Source: an uncultured Alphaproteobacteria bacterium (GTDB taxonomy: Bacteria > Pseudomonadota > Alphaproteobacteria > Rhodobacterales > Rhodobacteraceae). From it: a stretch of 64,000 nucleotides of DNA. How positions within the stretch are numbered: the first letter of the stretch is position 1; each line of letters begins with the position of its first letter. The notes under the pieces are model-generated. The model was not told where the DNA came from and did not search any database. It saw nothing but the letters and a program-made list of their open reading frames with translations. A program made the position numbers and the translations under genes. Positions 1 to 64,000 of the stretch are shown here, piece by piece. Location: contig CAVOZD010000025.1 in NCBI GenBank assembly GCA_963700835.1, positions 20,960-84,959 of the forward strand, in the 5' to 3' direction.

Positions 1-813
1 CGAACGCTCCGCGAGAGCGCCTTCTACGAGACCGTGCTTCTCGCGCAGGACGTCGCCGACGCCCGGTGCTTCGCGCTGGTCAACGCGCAGGGCCGGCAGT
101 GCGGCGGCTTCGTCGCGCGGCGCGGCGGCCAGCTTGACGCGAGGGGCAGGCGCACGCTCGACCGGTTGCTGCCCCATGTGGTGCGCGCGATGTCGCTCGA
201 TGCGATGGCGCGGCGCCGGCGCGGAAGCGTCGCGGCGCTCGGCGCCGTCCTGGAGCGTGCGGGGACGGGGTTCGCGCTGCTCTCCGCCGACGGTCGCGTC
301 CTGGTCGGCAACGAGGAATTCGAGACGATCGCCGCGGCGGCGGACGGGCTGACCACCGCGAACGGACGCCTTCGGTTGCGCGGCGCAGACCGCAAGGCGC
401 TCGCCGCACATCTGGCGCGGCTCGACGGCGCGGCGCCCGCGGACGCCGAGACGCTGGACCTGCTGGTCGCGCGCCCGTCCGGACGGCCGGCGCTCGCGCT
501 CACGGTCTTTCCCGCCTTAGGCTGGAGCGGCGTTCCCGGCGCCTCGGCCGCCTGCGCCTGCCTCTTCGTCACCGATCCGCTCGCCAAGACCCAGCTTCCG
601 CCGGTCGAGACGGTCATGGCGGCGCTGGGCCTGACCCCCGCCGAGGCCCGGGTCGCGCGGCTGACCCCGCTCGCCATGTCCCGCCGCGAGATCGCCGATG
701 CGCTGGGGCTGTCGGAGAATACCGTGAAGTCGCATCTCGCCGCCGTCAGCGGCAAGCTCGGCCTGCGCAATGGCCAGATCGCGCGGGTGGTGTCGCGGCT
801 GCCGCCCGGCTGA
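1..813 (+). CDS. LuxR-family HTH transcriptional regulator, 5'-partial
   Basis: Frame is open from base 1; C-terminal LuxR HTH LTPAEARVARL...EIADALGLSENTVKSHL. Confidence 0.8.
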   Translation, partial: RTLRESAFYETVLLAQDVADARCFALVNAQGRQCGGFVARRGGQLDARGRRTLDRLLPHVVRAMSLDAMARRRRGSVAALGAVLERAGTGFALLSADGRVLVGNEEFETIAAAADGLTTANGRLRLRGADRKALAAHLARLDGAAPADAETLDLLVARPSGRPALALTVFPALGWSGVPGASAACACLFVTDPLAKTQLPPVETVMAALGLTPAEARVARLTPLAMSRREIADALGLSENTVKSHLAAVSGKLGLRNGQIARVVSRLPPG

Positions 814-823
814 GCGCCCCGCG

Positions 824-1498
824 TCAGCGCCTGCGCCGGCGTGCCGACGCATCCGGGCGGGGCGCGTCAGCCTGGTCCTTGAGCCCCAGATGCTCCATGG
901 CGAGGTCCCAGATCTGACGCCTGCGATAGCCGATGTCTTGGATGAAGTCGTGCCGGGCGGAGTTGACCGCGCGCAGCGCCACCTGCGGGAAGCGCGCGAT
1001 GTTGCGCGCCTGCCAGGCGTCGGCGGCGAAACCTTCGCCATGGACGAGCAGGATGCGCCCGGCGTAGCCCGAGCCCTCGAGGAATGCGCCGGCGTCGCGC
1101 CGCGCGTCGTCGGGCTCGAGCGCGAAGAGCCGATCCCTGACCGGGGCGAGCCGGTCGTCGTGCGCGAAGGACGCCGCGGCGAAGGAGGTGACCGCGCCAA
1201 GCCCGAGGACCAGATCGAAGCCGTGCGCGATCGCCTGGCGGAGGGCCATGTAGCCGCCGCTCGACGCGGCGATGCCGATGTTCACCCCGGTCGCCGACTT
1301 CTCGCGGGCGATGTAGGCGCTCATCGCGTCCAGACCGTCAAAGCCGTCCCCGCCGTCCAGAAACAGCGTCTCTCCGGTATCGAGGAAGCCGTGGGAATTG
1401 TAGCCGCGGAGCTGCACGTGCTCCATGATCCGCAGCGGCTTGATCCCCATGATCTGGCCGGAGAATCCGGTGAACAGGAAGACCGCGCCGCGGCTCAC
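824..1498 (-). CDS. hypothetical protein, possible alpha/beta-hydrolase fold
   Basis: Protein-like composition; nucleophile-elbow-like IAASSGGY and late LLVHG motif; starts 20 nt after the gap stop. Confidence 0.55.
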   Translation of the reverse strand: MSRGAVFLFTGFSGQIMGIKPLRIMEHVQLRGYNSHGFLDTGETLFLDGGDGFDGLDAMSAYIAREKSATGVNIGIAASSGGYMALRQAIAHGFDLVLGLGAVTSFAAASFAHDDRLAPVRDRLFALEPDDARRDAGAFLEGSGYAGRILLVHGEGFAADAWQARNIARFPQVALRAVNSARHDFIQDIGYRRRQIWDLAMEHLGLKDQADAPRPDASARRRRR

Positions 1499-1517
1499 AG
1501 GCCGCTCCCGCCGAGGC

Positions 1518-2519
1518 TCAGATCAGCTTTCCCATCGCCACGGCCACGTCCGACATGCGGTTGGAGAAGCCCCACTCGTTGTCGTACCAGGTCAGGATCC
1601 GGCACATCGTGCCGTCCATCACCTTGGTCTGGTCGGTGTGGAACACCGACGAATGGCTGTCGTGGTTGAAGTCCGAGGAGACGAGCTTCTCGTCGGTGTA
1701 GCCGAGCACGCCCTTGAGCGGGCCGTCGGCCGCCGCGCGGATCGCCCCGTTGATCTCCTCGACCGATGTCGCGCGGCTGGCGACGAAGGTCAGGTCGACG
1801 ACCGAGACGTTCGGGGTCGGCACCCGGATCGCCACGCCGTCGAGCTTGCCGTTGAGCTCGGGCAGCACCAGGCCCACGGCCTTGGCCGCGCCGGTCGAGG
1901 TCGGGATCATCGAGAGCGCGGCGGCGCGGGCGCGGTAGAGGTCCTTGTGCATCGTGTCCAGCGTCGGCTGGTCGCCGGTGTAGCTGTGGATCGTGGTCAT
2001 GAACCCCTTCTCGATCCCGATGGCGTTGTTGAGCACGTAGGCCACCGGCGCGAGGCAGTTGGTGGTGCACGAGGCGCAGGAGACCACGGTGTCCGCGGCG
2101 GTCAGCGCTGCGTCGTTGACGCCGAAGACGATCGTCTTGTCGGCGCCGGCCGAGGGCGCGGAGACCAGCACGCGCTTGGAGCCGTTCTCGAGATGGATCG
2201 CCGCCTTGTCTCGGGCGGTGAAGATGCCGGTGCATTCCAGCGCCACGTCGACGTCGCCCCAGGGCAGCGCCCTGGGATCGCGCTCGGCGGTGACCCGGAT
2301 CGGGCCGCGGCCGACGTCGATCGCGTCGCCGCTGACGGTGACGGTTCCGGGAAAGCGGCCGTGCACGCTGTCGTAGCGCATCAGGTGGGCGTTTGTCTCG
2401 ACCGGGCCGAGATCGTTCAGCGCCACGACCTCGATGTCGTCGCGCCCCGATTCCACGATGGCGCGCAGCACGTTGCGCCCGATGCGGCCGAAGCCGTTGA
2501 TGCCTACCTTGACCGCCAT
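1518..2519 (-). CDS. gap: type I glyceraldehyde-3-phosphate dehydrogenase
   Basis: [15 protein letters not shown], catalytic [18 protein letters not shown]; start moved to ATG at 2519. Confidence 0.97.
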
Positions 2520-2666
2520 GCCCGTCCCCCTGTTCGCGCCGCGCGCGCTCGCAATACAGGCCCGCGCGGCTTCCCGCAAGCGGGCGCCGGCCGGGCGTGG
2601 AGCGAGCCTGGAGAGCTCGAGCCGGTTCCGGCTGTGGTTTCAATGCTTAATGTCGACTCGTCCCGA

Positions 2667-2699
2667 CTGGAAAGCGGCTGGAAACTGGCTGGAAAACGG
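2667..2699 (+). repeat. three tandem 11-bp units CTGGAAANNGG
   Basis: ctggaaagcgg / ctggaaactgg / ctggaaaacgg starting at 2667, 2678 and 2689. Confidence 0.85.
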
Positions 2700-2874
2700 C
2701 TTGCCACAAGTTCACTCGGCATCAACGTTTAACGTGAGGGATCTTCCGACTGTCGGCGCCCAATCGATCGCGCAACTCCAGGACGCTGCGCCATGGCCGG
2801 ATCGAGCCCAGGGCGGTAAGTCGGCCGATGGCGCATCGCAACCAACCTGCGGTCAACCCGGCGCACCACCGCTC

Positions 2875-3079
2875 AAAGTCCGCCGCACCGCGCCCTGCCG
2901 GCCGAAGAAGACGCGGATCACCGCCGCCTTCGACGTCGAGGTGGTGCGCTGGTACCGCGGCCTCGGCCACGGCTACCAGGCGCAGATGAACGCGGTGCTG
3001 CGGGTCTACATGCATGCGGTGATCGCGACGGAGATCGAGCAGCGGGGGGGGCCGGGACTGGAAGGGGGATCTGATTTGA
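2875..3079 (+). pseudogene. BrnA-antitoxin-family (ribbon-helix-helix) gene fragment, 5'-truncated, with a +1 frameshift in a G8 run
   Basis: KKTRITAAFDVEVVRWYRGLGHGYQAQMNAVLRVYM matches the BrnA-type pattern; removing one G from 3044-3051 gives QRGGRDWKGDLI-stop (TGA 3077-3079); no plausible start. Confidence 0.7.
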
Positions 3080-3094
3080 GGGGGGCCGTTAGGC

Positions 3095-3112
3095 GGGCAC
3101 GCGTGCCCTTTT
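3095..3112 (+). terminator. probable intrinsic terminator
   Basis: Palindrome gggcacgcgtgccc followed by TTTT, 15 nt after the restored BrnA stop. Confidence 0.5.
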
Positions 3113-3209
3113 ACGAATCCGCTCCCACACGGGTATGCTTTACACGACAACGTCAAGATCTGAAGTTCCTGGAACTTGGCTGCAACGACGGAATAATTGC
3201 TCGGCAACG

Positions 3210-3587
3210 TTAGTCGCGCACTTGGTATTTGTCCCGTGCGATACGGATAAGGATCGGTGACCCGCCAGCCCGAGCGTAGGTGAACTCGACGACATCAATC
3301 AATTGCGCCATGCGGGTTGCACCGTCCGGCTCCGGGCAGCTCATCCCAATGCGACTCAGCTCTGCGAAACGTGGCTGCTGAAACCTCTGGTGGTTGAAGT
3401 CCTTATCCCAAGAGATGAGCACTCGTTGCGCCTCAATTGCTGCTACTGCGACGGTAGGATCTTTCGCGTCGGCGGCCATGACCTCTCGCACAAGTTCCAC
3501 GTCGTGCCCGCGCTCGCGAAGGAAGTGCGCCACTGAATCGGGCACGTTGTTATCAAGCAAGAAGCGGATGACCGCGGGAAACGCCAT
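3210..3587 (-). CDS. DUF5615 PIN-like toxin (VapC45-like)
   Basis: FLLDNNVP...LRERGHDV...D...RVLISWDKDF acidic PIN motifs; start overlaps the upstream stop (TAATG). Confidence 0.85.
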   Translation of the reverse strand: MAFPAVIRFLLDNNVPDSVAHFLRERGHDVELVREVMAADAKDPTVAVAAIEAQRVLISWDKDFNHQRFQQPRFAELSRIGMSCPEPDGATRMAQLIDVVEFTYARAGGSPILIRIARDKYQVRD

Positions 3588-4234
3588 TAAGCGGCGGTAG
3601 CCCTCATGCTCTTTCGGGCCTCATCCACATCGCCTTGGCGCAATTCCGGAAACTCGCGCAGAATGTCGGGTGTTGGAATGCCGCGGTCAAGATAGGCGGT
3701 AACCGCGGCGACGGGAATCCTCGTACCTTCAAAAACCGGACGATTGTTCATCACGAAACGTTCTCGGACGACATGACCGATTGTCTGCCCCTCCCGGGTG
3801 TTGAGTTCGCGAATGGCGTCCTTGGTGCTCCGGATAGCAGTCGTCAACGGGATGTCTAAGACACGCTGTCCGCTAACGACCTCCAGACGATCGCCGGTTC
3901 TCGGATCATCGAATACGACACGCTTACCCAGCACATAAAGCGTGGTCGCGGTCCATCGCTCCTCTCCCAGGTGCGCGAGGCGTTCGGAAACTTGTCGAAG
4001 ATGCTGCAACGGCACTTTGTGCACGTTCCGAAGCTGCCCCAGCACACGCAACGAGACGATGTCCCGGAAAGAATAAATCCGGCTGTAGGGCAGCCTGCGG
4101 TTCGACTCGGCGTAGCTTGGTTTTAAGAAGCCATTTTTGTCCCATTGGCGTAGCTGACCTTTCGTCAGCCCGGACAAGCGGGCAGCATCTGCGTCGCTAA
4201 ACGCTCCAATGACTTGGTTATTGTGCACAGCCAT
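3587..4234 (-). CDS. MerR-like HTH plus DUF433 antitoxin (VapB45-like)
   Basis: N-terminal AARLSGLTKGQLRQWD...RIYSFRDIVSLR; C-terminal MNNRPVFEGTRIPV...ILREFPEL; start moved to ATG 4234. Confidence 0.85.
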   Translation of the reverse strand: MAVHNNQVIGAFSDADAARLSGLTKGQLRQWDKNGFLKPSYAESNRRLPYSRIYSFRDIVSLRVLGQLRNVHKVPLQHLRQVSERLAHLGEERWTATTLYVLGKRVVFDDPRTGDRLEVVSGQRVLDIPLTTAIRSTKDAIRELNTREGQTIGHVVRERFVMNNRPVFEGTRIPVAAVTAYLDRGIPTPDILREFPELRQGDVDEARKSMRATAA

Positions 4235-4433
4235 CCTCGCAGCGCGCTCAGCACGTCTTTTTGTAGAGATGATGCAGAATTCGGTGCGCGTCAATCTTGA
4301 CGGGCTCATCGTAGGAAGGGACCCGCATGACAGCACCCGACCCAGCCTCCTTGACGGCACCGCAATTGAGACCGCTGTTGACACAAAAGGGCCTGTTCGC
4401 TGGTTTTCGTGCTTCCCGTAGTTCTCCCCCTTT

Positions 4434-4522
4434 CACTGATTTGTCCGTCGACAAATCGGTGCGCGCCTGCCTGCCCCCGGCAGGCGCGACAGACGCGCCC
4501 GCCAGGCAGGCGCGCACCGATT
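4434..4522 (+). repeat. hairpin repeat family, copy C
   Basis: 12-bp stem with tetraloop at 4434-4461; perfect 20-bp inverted repeat 4454-4473/4503-4522; core GCGCCTGCCTGCCCCC...GCGCCCGCCAGGCAGGCGC shared with the copies at 33918 and 36207. Confidence 0.85.
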
Positions 4523-4550
4523 CCGCGCCGTCGGGGAGGCTTGGGGCCCC

Positions 4551-4619
4551 TCGCCCTGCGCGCTCGCGCGCTGCGGGCGACCGGATCGCGCGGGGCGGTG
4601 CCCCGCTTGGGCGATCCGG
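4551..4619. repeat. two further GC-rich hairpins
   Basis: tcgccc...gggcga (4551-4580); ccggatcgc/gcgatccgg (4581-4589/4611-4619) enclosing gcggggc-ggt-gccccgc. Confidence 0.7.
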
Positions 4620-4681
4620 GGGCTGGGGTCGCTGTCTTTCCCGGAGGACGGGCCAGTCTCTCGGGACGGGGCGGGGTCGGG

Positions 4682-6191
<1,510 letters not shown>

Positions 6192-6396
6192 GGTGGCCCC
6201 CTCCAGCGCGCCGTATACCCGGCGCCGGTCTCCGTGATAGGGTCGATCGCGGCTGGCGTCACCTTCGAAGGCGGAGCGGCGCGCGCGTCAAATCCTTTCG
6301 ATCCGCCGGGACCACGATGGTGGACCAGGCGGATCAGCGGGCGGTCGGATGCCGTTCGCGGCATGAGGGAGGGCGACCGAACTGCGTCGGGCGATC

Positions 6397-6936
6397 GTGG
6401 TGATGGGCGTCGCGGGCGCGGGCAAGACCTCGGTGGCCCGGCAGGTCGCCGCCGCTCGCGGCCTGTCGCTGATCGAGGGCGACGACCTGCACCCGCCCGG
6501 CAACATCGCCAAGTCCTCGGCCGGCGTGCCGCTCACCGACGAAGACCGCTGGCCCTGGCTGGACGCGATCGCAGCGCGCATCGCTGCGGAGCCGGCCGAC
6601 GAGGCAGTGGCCACCTGCTCCGCGCTCCGGCGCGCCTACCGCGACCGGCTGCGCCGCGGCGCTGGACGTCCGCTGGTCTTCCTGTTCCTGCACGGGTCGC
6701 CCGACCTGCTCGCCGAACGCATCGCCGCCCGCATCGAGCATTTCGCACCTCCTAGGCTTCTGCAAAGCCAGCTCGCCACGTTGGAGGAGCCGCTAGACGA
6801 GCCCGACGTGCTTCGGGTGGCGATCGACGGGCCGATCGCCGCGGTCGTGGCGCGGGCGACGGCCTCGCTCGCGGAGGAGCCCGGGACGCCGCCGCCAACA
6901 GGCGGTGCGATTGCAAGCCCGCCGCGCCGCCGATAG
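6397..6936 (+). CDS. gntK: gluconokinase
   Basis: VMGVAGAGKT P-loop, EGDDLHPPGNI, LTDEDRWPWL, LQSQLATLE; start uncertain. Confidence 0.85.
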   Translation: MVMGVAGAGKTSVARQVAAARGLSLIEGDDLHPPGNIAKSSAGVPLTDEDRWPWLDAIAARIAAEPADEAVATCSALRRAYRDRLRRGAGRPLVFLFLHGSPDLLAERIAARIEHFAPPRLLQSQLATLEEPLDEPDVLRVAIDGPIAAVVARATASLAEEPGTPPPTGGAIASPPRRR

Positions 6937-6963
6937 AACGTCCCGGCTCCACGGGAACCCTGC

Positions 6964-7743
6964 ATGGCCCAGAACTTCCGACACTCCGAGATCCTGACGC
7001 TCGCGCGACAATCCGGAAAGGTCACCGTCGAGGATCTGGCGGCGCACTTCAGCGTGACCGCCCAGACCATCCGCCGCGACCTCGCCGAGCTTTGCGACGT
7101 CGGTCAGCTCACCCGCGTGCACGGCGGCGCGATGATCCCCTCGGGCGTCATCGCGCTCGGATACGAGGACCGGCGCAGCCTCGCCAGCCGCGAGAAGGAC
7201 GCGATCGCGCGGCTGGTGGCCCAGCACATCCCCGACGGCGTGTCGATCTTCATGAACATCGGCACCACCACCGAGGCGGTGGCGCATGCGCTGCTCAAGC
7301 ACCGCAACCTGATGGTGATCACCAACAACCTCAATGTCGCCAACATCATGGCCACCAGCCCCAACTCGGAGGTGATCGTCGCGGGGGGCATCCTGCGCCG
7401 CGCCGACGGGGCGCTGGTGGGTGACGTCACCGCCGAGTTCATCGGCCAGTTCAAGGTCGACTACGCCATCATCGGCTCGGCGGCGGTCGATCCGGACGGC
7501 AGCCTGCTCGACTACGACTTCCGCGAGGTCCGCGTGGCGCAGGCGATCGTCAAGAACGCCCGCAAGAGCTACCTCGTCGCCGACCACACCAAGTTCAACA
7601 TGGTCGCGCCGGTGCGCATCGCCTCGCTCGCCGACCTCGACGGGTTCTTCACCGACGTGACGCCGCCCAAGACGATCGTGCGGCTCTGCGCCGACCACGA
7701 CGTGTTCATCCGCACGGTCGAGACCTCGTCCCGGGCCGGCTGA
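6964..7743 (+). CDS. DeoR/GlpR-family transcriptional regulator
   Basis: VTAQTIRRDL HTH, RVHGGA, IGTTTE; on the opposite strand from the nearby glpK. Confidence 0.92.
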   Translation: MAQNFRHSEILTLARQSGKVTVEDLAAHFSVTAQTIRRDLAELCDVGQLTRVHGGAMIPSGVIALGYEDRRSLASREKDAIARLVAQHIPDGVSIFMNIGTTTEAVAHALLKHRNLMVITNNLNVANIMATSPNSEVIVAGGILRRADGALVGDVTAEFIGQFKVDYAIIGSAAVDPDGSLLDYDFREVRVAQAIVKNARKSYLVADHTKFNMVAPVRIASLADLDGFFTDVTPPKTIVRLCADHDVFIRTVETSSRAG

Positions 7744-7805
7744 CCGGCGCTTGCCTCTACCAATGGCGGGCGAAATGTGATCGTCTCCCGCACCAGGGAG
7801 GCTCC

Positions 7806-9482
7806 ATGAACAAGACCGGGGCGGAAGTGCTCGTTGACTGCCTGCTCGCGCAGGGCGTCGACACCGCGTTCGGCGTGCCCGGCGAGAGCTATCTCGCGGT
7901 GCTCGACGCGCTCTACGAGGTCTCCGACCGGATCCGCCTGATCCCCAACCGCCACGAGGGCGGGGCCGCGTTCATGGCCGAGGCCTGGGGCAAGCTGACC
8001 GGGGCGCCGGGGGTGGCCTTCGTCACCCGCGGACCCGGCGCGACCAACGCCGCCATCGGCGTGCACACCGCGATGCAGAACTCCACGCCGATGCTGCTCT
8101 TCATCGGCCAGGTCGAGACCGGGATGAAGGGCCGCGAGGCCTTCCAGGAGATCGACTACCGGGCGTTCTTCGGGCCGATCGCCAAGTGGGCGGTCGAGGT
8201 CGAGGATCCCGACCTGATGGCCGAGACCGTGGCGCGCGCCTTCGCGGTGGCCCAGAGCGGGCGGCCCGGACCCGTGGCGGTCGCCCTGCCGGAGAACGTG
8301 CTGACGGCGGTGACCGAGCGCATGGCGGGGCCGAGGGTCCGCGTGCCCGAACCCGCCCCGTCGGCGACCGACGTGGCCGAGGCCGCGCGGCTTCTGGCGG
8401 CCGCCGAGCGGCCGGTGATGCTGGTGGGCGGCGGCGGCTGGCGGGCGTCGGGGCGCGCGGCGCTCGACGCCTTCGCGCGCGCCGCGGGGCTGCCGGTGCT
8501 GTCGGCCTTCCGCTACCGGGATCTCTTCGACAACCACGCGCCGCAGTTCTGCGGCGACGCGGGCCTGGCCAAGCCCGCGTGGATGCGCGCGCTCATCGCC
8601 GAGGCCGATCTGCTGCTCGCCGTCAACGTGCGGTTCGGCGAGATCGCCACCGACGGCTGGACCCTGCTCGAACCGCCGCGCGCCGGACCCAAGCTCGTGC
8701 ACGTCCATCCCGGCGCGCGCGAGCTCAACAAGATCTACACCGCCGACCTGCCGATCCAGAGCGGCCCCAACGCGTTCATGGCGGCGCTGCGCGACGCGGC
8801 CGTGCCGCCCCGGCGGGCCTGGGCCGAGCGCGCCGCCGCGGCCCGTGCCCAGCACGAGGCGAGCCTGCGGGCGCCGCCGCAGCCGGGCGCGCTCGACATG
8901 GGCGAGGTCATCGGCTGGCTCCAGGCCAACCTGCCCGAGGACGCGATCCTGACCAACGGCGCGGGCAACTTCGCGATCTGGCCCAACCGGCACTTCGCCT
9001 TCGGCCCGCGCCAGCGGCTGCTCGCGCCGCAGTCGGGAGCGATGGGCTACGGTCTGCCGGCGGCGATCGCGGCCAAGGTCGCCCGACCCGACGCCTGTGT
9101 GGTGTGCTTTGCAGGCGACGGCGACTTCCAGATGACCTGCGCCGAGCTCGGCGCGGCGCTGCAGTCGGGGGCGCGGCCGATAGTGCTGGTGCTCAACAAC
9201 GGCAGCTACGGCACGATCCGGATGCATCAGGAGCGCGCCTATCCCGGCCGGGTCAGCTTCACCGACATCGAGAACCCCGATTTCGTCGCCCTCGCCGGGG
9301 CCTACGGCTTTCACGCCGAGCGGGTGCGCGAGACGTCCGAGTTCGCCGCGGCCTTCGGACGGGCGCAGGCGTCGAGCACCGGCGCGCTGCTCGAACTGGT
9401 GGTCGACGTGGAGGGTCTGACCCCGCGCGCGACGCTGAGCGCGATCCGGGCCGAGGCGCGCAGGGGGCTTGCCCATGCCTGA
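7806..9482 (+). CDS. thiamine pyrophosphate-binding enzyme (acetolactate-synthase-like family)
   Basis: FGVPGESYL, RHEGGAAFMAEA, TRGPGATN, GDGDFQM...NN TPP motif. Confidence 0.92.
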   Translation: MNKTGAEVLVDCLLAQGVDTAFGVPGESYLAVLDALYEVSDRIRLIPNRHEGGAAFMAEAWGKLTGAPGVAFVTRGPGATNAAIGVHTAMQNSTPMLLFIGQVETGMKGREAFQEIDYRAFFGPIAKWAVEVEDPDLMAETVARAFAVAQSGRPGPVAVALPENVLTAVTERMAGPRVRVPEPAPSATDVAEAARLLAAAERPVMLVGGGGWRASGRAALDAFARAAGLPVLSAFRYRDLFDNHAPQFCGDAGLAKPAWMRALIAEADLLLAVNVRFGEIATDGWTLLEPPRAGPKLVHVHPGARELNKIYTADLPIQSGPNAFMAALRDAAVPPRRAWAERAAAARAQHEASLRAPPQPGALDMGEVIGWLQANLPEDAILTNGAGNFAIWPNRHFAFGPRQRLLAPQSGAMGYGLPAAIAAKVARPDACVVCFAGDGDFQMTCAELGAALQSGARPIVLVLNNGSYGTIRMHQERAYPGRVSFTDIENPDFVALAGAYGFHAERVRETSEFAAAFGRAQASSTGALLELVVDVEGLTPRATLSAIRAEARRGLAHA

Positions 9483-10284
9483 CTACGGACGCATCCTGAT
9501 CACCGGCGCCGCCGGCAGCCTCGGCGGGCATCTCCGAAGCGGGCTGCCGCATCTCGCAGACCGGCTGCGGCTCGTCGACGTGCGGCCCATGGGCGCGGCG
9601 GCGGCGCACGAGGAGATTGTCGTCTGCGATCTCTCCGACCGAGACGCGGCCTTCGAGGTGACCCGCGACTGCGACGCGATCCTGCACTTCGCCGGCCATC
9701 CGCGCGAGCAGAGCTTCGACGAGATCCTCGCCGACACGCTGCCCGCCGCCTACAACGTCTACGAGGGCGCGCGGCGGCACGGCGCGAAGCGTGTGGTCTA
9801 CGCAAGTTCGATCCACGCGGTCGGCTTCGCCCCGGTCGAGGAGGTGGTAGACACCCGCGCGCCGCACCGGCCGGACACCTTCTACGGGCTGACAAAGACC
9901 TTCGTGGAGGATCTCGCCAGCCTCTACTGGGACAAGTTCGGGCTGGAGAGCGTCTGCCTGCGCATCTGCTCGTGTATTCCCGAGCCCGCCGACCGGCGCA
10001 TGCTCTGGTCCTGGCTCAGCTTCGCCGACTGCGTGCGGCTGGCCGAAGCCGCGCTGACCGCGCCGCGGGTCGGCTTTTCGGTGATCTACGGCACCTCCGA
10101 CAACGCGCGCGCTGCGGTCTCCAACGCCCATGCCCGCCACATCGGCTTCCGGCCGCAGGACAGCGCCGACGGCTACGCCGCGCAGGTGATCGCGCGCACC
10201 GAGCGGCCCGATCCGCGCTTCGTGGGGCACCGGGTCGTGGGCGGCGGCTTCGCCGCGACCGGACATCCGGATGACGCGGACTGA
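9475..10284 (+). CDS. NAD-dependent epimerase/dehydratase (uronate-dehydrogenase-like)
   Basis: ITGAAGSLG, ASSIHAVG, PDTFYGLTK (YxxxK), LRICSC. Confidence 0.8.
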   Translation: MPDYGRILITGAAGSLGGHLRSGLPHLADRLRLVDVRPMGAAAAHEEIVVCDLSDRDAAFEVTRDCDAILHFAGHPREQSFDEILADTLPAAYNVYEGARRHGAKRVVYASSIHAVGFAPVEEVVDTRAPHRPDTFYGLTKTFVEDLASLYWDKFGLESVCLRICSCIPEPADRRMLWSWLSFADCVRLAEAALTAPRVGFSVIYGTSDNARAAVSNAHARHIGFRPQDSADGYAAQVIARTERPDPRFVGHRVVGGGFAATGHPDDAD

Positions 10285-11422
10285 CGGCTGCGTCGTCATC
10301 TGCGGCGGGGCGGCTGTCGGGGCTGCGGTCGCGTACTTCCTCGCCAGCCTGCGCCATCCCGGCCGGATCGTTCTGGTGGAGCGCGACCCGAGCTTCGCCA
10401 CCGCCGCGACGGCGCTCGCGGCCAGCGGCATCCGCCAGCAGTTCTCCGACCCGCTCAACGTGCGCATCTCGCAGCACGGGCTGGAGGTGATCCGCGCCTT
10501 CCGGCTCGATTTCCACGAGCACGGCTACCTGACGCTGGCCCGGCCGGGCGCGCAGGCCGAGGCGCTGCGCGCGGCGGTGGCGGCGCAGCGCGCCGCCGGC
10601 GCGGCGACCGAGCTTCTCGGGACGGACGCCATCGCCGCGCGCTTTCCGCATCTCGCCACCGGCGATCTGGCGCTCGCCGCCTTCGGGCCGCGCGGCGAGG
10701 GCTGGTTCGACAACATGGGGCTCCTCGCCGCCCTGCGCGACCGGGCGCGGGCGCTGGGCGTCGAGACCCTCCACGACGCGGTGGTCGGGCTCGATCTCGC
10801 CGGCGACCGCGTCGTCGCGGCGCGCCTCGCCTCCGGCGCGCGGCTGCCTTGCGCCCATCTGGTCAACGCCGCCGGCGGGGCGGGCGCCGAGGTGGCGGCG
10901 ATGGCGGGCGTGCGGCTGCCGGTGGAGCGGCGCAAGCGCACCGTCTTCCATTTCGAGACGGCCGAGCCGGTCCCGGCGCGGCATCCGCTGATGATCGAGC
11001 CCGGCGGGGTCTGGTGCCGGCCGGAGGGCCGCGGCTTCATCGCCGGCTGCGCGCCCGATCCCGACCCGGAGGTCGCCGCGGACGACTTCGAACCGCGCCA
11101 CGAGGAGTTCGAGGCGGTGGTCTGGCCGGCGCTCGCCGCGCGGTCGCGGCTCTTCGAGGCGCTGCGGCCCGGCCGCTTCTGGGCCGGGCACTACGACTTC
11201 AACACCTTCGACCAGAACGCCATCGTCGGCCCGCACCCGGTGATCGCCAACCTGCATCTCGCCAACGGCTTCTCCGGCCACGGGCTCCAGCAGGCCCCGG
11301 CCGTCGGCCGCGCGGTCGCGGAAGGCATCGCCTTCGGCCGCCAGGTCTCGCTCGACCTTTCGCCGCTCGGCTTCGGGCGCATCGCCGAGGGCCGGCCGGC
11401 GCGCGAGCGCGCGGTGGTATGA
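10271..11422 (+). CDS. FAD-dependent oxidoreductase (DAO/sarcosine-oxidase-beta-like)
   Basis: GGAAVG FAD motif, VERD, WAGHYD, ANGFSGHGLQQAP. Confidence 0.88.
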   Translation: MTRTDGCVVICGGAAVGAAVAYFLASLRHPGRIVLVERDPSFATAATALAASGIRQQFSDPLNVRISQHGLEVIRAFRLDFHEHGYLTLARPGAQAEALRAAVAAQRAAGAATELLGTDAIAARFPHLATGDLALAAFGPRGEGWFDNMGLLAALRDRARALGVETLHDAVVGLDLAGDRVVAARLASGARLPCAHLVNAAGGAGAEVAAMAGVRLPVERRKRTVFHFETAEPVPARHPLMIEPGGVWCRPEGRGFIAGCAPDPDPEVAADDFEPRHEEFEAVVWPALAARSRLFEALRPGRFWAGHYDFNTFDQNAIVGPHPVIANLHLANGFSGHGLQQAPAVGRAVAEGIAFGRQVSLDLSPLGFGRIAEGRPARERAVV

Positions 11423-11434
11423 CGGGCTGATCCG

Positions 11435-12133
11435 ATGGATGTCTTCGACCTGCTCTGGGCGAGCTGGCCCGCCGCAGAGGCCCGGCGGCTGGGATCCTGG
11501 ACGCTGCGACGCGGGGACGGCGGCGGCAACCGCGTCTCCGCGGCGACGCGCGACGGCCCGGACGCGGATCCGGCGCCCGCCGAGGCGGCCATGCGCGACT
11601 GGGGCCAGGCGCCGCTGTTCCTGATCCGTCCGGGCGAGGCGGCGCTCGACGCGACGCTGGCCGCGCGCGGCTGCGTCCGGGCCGATCCGACGCTGATCCT
11701 GACCGTCTCGGTCGCGGACATCCCCCCGCCCGCCGCGCTCGCCGCCATTCCCTGCGCCGCGCCGCTCGCCTGCATGGCCGAGATCTGGGACGCCGGCGGC
11801 GTCGGCCCGGCGCGTCGCGCGGTGATGGATCGCGCGCCCCTGCCGAAGACCTGGCTGCTGGGGCGGCTGGAGAACCGGCCCGCCGGCGCGGCCTTCGTCG
11901 CCGCGCGCGGCCCCGGGGCGATGCTGCACGCGCTCGAGGTCGCGCCCGCCGCGCGCCGCCGCGGGCTCGGGGCCGACATGGTCCGCGGCGCGGCGGCCTG
12001 GGCGGCGTCCCGGGGCGCGGCGACCCTCTGCGCCGCGGTCACCGAGGCCAACGCCCCCGCGCGCGCCCTCTACGCCGGGCTCGGCTTTCGCGAGGCGGCG
12101 CGGTATCATTACCGCCGTGCGCCGGAGGAGTGA
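11435..12133 (+). CDS. GNAT-family N-acetyltransferase
   Basis: VAPAARRRGLG acetyl-CoA motif; NAPARALYAGLGF. Confidence 0.85.
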   Translation: MDVFDLLWASWPAAEARRLGSWTLRRGDGGGNRVSAATRDGPDADPAPAEAAMRDWGQAPLFLIRPGEAALDATLAARGCVRADPTLILTVSVADIPPPAALAAIPCAAPLACMAEIWDAGGVGPARRAVMDRAPLPKTWLLGRLENRPAGAAFVAARGPGAMLHALEVAPAARRRGLGADMVRGAAAWAASRGAATLCAAVTEANAPARALYAGLGFREAARYHYRRAPEE

Positions 12134-12137
12134 GCCG

Positions 12138-12704
12138 TTGACCGACAGACCCACCGCTCTCGACCTCGCGCCGGTCGATCCCTTGCCGGAAGCGACCCGG
12201 CGGTACTTCGGACTCTGCGTCGAGAAGCTCGGCTTCGTGCCGAACGTGCTGCGCGCCTACGCCCACAGCATCGCCAAGCTCGACGCCTTCGCTGCGATGT
12301 ACAACGACCTGATGCTCGGCGAGAGCGGCCTGACGAAGCTCGAACGCGAGATGATCGCGGTGGTGGTTTCCGCCGAGAACCGCTGCCACTACTGCCTGGT
12401 GGCGCACGGGGCGGCGGTGCGCGCGCTGTCGGGCGATCCCGCGCTCGGCGAGGCGCTGGCGACCAACTACCGGGCCGCCACCCTAGACCCCCGCACCCGC
12501 GCGATGCTCGACTTCGCGGTGCGTGTGACCCGGGCCAGCGCCGAGATCGGCGAGACGGACCGCGACGCCCTGCGCGCCCATGGCCTGTCGGAGCGCGACA
12601 TCTGGGACGTGGCCTCGGTGGCGGCCTTCTTCAACATGAGCAACCGCATGGCCAGCGCCGTCGGCATGGTCCCCAACCCCGAATACCACGCCCAGGCCCG
12701 CTGA
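12138..12704 (+). CDS. peroxidase-related AhpD/CMD-family enzyme
   Basis: GFVPNV, EREMIAVVVSAENRCHYC; TTG start preceded by GGAGGAG. Confidence 0.88.
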   Translation: MTDRPTALDLAPVDPLPEATRRYFGLCVEKLGFVPNVLRAYAHSIAKLDAFAAMYNDLMLGESGLTKLEREMIAVVVSAENRCHYCLVAHGAAVRALSGDPALGEALATNYRAATLDPRTRAMLDFAVRVTRASAEIGETDRDALRAHGLSERDIWDVASVAAFFNMSNRMASAVGMVPNPEYHAQAR

Positions 12705-12719
12705 AGCCGCCGGGAGCGA

Positions 12720-13631
12720 TCACTCCGACCAGCGGTCGGGGTCCTGTCCGCGGAAATGCTCGGCGAGAAAGTCGATCAGCGCACGCAGCTTCGGCTGGGT
12801 GAACCGGCCCTCGGGGTAGAGCGCGAAGACCCCGATCGGCTCGGGGGCGTTGTCGGGCAGGACCTCGACCAGCCGCCCGCTCTCCAGCGCGTCCCCGAGG
12901 ATGAAGGCCGGCAGCATCGCGATCCCGAGCCCGACCTCCGCCGCCCGCATCAGGCTGTCGCCGTTGTTGGCCGTCAGGCGTCCGCCGACCCGCACCTGGC
13001 GCTCCTCGCCCGAGGGGCTGCGCAGCTTCCAGAAGTTGCCCGAGGCGAGATTGGTGTAGTGCAGCAGCTGGTGCCCGGAAAGCTCGTCGATCGACCGAGG
13101 CGCGCCGCGGCTGGCCAGATACTCCGGCGCGGCGACCAGCACGATGCGCGCCTCTGCGAGCTTGCGCGCCTTCAGCGAGCTGTCCTCGAGGCGCCCGACC
13201 CGGATCGCCATGTCGTAGCCCTCCGCGACCAGCTCGACGAACCGGTCGTCCAGGACCATGTTGATGTCGATCTCGGGGTAGGCGCACAGGAACCGCGCCA
13301 CCGCCGCCGAGAGCTGGTTGACCCCGAAGCTGACCGGGACCGAGACGCGCAGCGAGCCCTTGGGCGTCTCCTGCATCGCCGTGACCATCTCGTCGGCCGC
13401 GGCGGCGTCGTGCAGCACCGCCTGCGCCCGGTCGTAGTAGGCGAGGCCGATCTCGGTCGGGCTGACCCGCCGGGTGGTGCGGGTCAGCAGCCGCACCGCC
13501 AGCCGCTGCTCCAGCGACGAGACGTGCTTGGAGACCGCCGACTTCGAGATCCCCATCTTGCGCGCCGCGTCGGTGAAGCCGCCCTGGTCCACCACGGTCA
13601 CGAAGGCCTGCATCTCGGTCAGCCGGTCCAT
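12720..13631 (-). CDS. LysR-family regulator
   Basis: MDRLTEMQAF...GGFTDAARKMG...LLTRTTRRVSPTE. Confidence 0.93.
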   Translation of the reverse strand: MDRLTEMQAFVTVVDQGGFTDAARKMGISKSAVSKHVSSLEQRLAVRLLTRTTRRVSPTEIGLAYYDRAQAVLHDAAAADEMVTAMQETPKGSLRVSVPVSFGVNQLSAAVARFLCAYPEIDINMVLDDRFVELVAEGYDMAIRVGRLEDSSLKARKLAEARIVLVAAPEYLASRGAPRSIDELSGHQLLHYTNLASGNFWKLRSPSGEERQVRVGGRLTANNGDSLMRAAEVGLGIAMLPAFILGDALESGRLVEVLPDNAPEPIGVFALYPEGRFTQPKLRALIDFLAEHFRGQDPDRWSE

Positions 13632-13704
13632 GCGCCGCGCCCCTGCGTTTCCCGAATCACGGAAAAAGGGACTATTCCGCGTCAATTGTCGGCGGGCAAG
13701 AGGC

Positions 13705-14277
13705 TTAGCAGCCCTGCAGCTGGCGCTCGTAGGTCACCGCCCATGCCTGCACGTCGCGCGCCACCGGGGGCAGCCAGCTCTTCTTGTTGTAGCTGCCGCG
13801 GGCGAAGCCGGTCTTGCCTTCGTGATAGGCCAGGTACTGGTTGTAGGCGTCATGCAGCGGCACGCCGTTCACGCGGCTGTTCTGATGCATGTACCAGCCG
13901 ATGAAGTCGGAGGCGTCGGCGAAGTCGGTCCGGTCCGCTCGACGTCGTCCCGTGCTCTCCATGTAGCCTTCCCAGGTGCCGTCGAGAGCCTGCGCAAAGC
14001 CGTAGGCGCTTGACCGCGGCACCTCGCGCTTGAAGGGGCCCCAGCCGACCTCCCGCATCGGACGGGCATCGTGCTGGAAGCTCGATTCCCGCGCGATCGT
14101 GGCCAGCTGGACCGAGACCGGCACGCCCCACTTGTCCTCGGTCCGCTCCATCGCCTTGAACCACTGGGGCCGCTCCGCCTGCATCCTGCACGCGTCCGCG
14201 ACGGTGCTGGGCGGCTTGTTGCCGCCGGAACAAGATGCAAGGATCACGACGGCCGTCGCCAATACGATATGCCGCAT
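13705..14277 (-). CDS. lytic-transglycosylase-like (SLT) lipoprotein
   Basis: Lipobox ILASC; IARESSF, SSAYGFAQALDGTW, YLAYHEG. Confidence 0.85.
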   Translation of the reverse strand: MRHIVLATAVVILASCSGGNKPPSTVADACRMQAERPQWFKAMERTEDKWGVPVSVQLATIARESSFQHDARPMREVGWGPFKREVPRSSAYGFAQALDGTWEGYMESTGRRRADRTDFADASDFIGWYMHQNSRVNGVPLHDAYNQYLAYHEGKTGFARGSYNKKSWLPPVARDVQAWAVTYERQLQGC

Positions 14278-14426
14278 GCGCCTGTACCCGTAGATTGTTA
14301 CTGCTCGCTCGCGTGTCTTTTCGCACGTCACGGGCATGATGGTCGCAAATGGGCCGAAAAAGCAAGCTTTTCGGGACCGATAGGCCAAATTCGACGAACT
14401 TTCCGCCAGGCTGCGGCGTCCGGGCC

Positions 14427-15011
14427 TCAGGGATCGATGCGGATCCGGCCGGCGACCGCCACGGCGCCGTCGGCCCCGACGTCGAGCGCCACGATCTCGC
14501 CCGAGGCCGGTCCGACGCCGGTGAGCGCGGTGATGTTGACCTGGTGGGTGACGAAGAGAGTTCGCCCGTCTGCCTCGCCTCCGGCGATGAACGCGGCCAG
14601 CGCCCGGGTCTGCTCCGGGCCCGCCGCGCGGTCGCCAAAGAACGAGTTCACGATCGGCAGCGGCGTCACCGGACCGACGTCGAGCAGTTCCGCCGTCTCC
14701 AGGCAGCGGCACCACTGGCTCGAATAGACCCGCTCGAAGACGACGCCGCGCGCCCGCAGTTCCGCGCCGATGGCCCGCGCCTGCGCGCGGCCCGCCGCGT
14801 CGAGGTTGCGCTGGGTGGCGCAGTCGCCGAGCGTGAAATCCGCCGGATCGCCGGTCCCCGGGGCGCGGGCGTGGCGCATCACCGCCACCGCGCCGGGACG
14901 CGCGAGCGCCGCCCAACCGGCCTCGTCCGCGCCGGCCGGCCGACCGGCGGACACGACCGCCGCCAGACCCGCGGCCACCAGCAGAAGACGTCTCGTCGCG
15001 CGCGCTTGCAT
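14427..15011 (-). CDS. histidine phosphatase family protein, exported
   Basis: MRHARAPG, QRNLD, SSQWCRCLETA, VTHQVN; signal-peptide-like N-terminus. Confidence 0.85.
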   Translation of the reverse strand: MQARATRRLLLVAAGLAAVVSAGRPAGADEAGWAALARPGAVAVMRHARAPGTGDPADFTLGDCATQRNLDAAGRAQARAIGAELRARGVVFERVYSSQWCRCLETAELLDVGPVTPLPIVNSFFGDRAAGPEQTRALAAFIAGGEADGRTLFVTHQVNITALTGVGPASGEIVALDVGADGAVAVAGRIRIDP

Positions 15012-15064
15012 CCCGTTCTCCTCACCGATCGAGATAGGCCGCCCGCCGGCGGCGTCGCGTCGCT

Positions 15065-15946
15065 TCAGAGAAAGAACGCGATCGTGAGGGGGATGGCGAT
15101 CACCGAGATCAGCGTCGAGACCACCACCAGGCCCGCTACCTGGTCGGCCTGGGCCTTGTACTTGGCCGCCAGCATGTAGGACGTCACCGCGACCGGCATC
15201 GAGACCTGGAGCACCAGCACCCCGAGCGCCAGCCGCGGCAGCCCCATCCAGAGCCCGATCGCCAGCGGCGCCGCGATGCAGAGCCCGAGCTTGAGCGCGC
15301 AGATCACCACGGCCCGGCCGAGCGCGCGCGGCTGGAGCCGCGAGATCGCCACCCCGAGCGTGATCAGCATCAGCGGGATCGCCACCTGGCCCATCATGTC
15401 GAGCGTGTTTCCGAGCCAGACCGGCACCGTCCAGCCCGCCAGCATGAAGACGAGCCCGAGGATCGAGGCCCAGACGATCGGCTCACGGAACGCGGTGAGC
15501 GGAGAGCCGCCGCCGGCAACCACCCAGAGCCCGAAGGTGAAGCTCATCAGCGCCATGACCGCGAAGATCACCACGGCGAAGTCGAAGCCCTGCTGGCCGA
15601 AGGCGAACAGCGCCAGCGGCAGGCCGATGTTGCCGGTGTTGCCGAAGGTGATCGGCGCCCAGAAGGTCGGAACGTCGAGCCCCACGATCGCCACGAACGC
15701 CCAGGCGACGAGGCCGATCACCGCGTAGGCGGCGATAGCGGCGAGCGCGGTGTCGCGCAGCACCAGCGGATCGACCTCCGAGCGCATCAGGGCCATGAAG
15801 ACCAGGCAGGGCAGGCCGAGCGTCATCGACAGGCGCGTGACGAACTCCACGTCGTAGTTGAGCCCCATGCGGACCCAGAGGTAGCCGGCTGCCGCAAGCG
15901 CGAACACGGGGGCCACGATCTGGACAACCTGCAACAGGAGCGCCAT
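15065..15946 (-). CDS. AEC-family transporter
   Basis: About 10 hydrophobic segments; FGNTGNIGLPL, MPVAVTSY. Confidence 0.88.
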   Translation of the reverse strand: MALLLQVVQIVAPVFALAAAGYLWVRMGLNYDVEFVTRLSMTLGLPCLVFMALMRSEVDPLVLRDTALAAIAAYAVIGLVAWAFVAIVGLDVPTFWAPITFGNTGNIGLPLALFAFGQQGFDFAVVIFAVMALMSFTFGLWVVAGGGSPLTAFREPIVWASILGLVFMLAGWTVPVWLGNTLDMMGQVAIPLMLITLGVAISRLQPRALGRAVVICALKLGLCIAAPLAIGLWMGLPRLALGVLVLQVSMPVAVTSYMLAAKYKAQADQVAGLVVVSTLISVIAIPLTIAFFL

Positions 15947-15956
15947 CTCTGAACCG

Positions 15957-15972
15957 TTAACCCAACCCTAAC
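15957..15972. promoter_or_regulatory. possible CtrA-like box
   Basis: TTAA-cccaacc-CTAAC against consensus TTAA-N7-TTAAC, one mismatch, between divergent genes. Confidence 0.3.
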
Positions 15973-16062
15973 GCGCTGCGCCGCGGTCTGTCCCGGAATG
16001 TGGACATTAAGTCAACCGCGGAATATCATGCAGTGCGGTACGTTGTGCGCGGGAGTGTTGAG

Positions 16063-16392
16063 ATGCAGGAGGCTTTGGCGAAATTCGCGCTGGGTCAGGT
16101 GGTCCGCCACCGCATCCATGCGTTTCGCGGCGTGATCTTCGACGTGGATCCGACGTTCAGCAACACCGACGAATGGTGGGAGTCGATCCCCGAGGACAGC
16201 CGGCCGCGCAAGGACCAGCCGTTCTATCACCTGCTCGCCGAGAACGAGACGTCCTACTACGTCGCCTACGTCTCCGAGCAGAACCTGGTCTGCGACGACA
16301 CCGGCGAGCCGGTGGACCATCCGGAGGTGTCCTCGATGTTCGGCCCGCTGCGCGACGGCGGCCGCTACGACATGGACGGCCACCTGCACTGA
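16063..16392 (+). CDS. hspQ: heat shock protein HspQ
   Basis: AKFALGQVVRHR...FRGVIFDVDPTF...QPFYHLLAEN...YVSEQNL. Confidence 0.92.
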   Translation: MQEALAKFALGQVVRHRIHAFRGVIFDVDPTFSNTDEWWESIPEDSRPRKDQPFYHLLAENETSYYVAYVSEQNLVCDDTGEPVDHPEVSSMFGPLRDGGRYDMDGHLH

Positions 16393-16419
16393 TGCCCGCC
16401 AGCGCCCCCGGCGGGCGCG

Positions 16420-18003
16420 TCAGTACCCGATGGCGCAGCCGTCCTTTCGCGGATCGCTCGCCCCGATCAGCACGCCGTCCTCCGCGTCGATCACGATCGC
16501 CTGCGCCCCGCCGAGCGGGGTCGCGCGACGCACGACCCGGTGGCCGCGCCGTTCGAGGTCCTCGGCCACGGCGGCCGCGTAGCCGGTCTCCAGCTCCAGC
16601 ACGCCGTTCCGGGCAAAGCTGCGCGGCGCGTCGATCGCCGCCTGCGGGTCCATGGCGAAGTCCACGAGGTTGCTGATGAGCCGCATGTGGCCCGCCGGCT
16701 GGTAGGCGCCGCCCATCACCCCGAAGGGCATGGCCAGACGCCCGTCGCGGCGCAGCATCGCCGGGATGATCGTGTGCAGAGGCCGCTTGCCGCCGCCGGC
16801 CTCGTTGACGTGGCCGGGGATCAGGTTGAACCCCGCGCCGCGGTCGTGGAAGAGCACGCCGAACTTCGGCGAGGCGATGCCCGAGCCGAAGGCGCTGAAG
16901 ATCGAATAGATCATCGAGACCGCCATCCGGTCGGCGTCGACCACGGTCAGATAGACCGTGTCGCGATGCAGCGCCTCAGTCGCCGCCGGCGGATCGGGCA
17001 GGGCGCGGTCGGGCGCGATCAGGTCCGCCAGCGCCGCGGCGGTGGCGTCGGAGAGCATGTGATCGAGCCGCAGCGGGGCCCGGGTCGGGTCGCCGACAAA
17101 GCGGTCGCGGGCGTCATAGGCGAGCTTCACCGCCTCCGCCTCCAGATGCGCGCGCGCGGCCCCGAGCGGATCGAGTCCGGCGAGGTCGAGGCAGGCGAGG
17201 ATGCGGGCCAGCAGGATCGCCGTCGCGCCCTGTCCGTTGGGCGGGATCTCGACCAGTTCCCAGCCGCGGTAGGGGCCGGAAATCGGCTCGACGTAGTCGC
17301 AGGACGCGGTCGCGAAGTCCTCGAGCGTGTGCGCGCCGCCCAGCGCCCGCAGCGCGCCCACCATGTCCTCGGCCGCCTCGCCCTCGTAGAAGGCCGACCG
17401 GCCCTCCGCCGCGATCCTGCGCAGGAGCGCGGCCTGCGCCGGCGCGCGGAACGTCTCGCCCGCGCGCAAGGCCCGGCCGTCGCGCAGGAAGTGCCCGCGC
17501 GCCGCGCCCTTGAGCGTCGAGGCGGCGTCCGCCCAGTCGGCCGCGGTGCGGGGTGCGACCGCTACCCCCTCTTCGGCGTAGCGTATCGCCGGGCCGAGGC
17601 TCGCGGCCAGCCCCAGGCGGCCCCAGTCGGCGGAGAGCCGGGCGAAGGCGTCCACCGCGCCCGGAACCGTGACCGCGTCGGGCGCGCCCTCGGGCATCGC
17701 CGTCGCCCCCCCGGCGCGCAGCGCCTCCGGATCGAGGCCGGCCGGCGCGCGTCCCGACCCGTTGAGCGCCACCAGCCGCTCCGAGCCGGCGGGCTTGACC
17801 AGCGCGAAGAGGTCGCCGCCCAGCCCGCACATCGGCGGCTCGCAGAACCCCAGCAGGACCGCCGCGCCGATGGCGGCGTCAACGGCGTTGCCGCCCGACT
17901 GCATCAGCGAGACCGCCGCCTGCGCCGCCAGGGGATGCGACGTGGCGCACATGCCGTTCCGCGCGTAGACCATCGACCGGCCCGGACTCTGGAAATCCCG
18001 CAT
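16420..18003 (-). CDS. ggt: gamma-glutamyltransferase family protein
   Basis: GGNAVDAAI, NGSGRAP, HRDTVYLTVVD (catalytic Thr), KRPLHTIIP, SDPRKDG. Confidence 0.92.
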   Translation of the reverse strand: MRDFQSPGRSMVYARNGMCATSHPLAAQAAVSLMQSGGNAVDAAIGAAVLLGFCEPPMCGLGGDLFALVKPAGSERLVALNGSGRAPAGLDPEALRAGGATAMPEGAPDAVTVPGAVDAFARLSADWGRLGLAASLGPAIRYAEEGVAVAPRTAADWADAASTLKGAARGHFLRDGRALRAGETFRAPAQAALLRRIAAEGRSAFYEGEAAEDMVGALRALGGAHTLEDFATASCDYVEPISGPYRGWELVEIPPNGQGATAILLARILACLDLAGLDPLGAARAHLEAEAVKLAYDARDRFVGDPTRAPLRLDHMLSDATAAALADLIAPDRALPDPPAATEALHRDTVYLTVVDADRMAVSMIYSIFSAFGSGIASPKFGVLFHDRGAGFNLIPGHVNEAGGGKRPLHTIIPAMLRRDGRLAMPFGVMGGAYQPAGHMRLISNLVDFAMDPQAAIDAPRSFARNGVLELETGYAAAVAEDLERRGHRVVRRATPLGGAQAIVIDAEDGVLIGASDPRKDGCAIGY

Positions 18004-18107
18004 GGCGCTCTCCTGATGACGCCGAGATAGAAGCCGGTCCGACGCCTTTAGGCAACCGCCCCCTCGGCGCTTGCCAAGCAGGCCGCGGGCGGGCCATTCT
18101 GACAGCG

Positions 18108-18446
18108 ATGACGCAGCTTACGGACGCCGCACACGGGATCGTCGCGCAGGAGCGGGTGAGCTTTCACCGTTCCGAGCTTGCGGTCATTCTCGGGCTCTAC
18201 GGGCGGATGGTGGCAGCCGGGATCTGGCGCGACTACGGCATCTCCATGCTGCGCGACGTGGCGGTATTCTCGGTCTTCCGCCACACCGCCGAGCACCCGA
18301 TCTACCGGATCGAGAAGCGCCCCAGCCTCGTCAACCGCCAGGGCCAGTACGCGGTCGTGGGCATGGATGGACGCATCCTGCGCCGCGGCGCAGACCTGCG
18401 CACGGTGCTGCGCATCCTCGAGCGAAAGCTGATCCGCGCGGTCTGA
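18108..18446 (+). CDS. DUF2794-family protein
   Basis: FHRSELAVILGLYGRMVAAGIWRDY...FSVFRHTAEHPIYRIEK. Confidence 0.85.
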   Translation: MTQLTDAAHGIVAQERVSFHRSELAVILGLYGRMVAAGIWRDYGISMLRDVAVFSVFRHTAEHPIYRIEKRPSLVNRQGQYAVVGMDGRILRRGADLRTVLRILERKLIRAV

Positions 18447-18477
18447 CCGGGAGCGGCGTCGCCCCCGGCCTGTCGCA

Positions 18478-20802
<2,325 letters not shown>

Positions 20803-21004
20803 ACTCCGCGTCCTTCCGGTGTGTGCTCGCCAGCTCGGGGGCGGCCGACGAGGGCAGGAAACCTACTCCTACAGCTTACGCGTTAAACTTCGGTTTTATT
20901 CTGCGTCCTTCAAGGGCGATTATGGACGCGGCCGGTGGAGAGCGCAAAAAAATAAGCGTCTTCAGGCCCAAAAAATCAAAATGTGATTACCGATCGGGCA
21001 TTCC

Positions 21005-21772
21005 TCAGAACGCGTCCTTGCGCCGGCGCAGCTCCGCGAAAGCCTGCGCGTCCGCGGCGCCCGCGAGGCCAAGCCGCGCCTTTATCGCCGGATCCACCGC
21101 GCGCAGGAACGGATTGGTCGCCAGCTCCTCCTCGAGCGAGGATGGAACCGTGGGCTCGCCCGCCGCCCGCGCGGCCCGGATCGCCGCGATCCGCGCTTGG
21201 AGGCGCGGGTTGTCCGCGTCCACCGTCGCTGCGAACCGGGCGTTCGCCTCGGTGTATTCGTGCCCGGAATAGACCTTCGTCCCCTGCGGCAGCCTCGCGA
21301 GCTTGCTCAGGCTCTCCCACATCCGATCGGCGGTTCCCTCGAACAGCCGACCGCAGCCCATCGCCATCAGGCTGTCGGCGGTGAAGACTGCGTCCGCCGC
21401 GGGGAAATGATAGGCGACATGCCCGATCGTGTGGCCGGATACGTCGATCACCTCCGCCGCGCTCTCGCCGAGCGCAACCGTGTCGCCCTCCGCCACGGCG
21501 ACATCGAGCGGCGGCAACCGGGCCGCGTCCGCCGCCGCGCCGACCACCTGCGCGCCGGTGGCCGCCCGCAGCGCCTCGACGCCGTCGATGTGGTCGCCGT
21601 GATGGTGGGTGATCAGGATCAGATCGAGCCCCCAGCCCCGCGCGTCGAGCGCCGCGCGGATCGGACCCGCCTCCGGCGCGTCCACCAGCCCGACCGCGCC
21701 CGTGGCCGCGTCGCGAAGCAGATAAGCGTAGTTGTCCCGAAGACAGGGAACGGTGATGATCTCGAGCGTCAT
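21005..21772 (-). CDS. gloB: hydroxyacylglutathione hydrolase
   Basis: DNYAYL, THHHGDHIDG, GHTIGH, GCGRLFEG, GHEYT. Confidence 0.95.
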   Translation of the reverse strand: MTLEIITVPCLRDNYAYLLRDAATGAVGLVDAPEAGPIRAALDARGWGLDLILITHHHGDHIDGVEALRAATGAQVVGAAADAARLPPLDVAVAEGDTVALGESAAEVIDVSGHTIGHVAYHFPAADAVFTADSLMAMGCGRLFEGTADRMWESLSKLARLPQGTKVYSGHEYTEANARFAATVDADNPRLQARIAAIRAARAAGEPTVPSSLEEELATNPFLRAVDPAIKARLGLAGAADAQAFAELRRRKDAF

Positions 21773-21830
21773 GGATCCGCCTCTCTGGAACGCCTTGGCG
21801 GCAGTGTGTCGAATTGGCTAGGGTCGCGCA

Positions 21831-22622
21831 ATGCATCTGGACGTTCGCGACCTGCGCGCCTTCTACTACCGGACCAACCTCGGCCGGTCGGCGCAGCGCG
21901 CGCTGCAGGGAGCGGTGGCGGGGCTTTGGGCCTCCACGCCAGGGATGACCGTGGTCGGCTTCGGCTTCGCCACGCCGCTGATGCGGCCCTTCCTCGCCGA
22001 CAGCGCCCGGCTGATCGCGCTGATGCCGGGCCAGCAGGGGGTGATGCGCTGGCCGCCCAGCGAACCCAACGTCTGCGCGCTCGTCGACGAGACCCGCTGG
22101 CCGCTCGAGGCGAGTTCGGTCGACCGCATCCTCGTCGCGCACGGTCTGGAGACCTGCGAGCGCCCCGACGCGCTGCTGGCCGAGATCTGGCGGGTGCTGG
22201 CGCCGGGCGGCCGGGCGATCTTCATCGTGCCCAACCGCTCGGGCATCTGGGCCCGCCGCGACGCGACCCCCTTCGGCGTCGGGCGCCCCTACAGCTTCGG
22301 ACAGCTCGAGGCGATCCTGCGCCGGCAGCGCCTCGAGCCCGAGCGCCACGCCGCGGCGCTCTACGCCCCGCCGTCGCACCGCCGCTTCTGGCTCCAGACC
22401 AGCCATGTCTGGGAGCGGCTCGGGCGGAGATTCGACGCCCGGTTCATGGCCGGGGCGCTCCTGGTGGAGGCCTCCAAGCAGGTCTATGCCCGCCCGCCCG
22501 AAACCGGGTCGCGGGTGACGGTTCCAAGCCCGCTCGACGTGCTCGAGGGCTTCGCCGGACCCAAGCCGGAACCGGTCGCTCAGCGCCGCGGCGACGCCCG
22601 GGAACGCCGCTCGAAACGCTGA
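21831..22622 (+). CDS. class I SAM-dependent methyltransferase
   Basis: MHLDVRDLRAFY, GFGFATP, EIWRVLAPGGR; usual position divergent from gloB. Confidence 0.85.
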   Translation: MHLDVRDLRAFYYRTNLGRSAQRALQGAVAGLWASTPGMTVVGFGFATPLMRPFLADSARLIALMPGQQGVMRWPPSEPNVCALVDETRWPLEASSVDRILVAHGLETCERPDALLAEIWRVLAPGGRAIFIVPNRSGIWARRDATPFGVGRPYSFGQLEAILRRQRLEPERHAAALYAPPSHRRFWLQTSHVWERLGRRFDARFMAGALLVEASKQVYARPPETGSRVTVPSPLDVLEGFAGPKPEPVAQRRGDARERRSKR

Positions 22623-22787
22623 TCCGGACCGCGTTCGGCAAGGCGTTTTCGGGGCGGGCATCAATGTATTGCCATGCAGCATGGCCGGTGTTATCACCGC
22701 GCCGGTTTCGAGGGGGACGGTCTGTCTGGACCCGGATCATGCATTGATCGCCCCGGGGGGCTCGGTGCTTCAGACGGAAGGGTGTTC

Positions 22788-27224
<4,437 letters not shown>

Positions 27225-27243
27225 TCCGAAAGGGGCCCCGCAC

Positions 27244-27642
27244 ATGGCCGACACGCTTCAGTTCGATCTGGTCAGCCCGGAGCGCAAGCTCGCGTCGCTC
27301 GAGGCTACGCAGGTGCAGATGCCGGGCATGAACGGCGATTTCGCCGTGATGCCGAACCACGCCCCGTTCCTGACCACTCTGCGACCCGGGGTGATCCGGA
27401 TCATGGCCGGCGGCCAGACCACCGAGTACCTGGTCACCGGCGGATTCGCCGAGGTCTCCGGGTCCGGGGCCAGCGTGCTCGCCGAGCGCGCGGTGCCGCT
27501 CGGCGAGGCCAGCGCCGAGATGCTCTCCGACCTGCTGGCCGAGGCCGAACGCGCCCGCGAGGCCGCGCCCGAGGCCGAACGGCAGGCCGCCGACCTCAGG
27601 GTGCGCGACGTCGCCACGCTGAAGTCGCAGCTCTCGCTCTGA
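27244..27642 (+). CDS. atpC: F1 ATP synthase subunit epsilon
   Basis: MADTLQFDLVSPE, PNHAPFLTTLRPG, GGFAEV. Confidence 0.96.
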   Translation: MADTLQFDLVSPERKLASLEATQVQMPGMNGDFAVMPNHAPFLTTLRPGVIRIMAGGQTTEYLVTGGFAEVSGSGASVLAERAVPLGEASAEMLSDLLAEAERAREAAPEAERQAADLRVRDVATLKSQLSL

Positions 27643-27662
27643 TCCACCCGCCGCGCGGCGGC

Positions 27663-28725
27663 TCAGCAGCCGACCCGCGCGCAGACGTGGCTGCGGAACA
27701 CCTCGTCCACCGTCTGTGGCGCGGCCTGCCCCGCCTCCGCTTCCGGCGGATCGCCCGGGCACACGGGCACGTAGCCCGGCGCGGCCCCGGCCCGGGCGCA
27801 GTCTGACACCGGCCAGCCCTCGGGTAGCGCATCGGGGCGCGTCGCGTCCCATTTGTCGTGTCCCATCCCGCGCAGCCGGTCGAGCCGGCTCAGCGTCAGG
27901 TTGGTCAGATCGGCGATGAATGCGCAACTCCCCGCCTGGTAGGCGTTGCGCTCCGGCTGGAAGTCGAAGGCGATCAGCACCGCCTGCACCGGCACGGTCG
28001 GCGTCGGCGCCGGCGCGAAGCCGTAAAGACCCCCGGGGATCGCCGCCGTCCCGTAGGCGGACCGCAGGGCCGGCGTGTCGACCGGTGCGAGATGGAAGCG
28101 CTCGGGATCGAGTTCCGGCCCCGGCCAGGAGCGGGATCGGCGCGCCGCCGACCAGCATCGCCGCGTCGACTTCGCCGGCCTCCAGAAGCGCCAGCGCCTC
28201 GTCGCCGCCGACCTCGACCAGCTCCGCCGGCGCCGTCTCGGCCAGATCGAGCGCGAGGCGGCTGGTCAGGTTGCCCCCGTCGAGCGGGTCGCCGATCGCC
28301 ACCCGCGCGCCCTCCAGATCGCCGATCCCCGCGATCGACCGGGCCGCGACCAGGTGCAACTCCTCGTCGAAGAGCGGCAGCACCACCGTGATCCCGCGCG
28401 CCGCTTCGGCCACGCCGGGGTCCTCGGCCGCGAAGGTGCGATAGAACTCCAGCACGTCGGCGTTGACGATCCCGACCTGGGTGGCGCGCCGCTCGCGCAT
28501 CGCCTGGAAATTCTCGATCCCGCCGGCCGTCTCCAGCACTCCCAGCGTCCGCCCGCATTCCGCCGCCAACGCCGCGAGATCGGCGCCGATGCGGGCGGAT
28601 GTGGAGCCCGCCGGGCCGGTGGCGATGTTGGTCTCGACCGGCTGGGCCGTGGCGCCCCACGCCGCCATGGCGGCGAGCGCCATCGCGCCCGACGCGGTGA
28701 GCCGGCGCGTGCGCCTCCCGCCCAT
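27663..28725 (-). pseudogene. TAXI-family solute-binding protein with a Cys-rich tail and a +1 frameshift at 28119-28122 (or a sequencing error)
   Basis: IATGPAGST, TAGGIENF, PLFDEELHLVA, RVAIGDPLDG, AMLVGGAP; removing one G joins to ELDPERFHLAPV...PTVPVQAVLIAF; start overlaps the upstream stop (TGATG). Confidence 0.75.
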
Positions 28726-29699
28726 CAGCATCCCGATCCGAGACGGCGCACCAGCGCCGCCGCGGTCTGCCGATTCACCGACCCGACCGTGGCGCGCAGC
28801 GCGTCCGGAACGCAGGCGCCCGCGGCCAGCGCCTCCGCCAGCGCGGCGCGCGTCGCGCCGTCCGCCTCGGCCAGCCCCGGCGCGTCGTCCAGCGCGTCCG
28901 TCACCGGCGCCGCCCCCCGGGCCGGGCCATAGGCCACCTCGAACGTCGCCGCCTCGACCGCCGCAGGATCGTCCGCCGGCGCGGCCCCCGCATCGTCCGC
29001 CAGCGCCGCCGCGTCCGCCTGCGCGTCCAGCGTGCGCAGCGCCACCTGCCGCGCGGCGATCTCCCCGGCGAGCCGGTCCAGCTCGGCCTGCATCGCTCGC
29101 GCCTTCTCGGCCTGCGCCTCGGCCTCCGCTCCGCCCGGCGCTGCGGGCGCTTCCTCCACGGGCCGCTCCCCGGCCGCGGCGATGGCGTCCTCGAGCGCGG
29201 CGAGCGCCTCGGCGCGCTCGGCCACGCGCGTCTCGAGATCCGCCAGCGTCGTCTCGGCTTCGGCAATGCGCGTCTCGAGCCCGGCCAGCGTCTCCGCCGC
29301 CGCGGCGTCGGCTTCCTGGCGTCCCTCGTCGATCTCCGCGCGCAACGCCTCGAGCTCGGCCGCCGCCGCGTCTCGGCCCGCCTGCGCCGCAGTCTCCTCG
29401 GCGCGCAGCCGCTCGACCGTCGCAAGGCTGCCGTCGGCCGTCTCCAGGAGTTCCGCGAGCCGCGCCTCCGCGACCGCCGCGTCGGCCACGGCCCGTTCCA
29501 TGCGCTGGGCGGCGTTGGCGATGCGATCCTCGAGGATGCGGCGCTGCACCTCGAGTTCCGCGATCTCCGCGCGGATGATCGCCACGGTCTCCTCGGTCAT
29601 CGGAAGCGAGGGCTCCTGGGACGCCGCCGGCCCGGCGATCAGCGCCGCAAGGCCCGCCGCCCGGGCGCAGCCCCGCAGCCGCGATCCGCCCCGCCACAT
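28725..29699 (-). CDS. secreted Ala/Glu-rich coiled-coil protein with a small C-terminal Cys-pair domain
   Basis: Signal-like AAGLAALIAGPAASQE; long heptad-like segment; C-terminus GACVPDAL...LGSGC. Confidence 0.7.
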   Translation of the reverse strand: MWRGGSRLRGCARAAGLAALIAGPAASQEPSLPMTEETVAIIRAEIAELEVQRRILEDRIANAAQRMERAVADAAVAEARLAELLETADGSLATVERLRAEETAAQAGRDAAAAELEALRAEIDEGRQEADAAAAETLAGLETRIAEAETTLADLETRVAERAEALAALEDAIAAAGERPVEEAPAAPGGAEAEAQAEKARAMQAELDRLAGEIAARQVALRTLDAQADAAALADDAGAAPADDPAAVEAATFEVAYGPARGAAPVTDALDDAPGLAEADGATRAALAEALAAGACVPDALRATVGSVNRQTAAALVRRLGSGC

Positions 29700-29707
29700 G
29701 CGCCCGG

Positions 29708-30550
29708 TCAGTTTCCGATCCACAGGTCGAGCCGCCCGCGCTCGGTGTCGGGCAGGAGCTCGCCATAGTCGCGGATCACCACCTCGCGCCCGTCGGCCAG
29801 CATCGGCGCGACCAGAGCCGCCAGCGCCTCGGCCGCGGCGCGGTCCTCGGCGTGGTAATATCCGACCCGGCTCTGCACGATCTCGAAGGGCAGCGTCTCG
29901 ATCCGCGGCGCGCCATGTCCGGCCGCCTCCAGCGCGGCGGTGACGCGCGCGGCGAGGTCCGGGGGCACTTCCGCGCCGACCCGGAAGCGGATCGGAGTCT
30001 GCGCGATCGGCGGCGCCTCGGCGGGGGCGGCCGGGGTCGTCGTCTCCACCGCGCCCTGGGCGGCGATCTCCGCGACGACCGGCTCCTCGGCGGCCGGGAC
30101 GGTGCGATCGCGCACGCTCACGATCTGCGGCCGCAGCGCCAGGGCTGCGGCCACGATGCCGATCGCGACAAGGGCGCCGAAGGCGATCCAGGCCGCCATC
30201 CAGCGCGATCCGCGCGGCGCGGCGTAGGCGCTGCGCTGGTCGAACTCGGGCTGGGGCTGGAAGACGGGCTCCGCGCCGCCGGTCCACGAGGGCGGCGGCG
30301 CCAGCCCGGGCGGCGGTCCCGCCGGCGCGCCCGTCGACTTGGGCGCCGGTTCGGACGCAGGCGCCGGGCGCGGCGCGGTCGCGCCCGGACTGCGCCAGGG
30401 GCCGGAAACCGCCCCGGCCCGGATCCCGTCGCGCCTGCTCAGGTTCTCGGCGACGCCCGTCTGGGGCCGTCCGCGCGTGCCATCCACTTCAAGCCACCAA
30501 TTCTGCTGCTCCGGTCGCGCCCGCCACCCCTGACGAGCCGACATGCTCAC
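29708..30550 (-). CDS. membrane-anchored hypothetical protein; C-terminus resembles LytR_C-type domains
   Basis: Pro-rich N-terminus, one TM segment (WIAFGALVAIGIVAAALAL), C-terminal SRVGYYHAEDRAAAEALA...RDY...LDLWI; start uncertain. Confidence 0.6.
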   Translation of the reverse strand: MSMSARQGWRARPEQQNWWLEVDGTRGRPQTGVAENLSRRDGIRAGAVSGPWRSPGATAPRPAPASEPAPKSTGAPAGPPPGLAPPPSWTGGAEPVFQPQPEFDQRSAYAAPRGSRWMAAWIAFGALVAIGIVAAALALRPQIVSVRDRTVPAAEEPVVAEIAAQGAVETTTPAAPAEAPPIAQTPIRFRVGAEVPPDLAARVTAALEAAGHGAPRIETLPFEIVQSRVGYYHAEDRAAAEALAALVAPMLADGREVVIRDYGELLPDTERGRLDLWIGN

Positions 30551-30625
30551 AATAGCATAGTTTGCGCGCCGCGCGCTTCCAATCGGTGGTTTTGTGAATT
30601 GCTTAAGCCGTCAGGGCCGCTTTCT

Positions 30626-31858
30626 TCAGCCAGATGTTGCGTTGCGGTACCACTCGACGATGGCGCGGCGCTCCGCGGGCTCGATGCCGGTGACGTTACC
30701 CGGCGGCATGGCGTGCGAGCGCCCCGCCTGAAGATAGATCTCGCGGGCGTGGGCGGCGATCTGCGCCTCGGTCTCCAGCATCACGCCCTTGGGCGCGGTG
30801 ATCAGCCCCGGCCAGTAGACCTCCGCCGCGTGGCACATCGAACAGCGCCCGAGCACGGTCTCGGCCACCGCCTCGAACCCCTCGGCGCTGGCGAAGCGCA
30901 TCTCGCGCGGGCTCATGGCGACGGGCTCGGCCTCCTCCGCCGCCGGCGTGCCGGAGAAGGTCGAGAGCCACATGATCACCACGAAGATCACCGCCGTGGC
31001 CAGCCAGGTCCATTTCGGATCGCCCCTGCGGGCGTGCATCGAGTTGAAATAGTGCCGGATCGTCACGCCCATCAGGAACACCAGGCTCGCGATCAGCCAG
31101 TTGTATTGCGTGGCGAAGGCCAGCGGGTAGTGCGTGGACAGCATCAGGAAGATCACTGGCAGGGTGAGGTAGTTGTTGTGCGTCGAGCGCAGCTTGGCGA
31201 TCTTGCCGTATTTCGGGTCCGGCGTGCGCCCCGCCTTGAGGTCCTCCACCACGATCTTCTGGTTGGGGATGATCACCAGGAACACGTTCGCGGTCATGAT
31301 CGTGGCGGTGAACGCGCCCAGATGCACGAGCGCCGCCCGCCCCGAGAACACCTGCGTATAGCCCCAGGCCATGACGACCAGCACGACGAAGAGCAGGAGC
31401 ATCAGCACCGTCGGCCGCTCGCCCAGCCCCGACTTGCAGAGCTGGTCGTAGACCACCCAGCCCAGCGCCAGCGACGCCAGCGAGATCAGGATCGCCAGCG
31501 GCGCGCCGACGTCGAACACCGTCCGGTCGATCAGGAAGAGATCCGCCCCGAGATAGTAGACCAGAACCAGCATCGCGAAGCCCGAGAGCCAGGTCGCGTA
31601 GCTCTCCCACTTGAACCAGGTCAGGTGCTCGGGCAGCCGCTCGGGCGCCACCAGATACTTCTGGATGTGGTAGAAGCCGCCGCCGTGCACCTGCCACTCC
31701 TCGCCCGACGCGCCCGGCGGCATGTCCGGGGCCCTGGTCAGGCCAAGGTCGAGCGCAATGAAGTAGAACGACGAGCCGATCCATGCGATGGCGGTGATGA
31801 CGTGGACCCAGCGGGTCGCGAAGGTCAGCCAGTCCATGATGATGGCGAAATCGTACAT
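30626..31858 (-). CDS. puuD: urate hydroxylase PuuD (membrane protein with C-terminal cytochrome c)
   Basis: RWVHVITAIAWIGSSFYF, WQVHGGGFY, RSTHNNYLTLP, CSMCH haem motif. Confidence 0.93.
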   Translation of the reverse strand: MYDFAIIMDWLTFATRWVHVITAIAWIGSSFYFIALDLGLTRAPDMPPGASGEEWQVHGGGFYHIQKYLVAPERLPEHLTWFKWESYATWLSGFAMLVLVYYLGADLFLIDRTVFDVGAPLAILISLASLALGWVVYDQLCKSGLGERPTVLMLLLFVVLVVMAWGYTQVFSGRAALVHLGAFTATIMTANVFLVIIPNQKIVVEDLKAGRTPDPKYGKIAKLRSTHNNYLTLPVIFLMLSTHYPLAFATQYNWLIASLVFLMGVTIRHYFNSMHARRGDPKWTWLATAVIFVVIMWLSTFSGTPAAEEAEPVAMSPREMRFASAEGFEAVAETVLGRCSMCHAAEVYWPGLITAPKGVMLETEAQIAAHAREIYLQAGRSHAMPPGNVTGIEPAERRAIVEWYRNATSG

Positions 31859-31985
31859 GCGTGCGCTCCCCGGGGCTTCGCCGCGAACCATCGCCGGAAT
31901 CCCCGCGCCGGGCAACGCGCCGCGCGGTCCGATCACTTTCAAATGCCGCTTGATAATGTCGCGCCCGGGCGTAGCCTCCGGGCCC

Positions 31986-32921
31986 ATGTCCTACGTCGCC
32001 ACCCTGCGGACCTTCGTGCGGGTCCACGAACTGGGCTCCATGTCCGCCGCCGCCCGCGACCAGCGCATCTCCGCCGCCGTCGCCTCCGCGCGCATCGGCG
32101 AGCTGGAGAAGCATCTCGGCGTGCGGCTCTTCAACCGCACCACCCGCAGCCTGCGCCCGACCGAGCAGGGCGAGATCTTCTACGCCGGCGCCCAGCGCAT
32201 CCTCGAGGCGATCGACGCCGCCGAGGCCGAGGTCGCGGAGGTTTCGCGCAATCCCCGCGGCTCGATCCACGTCGCCGCGCCGCTGGGCATCGGCAAGCGG
32301 CTGATCGCGCCGCTGATCCCGCGCTTCCGCGACGCCTATCCCGACATCGACGTGCGCCTGCGCCTCTCCGACCGCCGCCTCGACGTCACCGGCGAAGGGC
32401 TCGACGTGGTGTTCGCGCTCGGGGTGCTGGAGGATTCCAACCTCCGCATCCGCCCGATCGCCGACTGCGCCCGGGCGCTCTGCGCGTCGCCCGCCTATGT
32501 CGCCCGGCGCGGGACCCCGCGCAGCGGTGACGACCTGCTGGCGCAGGGCCACGACTGCCTGCTGCTGCGCTATCCCGGGGCGCCTGAATTCGCCTGGACG
32601 CTCGCCACGCAGACGGGCCCGCGCCGCTTCGACGTCTCCGGCAGCCTTGAGAGCGACGACGGCGACGTGCTCACCGGCTGGGCGCTCGACGGGCGCGGCA
32701 TCGTCCTGAAGCCGCTCTTCGAGGTGACCGGCCACCTTGCCCGGGGCGAGTTCGTCATCGTCGCCGCCGAGACCCCGCCGCTCGACGCCCAGCTCGCCTG
32801 CCTCTACCCGCACAAGCGCCTGCAGGACCCCAAGGCCCGGCTCTTCATCGACTTCATGGTCGCCGGGGTGCGCGAGAGCCTCGCCGCCCTGCTCGCGGCC
32901 GCGCCCGAGCGCGTCGCCTGA
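31986..32921 (+). CDS. LysR-family regulator, divergent from puuD
   Basis: ELGSMSAAAR...LGVRLFNRTTRSLRPTE. Confidence 0.92.
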   Translation: MSYVATLRTFVRVHELGSMSAAARDQRISAAVASARIGELEKHLGVRLFNRTTRSLRPTEQGEIFYAGAQRILEAIDAAEAEVAEVSRNPRGSIHVAAPLGIGKRLIAPLIPRFRDAYPDIDVRLRLSDRRLDVTGEGLDVVFALGVLEDSNLRIRPIADCARALCASPAYVARRGTPRSGDDLLAQGHDCLLLRYPGAPEFAWTLATQTGPRRFDVSGSLESDDGDVLTGWALDGRGIVLKPLFEVTGHLARGEFVIVAAETPPLDAQLACLYPHKRLQDPKARLFIDFMVAGVRESLAALLAAAPERVA

Positions 32922-33006
32922 GCCGGGGCGCCGCGCGGTCCTCGGCCCGGATCCGCAACGCCGCCCGAACCGGTGCATTCTCCCGGCGAACAGCCCGGAG
33001 ACGCCC

Positions 33007-33891
33007 ATGCCCGATTCGCCCGAGATCCGCCGCACTCCCCTCGCCGAGATCGACCCCGCCGCCCTCGCCCGCGACCGCATCGCCTCGGACCCCGAGGCCC
33101 AGCGCGAGCTGCGCGATTCGATCCTGAAGTCCGGCCTGCGCATGCCGATCGAGGTCTACGCCTTCCCCGAGACCCGCGGCGCCTTCCGCTTCGGCCTCGT
33201 CTCCGGCTTCCGCCGCCTCGCCGCGTTCCGCGAGCTTCTCGAAGCGTTCGGGGTCGAGGACTGCGCCAGCATCCCCGCCTTCGTGCGGACCCCCGCCGAC
33301 CGCGCCGAGGCGATGGCCGCAATGGTCGAGGAGAACGCCGTGCGCGCCGACATCTCGCCCTGGGAGCGCGCCCGCGTCGCCGTCGAGGCCGCCCATGTCG
33401 GCATCTATGGCACCGTCGAGGAGGCGGTGGAGCACCTCTTTCCCACCGCGAACGCCATGAAGCGCGCGCGCATCCGCGCCGTCGCCCGCGTGGTCGAGGT
33501 GCTCGACGGCGCGCTCACCGAGCCCGAGCGGTTGTCGCTGCGCCAGCTGCTGCGCCTCTCCGGCGCGATCCGCGACGGCTTCGGCGAGCCGCTCGAGGTG
33601 GCGCTGCGCCAGACCCGGCTGCGCGACCGCGACAGCCAGTGGGCGGCGATGCTGCCCTATCTGGTGGAGGCCGAGCGCTTCGCCGCGCGCGACGACGGCC
33701 CCGACTCCGCCGCGCCCGCCCTCGAGACCCGCGGCCGCCCGCGCCGCGTGCTCAAGCCGCGCCCGCATCTCGTCGTGCGCCGCGAGATCTCCCGCGAGGG
33801 CTACATCCTGCGCTTCACCGGCAAGGAGGCCACGTCGAGCCTGCTCGACGAGGTGCTCGACGAGATCGAGCGCTGGTTCTCGCCGGGGTGA
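33007..33891 (+). CDS. orphan ParB N-terminal-domain protein, similar to plasmid ParBs
   Basis: ARDRI...LRDSILKSGLRMPIEV...GLVSGFRRLAA (ParB Arg patch), VEENAVRADISPWE. Confidence 0.85.
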   Translation: MPDSPEIRRTPLAEIDPAALARDRIASDPEAQRELRDSILKSGLRMPIEVYAFPETRGAFRFGLVSGFRRLAAFRELLEAFGVEDCASIPAFVRTPADRAEAMAAMVEENAVRADISPWERARVAVEAAHVGIYGTVEEAVEHLFPTANAMKRARIRAVARVVEVLDGALTEPERLSLRQLLRLSGAIRDGFGEPLEVALRQTRLRDRDSQWAAMLPYLVEAERFAARDDGPDSAAPALETRGRPRRVLKPRPHLVVRREISREGYILRFTGKEATSSLLDEVLDEIERWFSPG

Positions 33892-33917
33892 GCGGCGGGC
33901 GCGGCGTCGAACCCGGC

Positions 33918-34068
33918 CCGCCTGGCGGCCACGCCGGGCGGCGCCCGCCTGCCCCCGCGGCAGGCGCTTTCGCGCCCGCCCAGGCAGGCGCCGGCCTCTG
34001 CGCGAAGCTCAACGGTTGAAGGCGATCTGCGCATCCTGGTCAAGCGCAGCCCTCGGCGACGACGCGCC
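33918..34068 (+). repeat. hairpin repeat family, copy A (~150 bp)
   Basis: Direct repeat of 36207-36362; by manual alignment 90 of the first 97 nt are identical, plus an identical 21-nt block atcctggtcaagcgcagccct. Confidence 0.92.
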
Positions 34069-34200
34069 CCGCCCCGGCCGGACTGTCCTCTTATGCGGAA
34101 CGCGCGCCGCCGGCCCGACGGTGTCGGGTCGGGCGCCGCCCTCCTTTCCCCGCGCCTCGCTCTTGGCGAAGACCTGATGCTCGACGCTCGAGACGCGAAA

Positions 34201-34267
34201 CGGCTTCGCGTCCGGTGGAGACCCGCGATGCGCCGGCCTGCAACCGGCGCCCCGCGGACCGAAGCCG
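34201..34267. other. long hairpin with one extrahelical base (attC-like shape)
   Basis: cggcttcg(c)gtccg pairs with cggaccgaagccg, 13 bp with a bulged C at 34209; inner stem gcgccgg-N7-ccggcgc. Confidence 0.55.
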
Positions 34268-34322
34268 CCGGTCACGCGACATTTCACTTGGTCTTCACAG
34301 GCCGCCGCGGCTGACAGCTCTG

Positions 34323-34892
34323 ATGGGCTACGACTACGACAAGCTGTACGGCGAGACCCGCGACGCCTTGGGTCCGCCTGCGGCCGCCATCGTCGATTTT
34401 TTCGACCAGTATGAGCGGCGGAATGCACCTGTTCTGGACGTGGGATGCGGTCAGGGCCGCGACGCAGTCTTCATCGCGCGGCGCGGCCACCGTGTCGTCG
34501 GGGTGGACCTCTCTGCGAACGGCATCCGCGATCTGCGAGCGGTCGCGGGACCGGAGCGCCTCGCCGTCGAGGCGATCGTCGCGGACATCGAGGACGACAC
34601 GCCGTCCGGCGCATTCGATGTCATCTTGATCGATCGCACCCTGCACATGCTGACGCGGGACGCGCAGTTCTCGGTCCTCTCGACCCTGCTCGATCACGTG
34701 TCCCAGAACGGCTGGGTGCTGATCGCCGACGAGGAGTCGAACATCGACGGCTTTCAAGGCGTCATCGCCGCCGATCGTCGGGACCGGACAGTCGAACACC
34801 GGCAGCGAGGCCATCTGTTCGTGCGCCGCGCGCTGGACGAAGGTTCACGTCGGGACGGAGACCAGCGTGAGGCCTGGGAACCAGACGTCTGA
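34323..34892 (+). CDS. class I SAM-dependent methyltransferase (TehB-like)
   Basis: VLDVGCGQGRDAVFIARRG...VGVDLS...FDVIL. Confidence 0.85.
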   Translation: MGYDYDKLYGETRDALGPPAAAIVDFFDQYERRNAPVLDVGCGQGRDAVFIARRGHRVVGVDLSANGIRDLRAVAGPERLAVEAIVADIEDDTPSGAFDVILIDRTLHMLTRDAQFSVLSTLLDHVSQNGWVLIADEESNIDGFQGVIAADRRDRTVEHRQRGHLFVRRALDEGSRRDGDQREAWEPDV

Positions 34893-34969
34893 TCCTGACC
34901 ACCAGCTACCTCGGCCACCAATTCCCGCCACCCCGCGACCCGCCCGAGCCGGCGGTCCGGCCAGCCTCC

Positions 34970-36046
34970 TCATCGCACCGCGCTCGGCGCAACGCATGCG
35001 CGCCTCTCGTCCGTCAGGGAAACATCTCCCGAAGCCGAAAGCCACTCCGGAGCATCCGCGCCGGGCTCCGCCGGCGCTTCGCCGCTCTTCGCGTCGAGCG
35101 ATCCGATCGCCACGTCGCCGACAGCCCAGAGCACATTCGCGAAGGCGAAGGTGGCGCCGGCGGCCGTTCCTGTCGCCAGCGCCAACGCGCCCGTGATCAC
35201 ACGCCAGGGCAGCCGCGCCAGCATGCTGGTGACGAACGGCTGCTCCTGCTTCACGCGGCGGGGAATCCAGAAAAGGCCGGGGTGGACAAGCCAGCGGATG
35301 CACCAGCCAACGCCGGGGTCGAGCTTCCGGGCCATCCAGCCGGCGACGGCGCCGGTCGATGACAGGAGCGTCGCCACGACACCGCCCCGCATGCCGCCCA
35401 CATCCCTGGTCTCGCGCGCCGCCTCGATGGCGTAGCATCCGCCCTGGTAGGTCAGCAGGCCGGCGGCGGCGACGAACACCCCGGACAGAAACGTCGCGGC
35501 GCTGAGCGCCAGTCCGGTTCCGCCGGGTCCGAACAGCTGCACCGCGAGAACCATCACACCGGCCCCCGCGAGCGCCAGACCGCCGAGCGACAGGGCCAGT
35601 CCGCCCAGTTTCAGCAACAGGGGGAAATTCGCCGCCCCGCGCATCAGGCAGGAGCCCACGACAAAGGCGCAGGCCGCGACGGTGAACAGATTGGCGTTGC
35701 TGACCAGTGCATAACCCAGAAGCCCCAGCGCCAGCGGCACCGCGAGCGCGTTCACCGCGTCCGCCGCCATCGCTCCGAAGCGTCGGCGCACCGCGTTGCC
35801 GAGCGGATAGGCGATCACGACGATCGCGATCACGCCAAGGGTGGCGAAGACCTCCGGGGCCTGTCGCGCCAGCCACAGGATCGCCGCGGCCGGCGACGCG
35901 CCGCCTGTCCTGTAGGCGTCGGCCAGGCTGTCAAGAAACGCTCTGATCCCGCCGGCGCCGGTGATCGACGCGATGACGTTGCCGGTCTCGTATCCCCAGA
36001 ACTGGATCTCGAAACTGTGCCGTTTCATCCGATTGAAGTTCATCGA
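34970..36046 (-). CDS. hypothetical multi-pass membrane protein
   Basis: Roughly 7-8 hydrophobic segments in a 350+ aa ORF; start uncertain (36046 or 36028). Confidence 0.65.
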   Translation of the reverse strand, partial: SMNFNRMKRHSFEIQFWGYETGNVIASITGAGGIRAFLDSLADAYRTGGASPAAAILWLARQAPEVFATLGVIAIVVIAYPLGNAVRRRFGAMAADAVNALAVPLALGLLGYALVSNANLFTVAACAFVVGSCLMRGAANFPLLLKLGGLALSLGGLALAGAGVMVLAVQLFGPGGTGLALSAATFLSGVFVAAAGLLTYQGGCYAIEAARETRDVGGMRGGVVATLLSSTGAVAGWMARKLDPGVGWCIRWLVHPGLFWIPRRVKQEQPFVTSMLARLPWRVITGALALATGTAAGATFAFANVLWAVGDVAIGSLDAKSGEAPAEPGADAPEWLSASGDVSLTDERRACVAPSAVR

Positions 36047-36206
36047 GGACCATCTCCGAAATATTGAATGGCCAACAGGAAGCGGAAAGACGCACAGACG
36101 GTTAATGCCAAAAAAGAAGGCGGACTGCTCAGTCATATAGCATGACGTGGCGGGTCTGTCTGTGGTCTCTGTTCCGGTCCGTGTGGCGACCCGCGCCCCA
36201 CCCTTT

Positions 36207-36362
36207 CCGCCTGGCGGCCACGCCGGGCAGCGCCTGCCTGCCCCCGTGGAAGGCGCTTTCGCGCCCGCCCAGGCAGGCGCCGCCCTCTTCGCGAAGCTCG
36301 ACGTTGGACGGCAAGGGTCAGAGTATCCTGGTCAAGCGCAGCCCTGGGCGACGCGACGCGCC
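36207..36362 (+). repeat. hairpin repeat family, copy B (~155 bp)
   Basis: See copy A; begins ccgcctggcggccacgccgggc. Confidence 0.92.
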
Positions 36363-36661
36363 TTCGCCCAGCAGAGTCGCCCGGTGTCGCAATCACCCCA
36401 ACCAGCATTCCCCAAGTAGCCCTCTGACTTCGCTGTTCGGAACCGGTTATTTCCGCTATAAATCATATTGTTGACGGCATGCAGAGGCGTGTTTCATGGA
36501 TCGCCCAAAAGGGGCGTTTCCGGGACCGGAGACACCGGTCGGGGCGAAAAACATTTGTCCAGCAAGCAGAATCAGGCAATCTTGATGCAAGACGGCGGTC
36601 TATCTGGGGAATGTCTGTTTGTTAAGTTTATGTGAATATGTTCGTTTTGGGGAGGGAAATC

Positions 36662-36988
36662 ATGATCTGTAAAAGAAGACTACTTGGCATTTATATCGCA
36701 ACGACAATGATTTTTTCAACTACGGCTGAGGCTGACTATTCTTTTTCTGTTGACGCGCATATTCTTATTGCAGAATGTTTGTCAAACAGTGATTTTTGCA
36801 TCGGTTTTGTTACCGGGGTTGTACAGGTTGGTCAGAATACTGGAATAATTTGTAAAATTGATGACAGTGTAGGTGTAGATGATGTTGTTCATGAGGTTCT
36901 GCAAAAAATGGAATTGTTCTATGAGTATCGCTCTCGCCCAGCGGAGAACTTCATTCTTAACACAACGAAGGCGGAGTTTTGCGAATGA
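36662..36988 (+). CDS. Rap1a/Tai-like immunity-family protein, exported
   Basis: Signal peptide; L-x3-C-x5-C-x-GFVTGV-x9-C...RPAENFI...FC pattern; GGAGG RBS; hand-counted GC about 33-40% over the first 120 nt. Confidence 0.65.
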   Translation: MICKRRLLGIYIATTMIFSTTAEADYSFSVDAHILIAECLSNSDFCIGFVTGVVQVGQNTGIICKIDDSVGVDDVVHEVLQKMELFYEYRSRPAENFILNTTKAEFCE

Positions 36989-37018
36989 TCAATTTGGCTA
37001 TGATGGCTTGTTGCTCGA

Positions 37019-37108
37019 CTAGTTCTCGGAGCCTGACGCTTGCTACCTGACACCCCGGATTTCATCGAGAGCGTTCAGGGCGCGGCGCTCAAGGGCGACG
37101 ATGTCCCT
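37019..37108 (-). mobile_element. probable IS630-family right-end remnant
   Basis: Minus strand reads RDIVALERRALNALDEIRGVR-stop, then caagcgtcaggctccgagaacTAG; resembles IS630 transposase C-termini and CTAG/TA ends as I recall them; no start and no other end. Confidence 0.45.
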
Positions 37109-37310
37109 TCAGCCCATCGGCGAGATCCCCTCTCAATGTCATTTGGCCGACCGCGGCGCCCGGCAGACCGGACCCGCCACGGTCCCGGACCGTGTTACGC
37201 CCGCAATTAACGAAGATGAATCACTTCAAAATCAATCAGATACCCGGAATTGCACGCGTGTTACACGCCCCGTAACACATCCCGGAGCGGGCGCGCGAGC
37301 CCGCGGACCG

Positions 37311-40300
37311 TCACTCCGCCGGCGCCGGCCGGGGCTCGGCCTCCAGGTCCGCCGGCGCCAGCGGGCAGAGCCGCAGCAGCGGCGGCACGGTCAGCAGCGT
37401 CAGGAACGCCGACATCGCCAGCCCGCCGACCACGACCGCGCCGAGCCCGCGGTAGAGCTCCGACCCCGCCCCCGGAAACAGCACCAGCGGCAGCATCCCG
37501 CAGACGCTTGTGAGCGTCGACATGAAGATCGGCCGGATCCGGTTGGCCGTCGCCTCCTCGATCGCCGCCGCTGGCTCCATGCCCTCCTCTCGCAGGTGAT
37601 AGAGCGTCTTGTGGACGATCAGGATGGCGTTGTTGACCACGATCCCCACCAGGATCACGAAGCCGAGCAGCGTCAGCATGTCCAGCGGCTGGTTCTGGAA
37701 GAGGTTGAGGATCGCCAGTCCCCCGACCCCGCCCGCGGCGGCCACCGGCACCGAGATCATGATCACCAGCGGCAGCACGAAGCTCTCGAAGAGGATCGCC
37801 ATCACGAGGAACACGATCACTACCGCCACCGCCAGGTTGACCTGGATGGCGCTCCAGGTCTGGCTGAGCTGATCGGCGGTGCCCGACACCGCGAGCCGCA
37901 CGCCCGGCGGCAGTCCCTGCGCCTCGAGCGCCGCGACCACCTCGGTCTCCAGGATCTCCACCGCCGCCTCCAGCGGCAGGTCGGGAGCCGGCCGCACTTC
38001 GAGCGTGACCGTGCGCAGCCGGTCGCGGTGGCGGATCTCGGTGGGTCCCGCGGTCACCCGCACCTCTGCCAGCGCACCCAGCGGCACGATCTGCCCCGAC
38101 GGCGTGACGATGGGAAAGCTGCCGACATCCTGGGTTCGCAGATCCCCGACCGGCGCGCCCATCAGCGTCAGGTCGATCCGGTTCGCGCCCACGGTGATCT
38201 CGGCCACCCTGACCCCGTCGTTGTAGGCGTCGACCGTCTGGGCGATATCGGCCGCGCCGACTGCGGCGTCCGCCTGCAGGAGCCGGTCGGGGATCAGCCG
38301 GATCTCCGGAGCGCCGAGTTCGAGGCCGGGTATCGGCCGGAACTGGTGGCCCTCCTCGCGCGGCAGCGCCCCGGCGATGATCCCGGCCGCGCGCCCGGCG
38401 ACGCCGAGGATCTCCTCGAGGTCCTGTCCCGACACGTTGAGCTCGATCGTGCGCGCGCCCCCGACCCCGCGCCCGAAGAGCGACGGCTGGGTCATGAAGC
38501 CGAAGGTGCCCGGCTCGGCGAAGATCGGGCCCGACAGGATCGGGATGGTCTCGCCGGCCCGCGCTCCGTCGACCGCGCTCGCGCCCACGAAGCTGCTGCC
38601 CGACAGCGCGACGAAGAAGAATCCCTCGAGCGCCGGACGCCCGTCGGCGGTCTCGGTCGCCGGGCGCGCCTCCCACATAGGACGCGCCACTTCCTCGACG
38701 CGCTGGGCGATGGTTTCGGTGGTGTCGAGATTGTAGCCGGGCGGCGGAATGATCAGCCCGAAGACGAGGTTGCGGTTGCCCTCGGGGAGGTATTCGAGCT
38801 TGGGAAGGAACGCCCAGGCGGCCCCGCCGGCGATCCCCGCGATCGCCGCGACGAAGGCGAGCCCAAGCGCGCGGTTGCGAATCGCGAGCCGAGTGTAGCC
38901 CATCACGCCCCGACAGAAGAGCGCCGCGAGATCGTCGATCACCGGCAGGCGCATCACCTTCCGCCCCTCGCCGGCGCGGCCGAGCAGGCGCGAGGCGAGC
39001 GCCGGAACCACCGTCACCGCCACCACCAGCGACAGCATCACCGACACCGAGATCGCCACGGCGATGTCGCGGAAGAGCTGTCCGGCCTCGAGCTCCATCA
39101 CCAGGATCGGGATGAACACCATCACCGTGGTCAGGGCCGAGACGAGGATCGCGCCCCATACCTGGCTCGCGCCCAGATACGCCGCCTCGCGCCGCGACAG
39201 CCCCTTCTCCCTTAGGCGGAAGATGTTCTCCAGGACCACGATCGCGGCGTCCACGATCATGCCGATGGCGAAGGCGATGCCGGCGAGCGAGATCACGTTG
39301 AGCGTGCGCCCGGTCGCCGCCATCGCCACGAAGGTCGCCACGATCGACACCGGGATCGACAGCGACACGACCAGCGTGGCCGACGGGCTGCGCAGGAACA
39401 GCATCAGCACGCCGGCCGCAAGAAGTCCGCCCACCCAGATGTTCTGCACCACGAGGTCGATCGCGCTCTCGATGTAGACGGTCTCGTCGTAGACCTGTTC
39501 GAGCACGAGACCCTGCGCGGCGACCGGCCCGGCGGCGAGTTCGTCCAGCACGACCCGGATCTCCGCCATGGTCTCGATCACGTTGGCGCCGCTCTCGCGC
39601 ACGATGTTGAACGCGAGGCCCGGCTCGCCGCGGAACCGCAACCGCGCCTGCGGCTCCTTGTGCCCGAACTTCACTTCCGCCACGTCGCCGAGCCGGAGAC
39701 GCCCCCGCGAGCCGGTCCCGTCCGGAGCCTCCGAGCGCAGCACCACGCCGCGCACCGCCTCGAGCGTGTTGAGATCCCCCTCGGCGCGCACCACGTAACG
39801 CCGCTTGCCCTCCTCGACGTCCCCGGCGGAGATCGAGACGTTCTCGCGGCGCAGCGTCGATACGATCTCCGGGATCGTCAGCCCGTAGCGCGACAGGTCC
39901 TCCGGCCGCACGACGATCTGAAGTTCGCGCGCAACCCCGCCGAAGACGTTGACGGCGGAAACTCCGTCGATGCGCTCGAGACGCTCCTTGATCACATCGT
40001 CCACGAAGTCCCCGAACTGGGGCAGCGGGGTCTCGTTGCCGGACGCGGCGGTCAGCAGCACCCACGCGATCGCGCTGTCGTCCGCGCCGGAGGTGTTGAG
40101 CGTCGGCGTGCCCGATTCCTCGGGATAGCTGCTCACCCGGTCAAGTCGGTTGGACACCAGAAGCAGCGTCTGGCTCATGTCGGTCCCGACCGCGAACTCC
40201 AGGGTGATCTCGGCTTCGCCCGTCTGAGCGCGCGAAGTCATGATCTCGAGCCCGTCGAGGCCGCGCAGCACGTCCTCCTGCGGGTTGATGATCTCGCGCT

Positions 40301-40478
40301 CGATCTCCACCGGCGCGGCCCCAGGCCATGCGGTGCTGACCACCACCACCGGGCTGCGCACGTCCGGCGCGAGCTGCACCGGGATCCGGCTGAGCGCTAG
40401 CACGCCGAACAGCACCGCCATCGCCACGACGGCGAGCACCGCGATCGGCCGGTCGATGGCGAAGCGGATCGGATCCAT
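37311..40478 (-). CDS. RND efflux permease (AcrB/AcrD/AcrF family)
   Basis: FAIDRPIAV, GMIVDAAIVVLENI, GIVVNNAILIV, RIRPIFMSTLT. Confidence 0.95.
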   Translation of the reverse strand: MDPIRFAIDRPIAVLAVVAMAVLFGVLALSRIPVQLAPDVRSPVVVVSTAWPGAAPVEIEREIINPQEDVLRGLDGLEIMTSRAQTGEAEITLEFAVGTDMSQTLLLVSNRLDRVSSYPEESGTPTLNTSGADDSAIAWVLLTAASGNETPLPQFGDFVDDVIKERLERIDGVSAVNVFGGVARELQIVVRPEDLSRYGLTIPEIVSTLRRENVSISAGDVEEGKRRYVVRAEGDLNTLEAVRGVVLRSEAPDGTGSRGRLRLGDVAEVKFGHKEPQARLRFRGEPGLAFNIVRESGANVIETMAEIRVVLDELAAGPVAAQGLVLEQVYDETVYIESAIDLVVQNIWVGGLLAAGVLMLFLRSPSATLVVSLSIPVSIVATFVAMAATGRTLNVISLAGIAFAIGMIVDAAIVVLENIFRLREKGLSRREAAYLGASQVWGAILVSALTTVMVFIPILVMELEAGQLFRDIAVAISVSVMLSLVVAVTVVPALASRLLGRAGEGRKVMRLPVIDDLAALFCRGVMGYTRLAIRNRALGLAFVAAIAGIAGGAAWAFLPKLEYLPEGNRNLVFGLIIPPPGYNLDTTETIAQRVEEVARPMWEARPATETADGRPALEGFFFVALSGSSFVGASAVDGARAGETIPILSGPIFAEPGTFGFMTQPSLFGRGVGGARTIELNVSGQDLEEILGVAGRAAGIIAGALPREEGHQFRPIPGLELGAPEIRLIPDRLLQADAAVGAADIAQTVDAYNDGVRVAEITVGANRIDLTLMGAPVGDLRTQDVGSFPIVTPSGQIVPLGALAEVRVTAGPTEIRHRDRLRTVTLEVRPAPDLPLEAAVEILETEVVAALEAQGLPPGVRLAVSGTADQLSQTWSAIQVNLAVAVVIVFLVMAILFESFVLPLVIMISVPVAAAGGVGGLAILNLFQNQPLDMLTLLGFVILVGIVVNNAILIVHKTLYHLREEGMEPAAAIEEATANRIRPIFMSTLTSVCGMLPLVLFPGAGSELYRGLGAVVVGGLAMSAFLTLLTVPPLLRLCPLAPADLEAEPRPAPAE

Positions 40479-40491
40479 CGCGCGCGTCCCC

Positions 40492-41646
40492 TCAGCCGCC
40501 GGACCGGGCCGGCGCGACCTCGGCGCTGCCCTCGGGGCGCGCGTCCGCAGGCTGAGCCGCAATCGGTTGCATCGGTCGCAACCGCTCGTTGCCGCGCACC
40601 ACGACCTCGTCGCCCTCCGCCAGTCCCGAGATCACTTCGAAGCGGTCCGCGAAGGCGCGGCCGATCACCACGTCGCGCGGAGCCGCCACGCCGTCCTCGT
40701 TCACGAAAGCTGTCCAGGCGCCGCGCGCCTGGATCATTGCGTCCTTCGGAGCGAGCAGCAGCGTTTCGGGCGGCGCGGTCGGCACGTCGATCACGATGGT
40801 CTGGCCCAGCGCGGCCTCCGGCGCCGCACCCGCCGCCGGGGTCAGCCGCACCGGGCGCGTCCGGGTTGCGGAGAACTCGCTCGGAAGCACCGCGCGCACG
40901 ACCAAAGCGATCTCGCCGCCGTCCGCGCCGCGCCCCTGCACCGACTGGCCCGGGGCCAGCGCCGCCACGAACTGCGCGGGCACGTTCGCCTCCACCTCCA
41001 TCTCGGCCACGTCGAGGAGCCGCGCCACCGGCTCGCCGATCTGGACGTACTCTCCGACCGCGATGCGCACGTCCATCACCGTGGCCGGGAACGGCGCGCG
41101 GATCGTCGCGCGCTCGAGGTTGTACGACGCGCCCGCGCGTTCGGCCTCGGCGTTGAGAAGCCGCGCCTCGGCGCGCGCCATTTCCCCGCGGGCCCGGGCG
41201 AGTTCGCCCTCGCGGTCCTCGAACTGGCCCTGGCTGAAGGCGTTGGACCCGCGCAGGCCCTCGACGCGCGCGAACCCGCGTTCGGCAAGCAGGATGCCCG
41301 CCCGCGCAACCTCCACGCCGGCCCGCGCCTCCGCGATCGCCGCCTCCGCCTGGGCCAGCAGGATCTCGAGCAACTCGTGATCGAGCTCAGCAAGCATATC
41401 GCCCTCGGCAACCGCGTCGCCCGCCTCGATCGCGACCTCGGTGACGACGCCGGCGACGCGGACGGCGACCTCGCTCTCGCGATTGGCCACGAACTGGCCG
41501 TAGACAGGAACTGTCTCGAAGATCTCGCGCCTGTCGACGCGTTCGGTGAGCACCATCGCCGGCTGGTCCTGCGCAGCCGCAAACTGCCAGGACGCAGCCG
41601 GTGACATGGCTGCGGCCGAGAGCGCAAGAACGCGAATGACTTTCAA
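40492..41646 (-). CDS. RND periplasmic adaptor subunit
   Basis: VAVRVAGVV...GDAVAEGDMLAEL, coiled hairpin, IRAPFPATV, GLAEGDEVVVRG; start uncertain. Confidence 0.88.
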   Translation of the reverse strand: MKVIRVLALSAAAMSPAASWQFAAAQDQPAMVLTERVDRREIFETVPVYGQFVANRESEVAVRVAGVVTEVAIEAGDAVAEGDMLAELDHELLEILLAQAEAAIAEARAGVEVARAGILLAERGFARVEGLRGSNAFSQGQFEDREGELARARGEMARAEARLLNAEAERAGASYNLERATIRAPFPATVMDVRIAVGEYVQIGEPVARLLDVAEMEVEANVPAQFVAALAPGQSVQGRGADGGEIALVVRAVLPSEFSATRTRPVRLTPAAGAAPEAALGQTIVIDVPTAPPETLLLAPKDAMIQARGAWTAFVNEDGVAAPRDVVIGRAFADRFEVISGLAEGDEVVVRGNERLRPMQPIAAQPADARPEGSAEVAPARSGG

Positions 41647-41749
41647 GTGTCCGATCCCACCAGCGAACCCTTGAGGATAACCCCATTTGGGCGAAGTCAA
41701 AGACAATGCGTCGCCAGCGCGGCGCGCGCGCCTCCGGATGATCCGCTCC

Positions 41750-42427
41750 TCAGCCGCCGGCGCCCGCCGCCGGGTCCGCCGCCACCAGGCGCAGTATCGT
41801 CTCGACATTGAAGCGCAGACGCCCGGCCAGAGCGTCGGTCGTCATCATGTCCCGGCCGAAAAGCACCGCTGCGGTGTGCCTGTTCGTGAGATAGTAGTAT
41901 CCGACGGCAGCGATGGTGATGGCGAGCTGGACCGGGTCGACGCCGGGACGGAACACGCCCAGCGCGACCCCGCGGTCGAGGAGCCGCGTGACCGTCTCCA
42001 CGTAGCCGCGCTGGGACCGCTTGATCGCCTCCGAACGGCGGACGTGCCGGGCCCGGTGGAGGTTCTCGCTGTTGACGAGCGTCAGGAACTCCGGGTGCGC
42101 GAGATAGTACTCCCAGGTGCGCCGCACCAGCGTTTCAAGCGCCTCGACCGGAGGCAGGTGGTCGAGCGCAAGCTCCTGCTCCATCCGCCGGATGCCGAGA
42201 TAGGCATCCTCGATCACCGCCTGGAACAGCTCCTCCTTGCCTCCGAAATAGTGATAGATCATGCGCTTGTTGGCTTCTGAGCGTGCGGCGATCTCGTCGA
42301 CGCGGGCCCCGCCGAGGCCGTTCGCGGCGAACTCCGCCTTGGCCGCCGAGAGGATCCGCGCCCGCGTCGCCTCGGCGTCACGCGGCCGGCGCGTCCTTCG
42401 GGGCGGGCGCGACTGGGCTTCGCTCAC
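41750..42427 (-). CDS. TetR-family regulator
   Basis: ILSAAKAEFAANGLGGARVDEIA...KRMIYHYFGGKEEL; GTG start after GGGAGGGAG. Confidence 0.92.
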   Translation of the reverse strand: MSEAQSRPPRRTRRPRDAEATRARILSAAKAEFAANGLGGARVDEIAARSEANKRMIYHYFGGKEELFQAVIEDAYLGIRRMEQELALDHLPPVEALETLVRRTWEYYLAHPEFLTLVNSENLHRARHVRRSEAIKRSQRGYVETVTRLLDRGVALGVFRPGVDPVQLAITIAAVGYYYLTNRHTAAVLFGRDMMTTDALAGRLRFNVETILRLVAADPAAGAGG

Positions 42428-42867
42428 GTCTCCCTCCCTTTGCGCCCACGACGATAGGGGCTCGGGACCAGAAAGCAAAGCCGTGGTAACCGGACGGTGC
42501 GTTTGTATTGTCATCGGCTGGCGACGGCCGGTGCGAACGATCCGACGTGCGAGTTGGGCCATTCGGTTCGGACGCGGCGGGCAGAAACTCCGGATCGCCG
42601 GGCGAGGCTTCCGGAACGGACGCGGCGCTTCGGGGTTGCCTCTTTCGCGCGTTGATCGTCAATATGGCCGCGATCGCCGCGCCGCCGCCGCCGCGGGGCG
42701 GCGCAGAAACGGACTTGCGGGGGAGGAACGGCGTCGACAACGACGCGGCGATGCCGGATGGCGGTCGGAAAGGCCGTTGACGCCGGGCGGGAAAGCCCGC
42801 GAAACAGTTCAAAATCGGAGCGCATGCCCAAACCAGCGGACGCGCGCCATCTCGAGAGGAGGGGACA

Positions 42868-43590
<723 letters not shown>

Positions 43591-43610
43591 CCTGGAACGG
43601 GCGCACCACC

Positions 43611-46268
43611 ATGAAAGACGGCACCAACGACATCGATCCCATCGAGAGCCAGGAATGGCAGGACGCGGTCGCGGACGTCATCGAGCGCGATGGGCCCGAC
43701 CGGGCCCATTTCCTGCTCGACAAGGCGGTGCAGCAGGCGCGCGCCGCGGGGGCGATGCTGCCCTTCTCCGCAACCACGCCCTACCAGAACACGATCCCGA
43801 CCGACGACCAGCCCGAGTTCCCGGGCGATCTTGAGATCGAGGGCCGCATCCGGGCGATCAACCGCTGGAACGCCATGGCGACGGTTGTCCGGCGCAACAA
43901 GGAAAGCAGCGAATACGGCGGGCACATCGCCTCGTTCGCCTCCTCCGCCGCGCTCTATGACATCGGGCTCAACCATTTCTGGCGGTCGCGGTCTGCGATC
44001 CACGGCGGCGACCTGGTGTTCTTCCAGGGCCATGCGGTGCCCGGCATATACGCCCGGTCCTTCATGGAGGGCCGAATCAGCGAGGCGGAGCTCGAAGACT
44101 TCCGCTCCGAGGTCGGCGGTAAAGGGCTGAGCTCCTACCCGCATCCCTGGCTGATGCCCGACTACTGGCAGTTCCCGACCGTCTCGATGGGGCTCGGGCC
44201 GCTCATGGCGATCTACCAGGCGCGGTTCATGAAGTACCTGCACAACCGCGGGCTCATCGACATGGGCGACCGGAAGGTCTGGTGCTTCCTGGGTGACGGC
44301 GAGATGGACGAGCCCGAAAGCCTCGGCGCCATCGGCCTCGCGTCGCGCGAGGGCCTCGACAACCTGATCTTCGTGATCAACTGCAACCTGCAGCGGCTCG
44401 ACGGGCCGGTGCGCGGCAACGGCAAAATCATCCAGGAACTCGAGGGCAATTTCCGCGGCTCCGGCTGGGAAGTGATCAAGCTGCTCTGGGGCCGCGGCTG
44501 GGATGAGCTTCTCGAGAACGACGTCACCGGCCGCCTGCGCCAGCTCATGGCCGAGACCGTGGACGGCGACTACCAGACCTTCAAGAGCCGCGACGGCGCG
44601 TATATCCGCGAGGCGTTCTTCGGCAAGTATCCCGAGACCGCGGCGCTGGTCGAAGACTGGACCGACGAGCAGATCTGGGACCTGCGGCGCGGCGGCCACG
44701 ACGTGCTCAAGGTCTACACCGCCTTCAAGCGCGCCACCGAAGTCGAGGGTCAGCCCACCTGCCTGCTGATCAAGACCGTGAAGGGCTACGGGATGGGCTC
44801 GGCCGGCGAGGGCCAGAACACCACGCACCAGCAGAAGAAGATGGCCGAGGATCAGTTGCGCGCCATGCGCGACCGCTTCCGCATCCCGGTCTCCGACGAG
44901 GATCTGCCCAAGGCGCCCTTCGTCAAGCTCAACAACGCCCAGAAGGCCTATCTCGCCGATCGTCGCAAGGCGCTCGGCGGCGAGTTCCCCAAGCGCCACT
45001 GGCGCGACGCGCCCAAGCTCGAGATCCCGCCGCTGTCGGCCTTCGAGGGCCAGCTCAAGGGAACCGGCGACCGCGAGATCTCGACCACGATGGCCTTCGT
45101 GCGCATCCTGACCACGCTCCTGCGCGACAAGAACGTCGGCAAGCAGGTGGTGCCGATCGTGCCCGACGAGAGCCGCACCTTTGGCATGGAGGGCCTCTTC
45201 CGCTCGGTCGGCATCTACAACCCCAAGGGCCAGACCTACACGCCCGAGGACGCCGACCAGATGATGTTCTACAAGGAGAGCGAGACCGGACAGGTCCTCC
45301 AGGAGGGCATCAACGAAGCCGGCGCCATGGCCGACTGGATCGCCGCTGCGACCTCCTACTCGGTGCACGGAGTGCCGATGATCCCGTTCTTCATCTATTA
45401 TTCGATGTTCGGGTTCCAGCGCATCGGCGATCTCGCCTGGGCCGCCGGCGACAGCCGCGCGCGCGGCTTCATGCTCGGCGGCACCGCCGGGCGCACGACG
45501 CTCAACGGCGAGGGGCTGCAGCACGAGGACGGCCACAGCCACGTCCTCGCCTCGACGATCCCGAACTGCATCACCTACGATCCGACGTTCAGCTACGAGG
45601 TCGCGATCATCATCCATCACGGCCTCAAGCGCATGTTCGTCGATCAGTACGACGTGTACTTCTACCTCACCCTGATGAACGAGAACTACGCGCATCCCGA
45701 CATGCCCATGGGCGTCGAGGAAGGCATCATCAAGGGTCTCTACCGGCTGAGGAAGACCAGTCGTCCCGGCAAGAAGCACGTCAACCTGATGGGCTCGGGC
45801 ACCATCCTGATGCAGGCGATCCGCGCCGCGGAGATGCTCAAGGAGGACTTCGGCGTCACCTCCGACATCTGGTCGGCCACCAGCTTCAACGAACTCGCCC
45901 GCGAGGGCCAGGACGTGCTGCGCCACAATCGCCTCAATCCGCTCGGCGAGCAGCGCACGCCCTACGTCACCGAGCAGCTCTCCCAGGCGAAGGGGCCGGT
46001 GATCGTGGCCACCGACTACATGAAGAACTACGCCGAGCAGATCCGCGCCTTCGTGCCCCAGCGCTTCGAGGTGCTCGGGACCGACGGCTACGGCCGCTCC
46101 GACAGCCGCGTCAACCTGCGGCGCTTCTTCGAGGTGGACGCCAGCCACATCGCCGCCACCGCGATGGTCCAGCTCTTCCGCGAGGGCGCGATCACCGAGA
46201 GGGACATGAGCGCGGCGCTGAAGAAATACCACATCGACGGCGGCAAACCCAATCCGCGGCTCGTCTGA
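43611..46268 (+). CDS. aceE: pyruvate dehydrogenase E1, homodimeric AceE type
   Basis: [48 protein letters not shown]. Confidence 0.97.
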
Positions 46269-46291
46269 CGCGCCGGACAAGGAGAACAACA

Positions 46292-47563
46292 ATGGCCGTA
46301 GAAGTAAAGGTGCCCGACATCGGCGACTTCACCGATGTCCCGGTTGTCAGCGTTCTGGTGGCGGTGGGCGACACGGTCGCCGAGGAGGACCCGCTGATCG
46401 AGCTCGAGAGCGACAAGGCCACCATGGAGGTGCCCTCGCCGGCGGCCGGCAAGGTCGTGGAGATCAGAATCTCCGAGGGAGACAAGGTCTCGCAGGGATC
46501 TGTGATCCTGCTGCTCGAGGGCGGCGGCGCGGCGGATAAACCGCCGGCGCGGGCCGAGGCCGCGAAGGCGGCTCCCGCGGCGGCTCCGGCGCAGTCCGCC
46601 GCCCGGTCCGAGGCGGCGCCCCCGGCCGCGCCGGCCAGCGTCACCGACGCCGGTTTCGGCAAGGCTCACGCGTCCCCCTCGGTGCGCACCTTCGCCCGTT
46701 CGCTCGGCGTCGACCTCGCGCAGGTCAACGGCACCGGCCGCAAGGGGCGCATCCTGCGCGAGGACGTCACAAACTACTTCAAGTCGCGCTCCGCCCCGGC
46801 CGCGGCCGGCGCGGTCTCCGGCGGTACGGGCATCCCGCCGATCCCGGCGGTCGATTTCTCCAAATTCGGGGAGATCGAGGAGGTCGAGCTCTCCCGAATC
46901 AAGAAGCTCTCCGGCCCTGCCCTGCATCGCTCCTGGCTCAACATCCCGCATGTGACCCACCAGGAAGACGCCGACATCACCGAGATCGACAAGTACCGCA
47001 AGGAGCTCGACACCGAGGCGAAGAAGGACGGCTACCGCGTCACCCTGCTCAGCTTCGTGATCAAGGCCAGCGTCTCGGCCCTAAAGACCCACTGGGAGTT
47101 CAACGCCTCGCTCAGCCCCGAGGGAGACAAGCTGATCCGCAAGCACTACTACAACATCGGCTTCGCGGCGGACACGCCCGGGGGCCTGATGGTGCCGGTG
47201 ATCAAGAAGGCCGATTCGAAAGGCATCATCGAGATCTCGAAGGAGCTTGGCGAGCTTTCCGCCCAGGCCCGCGACGGCAAGCTCAAGAGCGCCGACATGC
47301 AGGGCGCGACCTTCACCATCTCCTCGCTCGGCGGCATTGGCGGCACAGGGTTCACGCCCATCGTCAACGCGCCCGAAGTGGCGATCCTCGGCCTCACCCG
47401 CTCGAAGATCGCGCCGGTCTGGGACGGGGAGGCGTTCCAGCCGCGCAACATCCTGCCAATGTCGCTCAGCTACGACCATCGCGCCGTCGACGGCGCGCTG
47501 GCCGCGCGCTTTTGCGTCACGCTGAAACATCTGCTCGGCGACGTGCGCCGGCTGATGCTCTAG
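46292..47563 (+). CDS. aceF: dihydrolipoyllysine acetyltransferase (E2), one lipoyl domain
   Basis: ESDKATMEVP, HASPSVR, DHRAVDG. Confidence 0.95.
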   Translation: MAVEVKVPDIGDFTDVPVVSVLVAVGDTVAEEDPLIELESDKATMEVPSPAAGKVVEIRISEGDKVSQGSVILLLEGGGAADKPPARAEAAKAAPAAAPAQSAARSEAAPPAAPASVTDAGFGKAHASPSVRTFARSLGVDLAQVNGTGRKGRILREDVTNYFKSRSAPAAAGAVSGGTGIPPIPAVDFSKFGEIEEVELSRIKKLSGPALHRSWLNIPHVTHQEDADITEIDKYRKELDTEAKKDGYRVTLLSFVIKASVSALKTHWEFNASLSPEGDKLIRKHYYNIGFAADTPGGLMVPVIKKADSKGIIEISKELGELSAQARDGKLKSADMQGATFTISSLGGIGGTGFTPIVNAPEVAILGLTRSKIAPVWDGEAFQPRNILPMSLSYDHRAVDGALAARFCVTLKHLLGDVRRLML

Positions 47564-47576
47564 GGGAGCGCGCATC

Positions 47577-49316
47577 ATGGAAGTGAAGGTTCCCGACATC
47601 GGCGACTTCAAGGACGTGCCGGTGATCGCGGTGCTCGTTGCGGTGGGCGACACGGTCGCCGCCGAGGATCCGCTGATCGAGCTCGAAAGCGACAAGGCCA
47701 CCATGGAGGTGCCCGCGCCCGCCGCCGGCAGGGTCACGGCCATCTCCGTCGGGGAGGGCGACAAGGTCTCGGAAGGCTCCGTGATCCTGACGCTGGAGGC
47801 CGAAGGCGCCGCCGAGGCGCCGAAGTCGGAGAAACCCGCGCCCGCCCGGGCCGAGACCCCCAAGCCCGCGCCCGCCCGGGCGGGCGCGGCGAAGAAGGGC
47901 GACGTGCATGGCGAGGTCGTTGTGCTCGGCTCGGGCCCCGGCGGCTACACCGCGGCCTTTCGCGCCGCCGACCTTGGCAAGAAGGTCGTGCTGATCGAGA
48001 AGGATCCCACCCTCGGCGGCGTGTGCCTCAACGTCGGCTGCATTCCCTCCAAGGCGCTCCTGCACGCGGCGAAGGTCATCACCGAGACCGAGGAGATGGC
48101 CGAGCACGGGGTGAAGTTCACCAAGCCAAAGATCGACCTCGACGCATTGCGCGGCTGGAAGGACGGCGTGGTCGGGAAACTCACCGGCGGGCTGACCGGC
48201 CTCGCCAAGGCGCGCAAGGTGATCGTGGTGGAGGGCTACGGCCGCTTCACCGGGGCGAACATGATCTCGGTGGAGGGCTCCGACGGCGAGACCACCGAAG
48301 TCAGCTTCGACCAGTGCGTGATCGCCGCGGGCTCCGAGCCCGTGCGGCTTCCCTTCATCCCTCACGACGACGAGCGCGTGATCGATTCGACCGGCGCACT
48401 GGAGCTGCGAGACATCCCCAAGCGCCTGCTTGTGCTCGGCGGCGGCATCATCGGCCTCGAGATGGCCTGCGTCTACGACGCGCTGGGCTCGAAGGTCACC
48501 ATCGTCGAGCTGATGGACCAGATCATCCCCGGCGCCGACAAGGACATCGTCAAGCCGCTGCACACGCGTATCGCCGGGCGCTACGAGAACATCCTGCTCA
48601 AGACCAAGGTGACGGCAGTCGAGCCGCAGAAGGGCGGTCTCAAGGTCACCTTCGAGGACGCCGACGGCAAGACCTCGACCGACACCTTCGACCGCGTGCT
48701 GGTCGCGGTCGGCCGCAGGCCGAACGGCAAGTTGATTGATGCCGACGCGGCCGGCGTGGCCGTGGACGAGCGCGGCTTCATCGCGGTCGACGGCCAGCAG
48801 CGCACCAACGTGCCCCACATCTTCGCCATCGGCGATGTGGTCGGCCAGCCGATGCTCGCCCATAAGGCCGTGCACGAAGGCAAGGTCGCCGCCGAGGTCG
48901 CCGCAGGCTCCAACCGCGCCTTCGACGCGCGCGTCATCCCCTCGGTCGCGTACACAGATCCCGAGGTCGCCTGGGTCGGCGTCACCGAGACCGACGCCAA
49001 GGCGAAGGGCCTCAAGGTCGGCAAGGGCGTCTTCCCCTGGGCGGCCTCTGGCCGGTCGCTCTCCAACGGGCGCAGCGAGGGCGTCACCAAGGTGATCTTC
49101 GATCCCGAGGACGACCGGGTGATCGGCGCGGCGATCGTCGGCACCAACGCCGGCGACCTGATCGCCGAGGTGGCGCTCGCCATCGAGATGGGCGCCGATG
49201 CGGTCGATCTCGGCCACACCATCCACCCGCATCCGACGCTGTCGGAGACCATCAACTTCGCCGCGGAGATGTTCGAGGGCACCATCACCGACCTGATGCC
49301 GCCCCGCAAGAAATAG
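47577..49316 (+). CDS. lpdA: dihydrolipoyl dehydrogenase (E3) with N-terminal lipoyl domain
   Basis: ESDKATMEVP, GSGPGGY, GGVCLNVGCIPSK, HPHPTLSE. Confidence 0.96.
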   Translation: MEVKVPDIGDFKDVPVIAVLVAVGDTVAAEDPLIELESDKATMEVPAPAAGRVTAISVGEGDKVSEGSVILTLEAEGAAEAPKSEKPAPARAETPKPAPARAGAAKKGDVHGEVVVLGSGPGGYTAAFRAADLGKKVVLIEKDPTLGGVCLNVGCIPSKALLHAAKVITETEEMAEHGVKFTKPKIDLDALRGWKDGVVGKLTGGLTGLAKARKVIVVEGYGRFTGANMISVEGSDGETTEVSFDQCVIAAGSEPVRLPFIPHDDERVIDSTGALELRDIPKRLLVLGGGIIGLEMACVYDALGSKVTIVELMDQIIPGADKDIVKPLHTRIAGRYENILLKTKVTAVEPQKGGLKVTFEDADGKTSTDTFDRVLVAVGRRPNGKLIDADAAGVAVDERGFIAVDGQQRTNVPHIFAIGDVVGQPMLAHKAVHEGKVAAEVAAGSNRAFDARVIPSVAYTDPEVAWVGVTETDAKAKGLKVGKGVFPWAASGRSLSNGRSEGVTKVIFDPEDDRVIGAAIVGTNAGDLIAEVALAIEMGADAVDLGHTIHPHPTLSETINFAAEMFEGTITDLMPPRKK

Positions 49317-49396
49317 CGCCGCGCGCACTGGCGCATGGGCCTTGCCAGCCGTGGCGCGCGCGGTCAGGCTTGCGCCAATCCGGGAGGGACGACGAC

Positions 49397-50371
49397 ATGG
49401 CCGAGGAAGTAGTGCGCTGGGGCATCCTGAGCGCAGCAAAGATCGCGCGTGAATGGGTCGCGCCGGGCATCCACATGAGCGAACGCGGCCGCATCCAGGC
49501 GATCGCGAGCCATACGCCGGGCAAGGCCGAGGCGCTGGCCGCGCCATACGGCGACGTCACCGTGCATTCCGACTACGAGGCGCTGCTCGCGGACCCGCAG
49601 GTGGACGCGGTCTACATCCCGCTGCCCAACGCCGCTCATGTGGAATGGACCGAGAAGTGCCTCGACGCGGGAAAGCACGTGCTCTGCGAGAAGCCCATCG
49701 CGCTCAAGGCCGAGGAGATCGACCGGCTGATCGCGGCGCGCGACCGCACCGGCCTCGTCGCCGCCGAGGCCTTCATGGTGACCCATCACCGTCAGTGGAT
49801 CCGCGTGCGCGAGATGGTGCGCGAGGGCGTCATCGGCGATCTCCGGCAGGTGCAGGGCGCCTTCACCTTCTTCAACGACGACCCCGCCAACATCCGCAAC
49901 ATGCCCGAGCTCGGCGGCGGGGCGCTGCGCGACATCGGCGTCTACCCTTCGGTCACCACCCGGTTCGTCACCGGCGCGGAGCCTGAGTCGGTCGAGGCCG
50001 AGATCGACTGGGACATGGGCATCGACGCAACCGCGCGGGTCCGGGCGCGCTTTCCCGAGTTCCACCTCGACTTCTACGTCTCCATGCGCATGGCGCCGCG
50101 TCAGCTGATGACCTTTCACGGCACCGAGGGCTGGATCTCGGTGCATGCGGGCTTCAACGCCCACCTCTACGGCGACGAGGTGGTGGAGGTGCGCGGATTC
50201 GGCGACGTGCTGACCCTCGAGCGGTTCCCGTTGAGCGACCAGTACCGCGCCCAGATCGACGCATTCAACTCGGCGGTAATCGACGGAGCGCCCTACGCCT
50301 GCACGCTGGAATTCAGCCGCGGCAACCAGCGCATGATCGACATGATCTACGAGGCCGCGGGCCACGCCTGA
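49397..50371 (+). CDS. Gfo/Idh/MocA-family oxidoreductase
   Basis: VRWGILSAAKIA, YIPLPN, KHVLCEKP, GGALRDIGVY. Confidence 0.92.
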   Translation: MAEEVVRWGILSAAKIAREWVAPGIHMSERGRIQAIASHTPGKAEALAAPYGDVTVHSDYEALLADPQVDAVYIPLPNAAHVEWTEKCLDAGKHVLCEKPIALKAEEIDRLIAARDRTGLVAAEAFMVTHHRQWIRVREMVREGVIGDLRQVQGAFTFFNDDPANIRNMPELGGGALRDIGVYPSVTTRFVTGAEPESVEAEIDWDMGIDATARVRARFPEFHLDFYVSMRMAPRQLMTFHGTEGWISVHAGFNAHLYGDEVVEVRGFGDVLTLERFPLSDQYRAQIDAFNSAVIDGAPYACTLEFSRGNQRMIDMIYEAAGHA

Positions 50372-50496
50372 AGGCCCGGCAGGACCAATTCAGCCAGCAT
50401 CAAGGATTAGCCGCTACTGATGTGATTCCCGCCCGGACACGGCGCGCGGCTTGCGTCGAATGCGCAGTTTTGTTCTAGTGTTCGCGAGGTGGTGTG

Positions 50497-51159
50497 ATGA
50501 TCGATTGCAAGGCATTGCTGGTGCTTGGCGGGTTGCTGCTTGCGGCCGCCTGCAACCCGTCCGACGTCATGGTCGTGGAGCAGAAACCGCCGCAGGAGTC
50601 GCCAGGCCCGGAGATGGCCACGGTCGATCCCATCTACTACGCGGCGCGCTCGGATGGCAGCCGGACGATCTCCGCCGTCGACACGGCGGCGTTCCACCCC
50701 GCCCTCCTGCGCAACGAGGTCGCCTACGAGACCGCCGAGGCGCCCGGCACCATCGTCATCGACACCAAGGGCCCCTTCCTCTACCTCGTCGGGGAGGAAG
50801 GCCGGGCCACGCGCTATGGCATCGCCATCGGCCGCGAGGGCTTCGGCTGGAAGGGCGAGGGCACCATCGCCCGCACGGCCCAGTGGCCGACCTGGACGCC
50901 GCCACCGGAAATGATCGAGCGCGAGCCCTATCTCGAGAAATGGCGTGGCGGCATGCCGGGCGGGCCGAACAACCCGCTCGGGGCCCGGGCGCTTTACATC
51001 TACTTCGGCGGCCGGGATTCCGGCTATCGCATCCATGGAACCAACCAGCCCAACTCCATTGGCTGGGCTGCCTCTTCGGGGTGCTTCCGCATGCTCAACC
51101 AGGACGTCATCGACCTCTACGACCGGGTTGGCAAGGGCGCGAAGGTCGTCGTCATCTAG
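50497..51159 (+). CDS. L,D-transpeptidase (YkuD) lipoprotein
   Basis: Lipobox LLAAC; NPLGARALY, RIHGTNQP...SSGCFRM. Confidence 0.93.
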   Translation: MIDCKALLVLGGLLLAAACNPSDVMVVEQKPPQESPGPEMATVDPIYYAARSDGSRTISAVDTAAFHPALLRNEVAYETAEAPGTIVIDTKGPFLYLVGEEGRATRYGIAIGREGFGWKGEGTIARTAQWPTWTPPPEMIEREPYLEKWRGGMPGGPNNPLGARALYIYFGGRDSGYRIHGTNQPNSIGWAASSGCFRMLNQDVIDLYDRVGKGAKVVVI

Positions 51160-51307
51160 TCGGGCGACCGATTTTCGACAGGATTGGCCGTCCGTTCTTC
51201 CCGGACTATTTGATTAACTGCGCTTGTTGGGGCGCAGAGGTCGTGTTATGGCGCGGACCGCTTGGACCGAGGCACGCAGCCGTCGGTCGGCATTCGGGAG
51301 GGATACG

Positions 51308-52405
51308 ATGAATTTGATGAAGCTTCTGATGGGGGCTGCGACCCCGGCGATGATCGGCAAGATCGCCGGCATGCTCGGCGTGTCGAGCCCGGCGGTCCAG
51401 AAGATGCTGGCGGTCGCGCTTCCGGTGGTCCTGTCGGGCATTCTCGGAGCCGCGAAGAAGCCCGAAGGGCGTGAGGCTTTCGGCAAGGCCCTCGGCCGGG
51501 CCGGCAACAATCCGCTCGACGATCTCGCTGCCGAATTCGACCGCGATGCGGGTCGCGTCGCCTCCGGCGGCACCGACTTCCTCTCCTCGATGCTTGGCGG
51601 CGGGACGCTTGGCACGCTGGCCTCAAAGCTCGGCGATTTCGGCGGCGTTCCGCAGGACAAGGCGGGATCGCTTCTCGGCCTTGTCGGCTCGCTCGCCATG
51701 GGCGGCCTCGCCAAGACGGCGAAGGACCAGAACCTCGACGCGGACGGCGTGCTGAAGTACATGGAATCCCAGAAGTCCGAGATCGCGGACGCCATTCCGG
51801 CTGAAGTCCGCAATGCCCTCGGCGGCACGGGCCTGCTCGCCGCGCTCGACCTGCCGCAGTCTGCGGCCCGTCCGGCCACCGGTCCCGCCGCAACGACGAC
51901 GCGGGCGCCGACGCCGAAGCCCGCTCCGCCGCCCGCGAAGGGGTCTTCCTGGACCAAGTGGCTGCTGGGCCTGCTGGCGCTCCTCGTTCTGCTCTGGCTG
52001 CTCTCGCGCCTGTTCGGCGGGGCCCCCGAGGAGGTCGTGTCGGACGCGCCGGCGACGGCGGAATCCGCAGTCAGCGCGCTCGTGGTTGACGGCACCGACA
52101 TCGGCGCCGGGGTGCAGGACGCCCTCACGCAGTTGACCTCGACCCTGGCGGAGGTGACGGACGCAGCCTCCGCCGAGGCCGCGCTGCCCACCCTCACCGA
52201 GATCGACGGGACCCTGGGCACGGTGCAGGCCGCCGCCGCCAATCTTGGCGACGAGGGCAAGAGCGCTCTGCAGTCCCTGATCATGGCGGTGATGCCGACC
52301 ATCCAGGGCGAGGCGGACCGGATCCTGGGCGACAGCGCACTGTCGGGGATACTTAAGCCCGCGATCGACGGCGTCTTGGCCAAGCTTCAGGCCCTCGCCG
52401 GCTGA
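51308..52405 (+). CDS. DUF937-domain membrane-anchored protein
   Basis: Repeated helical LLGLVGSLAMG-like segments, Pro linker, one TM segment (KWLLGLLALLVLLWLL). Confidence 0.7.
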   Translation: MNLMKLLMGAATPAMIGKIAGMLGVSSPAVQKMLAVALPVVLSGILGAAKKPEGREAFGKALGRAGNNPLDDLAAEFDRDAGRVASGGTDFLSSMLGGGTLGTLASKLGDFGGVPQDKAGSLLGLVGSLAMGGLAKTAKDQNLDADGVLKYMESQKSEIADAIPAEVRNALGGTGLLAALDLPQSAARPATGPAATTTRAPTPKPAPPPAKGSSWTKWLLGLLALLVLLWLLSRLFGGAPEEVVSDAPATAESAVSALVVDGTDIGAGVQDALTQLTSTLAEVTDAASAEAALPTLTEIDGTLGTVQAAAANLGDEGKSALQSLIMAVMPTIQGEADRILGDSALSGILKPAIDGVLAKLQALAG

Positions 52406-52446
52406 ACCCACCCAAAGCGCCGCGAAGCCGCGGCTGCCAGCGACCC

Positions 52447-52477
52447 GGGGCCCGCTTTCGCGGGCCCCTTCCTTTTT
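52447..52477 (+). terminator. intrinsic terminator
   Basis: ggggcccgc-tttc-gcgggcccc followed by ttccttttt. Confidence 0.7.
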
Positions 52478-52569
52478 GCGTCCCATTTTTCGCCGCCTGG
52501 GACCCGGGCTTGATATCGCCACTCCGGGGGCAGACAATGTCGGCTCAAACGAACCGGGGAAAAACGACC

Positions 52570-53658
52570 ATGGCCGAGACAGCGAACGGCGCGCCACGCC
52601 GCACCGAGGGGCGCGGGCGGCTCTACGACAGCATTCTCGATACGATCGGCGACACGCCCTGCGTCCGGATCAACCGGCTCGCGCCCGAGGGCGTTACGAT
52701 CTATGTCAAGTGCGAGTTCTTTAACCCGGCGGCGTCGGTCAAGGATCGACTTGCGATCGCCATTATCGAGGCGGCCGAGCGCAGCGGCGCCCTCAAGCCG
52801 GGCCAGACCGTCGTCGAAGCGACCAGCGGCAATACCGGCATCGGCCTGGCCATGGTCTGCGCGGCCAAGGGCTACCCGCTCGTCGTCACCATGGCCGACA
52901 GCTTCTCGGTCGAGCGCCGCCAGCTCATGCGCTACCTCGGCGCCAAGGTGGTGCTGACGCCCCGCGCGCAGAAGGGCTTCGGCATGTACCAGAAGGCCAA
53001 GGAGCTCGCCGCCGCCCACGGCTGGTTCTTGGCCAGCCAGTTCGAGACCGAAGCGAACGCCGACATCCACGAGAACACCACTGCCCGCGAGATCATCGCC
53101 GATTTCGACGGGCGCCGGCTCGACTACTTCGTCAGCGGCTACGGAACGGGCGGTACGGTCGCCGGCGTCGGCCGGGTGCTGAAGAAGGCGTTTCCCGACG
53201 TCAGGATCATCCTGTCGGAACCCGCCAACGCCCAGCTCGTCGGCTCCGGGACGGCGCAGTCGCGCAACGCCGACCACCAGCCCGCCGAAAGCCATCCCGC
53301 CTTCGAGCCCCACCCGATCCAGGGCTGGACGCCCGACTTCATCCCCTGGGTGCTGCAGGAGGCGATCGACGGCGGCTACTACGACGAGCTGATCCCCGTC
53401 GCCGGCGCCGACGGCATCCGCTGGGCGCGCGAACTCGCCGCCCGGGAGGGCGTCATCACCGGGGTCTCGGGCGGCTCGACCTTCGCCGTCACCATGGACC
53501 TCGCCGCGCGCGCCGCGCCGGGCTCGGTGTTTCTGTGCATGTTGCCCGACACTGGCGAGCGCTATCTCTCGACGCCGCTCTTCGAGCCCTTCGGCGCGGA
53601 CATGAACGAAGCGGAGCTGGCGCTTTCGCACTCGACCCCGGGTTTCCGGCTCGACTAG
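52570..53658 (+). CDS. cysK: PLP-dependent cysteine synthase family protein
   Basis: KCEFFNPAASVKDR, EATSGNTGIG, GTGGT; alternative start 52537. Confidence 0.88.
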   Translation: MAETANGAPRRTEGRGRLYDSILDTIGDTPCVRINRLAPEGVTIYVKCEFFNPAASVKDRLAIAIIEAAERSGALKPGQTVVEATSGNTGIGLAMVCAAKGYPLVVTMADSFSVERRQLMRYLGAKVVLTPRAQKGFGMYQKAKELAAAHGWFLASQFETEANADIHENTTAREIIADFDGRRLDYFVSGYGTGGTVAGVGRVLKKAFPDVRIILSEPANAQLVGSGTAQSRNADHQPAESHPAFEPHPIQGWTPDFIPWVLQEAIDGGYYDELIPVAGADGIRWARELAAREGVITGVSGGSTFAVTMDLAARAAPGSVFLCMLPDTGERYLSTPLFEPFGADMNEAELALSHSTPGFRLD

Positions 53659-53690
53659 TCTCCGCCGCGCGACGGTTGCCGGGGAGACAG

Positions 53691-54870
53691 ATGGGAAAGC
53701 TGGACCGCGCGGCGTCGATCGAGGATCTGCGCCGCATCGCCAGGCGCCGCCTGCCGCGCTTCGCCTTCGACTTCATCGACGGCGGCGCGGAGAGCGAGAC
53801 CGGACTGCGACGCCAACGAGACGGCGTTCAGACGCGTCCGGATGCTTCCGCGCTATCTCATCGACGTGTCCGACGTGCGCGTCGAGACCGCGGTCTTTGG
53901 CGAGACCTACGCCGCGCCGTTCGGTCTCACCACCATCGGCTTTCTCAACGTCGCGGGCCCGGGTTCCGACCTCGCGTGGGCCCGGCTCGCCGCGAAGCGG
54001 CGCATCCCGCACGTCATCTCCACCCATTGCTCGACCCCGCTCGAGAAGGTCGCCGCCGCGGCCGATGGCATGGCCTGGTTCCAGCTCTACGCCTCCACCA
54101 ACCTCGAGATCCGCGAGTCGCTGCTCGGCCGGGCCGAGGCGGCCGGCTGCCGGGTTCTGGTCGTCACCGTCGACGTGCCCGCCTCGGGCGTGCGCGACCG
54201 CGACGTGCGCAACGAGGCGGCGATGCCGTTCCGCTTCACGCCGCGCATCACGCTCGACCTCGCGCTTCATCCGGTCTGGGCGCTCACGACCCTCCGCGCC
54301 GGCGCGCCGGGCTTTGGCAACTTCGACATCCGCCAGTTCAGCAAGGGCGGCCGCCTCTCGGTCGGCGAGATCGCCCGCCGGGTGATCTCAAACACCTTCG
54401 CCTGGGACGATCTGCGCCGGATCCGGGACCGCTGGAAGGGACCGCTTGTCGTCAAGGGCCTCCTGCACCCCGAGGACGCCGCGCGCGCCTTCGAGATCGG
54501 CTGCGACGGGATCAGCGTCTCCAACCACGGCGGCCGCCAGGCCGACTTCGCCCCCGCCGCCATCGACGCGCTGCCGGCGATCCGCGCCGCGGTCGGGGCC
54601 GACCGCACCCTTCTGATCGACAGCGGCGTGCGTCGCGGAACCGATCTCATCCGCGCCAAGGCCCTCGGCGCCGACTTCGCGCTGCTCGGCCGCGCCTTCG
54701 CCTACGGGGTCGCCGCCGGCGGCGACGCCGGCTGCGCGCGCGCCTTCGACATCATCGATCGCAGCCTGCGCGCCGGCCTCGCCCAGCTCGGACGCCCGCA
54801 CTTCGCCGACGTCGACGCCTCCGTGCTCTTCAACGGGCCAGCCGCAGCAGAACCGCCCCGAACAGGGTGA
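53691..54870 (+). pseudogene. FMN-dependent alpha-hydroxy acid oxidase with a +1 frameshift at about 53811-53814 (or a sequencing error)
   Basis: RRRLPRFAFDFIDGGAE then MLPRYL, VVTVD, VVKG, SNHGGRQ, DSGVRRG; junction cgc-c-aac has one extra C. Confidence 0.85.
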
Positions 54871-55675
54871 GCATTGTCGCCGCCGCCTTCGCCAGATCGA
54901 GCTTCTCGCCGAACGCCAGCACGCCGATCAGGACCGCCACGAGAATGCTCGTCTCCCGCAGCGCCGCCACCAGGGCGATCGGCGCCTCCGTGAAGGCCCA
55001 CATCACCAGCGAATAGGCGACGAACGACGCGCCGCCGCCCACCAGCATCACCCGCCGCCCGTCGCGCACCGCAGCGCGCAGGGTCCCGGGCCGCAATCTC
55101 GCCATCAGCGCCGAATAGACCACCGTCGCCCCGAGCGCCGAGACCGCGAAGTACCCCACCGGGCTCCCCGAGAGCCGCGCGCCGTAGCCATCGACCAGCG
55201 AGTATCCGGCGATGAAGCCGCCGGTGATCAGCGCCGCCGTCGCCGCGCCGCGGTTGGGTCGCCCGTCGCCGCGTCGCGCGAGGCTGAGACTCATCACCCC
55301 CGCCGCGATCGAGGCCACCGCCAGAAGCTCGAGCGGCGCGAGCCGGACGCCGAGCGCCGCCATCGACACGCCCGCCACCAGCATCGGCGCGACGCCGCGC
55401 GCGATCGGATAGACCTGCGAGAGATCCCCCAGCCGGTAGGCGCGGATCAGAAAGAGGCTGTATCCCACATGCAGCGCCACCGACGCCCCAAGCAGCGGCC
55501 AGCTTGCCCGGTCCGGGAATGGCGCCACCAGCAGCGCGGCGAGCGCGAAGGGCGCATGGCCGAGCACCACGGCGGTCATCGCCACGCGCTTGTCGATCCC
55601 GCTCTTGACCAGCGCGTTCCAGCCCGCGTGCAGCGCTGCGGCCGCGAGCACCGCAAGAAAGACCTTCGTCGTCAT
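54830..55675 (-). CDS. DMT/EamA-family transporter
   Basis: AAALHAGWNAL, GDLSQVYPIARG, AALRETSIL; about 10 TM segments. Confidence 0.9.
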   Translation of the reverse strand: MTTKVFLAVLAAAALHAGWNALVKSGIDKRVAMTAVVLGHAPFALAALLVAPFPDRASWPLLGASVALHVGYSLFLIRAYRLGDLSQVYPIARGVAPMLVAGVSMAALGVRLAPLELLAVASIAAGVMSLSLARRGDGRPNRGAATAALITGGFIAGYSLVDGYGARLSGSPVGYFAVSALGATVVYSALMARLRPGTLRAAVRDGRRVMLVGGGASFVAYSLVMWAFTEAPIALVAALRETSILVAVLIGVLAFGEKLDLAKAAATMLTLFGAVLLRLAR

Positions 55676-55772
55676 TCTCCGGCTCTAGGCGCGGCGCCGG
55701 GCGCCGTCCAGAACGGTGTTGCCCGATCGGTCCGTTTCGATACTCTGGACAGAATGACTTCGGGGGGACGGC

Positions 55773-56168
55773 ATGGCCAAGGCGATCCACAGCATGATCC
55801 GGGTGCTCGACGAGACCCGCTCGGTCGCCTTCTACCGCGACGTGCTCGGTCTCGAGGTGGCCGACCGCTTCGATTTTGAGACCTTCACACTGGTCTACCT
55901 GCGCAACGACGCCGCCGACTTCGAGATCGAGCTCACCATCAACAAGGATCGGACCGAGCCCTACGATCTCGGCGACGGCCATGGCCACATCGCGGTCTGC
56001 GTCGACGATCTCGACGCGGAGCGCGCGCGCCTCGAGCGCGCCGGCCACGCGCCGCGCAAGATCGTCGCGTTCGAGCGCGACGGCGCTCTGATGGCGCGAT
56101 TCTTCTTCATTGCCGATCCGGACGGATACCAGATCGAGATCCTGCAACGACACGGCCGCTACCGCTGA
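55773..56168 (+). CDS. VOC/glyoxalase-family protein
   Basis: HSMIRVLD...SVAFY, GHGHIAVCVDDL, FFIADPDGYQIE. Confidence 0.9.
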   Translation: MAKAIHSMIRVLDETRSVAFYRDVLGLEVADRFDFETFTLVYLRNDAADFEIELTINKDRTEPYDLGDGHGHIAVCVDDLDAERARLERAGHAPRKIVAFERDGALMARFFFIADPDGYQIEILQRHGRYR

Positions 56169-56194
56169 AAGCCACGCGAAATCTGGGAGGGGAC

Positions 56195-56509
56195 ATGCTC
56201 TATCATCTTGAATTCACGATCGAATATGGCGAAGACATGAGCCAGAAGGACCTGTTCGGCATCTGGGCCGAGGAGGCCGGCGCCGCGCTCGGCGCGAAGG
56301 AGGCCGGCGTGGTCGTCGATCTGTGGAAGGTCGCCGGCGAACGCCGCGTCATCGCCATTCTCGATGTCGATGGGCCCGACACGCTCGACCAGATCAGCTT
56401 CGACCTGCCGATCATGAAACAGATGGGCCAGCACATGACCATCAAGGTCAGCCCGCTGCGCCGCTACGAGGATTTCGCCGCCGACGTGAAGGCGCGACTG
56501 CAGGGCTGA
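56195..56509 (+). CDS. muconolactone delta-isomerase-family protein
   Basis: MLYHLEF...EAGAA...LWKVAG...ILDV...LPIM...SPL pattern, 104 aa. Confidence 0.7.
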   Translation: MLYHLEFTIEYGEDMSQKDLFGIWAEEAGAALGAKEAGVVVDLWKVAGERRVIAILDVDGPDTLDQISFDLPIMKQMGQHMTIKVSPLRRYEDFAADVKARLQG

Positions 56510-56540
56510 CCCTCCGGTTCGACTTCCGGCGGCGCCGCGT

Positions 56541-57216
56541 TCAATAGTCCGAACGTCCGCCGGAGATGTCGAACACCGCGCCGGTCGAGAAGCTGCAGTG
56601 CTCGGAGGCGAGCCAGAGCGTCAGGTTCGCCACCTCCTCGACCCTGCCCGTGCGCCCCATGGGCACCTTGGCCACGGACGCCGCGACGAACTCCGGGCCG
56701 AGTTGTTCGAGGGTCTCGGTGGCGATTGCCGAGGGCGTCACGCAGTTGACCCGGATCGGCGTGTCGGCGAGCTCCTTGGCGAGCGACTTGGTCAGCGCGA
56801 TCACTCCGCCCTTGGCGGCCGAATAGGCGCTGAGCCCCGCAGCCGCTTCCTTTCACGCGATCGAGGCGATGCTGACGATCCGGCCCGCCGGCGCGCGTCA
56901 CCTCGTAGACGCCGGTCAGGTTCACGTCGATGACCCGCCACCAGAGTGCGGGCGTCACCTCGTCGAAGGGCCGCGCGCCGCCGGTGGTCCCGGCGTCGAT
57001 GACCAGGATGCCGAGGCGGTCGATCTTCGCCGCCGCCAGGGCGATCGCGTCCGCGTCGGTCACGTCGACCGCCCGGAACCGCACGCCCTCCTGCGGCGTG
57101 TCGCTGGCGCTCCGGTTCAACACCTCGGCCCCGGCGGCCGCCACGTCACGACCGATCCCGCGCCAGGCGCCCGTGACGGCGGCCGTGCGCCCCGAGAAGT
57201 CGTAGCTCAGCGACAC
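56541..57216 (-). pseudogene. decayed SDR oxidoreductase
   Basis: TGAWRGIG; deletion plus frameshift between YEVTRA and GRIVSIASIA; in-frame TGA where Gly is expected; SAYSAAKGG; GAVFDISGGR. Confidence 0.85.
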
Positions 57217-57249
57217 CGGTCGGCCGCAAGGTCTCCCGCCGCCACCCCG

Positions 57250-59067
57250 TCAGGCCTCCATAGCTTCGAGTTCGTCGATCATCGAGGAGATGAGATCGAG
57301 CCCCTTGTCCCAGAACTGCGGATCGCTGGCGTCGAGGCCGAAGGGCGCCAGAAGTTCGCGGTGATGCTTCGAACCGCCGGCCTTCAGCATGTCGAAATAC
57401 TTGTCCGCGAAGGCCGGGTCGCCCTCGGCGTGCACCGCGTAGAGCGCATTCACCAGCCCGTCGCCGAAGGCGTAGGCGTAGACGTAGAACGGCGAGTGCA
57501 CGAAGTGTGGGATATAGGCCCAGAAGGTCTCGTAGCCGTCCATGAACTCGAACGCCGGGCCGAGGCTCTCGCCCTGCACGCTCATCCAGATCAGGTTGAT
57601 GTCGTCGGGCGTCAGCTCGCCCTCGCGCCGCGCCGCGTGCAGCTTGCACTCGAAGTCGTAGAAGGCGATCTGGCGCACGACCGTGTTGATCATGTCCTCG
57701 ACCTTGCCCGCGAGCAGGATCTTGCGCGCCGCCGGGTCGGGCGCCGCGTCCAGAAGCTTGCGGAAGGTCAGCATCTCGCCGAACACGCTGGCGGTCTCCG
57801 CAAGCGTCAGCGGCGTGGAGGACAGAAGCTCGCCCTGCTTCGCCGCCAGGACCTGATGCACGCCGTGCCCGAGCTCGTGGGCGAGCGTCATCACGTCCCG
57901 CTGCTTGCCCAGATAGTTCAGCAGCACATACGGGTGCACGTCCACCACGGTCGGATGTGCGAACGCGCCCGGCGCCTTGCCCGGCTTGACCGGCGCGTCG
58001 ATCCAGCCCTTCTCGAAGAAGGGGGCCGCAATCTCGGCCATGCGGGGATCGAAGCCCGCATAGGCGTCCATCACCGTCGCCCGCGCCTCCGCCCACGGGA
58101 TCTTGCGATCCTCCTCGCGCGGCAGCGGCGCGTTGCGGTCCCAGACCTGCAGCTTGTCGAGACCGAGCCACTTCGCCTTCAGCGCGTAGTACCGGTGCGA
58201 GAGCTTCGGATAGGCCGCCACGACCGCGTCGCGCAGCGCCTCGACCACCTCGGGCTCGACATCGTTGGCCAGATGCCGCGACGCCTGCGGGCTGGGCAGC
58301 TTGCGCCAGCGGTCCTCGATCTCCTTCTCCTTGGCGAGCGTGTTGGTGATGCGAGCAAACAGCGGCAGCTTCTCCGAGAACACCGCCGCCAGCGCCTCGG
58401 CCGCCGCCTGCCGCTTCGCCCGGTCCTGATCGGAGAGCAGGTTCAGCGCCGCTTCGAGCGGCAGCGTCTCGCCGCCGACCTCGAAGGTCAGCCCCGCCAT
58501 CGTCTCGTCGAAGAGCCGGTTCCAGGCCGAGGCGCCGACAACCGACTGGTCGTGCAGGAATTGCTCGAGCTCGTCGCTGAGCTGGTAGGGTTTCATCTTG
58601 CGCAGCCGGTCGAGAACCGGCCGGTAGCGCGCAAGGTCCGCGTCTGCGGCGAGCAACGCCGCGAATGCGTCGTCCTCGATCCGGTTGAACTCCAGCGGGA
58701 AGAACACCAGCGGCGTCGTGGCGTCGGTAACGCGCGCCTGCATGTCGCCGAGGAACTTGCCCCGCGCGGCCTCGGTCGTGTTCTGCTGGTACCTCAGTCC
58801 GGCATAGCTCATCACCCGCCCGGCCACGGTCTGGATGCGCTCGTAGCGTCGCACCGCCTCGAGCATTCCCGCGGCGTCGAGACCGGCGAGCCGACCCTCA
58901 TAGTCGGTTGCGAAGGCCGCGCATTCGCTGTCGAGCCAGTCGAGATCGGAACCGAGCTTCGGGTCGTCCGGCGCGGGGTAGAGATCGCTCAGGTCCCACT
59001 CGGGCAGGGGGCCGAGCGCGTCGGCGGCCCCGCCGGCGTCACGGCTGTCGCGAAGAATGTCTGTCAT
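57250..59067 (-). CDS. pepF: M3-family oligoendopeptidase F
   Basis: LPEWDLSDLY, GAFAHP, LAHELGHGVH (HExxH), AETASVFGE. Confidence 0.93.
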   Translation of the reverse strand: MTDILRDSRDAGGAADALGPLPEWDLSDLYPAPDDPKLGSDLDWLDSECAAFATDYEGRLAGLDAAGMLEAVRRYERIQTVAGRVMSYAGLRYQQNTTEAARGKFLGDMQARVTDATTPLVFFPLEFNRIEDDAFAALLAADADLARYRPVLDRLRKMKPYQLSDELEQFLHDQSVVGASAWNRLFDETMAGLTFEVGGETLPLEAALNLLSDQDRAKRQAAAEALAAVFSEKLPLFARITNTLAKEKEIEDRWRKLPSPQASRHLANDVEPEVVEALRDAVVAAYPKLSHRYYALKAKWLGLDKLQVWDRNAPLPREEDRKIPWAEARATVMDAYAGFDPRMAEIAAPFFEKGWIDAPVKPGKAPGAFAHPTVVDVHPYVLLNYLGKQRDVMTLAHELGHGVHQVLAAKQGELLSSTPLTLAETASVFGEMLTFRKLLDAAPDPAARKILLAGKVEDMINTVVRQIAFYDFECKLHAARREGELTPDDINLIWMSVQGESLGPAFEFMDGYETFWAYIPHFVHSPFYVYAYAFGDGLVNALYAVHAEGDPAFADKYFDMLKAGGSKHHRELLAPFGLDASDPQFWDKGLDLISSMIDELEAMEA

Positions 59068-59111
59068 CAAGCTCGCCACTCCTCGGAGTCTGTTCGGGCG
59101 GGTGCGGGCGC

Positions 59112-59450
59112 TCAGTGGAGGCGCGCGCCGAGCGGCACCTGGGCTTCCGGAGCGGCCAGCACGACCGCACCCTCCGCGTCGGCGAAGCCCAGCACCAGAA
59201 CTTCGGATCGAAACGGGCCGATCTGGCGTGGCGCAAGGTTGACCACGGCCATCACCATGCGGCCGACCAGCGCCGCAGGCGCGTAGCGCTCGGTGATCTG
59301 CGCGGACGATCGCATCTCGCCGATCTCGGCTCCGAAGTCGATCCAGAGCTTGAACGCCGGCTTGCGCGCCTCGGGAAACGGCTCGGCGCGCGTCACACGA
59401 CCGACGCGGATATCGACCTTCTGGAAATCCTCGAACTCGATCCGCGCCAT
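59112..59450 (-). CDS. csaA: tRNA-binding / export chaperone CsaA
   Basis: DFQKVDIRVG, ARKPAFKL, SSAQIT, SEVLVLG. Confidence 0.9.
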   Translation of the reverse strand: MARIEFEDFQKVDIRVGRVTRAEPFPEARKPAFKLWIDFGAEIGEMRSSAQITERYAPAALVGRMVMAVVNLAPRQIGPFRSEVLVLGFADAEGAVVLAAPEAQVPLGARLH

Positions 59451-59483
59451 GCGCCCCTGTCCCGTCCTGCCCGAAGGCCAGAA

Positions 59484-59521
59484 CAGAAAACCGCCTGCCC
59501 GGCAAGGGCAAGCGGTTTCTG
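59484..59521. terminator. hairpin / probable terminator after the phasin
   Basis: cagaaaaccgc-c-tgccc-ggcaa-gggca-agcggtttctg. Confidence 0.55.
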
Positions 59522-59541
59522 GGTCGTCGTTGTGCGTGGCG

Positions 59542-60006
59542 TCAGGAGCGGTTGAGCTTGCCCGCCATGTCCTGAAGCTCCTTCACGCTCTCCTGGATGC
59601 GCGCGGAGACGATCTCGTAGGCTTCCGAGTTGGCCTTCTGGGCCAATTCGGCCAGCGCCTGCATGTTGGCCAGCGCCTTCTCGAAGGCGGCCTTGACCAG
59701 CTCGCCCTGCGCCTTTGCGCTCTCTGGGTCGAGTTTGGTGGTGTCCAGCGCCTTCATGGACTTCTGCGCCTCCGACATCGTGTCCTCGAAGATCGCGATC
59801 TGCTTCTTGAAGAGATCCTGGAACCCGGCTGCGGCCGCCTTGTTGGCCTCCACCAGCGCGTCCATGTTCTTGTGCTGCGCCGCCAGAATCGCGTCCGTGT
59901 CGATCTCCGGCATCTTGAAGTTGGCGAGATGCTTGGTGAAGTCGTTCTGCCTGAAGTACTCCATCATCTTCTCGGGATCGAAGGCGTAGGTCTTGGGGTC
60001 GAACAT
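59542..60006 (-). CDS. phaP: phasin (PHA granule protein)
   Basis: DTDAILAAQHKNMDALVEANK...ELAQKANSEAYEIVSARIQES. Confidence 0.85.
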   Translation of the reverse strand: MFDPKTYAFDPEKMMEYFRQNDFTKHLANFKMPEIDTDAILAAQHKNMDALVEANKAAAAGFQDLFKKQIAIFEDTMSEAQKSMKALDTTKLDPESAKAQGELVKAAFEKALANMQALAELAQKANSEAYEIVSARIQESVKELQDMAGKLNRS

Positions 60007-60105
60007 CGGTTCCTCCTTGGTCTGGCGTTTCACGTTCCTTACCGATATGGTGCACTGCAACATGAATGTCAAGCACTCATGCTGCAGTGCAGCAAAGCAA
60101 AGCCG

Positions 60106-60924
60106 TCATGATCCCAGCGCGCGCGACCGGTCCGCCGCCGCCGCCACCGCGTCGCGCAAGAGCGGCGACAGGCCGCCCTCCGCGCGCATCAGAACCGCTA
60201 GCGCCGCCGCGGTGGTGCCGCCCGGGCTGGTGACGTTTTCCCGCAGCCGGCCCGGCGGCGTCTCGCCCGCCGTCTCGGCCAACGCCGCCGCTCCCGCAAC
60301 CGTGGCCCGCGCCAGCGTCAGCGCCAGGTCCTCTGGCAGCCCCTCCGCCGCGCCCGCTTCAGCCAGCGCCTCGATCAGCAGGAAGACATAGGCCGGTCCC
60401 GAACCCGACACCGCCGTCACCGCGTCCATCTGCTCCTCGCGCGCGAGGCGGACGGTCGAGCCGACCGCGCGCATCAGGGTCTCCGCTAGATCAAGTCCCG
60501 CCGCGTCCACAGCCGCATTGCCGACGATCGCCGTGATCCCGCGGCGCACGGCGGCCGGGGTGTTGGGCATGGCCCGCACGATCGGCGTTCCCGGCCCCAG
60601 CCCGCTTTCGAGTGCGGCGAGCCCGATCCCGGCCGCGATCGACACGAAGAGCGTCTCCCCGCCTCCGAACCGCGCCACCCTGGGCAGCGCCTCGTTCATC
60701 ATCTGCGGCTTGACCGCGAGCACGGTCACCGCAGGGGCGGGAGGCGGCTCTTCGTTCAGCCGCAGCCCCGCATCCGCCAGCGCGCGAAGCCGGTCGTCCG
60801 GTTGCGGATCCAGAACCGTGAAGGCGCCCGGCGGAGCGCCTCCCGCGAGCCAGCCCTCGAGCAGCGCGCCGCCCATCCGGCCGCATCCGAGCAGCACCAG
60901 GCCGCTTTCCGCGATGTCTCGCAT
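60106..60924 (-). CDS. proC: pyrroline-5-carboxylate reductase
   Basis: GCGRMG, AVKPQ, RAMPNTPA, SGSGPAY, VTSPGGTT. Confidence 0.96.
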   Translation of the reverse strand: MRDIAESGLVLLGCGRMGGALLEGWLAGGAPPGAFTVLDPQPDDRLRALADAGLRLNEEPPPAPAVTVLAVKPQMMNEALPRVARFGGGETLFVSIAAGIGLAALESGLGPGTPIVRAMPNTPAAVRRGITAIVGNAAVDAAGLDLAETLMRAVGSTVRLAREEQMDAVTAVSGSGPAYVFLLIEALAEAGAAEGLPEDLALTLARATVAGAAALAETAGETPPGRLRENVTSPGGTTAAALAVLMRAEGGLSPLLRDAVAAAADRSRALGS

Positions 60925-60983
60925 GCGCGCCTCCCCCCGGCGGCCGGCGCCTTTCCGTCCGCGCGGGGGTGGAAAGGACGGCC

Positions 60984-61487
60984 TCAGGCCCGACCGTAGG
61001 CCTCGGTCATCGCGATGCCAAGCGCCTTCTCGGGCGTCTCCCCGCCCCAGGCGACCAGCTGGAAGGCTGGATAGAAGCGCTCGGAGGCGTGCACCGCGGC
61101 GCGCACCATGTCGTTGATCTGATCGGAATTCGCCGTCGCGCCGCCGCAGAGGTTGAGGCTGTAGCGATAGGCCATCAGCCCCTGGTCACGCCAAAGCGTG
61201 AACGCCCCGCTCCAGCAGCGGTCGTTCGCCAGCGCCATCGCCCGGTAGAACGCCGTCAGCCGCTTGTTGGGCGGCCGCATCTCGAAGGCGCAGATCAGCC
61301 GCAGGCTCTGGTCCCGACCGCTGTAGGCGAGAGTCACCGAATAGGTCCGCCACGAGCCTTCAATGGCCACGGCGATCTGATCGTCCGCGACCCGCTCGAA
61401 CTCCCACGACCGCTCCTCGGCCATGCTCTCGACGATGTCGATTGGGTGGATCTCTTCGCTGAAGAAGTCGCGTTCGACGATGCTCAT
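60984..61487 (-). CDS. YbjN-domain protein
   Basis: HPIDIVE...DDQIAVAIEGSWRTYSVTL...ERFYPAFQLV. Confidence 0.85.
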   Translation of the reverse strand: MSIVERDFFSEEIHPIDIVESMAEERSWEFERVADDQIAVAIEGSWRTYSVTLAYSGRDQSLRLICAFEMRPPNKRLTAFYRAMALANDRCWSGAFTLWRDQGLMAYRYSLNLCGGATANSDQINDMVRAAVHASERFYPAFQLVAWGGETPEKALGIAMTEAYGRA

Positions 61488-61670
61488 GCCTGCGCCTCTG
61501 TCCTGAGCGCCCGGCGGAGCCGCACCCCGCGCGGGGGCTGTGAGGTTAACAACAGATCAACAACTTCGGCAGTTGATCTACAACATATGGTGGGTCAGGA
61601 CGCCCAGTCTGTAAAGAGAATTTTCGTTAACGCGCCTTAACCACTGCGTCCCCGGCGCAAGGCGCGGCGC

Positions 61671-61928
61671 TCAGGCGCCGCCGCCCTTCGCCGCGGCCTC
61701 GAGCCCGTCCAGACGGGCCTTGAGCGCCTCGTTTTCCTCGCGCGCCTTCTGGGCCATCGCGCGCACCGCGTCGAACTCGTCGCGCGTCACGAAGTCGCGA
61801 TCGGCCAGCCAGCGGTCGATCATGCCCTTCATGGCGGTCTCCGCCTCGGTCTTGGCGCCCTGCGCCACGCCCACGGCGTTGGTCATCAGCGCGCTGATGT
61901 CGTCGAGGATCTTGTTTCTGGACTGCAT
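61671..61928 (-). CDS. ubiK: UbiK-family accessory factor
   Basis: [10 protein letters not shown]...[29 protein letters not shown]. Confidence 0.85.
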
Positions 61929-62044
61929 GTGGTAGCTCCTTGCGTTTCCCGCAGATATGGTTGCGCCGGCGCCGCTTGCCAAGGCGCGGCTTGACTTCGC
62001 CCGCGACGGCGCCGAAGCAGGGGCCGCCGGTCCGCGGAGCTTCC

Positions 62045-62923
62045 ATGCCCTTTCCCGCCATCGATCCCGTGCTGTTCTCCGTCGAGATCTTCGGCGTCGA
62101 GCTTGCGATCCGCTGGTACGCGCTCGCCTACATCGCCGGGCTGGTGCTCGGCTGGCGCTACGTCGTCGCGCTCTGCCGGCGGCCGGCGCTCTGGGGCGGC
62201 GCCGCGCCGATGCGTCCCGAGCAGGTCGACGACCTGCTCACCTGGATGATCCTCGGCGTCATCCTCGGCGGCCGGCTCGGCTTCGTGGCCTTCTACGAGC
62301 CCGGCTACTATCTCCAGAACCCTGGCCAGATCCTCGCGGTCTGGCGTGGAGGGATGTCCTTTCACGGCGGCTTTCTCGGGGTCGTGGTCGCGGTGCTCGC
62401 CTTCGCCGCCCGCAACGGCCTCGACGCGATCCGCGTCGGCGACGCGGTCGCCGCGGCCGCGCCGATCGGGCTCTTCTTCGGCCGGCTAGCCAACTTCATC
62501 AACGCTGAGCTCTGGGGCCGGCCGACCACCGCGCCCTGGGGCGTGGTCTTCCCGGGCGAGGCGGCGCAGACCTGCCCGCCGGACTGGCAGGGCGCCTGCT
62601 CCCGCCACCCGTCCCAGCTCTACGAGGCCGGGCTCGAGGGGGTCGCGCTCTTTGCGATCCTGTTCCTCGCCATCCGCGCCGGCGCCCTGCGCGCGCGGGG
62701 CCGGGTGATCGGCCTCTTTCTGATCGGCTACGGCCTGTCGCGCTTCGCGGTCGAGTTCGTTCGTCAGGCCGACGCCCGCTTCCTTTCCCCGGAAAACCCC
62801 ATGGGCCACGTCCTCCGCCTCGGCCCCGAGCTCGGCCTGACCATGGGCCAGATGCTGTCGCTGCCGATGGTCGTCGCCGGCGTGATCGTGCTCGCCTGGC
62901 CGCGGCGCCGGTCCGAGGCGTGA
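62045..62923 (+). CDS. lgt: prolipoprotein diacylglyceryl transferase
   Basis: [44 protein letters not shown]. Confidence 0.97.
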
Positions 62924-63987
62924 CCCCGCTCGCCCGGCGCATCGCCGAGCGCATTGCGCGCGACGGTCCGCTGCGCCTCGACGCCTGGATGGAGCTCTGC
63001 CTCTCCGATCCCGATCATGGCTACTACATGGCACGCGAGCCCTTCGGCGCCGAGGGCGATTTCGTCACCGCCCCGGAAGTCAGCCAGATGTTCGGCGAGA
63101 TGGTCGGCGGCTGGCTGGCGCAGGTCTGGGCCGACCAGCCCCGCGCCGCGCCGCCGGTTCTCGTCGAGCTTGGACCCGGGCGCGGGACCCTGATGCGCGA
63201 CGCGCTGCGGGTGATCGATCGGGTTCCGGACCTGCGGCGCGCGCTGTCGCTCTGGCTGGTCGAGACAAGCCCGCGACTTCGCGCCCTGCAGGCCGCGACC
63301 CTCGCCGGTGCCGGGGCGCACTGGGCCGACCGTCTCGCGGATTGCCCGCGCGGACCGCTCCTGCTCGTCGCCAACGAATTCTTCGACGCCCTGCCGATCC
63401 GCCAGTTCCAGCGCGCCGACGTCGCCTGGCGCGAACGCCGCGTCACCCTGCGCGACGGACGCCTCGCTTTCGACTGGGGACCGTTGCGCGCCGACGCCGA
63501 CCTCGACTCCGCCTTCCCGCAGGCGCCCGACGGCGCCATCGTCGAGGTCTGCGCCCTCGCCACGACCATAGCGCGCGAGATCGCCGCGCGCATCTCCGCC
63601 CACGGCGGCGCGGCGCTGGTGATCGACTACGGCGACCTCGACGGGACCGGCGACACGCTCCAGGCGCTCCAGGGCGGCGCGCCGGTCGACCCGCTCGCCG
63701 CCGATCCCGGGACCGCGGACCTTACCGCCCATGTGCGCTTCGCCGCCATCGTCGCCGCGGCCGAGGGACTTCGCGCCAGCGGTCCCGAGCCGCAGGGCGC
63801 GTTCCTCGAGCGACTCGGCGTCACCGACCGAGCCCGGGCGCTCGCCCGGGGCCGGAGCGGTGCATCCCTCGACGCCATCGTCGCCCAGCATCGGCGCTTG
63901 ACGCATCCCGGCGAGATGGGGAAGCATTTCCGGGTTCTCGCGCTCACTCCGCAGAGCGCTCCGCCGCCTCCCGGATTCGCGCCTTGA
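62920..63987 (+). CDS. MidA/NDUFAF7-family SAM-dependent methyltransferase
   Basis: [40 protein letters not shown]. Confidence 0.9.
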
Positions 63988-64000
63988 CGCTCGACATCGT
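63984..64000 (+). CDS. possible start of the next gene (pgeF by synteny), 3'-partial
   Basis: TTG overlaps the upstream TGA, reading MTLDI; identity inferred only from the usual lgt-methyltransferase-pgeF order. Confidence 0.3.

Follow-up and report, generated by a model that had tools for sequence, protein, structure and literature searches.

The window (the whole stretch of DNA that was analysed, 64,000 nt) comes from the genome of an uncultured member of the Rhodobacteraceae, here called G000, and contains three copies of a hairpin-forming repeat. Copies A and B enclose two genes, referred to below as the cargo, and copy C lies near the left end of the window. The features at and around these copies are listed by window position:

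2881..3012, + strand: BrnA antitoxin gene fragment (C-terminal part), on the outer edge of the island left of C
3210..4384, - strand: DUF433/MerR-type antitoxin-like gene and DUF5615/PIN-like toxin-like gene, forming a 56-59% GC island left of C
4434..4640, + strand: repeat copy C, a type II unit
33007..33891, + strand: orphan ParB-N-like gene, ending 13 nt before A
33904..34070, + strand: repeat copy A, a type I unit, direct repeat of B
34323..34892, + strand: cargo gene 1, TehB-like SAM-dependent small-molecule methyltransferase, not of a DNA methyltransferase family
34970..36136, - strand: cargo gene 2, multi-pass membrane protein of 388 aa, without a match to any Pfam, NCBIfam or PADLOC family
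36193..36362, + strand: repeat copy B, a type I unit plus the 3' extension of A
36632..36988, + strand: Rap1a-like gene of low GC content (45-53%), conserved in the relative G212 with 77% amino acid identity
37167..37280, + strand: copy of a second repeat, the 'box'

A repeat search aligned 33904-34023 with 36193-36312 (87% identity) and 34026-34070 with 36318-36362 (82%), and A matched B at E=1e-35 in a search against the whole 3.43-Mb genome. The initial annotation had described A and B as direct repeats with 90 of 97 positions identical, followed by an identical 21-nt block (ATCCTGGTCAAGCGCAGCCCT); both observations were confirmed. Copy A carries a 3' extension of approximately 75 nt that is common to B only. 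The 51-nt core of A and B (GCGCCTGCCTGCCCCCGGCAGGCGC...GCGCCCGCCAGGCAGGCGC) was also found in copy C at 4434-4522, so the third copy claimed at that position does share the core and the fold, but it reaches further in the 3' direction, to about 4640. Copy C scored 89.9 bits with a covariance model of the family. The shared layout proposed from the sequence, a tetraloop hairpin abutting a GC stem, agreed with the predicted folds of all three copies, in which an 8-13-bp hairpin with a 4-nt loop stands beside an extended GC stem that has a C-rich bulge on its 5' side. These folds were more stable than those of shuffled sequence (z = -3.2, -3.3 and -8.3).

The two genes between A and B had been taken for defence-type cargo, a description that fits neither the small-molecule methyltransferase nor the membrane protein, which had no defence match. 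A genus-level DNA search located homologs of the membrane-protein gene (68-78% nucleotide identity) elsewhere in four members of the genus, and a search with the membrane protein in 151 genera, at one genome each, found nothing. The context of the membrane-protein gene was conserved among three of these genomes (G008, G024 and G220) and differed from the A/B locus. In the relatives, no homolog of the methyltransferase adjoined the membrane-protein gene, and no repeat was found at the borders of the cargo homologs.

On the right side of B, the Rap1a-like gene lies in an island of approximately 0.8 kb between B and the box. BrnA 3' fragments like the one in the island left of C abut two further copies of the repeat, F and G, on contig C17, where a 1.18-kb insert containing one gene and copy G lies between two copies of the ~180-nt BrnA 3' end. 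No tRNA or tmRNA gene that could have served as an island target was found in the window.

Architecture of the repeat unit

Each unit opens with a 5' hairpin (X-loop-X'), continues with a double-palindrome core that hardly varies, and closes with a 3' tail in which X recurs and which can pair with X'. The core is made up of four alternating 9-mers (GCGCCTGCC / GGCAGGCGC). In copy A the 5' hairpin is CCGCCTGGCGG-CCA-CGCCGGGCGG, the core spans 33941-33991 and the tail is CCGGCCTC. In copy C the hairpin is GATTTGTC-CGTC-GACAAATC, followed by the core and the tail GCACCGATT, and after the tail comes a 3' module consisting of CCTCGCCCTGCGCGCTCGCGCGCT and a nested hairpin, CCGGATCGCGCGGGGC...GCCCCGC..GCGATCCGG.

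As the initial annotation had anticipated, the repeats form a family with a common structure: related genomes contain numerous copies, and changes at paired positions compensate each other. A perfect stem of at least 7 bp was present in the first hairpin of 99 of 112 copies, built from 64 distinct arms, and the mean stem length was 9.8 bp compared to 3.5 bp in shuffles. The tail paired with the X' of its own copy at 7.6 of 9 positions, compared to 5.2 of 9 when the tail was taken from another copy. The inverted ends of the unit take the form of a closing helix, in which GC, CG, AU and UA pairs are exchanged between copies. The folds of the family were stable on both strands.

The core is common to type I and type II units, which have different hairpins and 3' modules; extra modules specific to a lineage can be attached to the unit. 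A 3' module of approximately 110 nt was common to copy C and the type II units of G218 and G008, and other flanking modules were found on type I units in G008. In G218, a comparison of 20 near-identical copies gave a sharp 3' end (…CCGGTCCC) and a ragged 5' end, from which no target duplication could be read. The alternative pairings open to X / X' / X, together with the 21-nt block, which A, B and the G212 copy share without a mismatch, hint at a constraint.

Distribution and placement of the family

The three copies are not a local system of their own. The genome of G000 contains eight copies (A-H), and a scan with an exact pattern yielded at least 117 loci in genomes of Rhodobacter, Rhodovulum, Amaricoccus, Fuscovulum, Pseudorhodobacter and Defluviimonas; one carrier is the cultured strain Fuscovulum blasticum DSM 2131. 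Copies were present in 49 of the 55 genomes of the genus and absent from six, with a range from 0 to at least 78 per genome, and some of these genomes had many near-identical copies. Many copies were located at contig ends. No Rfam family matched the window at its gathering score, and the matches at E≤10 were all far below threshold (for example ROSE, 25 versus 45 bits). A description of the element was not found in the literature on REP or MITE sequences of Rhodobacter, Rhodobacterales and Paracoccus, and the family is apparently undescribed so far.

Nearly all copies were intergenic, with only 2 of 121 inside called open reading frames. The 64 copies for which both neighboring genes were called lay between convergent (25), tandem (31) or divergent (8) gene pairs; those between tandem genes were divided 18 to 13 by orientation, showing no preference relative to the upstream gene. 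Clusters of two to four copies within 0.1-8 kb were observed, and tandems in the same orientation were frequent in the relatives. In the copy-rich genome G006, such same-orientation pairs flanked ftsK, lolA, xdhC/coxE-type (molybdenum cofactor) and opp-type ABC-transporter genes.

According to the initial annotation, the three copies sit at the borders of accessory DNA and none is among housekeeping genes in the window. The first part stands insofar as most copies in G000 are in or beside strain-specific DNA; elsewhere in the genome, copy H lies between cysS and a leuA-like gene. Another copy is located in a purine-catabolism locus. Enrichment beside accessory genes did not hold as a property of the family, the copies being spread through intergenic DNA regardless of such genes: low-GC flanks were found in only 4 of 92 and 0 of 92 cases, the flanks of 121 copies in other genomes were compositionally ordinary, and element pairs flank genes such as ftsK and lolA.

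Comparison with a close relative

G212, a relative that is ~90% identical, does not have the 2.3-kb cargo, and is colinear with G000 up to 33919 and from 36199 onward. It retains a decayed remnant of the A lineage and an intact, full copy of the B lineage, 135 nt apart, and copy B is the ortholog of this single intact copy (87.6% identity). The prediction that relatives would show an empty site with a single repeat was therefore correct for the missing cargo, but the site holds a decayed A in addition to an intact B rather than one repeat. This indicates that the A/B pair predates the split between G000 and G212, and that the cargo indel is not the product of excision or integration between A and B. 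The breakpoints of the indel fall inside the extension of A and 26 nt upstream of B, which are not equivalent points of the repeat. Furthermore, with 13% divergence and a separate ortholog of each in G212, A and B are not products of recent integration.

These observations bear on the proposal that the repeats form a dedicated, non-autonomous gene-capture or cassette system, in which pairs of elements would be recombination sites for an enzyme acting in trans and the cargo would be biased toward defence. The proposal draws on the absence of the cargo from G212 with limits close to both repeats, on the second bracket, around copy G on contig C17, and on the several copies that abut low-GC islands with toxin-antitoxin or defence-like genes. 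The non-equivalent breakpoints, the A remnant beside an intact B and the separate orthologs of two diverged repeats argue against it, as does the fact that the repeated sequence of the C17 bracket is the end of a gene and not the element.

Only B (plus the A remnant) and D among the eight copies were conserved in G212, and copy C was missing from the orthologous site. Six of the seven element-bearing intergenic regions of G000 that were compared differed from G212, against a background of ~12% of intergenic regions (~118 kb compared), and the only two large gene-content indels in the ~56 kb of the window that was compared both coincided with elements. A purely neutral view, in which the copies are junk repeats, does not predict this association of the G000 copies with strain-specific DNA. 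At the C, E and G loci, G212 had different accessory DNA of lower GC content and no element (at the toxin/antitoxin island beside C, a different insert of 0.74 kb), and since these loci are variable in G212 without the element, they are hotspots regardless of it. The claimed enrichment at strain-variable genes is thus seen in G000, but the same loci are also variable where the element is absent.

One alternative is a passive recombination or insertion hotspot, with hairpin repeats that would stall replication or offer homology, so that foreign DNA and rearrangements gather beside them without a dedicated enzyme. It would account for the excess of changed regions and for the two coincident indels, and is in keeping with the clustering of elements and their occurrence near multi-copy ParB-like genes. 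We nevertheless consider it unlikely given the variability of element-free loci in G212 and the ordinary composition of flanks in other genomes. In addition, C, E, F and G lie inside G000-specific segments and not at conserved borders, and three rearrangement breakpoints in the window (~12.7, 14.8 and 55.7 kb) had no element.

Evidence for mobility and the search for an enzyme

The clearest insertion was that of copy H, a clean 138-nt insertion between the cysS stop and the start of the leuA-like gene, flanked by an 8-9-bp direct repeat (GGGGNTCAT); at this site G212 has an uninterrupted ATGA overlap. H was the only copy with a clean direct repeat at its ends. Comparison of G008 with G024 (94-98% identical) revealed five presence/absence differences of 93-300 nt, the junctions of which had GCAYCSGYG (7 of 9 matches) or just 3-7-nt repeats, and these differences could be deletions. 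Overall, copy number shifts fast from genome to genome, and at an orthologous site one close relative may have a unit that another lacks.

The initial annotation noted that no transposase or integrase was in the window, and this holds for the genes adjoining the copies and, for Y1 transposases, across the genome. A six-frame search for PF01797 (RAYT/Y1), which took in 41 genomes, had no match in G000, G003, G006, G008, G012, G013, G014, G016 or G024; the controls matched. The genes adjoining copies included ParB-like, LysR, RND, gap and glpK genes, and there was no recombinase beside any copy. The linked RAYT/TnpA that had been anticipated was thus missing from G000 and from these copy-rich relatives. 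Because a trans-acting enzyme was looked for and not found, the evidence for mobility is comparative only.

The ParB-like gene was considered separately as the source of a partner enzyme. It is multi-copy in the genus, with six matches in G000 (three intact genes and a fragmented one) and 12 in G007, and elements were found within 1.5 kb of 8 of 25 ParB-like loci. This adjacency represents an enrichment, but the arrangement was not fixed and gene number did not track element number (no ParB-like genes and 38 elements in G002, three and one in G017), leaving the ParB-like protein as a minor possibility.

Relation to known repeats and mobile elements

The REP/BIME sequences of Enterobacteria and the REPINs of Pseudomonas are short GC-rich extragenic palindromes formed from inverted short units, with high and variable copy numbers. 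Most are found at the 3' side of genes and where genes converge, and they form tandem clusters as well as mosaics with other motifs; REPINs go with a RAYT gene (Y1 HUH transposase) in the same genome, usually flanked by REPs. The element resembles them in being a short extragenic palindrome that reaches 78 copies or more in one genome of the genus and is missing from others, and whose core consists of four alternating 9-mers. It differs in that RAYT is absent from G000 and from the copy-rich genomes, in its extra 5' hairpin, whose 3' arm has two possible partners, the 5' arm of the same hairpin and the 3' tail, and in the conservation of its core across several genera, REP-type sequences being species-specific. 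No GT[AG]G-type head was visible by eye beside the palindrome in 112 aligned copies. Units with variable modules, clusters, an adjoining box and a location chiefly at gene 3' ends are reminiscent of mosaics of the BIME/RIME type. According to PMC2573895 (citing Osteras et al. 1995), the RIMEs (Rhizobium-specific intergenic mosaic elements), Sm-repeats and AB/C palindromes of Sinorhizobium are intergenic mosaic palindromes of ~100 nt with dozens of copies, and RIME-type repeats are of unknown function with both sequence and secondary structure conserved. The element shares with them its character as an alphaproteobacterial intergenic mosaic palindrome, a likeness drawn from their description, but they belong to the Rhizobiales and probably differ in sequence.

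MITE-type elements that served for comparison are the Correia elements of Neisseria and the BOX and RUP elements of Streptococcus. By the definition of a MITE in PMC3281130, a study that used trap plasmids to capture transposition events in Paracoccus, the element is similar in being non-coding and shorter than 300 bp and in having ends that are inverted repeats and give a long hairpin when folded. Further likenesses are insertion polymorphism, a direct repeat at one insertion (H), and a modular build as in BOX. It differs in that the target duplication is clear at that one site only, and in that the extra arm at its left end makes it more than a simple unit bounded by terminal inverted repeats.

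Three other candidates were rejected. In integrons and CALINs, accessory genes such as toxin-antitoxin pairs and small enzymes, with single same-orientation ORFs per cassette, lie between attC sites, which are palindromes of 60-140 nt with imperfect pairing. The repeats described here are likewise imperfect palindromes around accessory genes, but no intI was found near the element, the R''/R' core sites (RYYYAAC ... GTTRRRY) were not conserved between A, B and C (GTTGGAC occurs only in the extension of B, and A has GTTGAAG), the A-B 'cassette' consists of two genes in opposite orientation, and genome-wide the repeats occur behind housekeeping genes. A PATE of the IS200/IS605 type, with subterminal hairpins processed by a Y1 TnpA, was rejected on the absence of any PF01797 match in the genome. 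A canonical intrinsic terminator, in which a GC-rich hairpin runs straight into a T-run, did not fit because CGGCCTCTGCGCG comes after the stem in A and CGCCCTCTTCGCG in B, the tails of type II units have no more than GATT(T) at their end, and orientation relative to the upstream gene is mixed.

Interpretation

We consider it likely that A, B and C are non-coding, hairpin-forming modular repeats of the REP/BIME/RIME/MITE kind, dispersed intergenically in Rhodobacterales (Paracoccaceae), and that they bracket the cargo by accident. The units would be, or until recently would have been, mobilized in trans as non-autonomous DNA by an enzyme other than RAYT, and would persist chiefly behind genes and in flexible DNA, where they may do the least harm. 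A and B would be an old neighboring pair, as expected of a family in which tandem clusters are common, and the intervening DNA of 2.15-2.3 kb would be an indel specific to one lineage. Most probably, the membrane-protein gene, native to another locus, was translocated between A and B together with the methyltransferase gene; as judged from two genomes, the cargo may later have been lost from G212 by illegitimate deletion or may have been gained only on the G000 branch. A and B would therefore delimit the cargo by position and not as a mechanism of capture.

A selected RNA or DNA structure, such as a bidirectional terminator or insulator, a stabilizer of mRNA 3' ends, or a binding site for a protein such as the orphan ParB-like one, would explain the compensatory changes in two helices, the invariance of the core across genera and the preferential placement behind genes. 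The GC hairpin and short T-rich stretch that end type II units, the terminator-like nested hairpin in the 3' module and the proximity to ParB-like loci are also consistent with such a role. We regard this explanation as quite unlikely, considering that copy number varies so widely within one genus, that six genomes have none, and that genomes with 94-98% identity differ in whether an orthologous site has a unit. Orientation was unbiased, no T-run follows the stem of A or B, ParB-like genes neither track the elements in number nor stand in a fixed arrangement with them, and there was no Rfam match. The cassette system is highly improbable: in addition to the evidence from G212, there is no Y1 transposase in the genome and no recombinase beside any copy, cargo homologs in relatives lack bordering elements, pairs in G006 flank ftsK, lolA, xdhC/coxE-type and opp genes, and the cargo methyltransferase does not modify DNA by its family assignment.

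If the reading of the repeats as dispersed, accidentally bracketing units is right, this locus reveals no new way of gene capture. It adds a well-delimited, multi-genus, RAYT-less and apparently undescribed family to the poorly catalogued intergenic repeats of the Rhodobacterales. Repeats of this family break assemblies, mimic structured RNAs and terminators in scans and mark recently exchanged DNA, and a covariance model of the unit would allow annotators to mask them. The swings in copy number within one genus offer a usable system for finding the mover of RAYT-less palindromic repeats. One rather doubtful idea is that units with a switchable X / X' / X pairing could be sites of a RAYT-independent DNA transaction that multiplies the units and favors turnover of the few kb nearby, possibly by way of the orphan ParB-like proteins often found close to them or of recombination of GTA-sized fragments. 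If this were true, flexible genes would turn over preferentially beside the units.

The box (core GAATTGCACGCGTGTTA) is a second repeat family, with at least 30 copies in the genome, and is more abundant than the hairpin element. The two were found together at other sites as well: on contig C13 a box lies ~20 nt from copy D, and the element also adjoins a box on contig C15.

A structured repeat family in the Rhodobacterales

The direct repeats A (33904-34070) and B (36193-36362), spaced 2289 nt apart, and a related copy, C (4434-4522), had been noticed in the initial annotation, and alignment, genome search and folding confirmed them. A and B were 87% identical in a 120-nt segment and 82% identical in the adjoining 45 nt (90 of 97 positions with the coordinates used initially), and when A was the query against the whole 3.43-Mb draft genome, B was matched with E=1e-35. 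A 21-nt block, ATCCTGGTCAAGCGCAGCCCT, was the same in A (34037-34057) and B (36322-36342). The reverse strand of this block includes TTGACC, and the copy in G212, the closest relative, retains the block as far as GCAGCCC, with the extension around it diverged by 15-20%. C has only a 51-nt core, GCGCCTGCCTGCCCCCGGCAGGCGC-N7-GCGCCCGCCAGGCAGGCGC, in common with A and B, and its 5' hairpin is unlike theirs in sequence and alike in shape. In the fold of all three, a short hairpin precedes a long GC helix, which has a C-rich bulge on its 5' side and encloses a stem-loop; relative to shuffles, the stability of the plus-strand folds was higher by 3 to 8 standard deviations, and the minus-strand folds scored -2.1 to -7.5.

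The source genome holds eight copies of this element rather than the three first reported.

Copies of the element in the source genome, with subtype and position (C1, C13, C14 and C17 are contigs)
A, type I, in the window
B, type I, in the window
C, type II, in the window
D, type I, C13:102530-102618
E, type II, C1:26691-26807
F, type II, C17:75743-75830
G, type II, C17:70076-70193
H, type I, C14:98285-98356

The prediction of a structured family with many copies in related genomes was borne out by a covariance model of the unit, built on 63 copies, which found the element in 49 of 55 genus genomes. Copy number by this model ranged from 0 (six genomes) to at least 78, with 8 in the source genome and 2 in G212. 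A BLAST search of 40 relatives with B gave a match in all 24 same-genus genomes, several of which had at least 20 matches. When one genome per prokaryotic species was scanned for the exact pattern, at least 117 loci were found; all of the listed matches were in Rhodobacterales, from Rhodobacter, Rhodovulum, Amaricoccus, Fuscovulum blasticum, Pseudorhodobacter, Defluviimonas and other Paracoccaceae. Some genomes contained dozens of identically scoring copies, which points to recent bursts. Between two relatives that are 94-98% identical (G008 and G024), an element-containing stretch of 93-300 nt was present in one genome and absent from the other at five sites, which confirms rapid turnover; the junction repeats at these sites were short or degenerate.

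Modular structure of the unit

Each unit had its parts in the order X - loop - X' - linker - core - tail. The start of X recurs in the tail, so X' is able to pair either with the upstream X, forming hairpin 1, or with the tail, lengthening the core helix. Among 112 copies from other genomes, hairpin 1 had a perfect stem of at least 7 bp in 99, and its arms comprised 64 different sequences; the mean stem was 9.8 bp, compared with 3.5 bp in shuffles (shuffle maximum 8). The nine core-flanking positions were paired at 7.6 of 9 with the copy's own tail, compared with 5.2 of 9 with the tail of another copy, and GC, CG, AU and UA closing pairs were all present (RNAalifold). The core sequence itself was almost without variation.

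Type I units (A, B, D and H) have the hairpin CCGCCCGGCGG-N3-CCGCCGGGC and the tail GCYGCCCTC, and type II units (C, E, F and G) have the hairpin GATTTGTC-CGTC-GACAAATC and variants of it. A 3' module of about 110 nt with a nested hairpin at its end was common to C and the type II units of two relatives (G218 and G008), which places the true end of C at about 4640. The type I units of G008 were embedded in composite units of 215-300 nt, while among the copies of the source genome a 75-nt extension was found in A and B only; the extra modules thus differ by lineage. Modularity of this sort and the frequent occurrence of tandem clusters are what define BIME/RIME-type mosaic repeats.

Genes next to the copies in the window

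Features adjoining copies A, B and C
33007-33891, orphan ParB-N-like gene, upstream of A
between A and B, cargo gene 1, TehB-like SAM methyltransferase
between A and B, cargo gene 2, 388-aa membrane protein with no family match
36632-36988, Rap1a-like gene of low GC, downstream of B and followed by an RND pump gene
around C, 3' end of glpK on one side and a DUF433/PIN-like pair on the other, in a 56-59% GC island

The methyltransferase matched TehB and other small-molecule methyltransferase families, and its only PADLOC match was to the generic methyltransferase domain of mad2. PADLOC gave no match for the membrane protein, the ParB-like protein or the Rap1a-like protein. The suggestion that the repeats are enriched in defence cargo thus found no support in the A-B bracket, and defence cargo at other copies rests on a few cases. 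Defence-like fragments do occur in islands on contig C17, where a Z1/helicase gene is split and a trypsin-like peptidase shows similarity of an LmuA-like kind.

The Rap1a-like protein was 77% identical to its G212 orthologue, compared with 95% for the neighbouring ParB-like protein; it is a fast-evolving protein. The glpK gene beside C (4682-6191, minus strand) was split near 5700 between two reading frames, with FGGY_N at positions 2-151 in one frame and positions 157-245 and FGGY_C in another. The split marks glpK as a frameshifted pseudogene or else reflects an error of assembly; the window and G212 are colinear at this gene.

The gene pair between A and B

G212 (about 90% nucleotide identity) was colinear with the window, and 27199-33919 and 36199-42503 aligned with the intervening stretch absent. 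After the stop codon of the ParB-like gene, G212 has a decayed repeat with the A-specific characters CGGCC and ACCGTTG..GGCGA, in which two-thirds of the unit, on the 5' side, and the last part of the extension are gone. A full copy with B-specific characters, 87.6% identical to B and 82% identical to A, follows about 50 nt beyond this remnant. This indicates that A and B were neighbours already before the source genome and G212 diverged, and the 13% divergence between A and B is consistent with a pair older than that split. The expectation of an empty site in a relative was therefore correct as to the absence of the cargo, but there was no single hybrid repeat, the A remnant and B both having been kept. 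One indel breakpoint, at about 34031, is within the extension of A, and the other precedes B by about 26 nt; these are non-equivalent points of the two repeats, which excludes both simple excision between A and B and a recent integration of the Campbell type.

Homologues of the membrane gene (68-78% identity) were found in four other genus members, three of which shared one conserved context whose borders had no elements. The methyltransferase had no partner at that context in the relatives. The most fitting explanation for the position of the membrane gene between A and B is a translocation. With two genomes compared, the cargo may be ancestral and have been lost in G212 by illegitimate deletion, which takes fewer events, or it may have been gained in the source genome.

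Copies and strain-variable DNA

Only B (with the A remnant) and D were conserved in G212. C was inside a 2.2-kb segment specific to the source genome, with a different insert of 0.74 kb at this place in G212, and E was in a 0.44-kb segment whose G212 counterpart is 1.9 kb. F was in the middle of a specific 3.96-kb segment, between a part of normal GC and a peptidase-coding island of 42-51% GC. G was in a 1.18-kb insert bracketed by two copies of a BrnA 3' end of about 180 nt (C17:68855-69035 and 70213-70392). H was a clean 138-nt insertion at a point where, in G212, the cysS stop overlaps the leuA-like start (ATGA); it is flanked by CGGGGCTCAT and TGGGGTCAT, so that both genes retain their ends, and it was the only copy with a clear target duplication.

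In about 110 intergenic regions (about 118 kb compared), the two genomes differed by approximately 13 indels or replacements that were 290 nt or longer, and 6 of the 7 element-bearing regions were among the differing ones. The association with strain-variable DNA that had been proposed is thus real in the source genome. Three observations speak for the element as a passenger or recent arrival and against it as the cause of the variability: G212 was variable at the C, E and G loci, with lower-GC accessory DNA of its own and no element; the elements lie within the specific segments, away from conserved borders; and the wider family had no low-GC flank bias.

The insert with G also carries one secreted-protein gene. 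Degenerate BrnA 3' fragments were found beside F (C17:75831-75890) and at the far end of the island by C (window 2881-3012), and BrnA ends seem to recur where variable DNA is joined in this genome. Two islands on C17 (70493-72576 and 75978-78019, 42-58% GC) were absent from G212; one has the Z1-domain/helicase-like gene in two ORFs, and the other has two peptidases, the trypsin-like one, which is weakly similar to LmuA/RT-protease, and an astacin-like one. Synteny between the two genomes was broken by inversion or translocation at about 12707-12770, 14727-14861 and 55716, and neither the element nor a second repeat, the box described below, was detected at these three breakpoints.

Placement relative to genes across the family

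Sixty-four copies with both neighbours called lay between 25 convergent, 31 tandem and 8 divergent gene pairs, and the 31 copies between tandem genes were divided 18 to 13 by orientation. Only 2 of 121 copies were within ORFs, and contig ends held many copies. Low-GC flanks were found on the 5' side in 4 of 92 cases and on the 3' side in none of 92, the composition of the flanks being ordinary. In a copy-rich relative (G006), same-orientation copies bracketed ftsK, lolA, MobA/XdhC/CoxE-type genes and an opp-type ABC transporter. Across the family, therefore, copies have no tie to accessory genes, an outcome that the initial annotation had named as refuting its interpretation.

Candidate enzymes and known repeat systems

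A six-frame search for PF01797 (Y1 transposase, RAYT/IS200 fold) found none in the source genome or in copy-rich genus members, and recovered the expected genes in control genomes. No recombinase was found among the genes adjoining any of the eight copies. No Rfam family matched the element.

The ParB-like gene upstream of A is multi-copy, with 6 matches in the source genome and 12 in another relative (G007). The element was within 1.5 kb of 8 of 25 ParB-like loci, several-fold above the expectation from copy density. However, the two had no fixed relative position, and the count of one was no guide to the count of the other (no genes and 38 elements in G002, three genes and one element in G017). 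The adjacency is taken to mean that both reside in flexible DNA, with a functional link as a minor possibility.

The ParB-N-like set of the source genome comprised three intact paralogues and one that was fragmented.

ParB-N-like paralogue sites outside the window
C4:70742-71593
C1:27144-28046
C24:13622-14479

Some of the 12 matches in G007 were in tandem, and metagenome databases held at least 395 relatives of the gene, often on very short contigs. A homologue with 77% identity was found in a very different context (glmM - acetyltransferase - ParB-like - HARE-HTH).

The element behaves like REP/BIME, RIME and MITE repeats. It matches the description of BIME/RIME-type mosaics and differs from REP/RAYT systems in the defining enzyme, PF01797 being absent; it may be a MITE, one target duplication (H) having been observed, and it is not an attC site. 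Its closest documented alphaproteobacterial analogues are rhizobial RIMEs and Sm-repeats (PMC2573895). Literature searches on REP/MITE elements of Rhodobacter, Rhodobacterales and Paracoccus found no published description, and the family is apparently undescribed so far, though of a kind already known. Of the initial interpretation, the structured family, the cargo absent from a relative and the nearby variable DNA stand, while a new cassette or gene-capture system is unsupported.

Other repeats

A 236-nt direct repeat (46301-46536 and 47580-47815, 81% identity) lies within two adjacent long ORFs and presumably represents a shared protein domain. The box, a separate low-GC family with a unit of about 100 nt, was commoner than the element, with 30 exact core copies in the source genome. 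Its unit has an invariant GAATTGCACGCGTGTTA, an upstream ATTAACGAAGATTAAC (TTAA-N6-TTAAC), which lacks a single base of a CtrA-type site, and a hairpin of the form GTGTTAC-N7-GTAACAC.

Box copies
window 37167-37280
C13:102388-102469
C15:70359-70470
at least 27 other sites

One box was about 20 nt from D, and another was separated from B by about 0.8 kb, in which the Rap1a-like gene lies.
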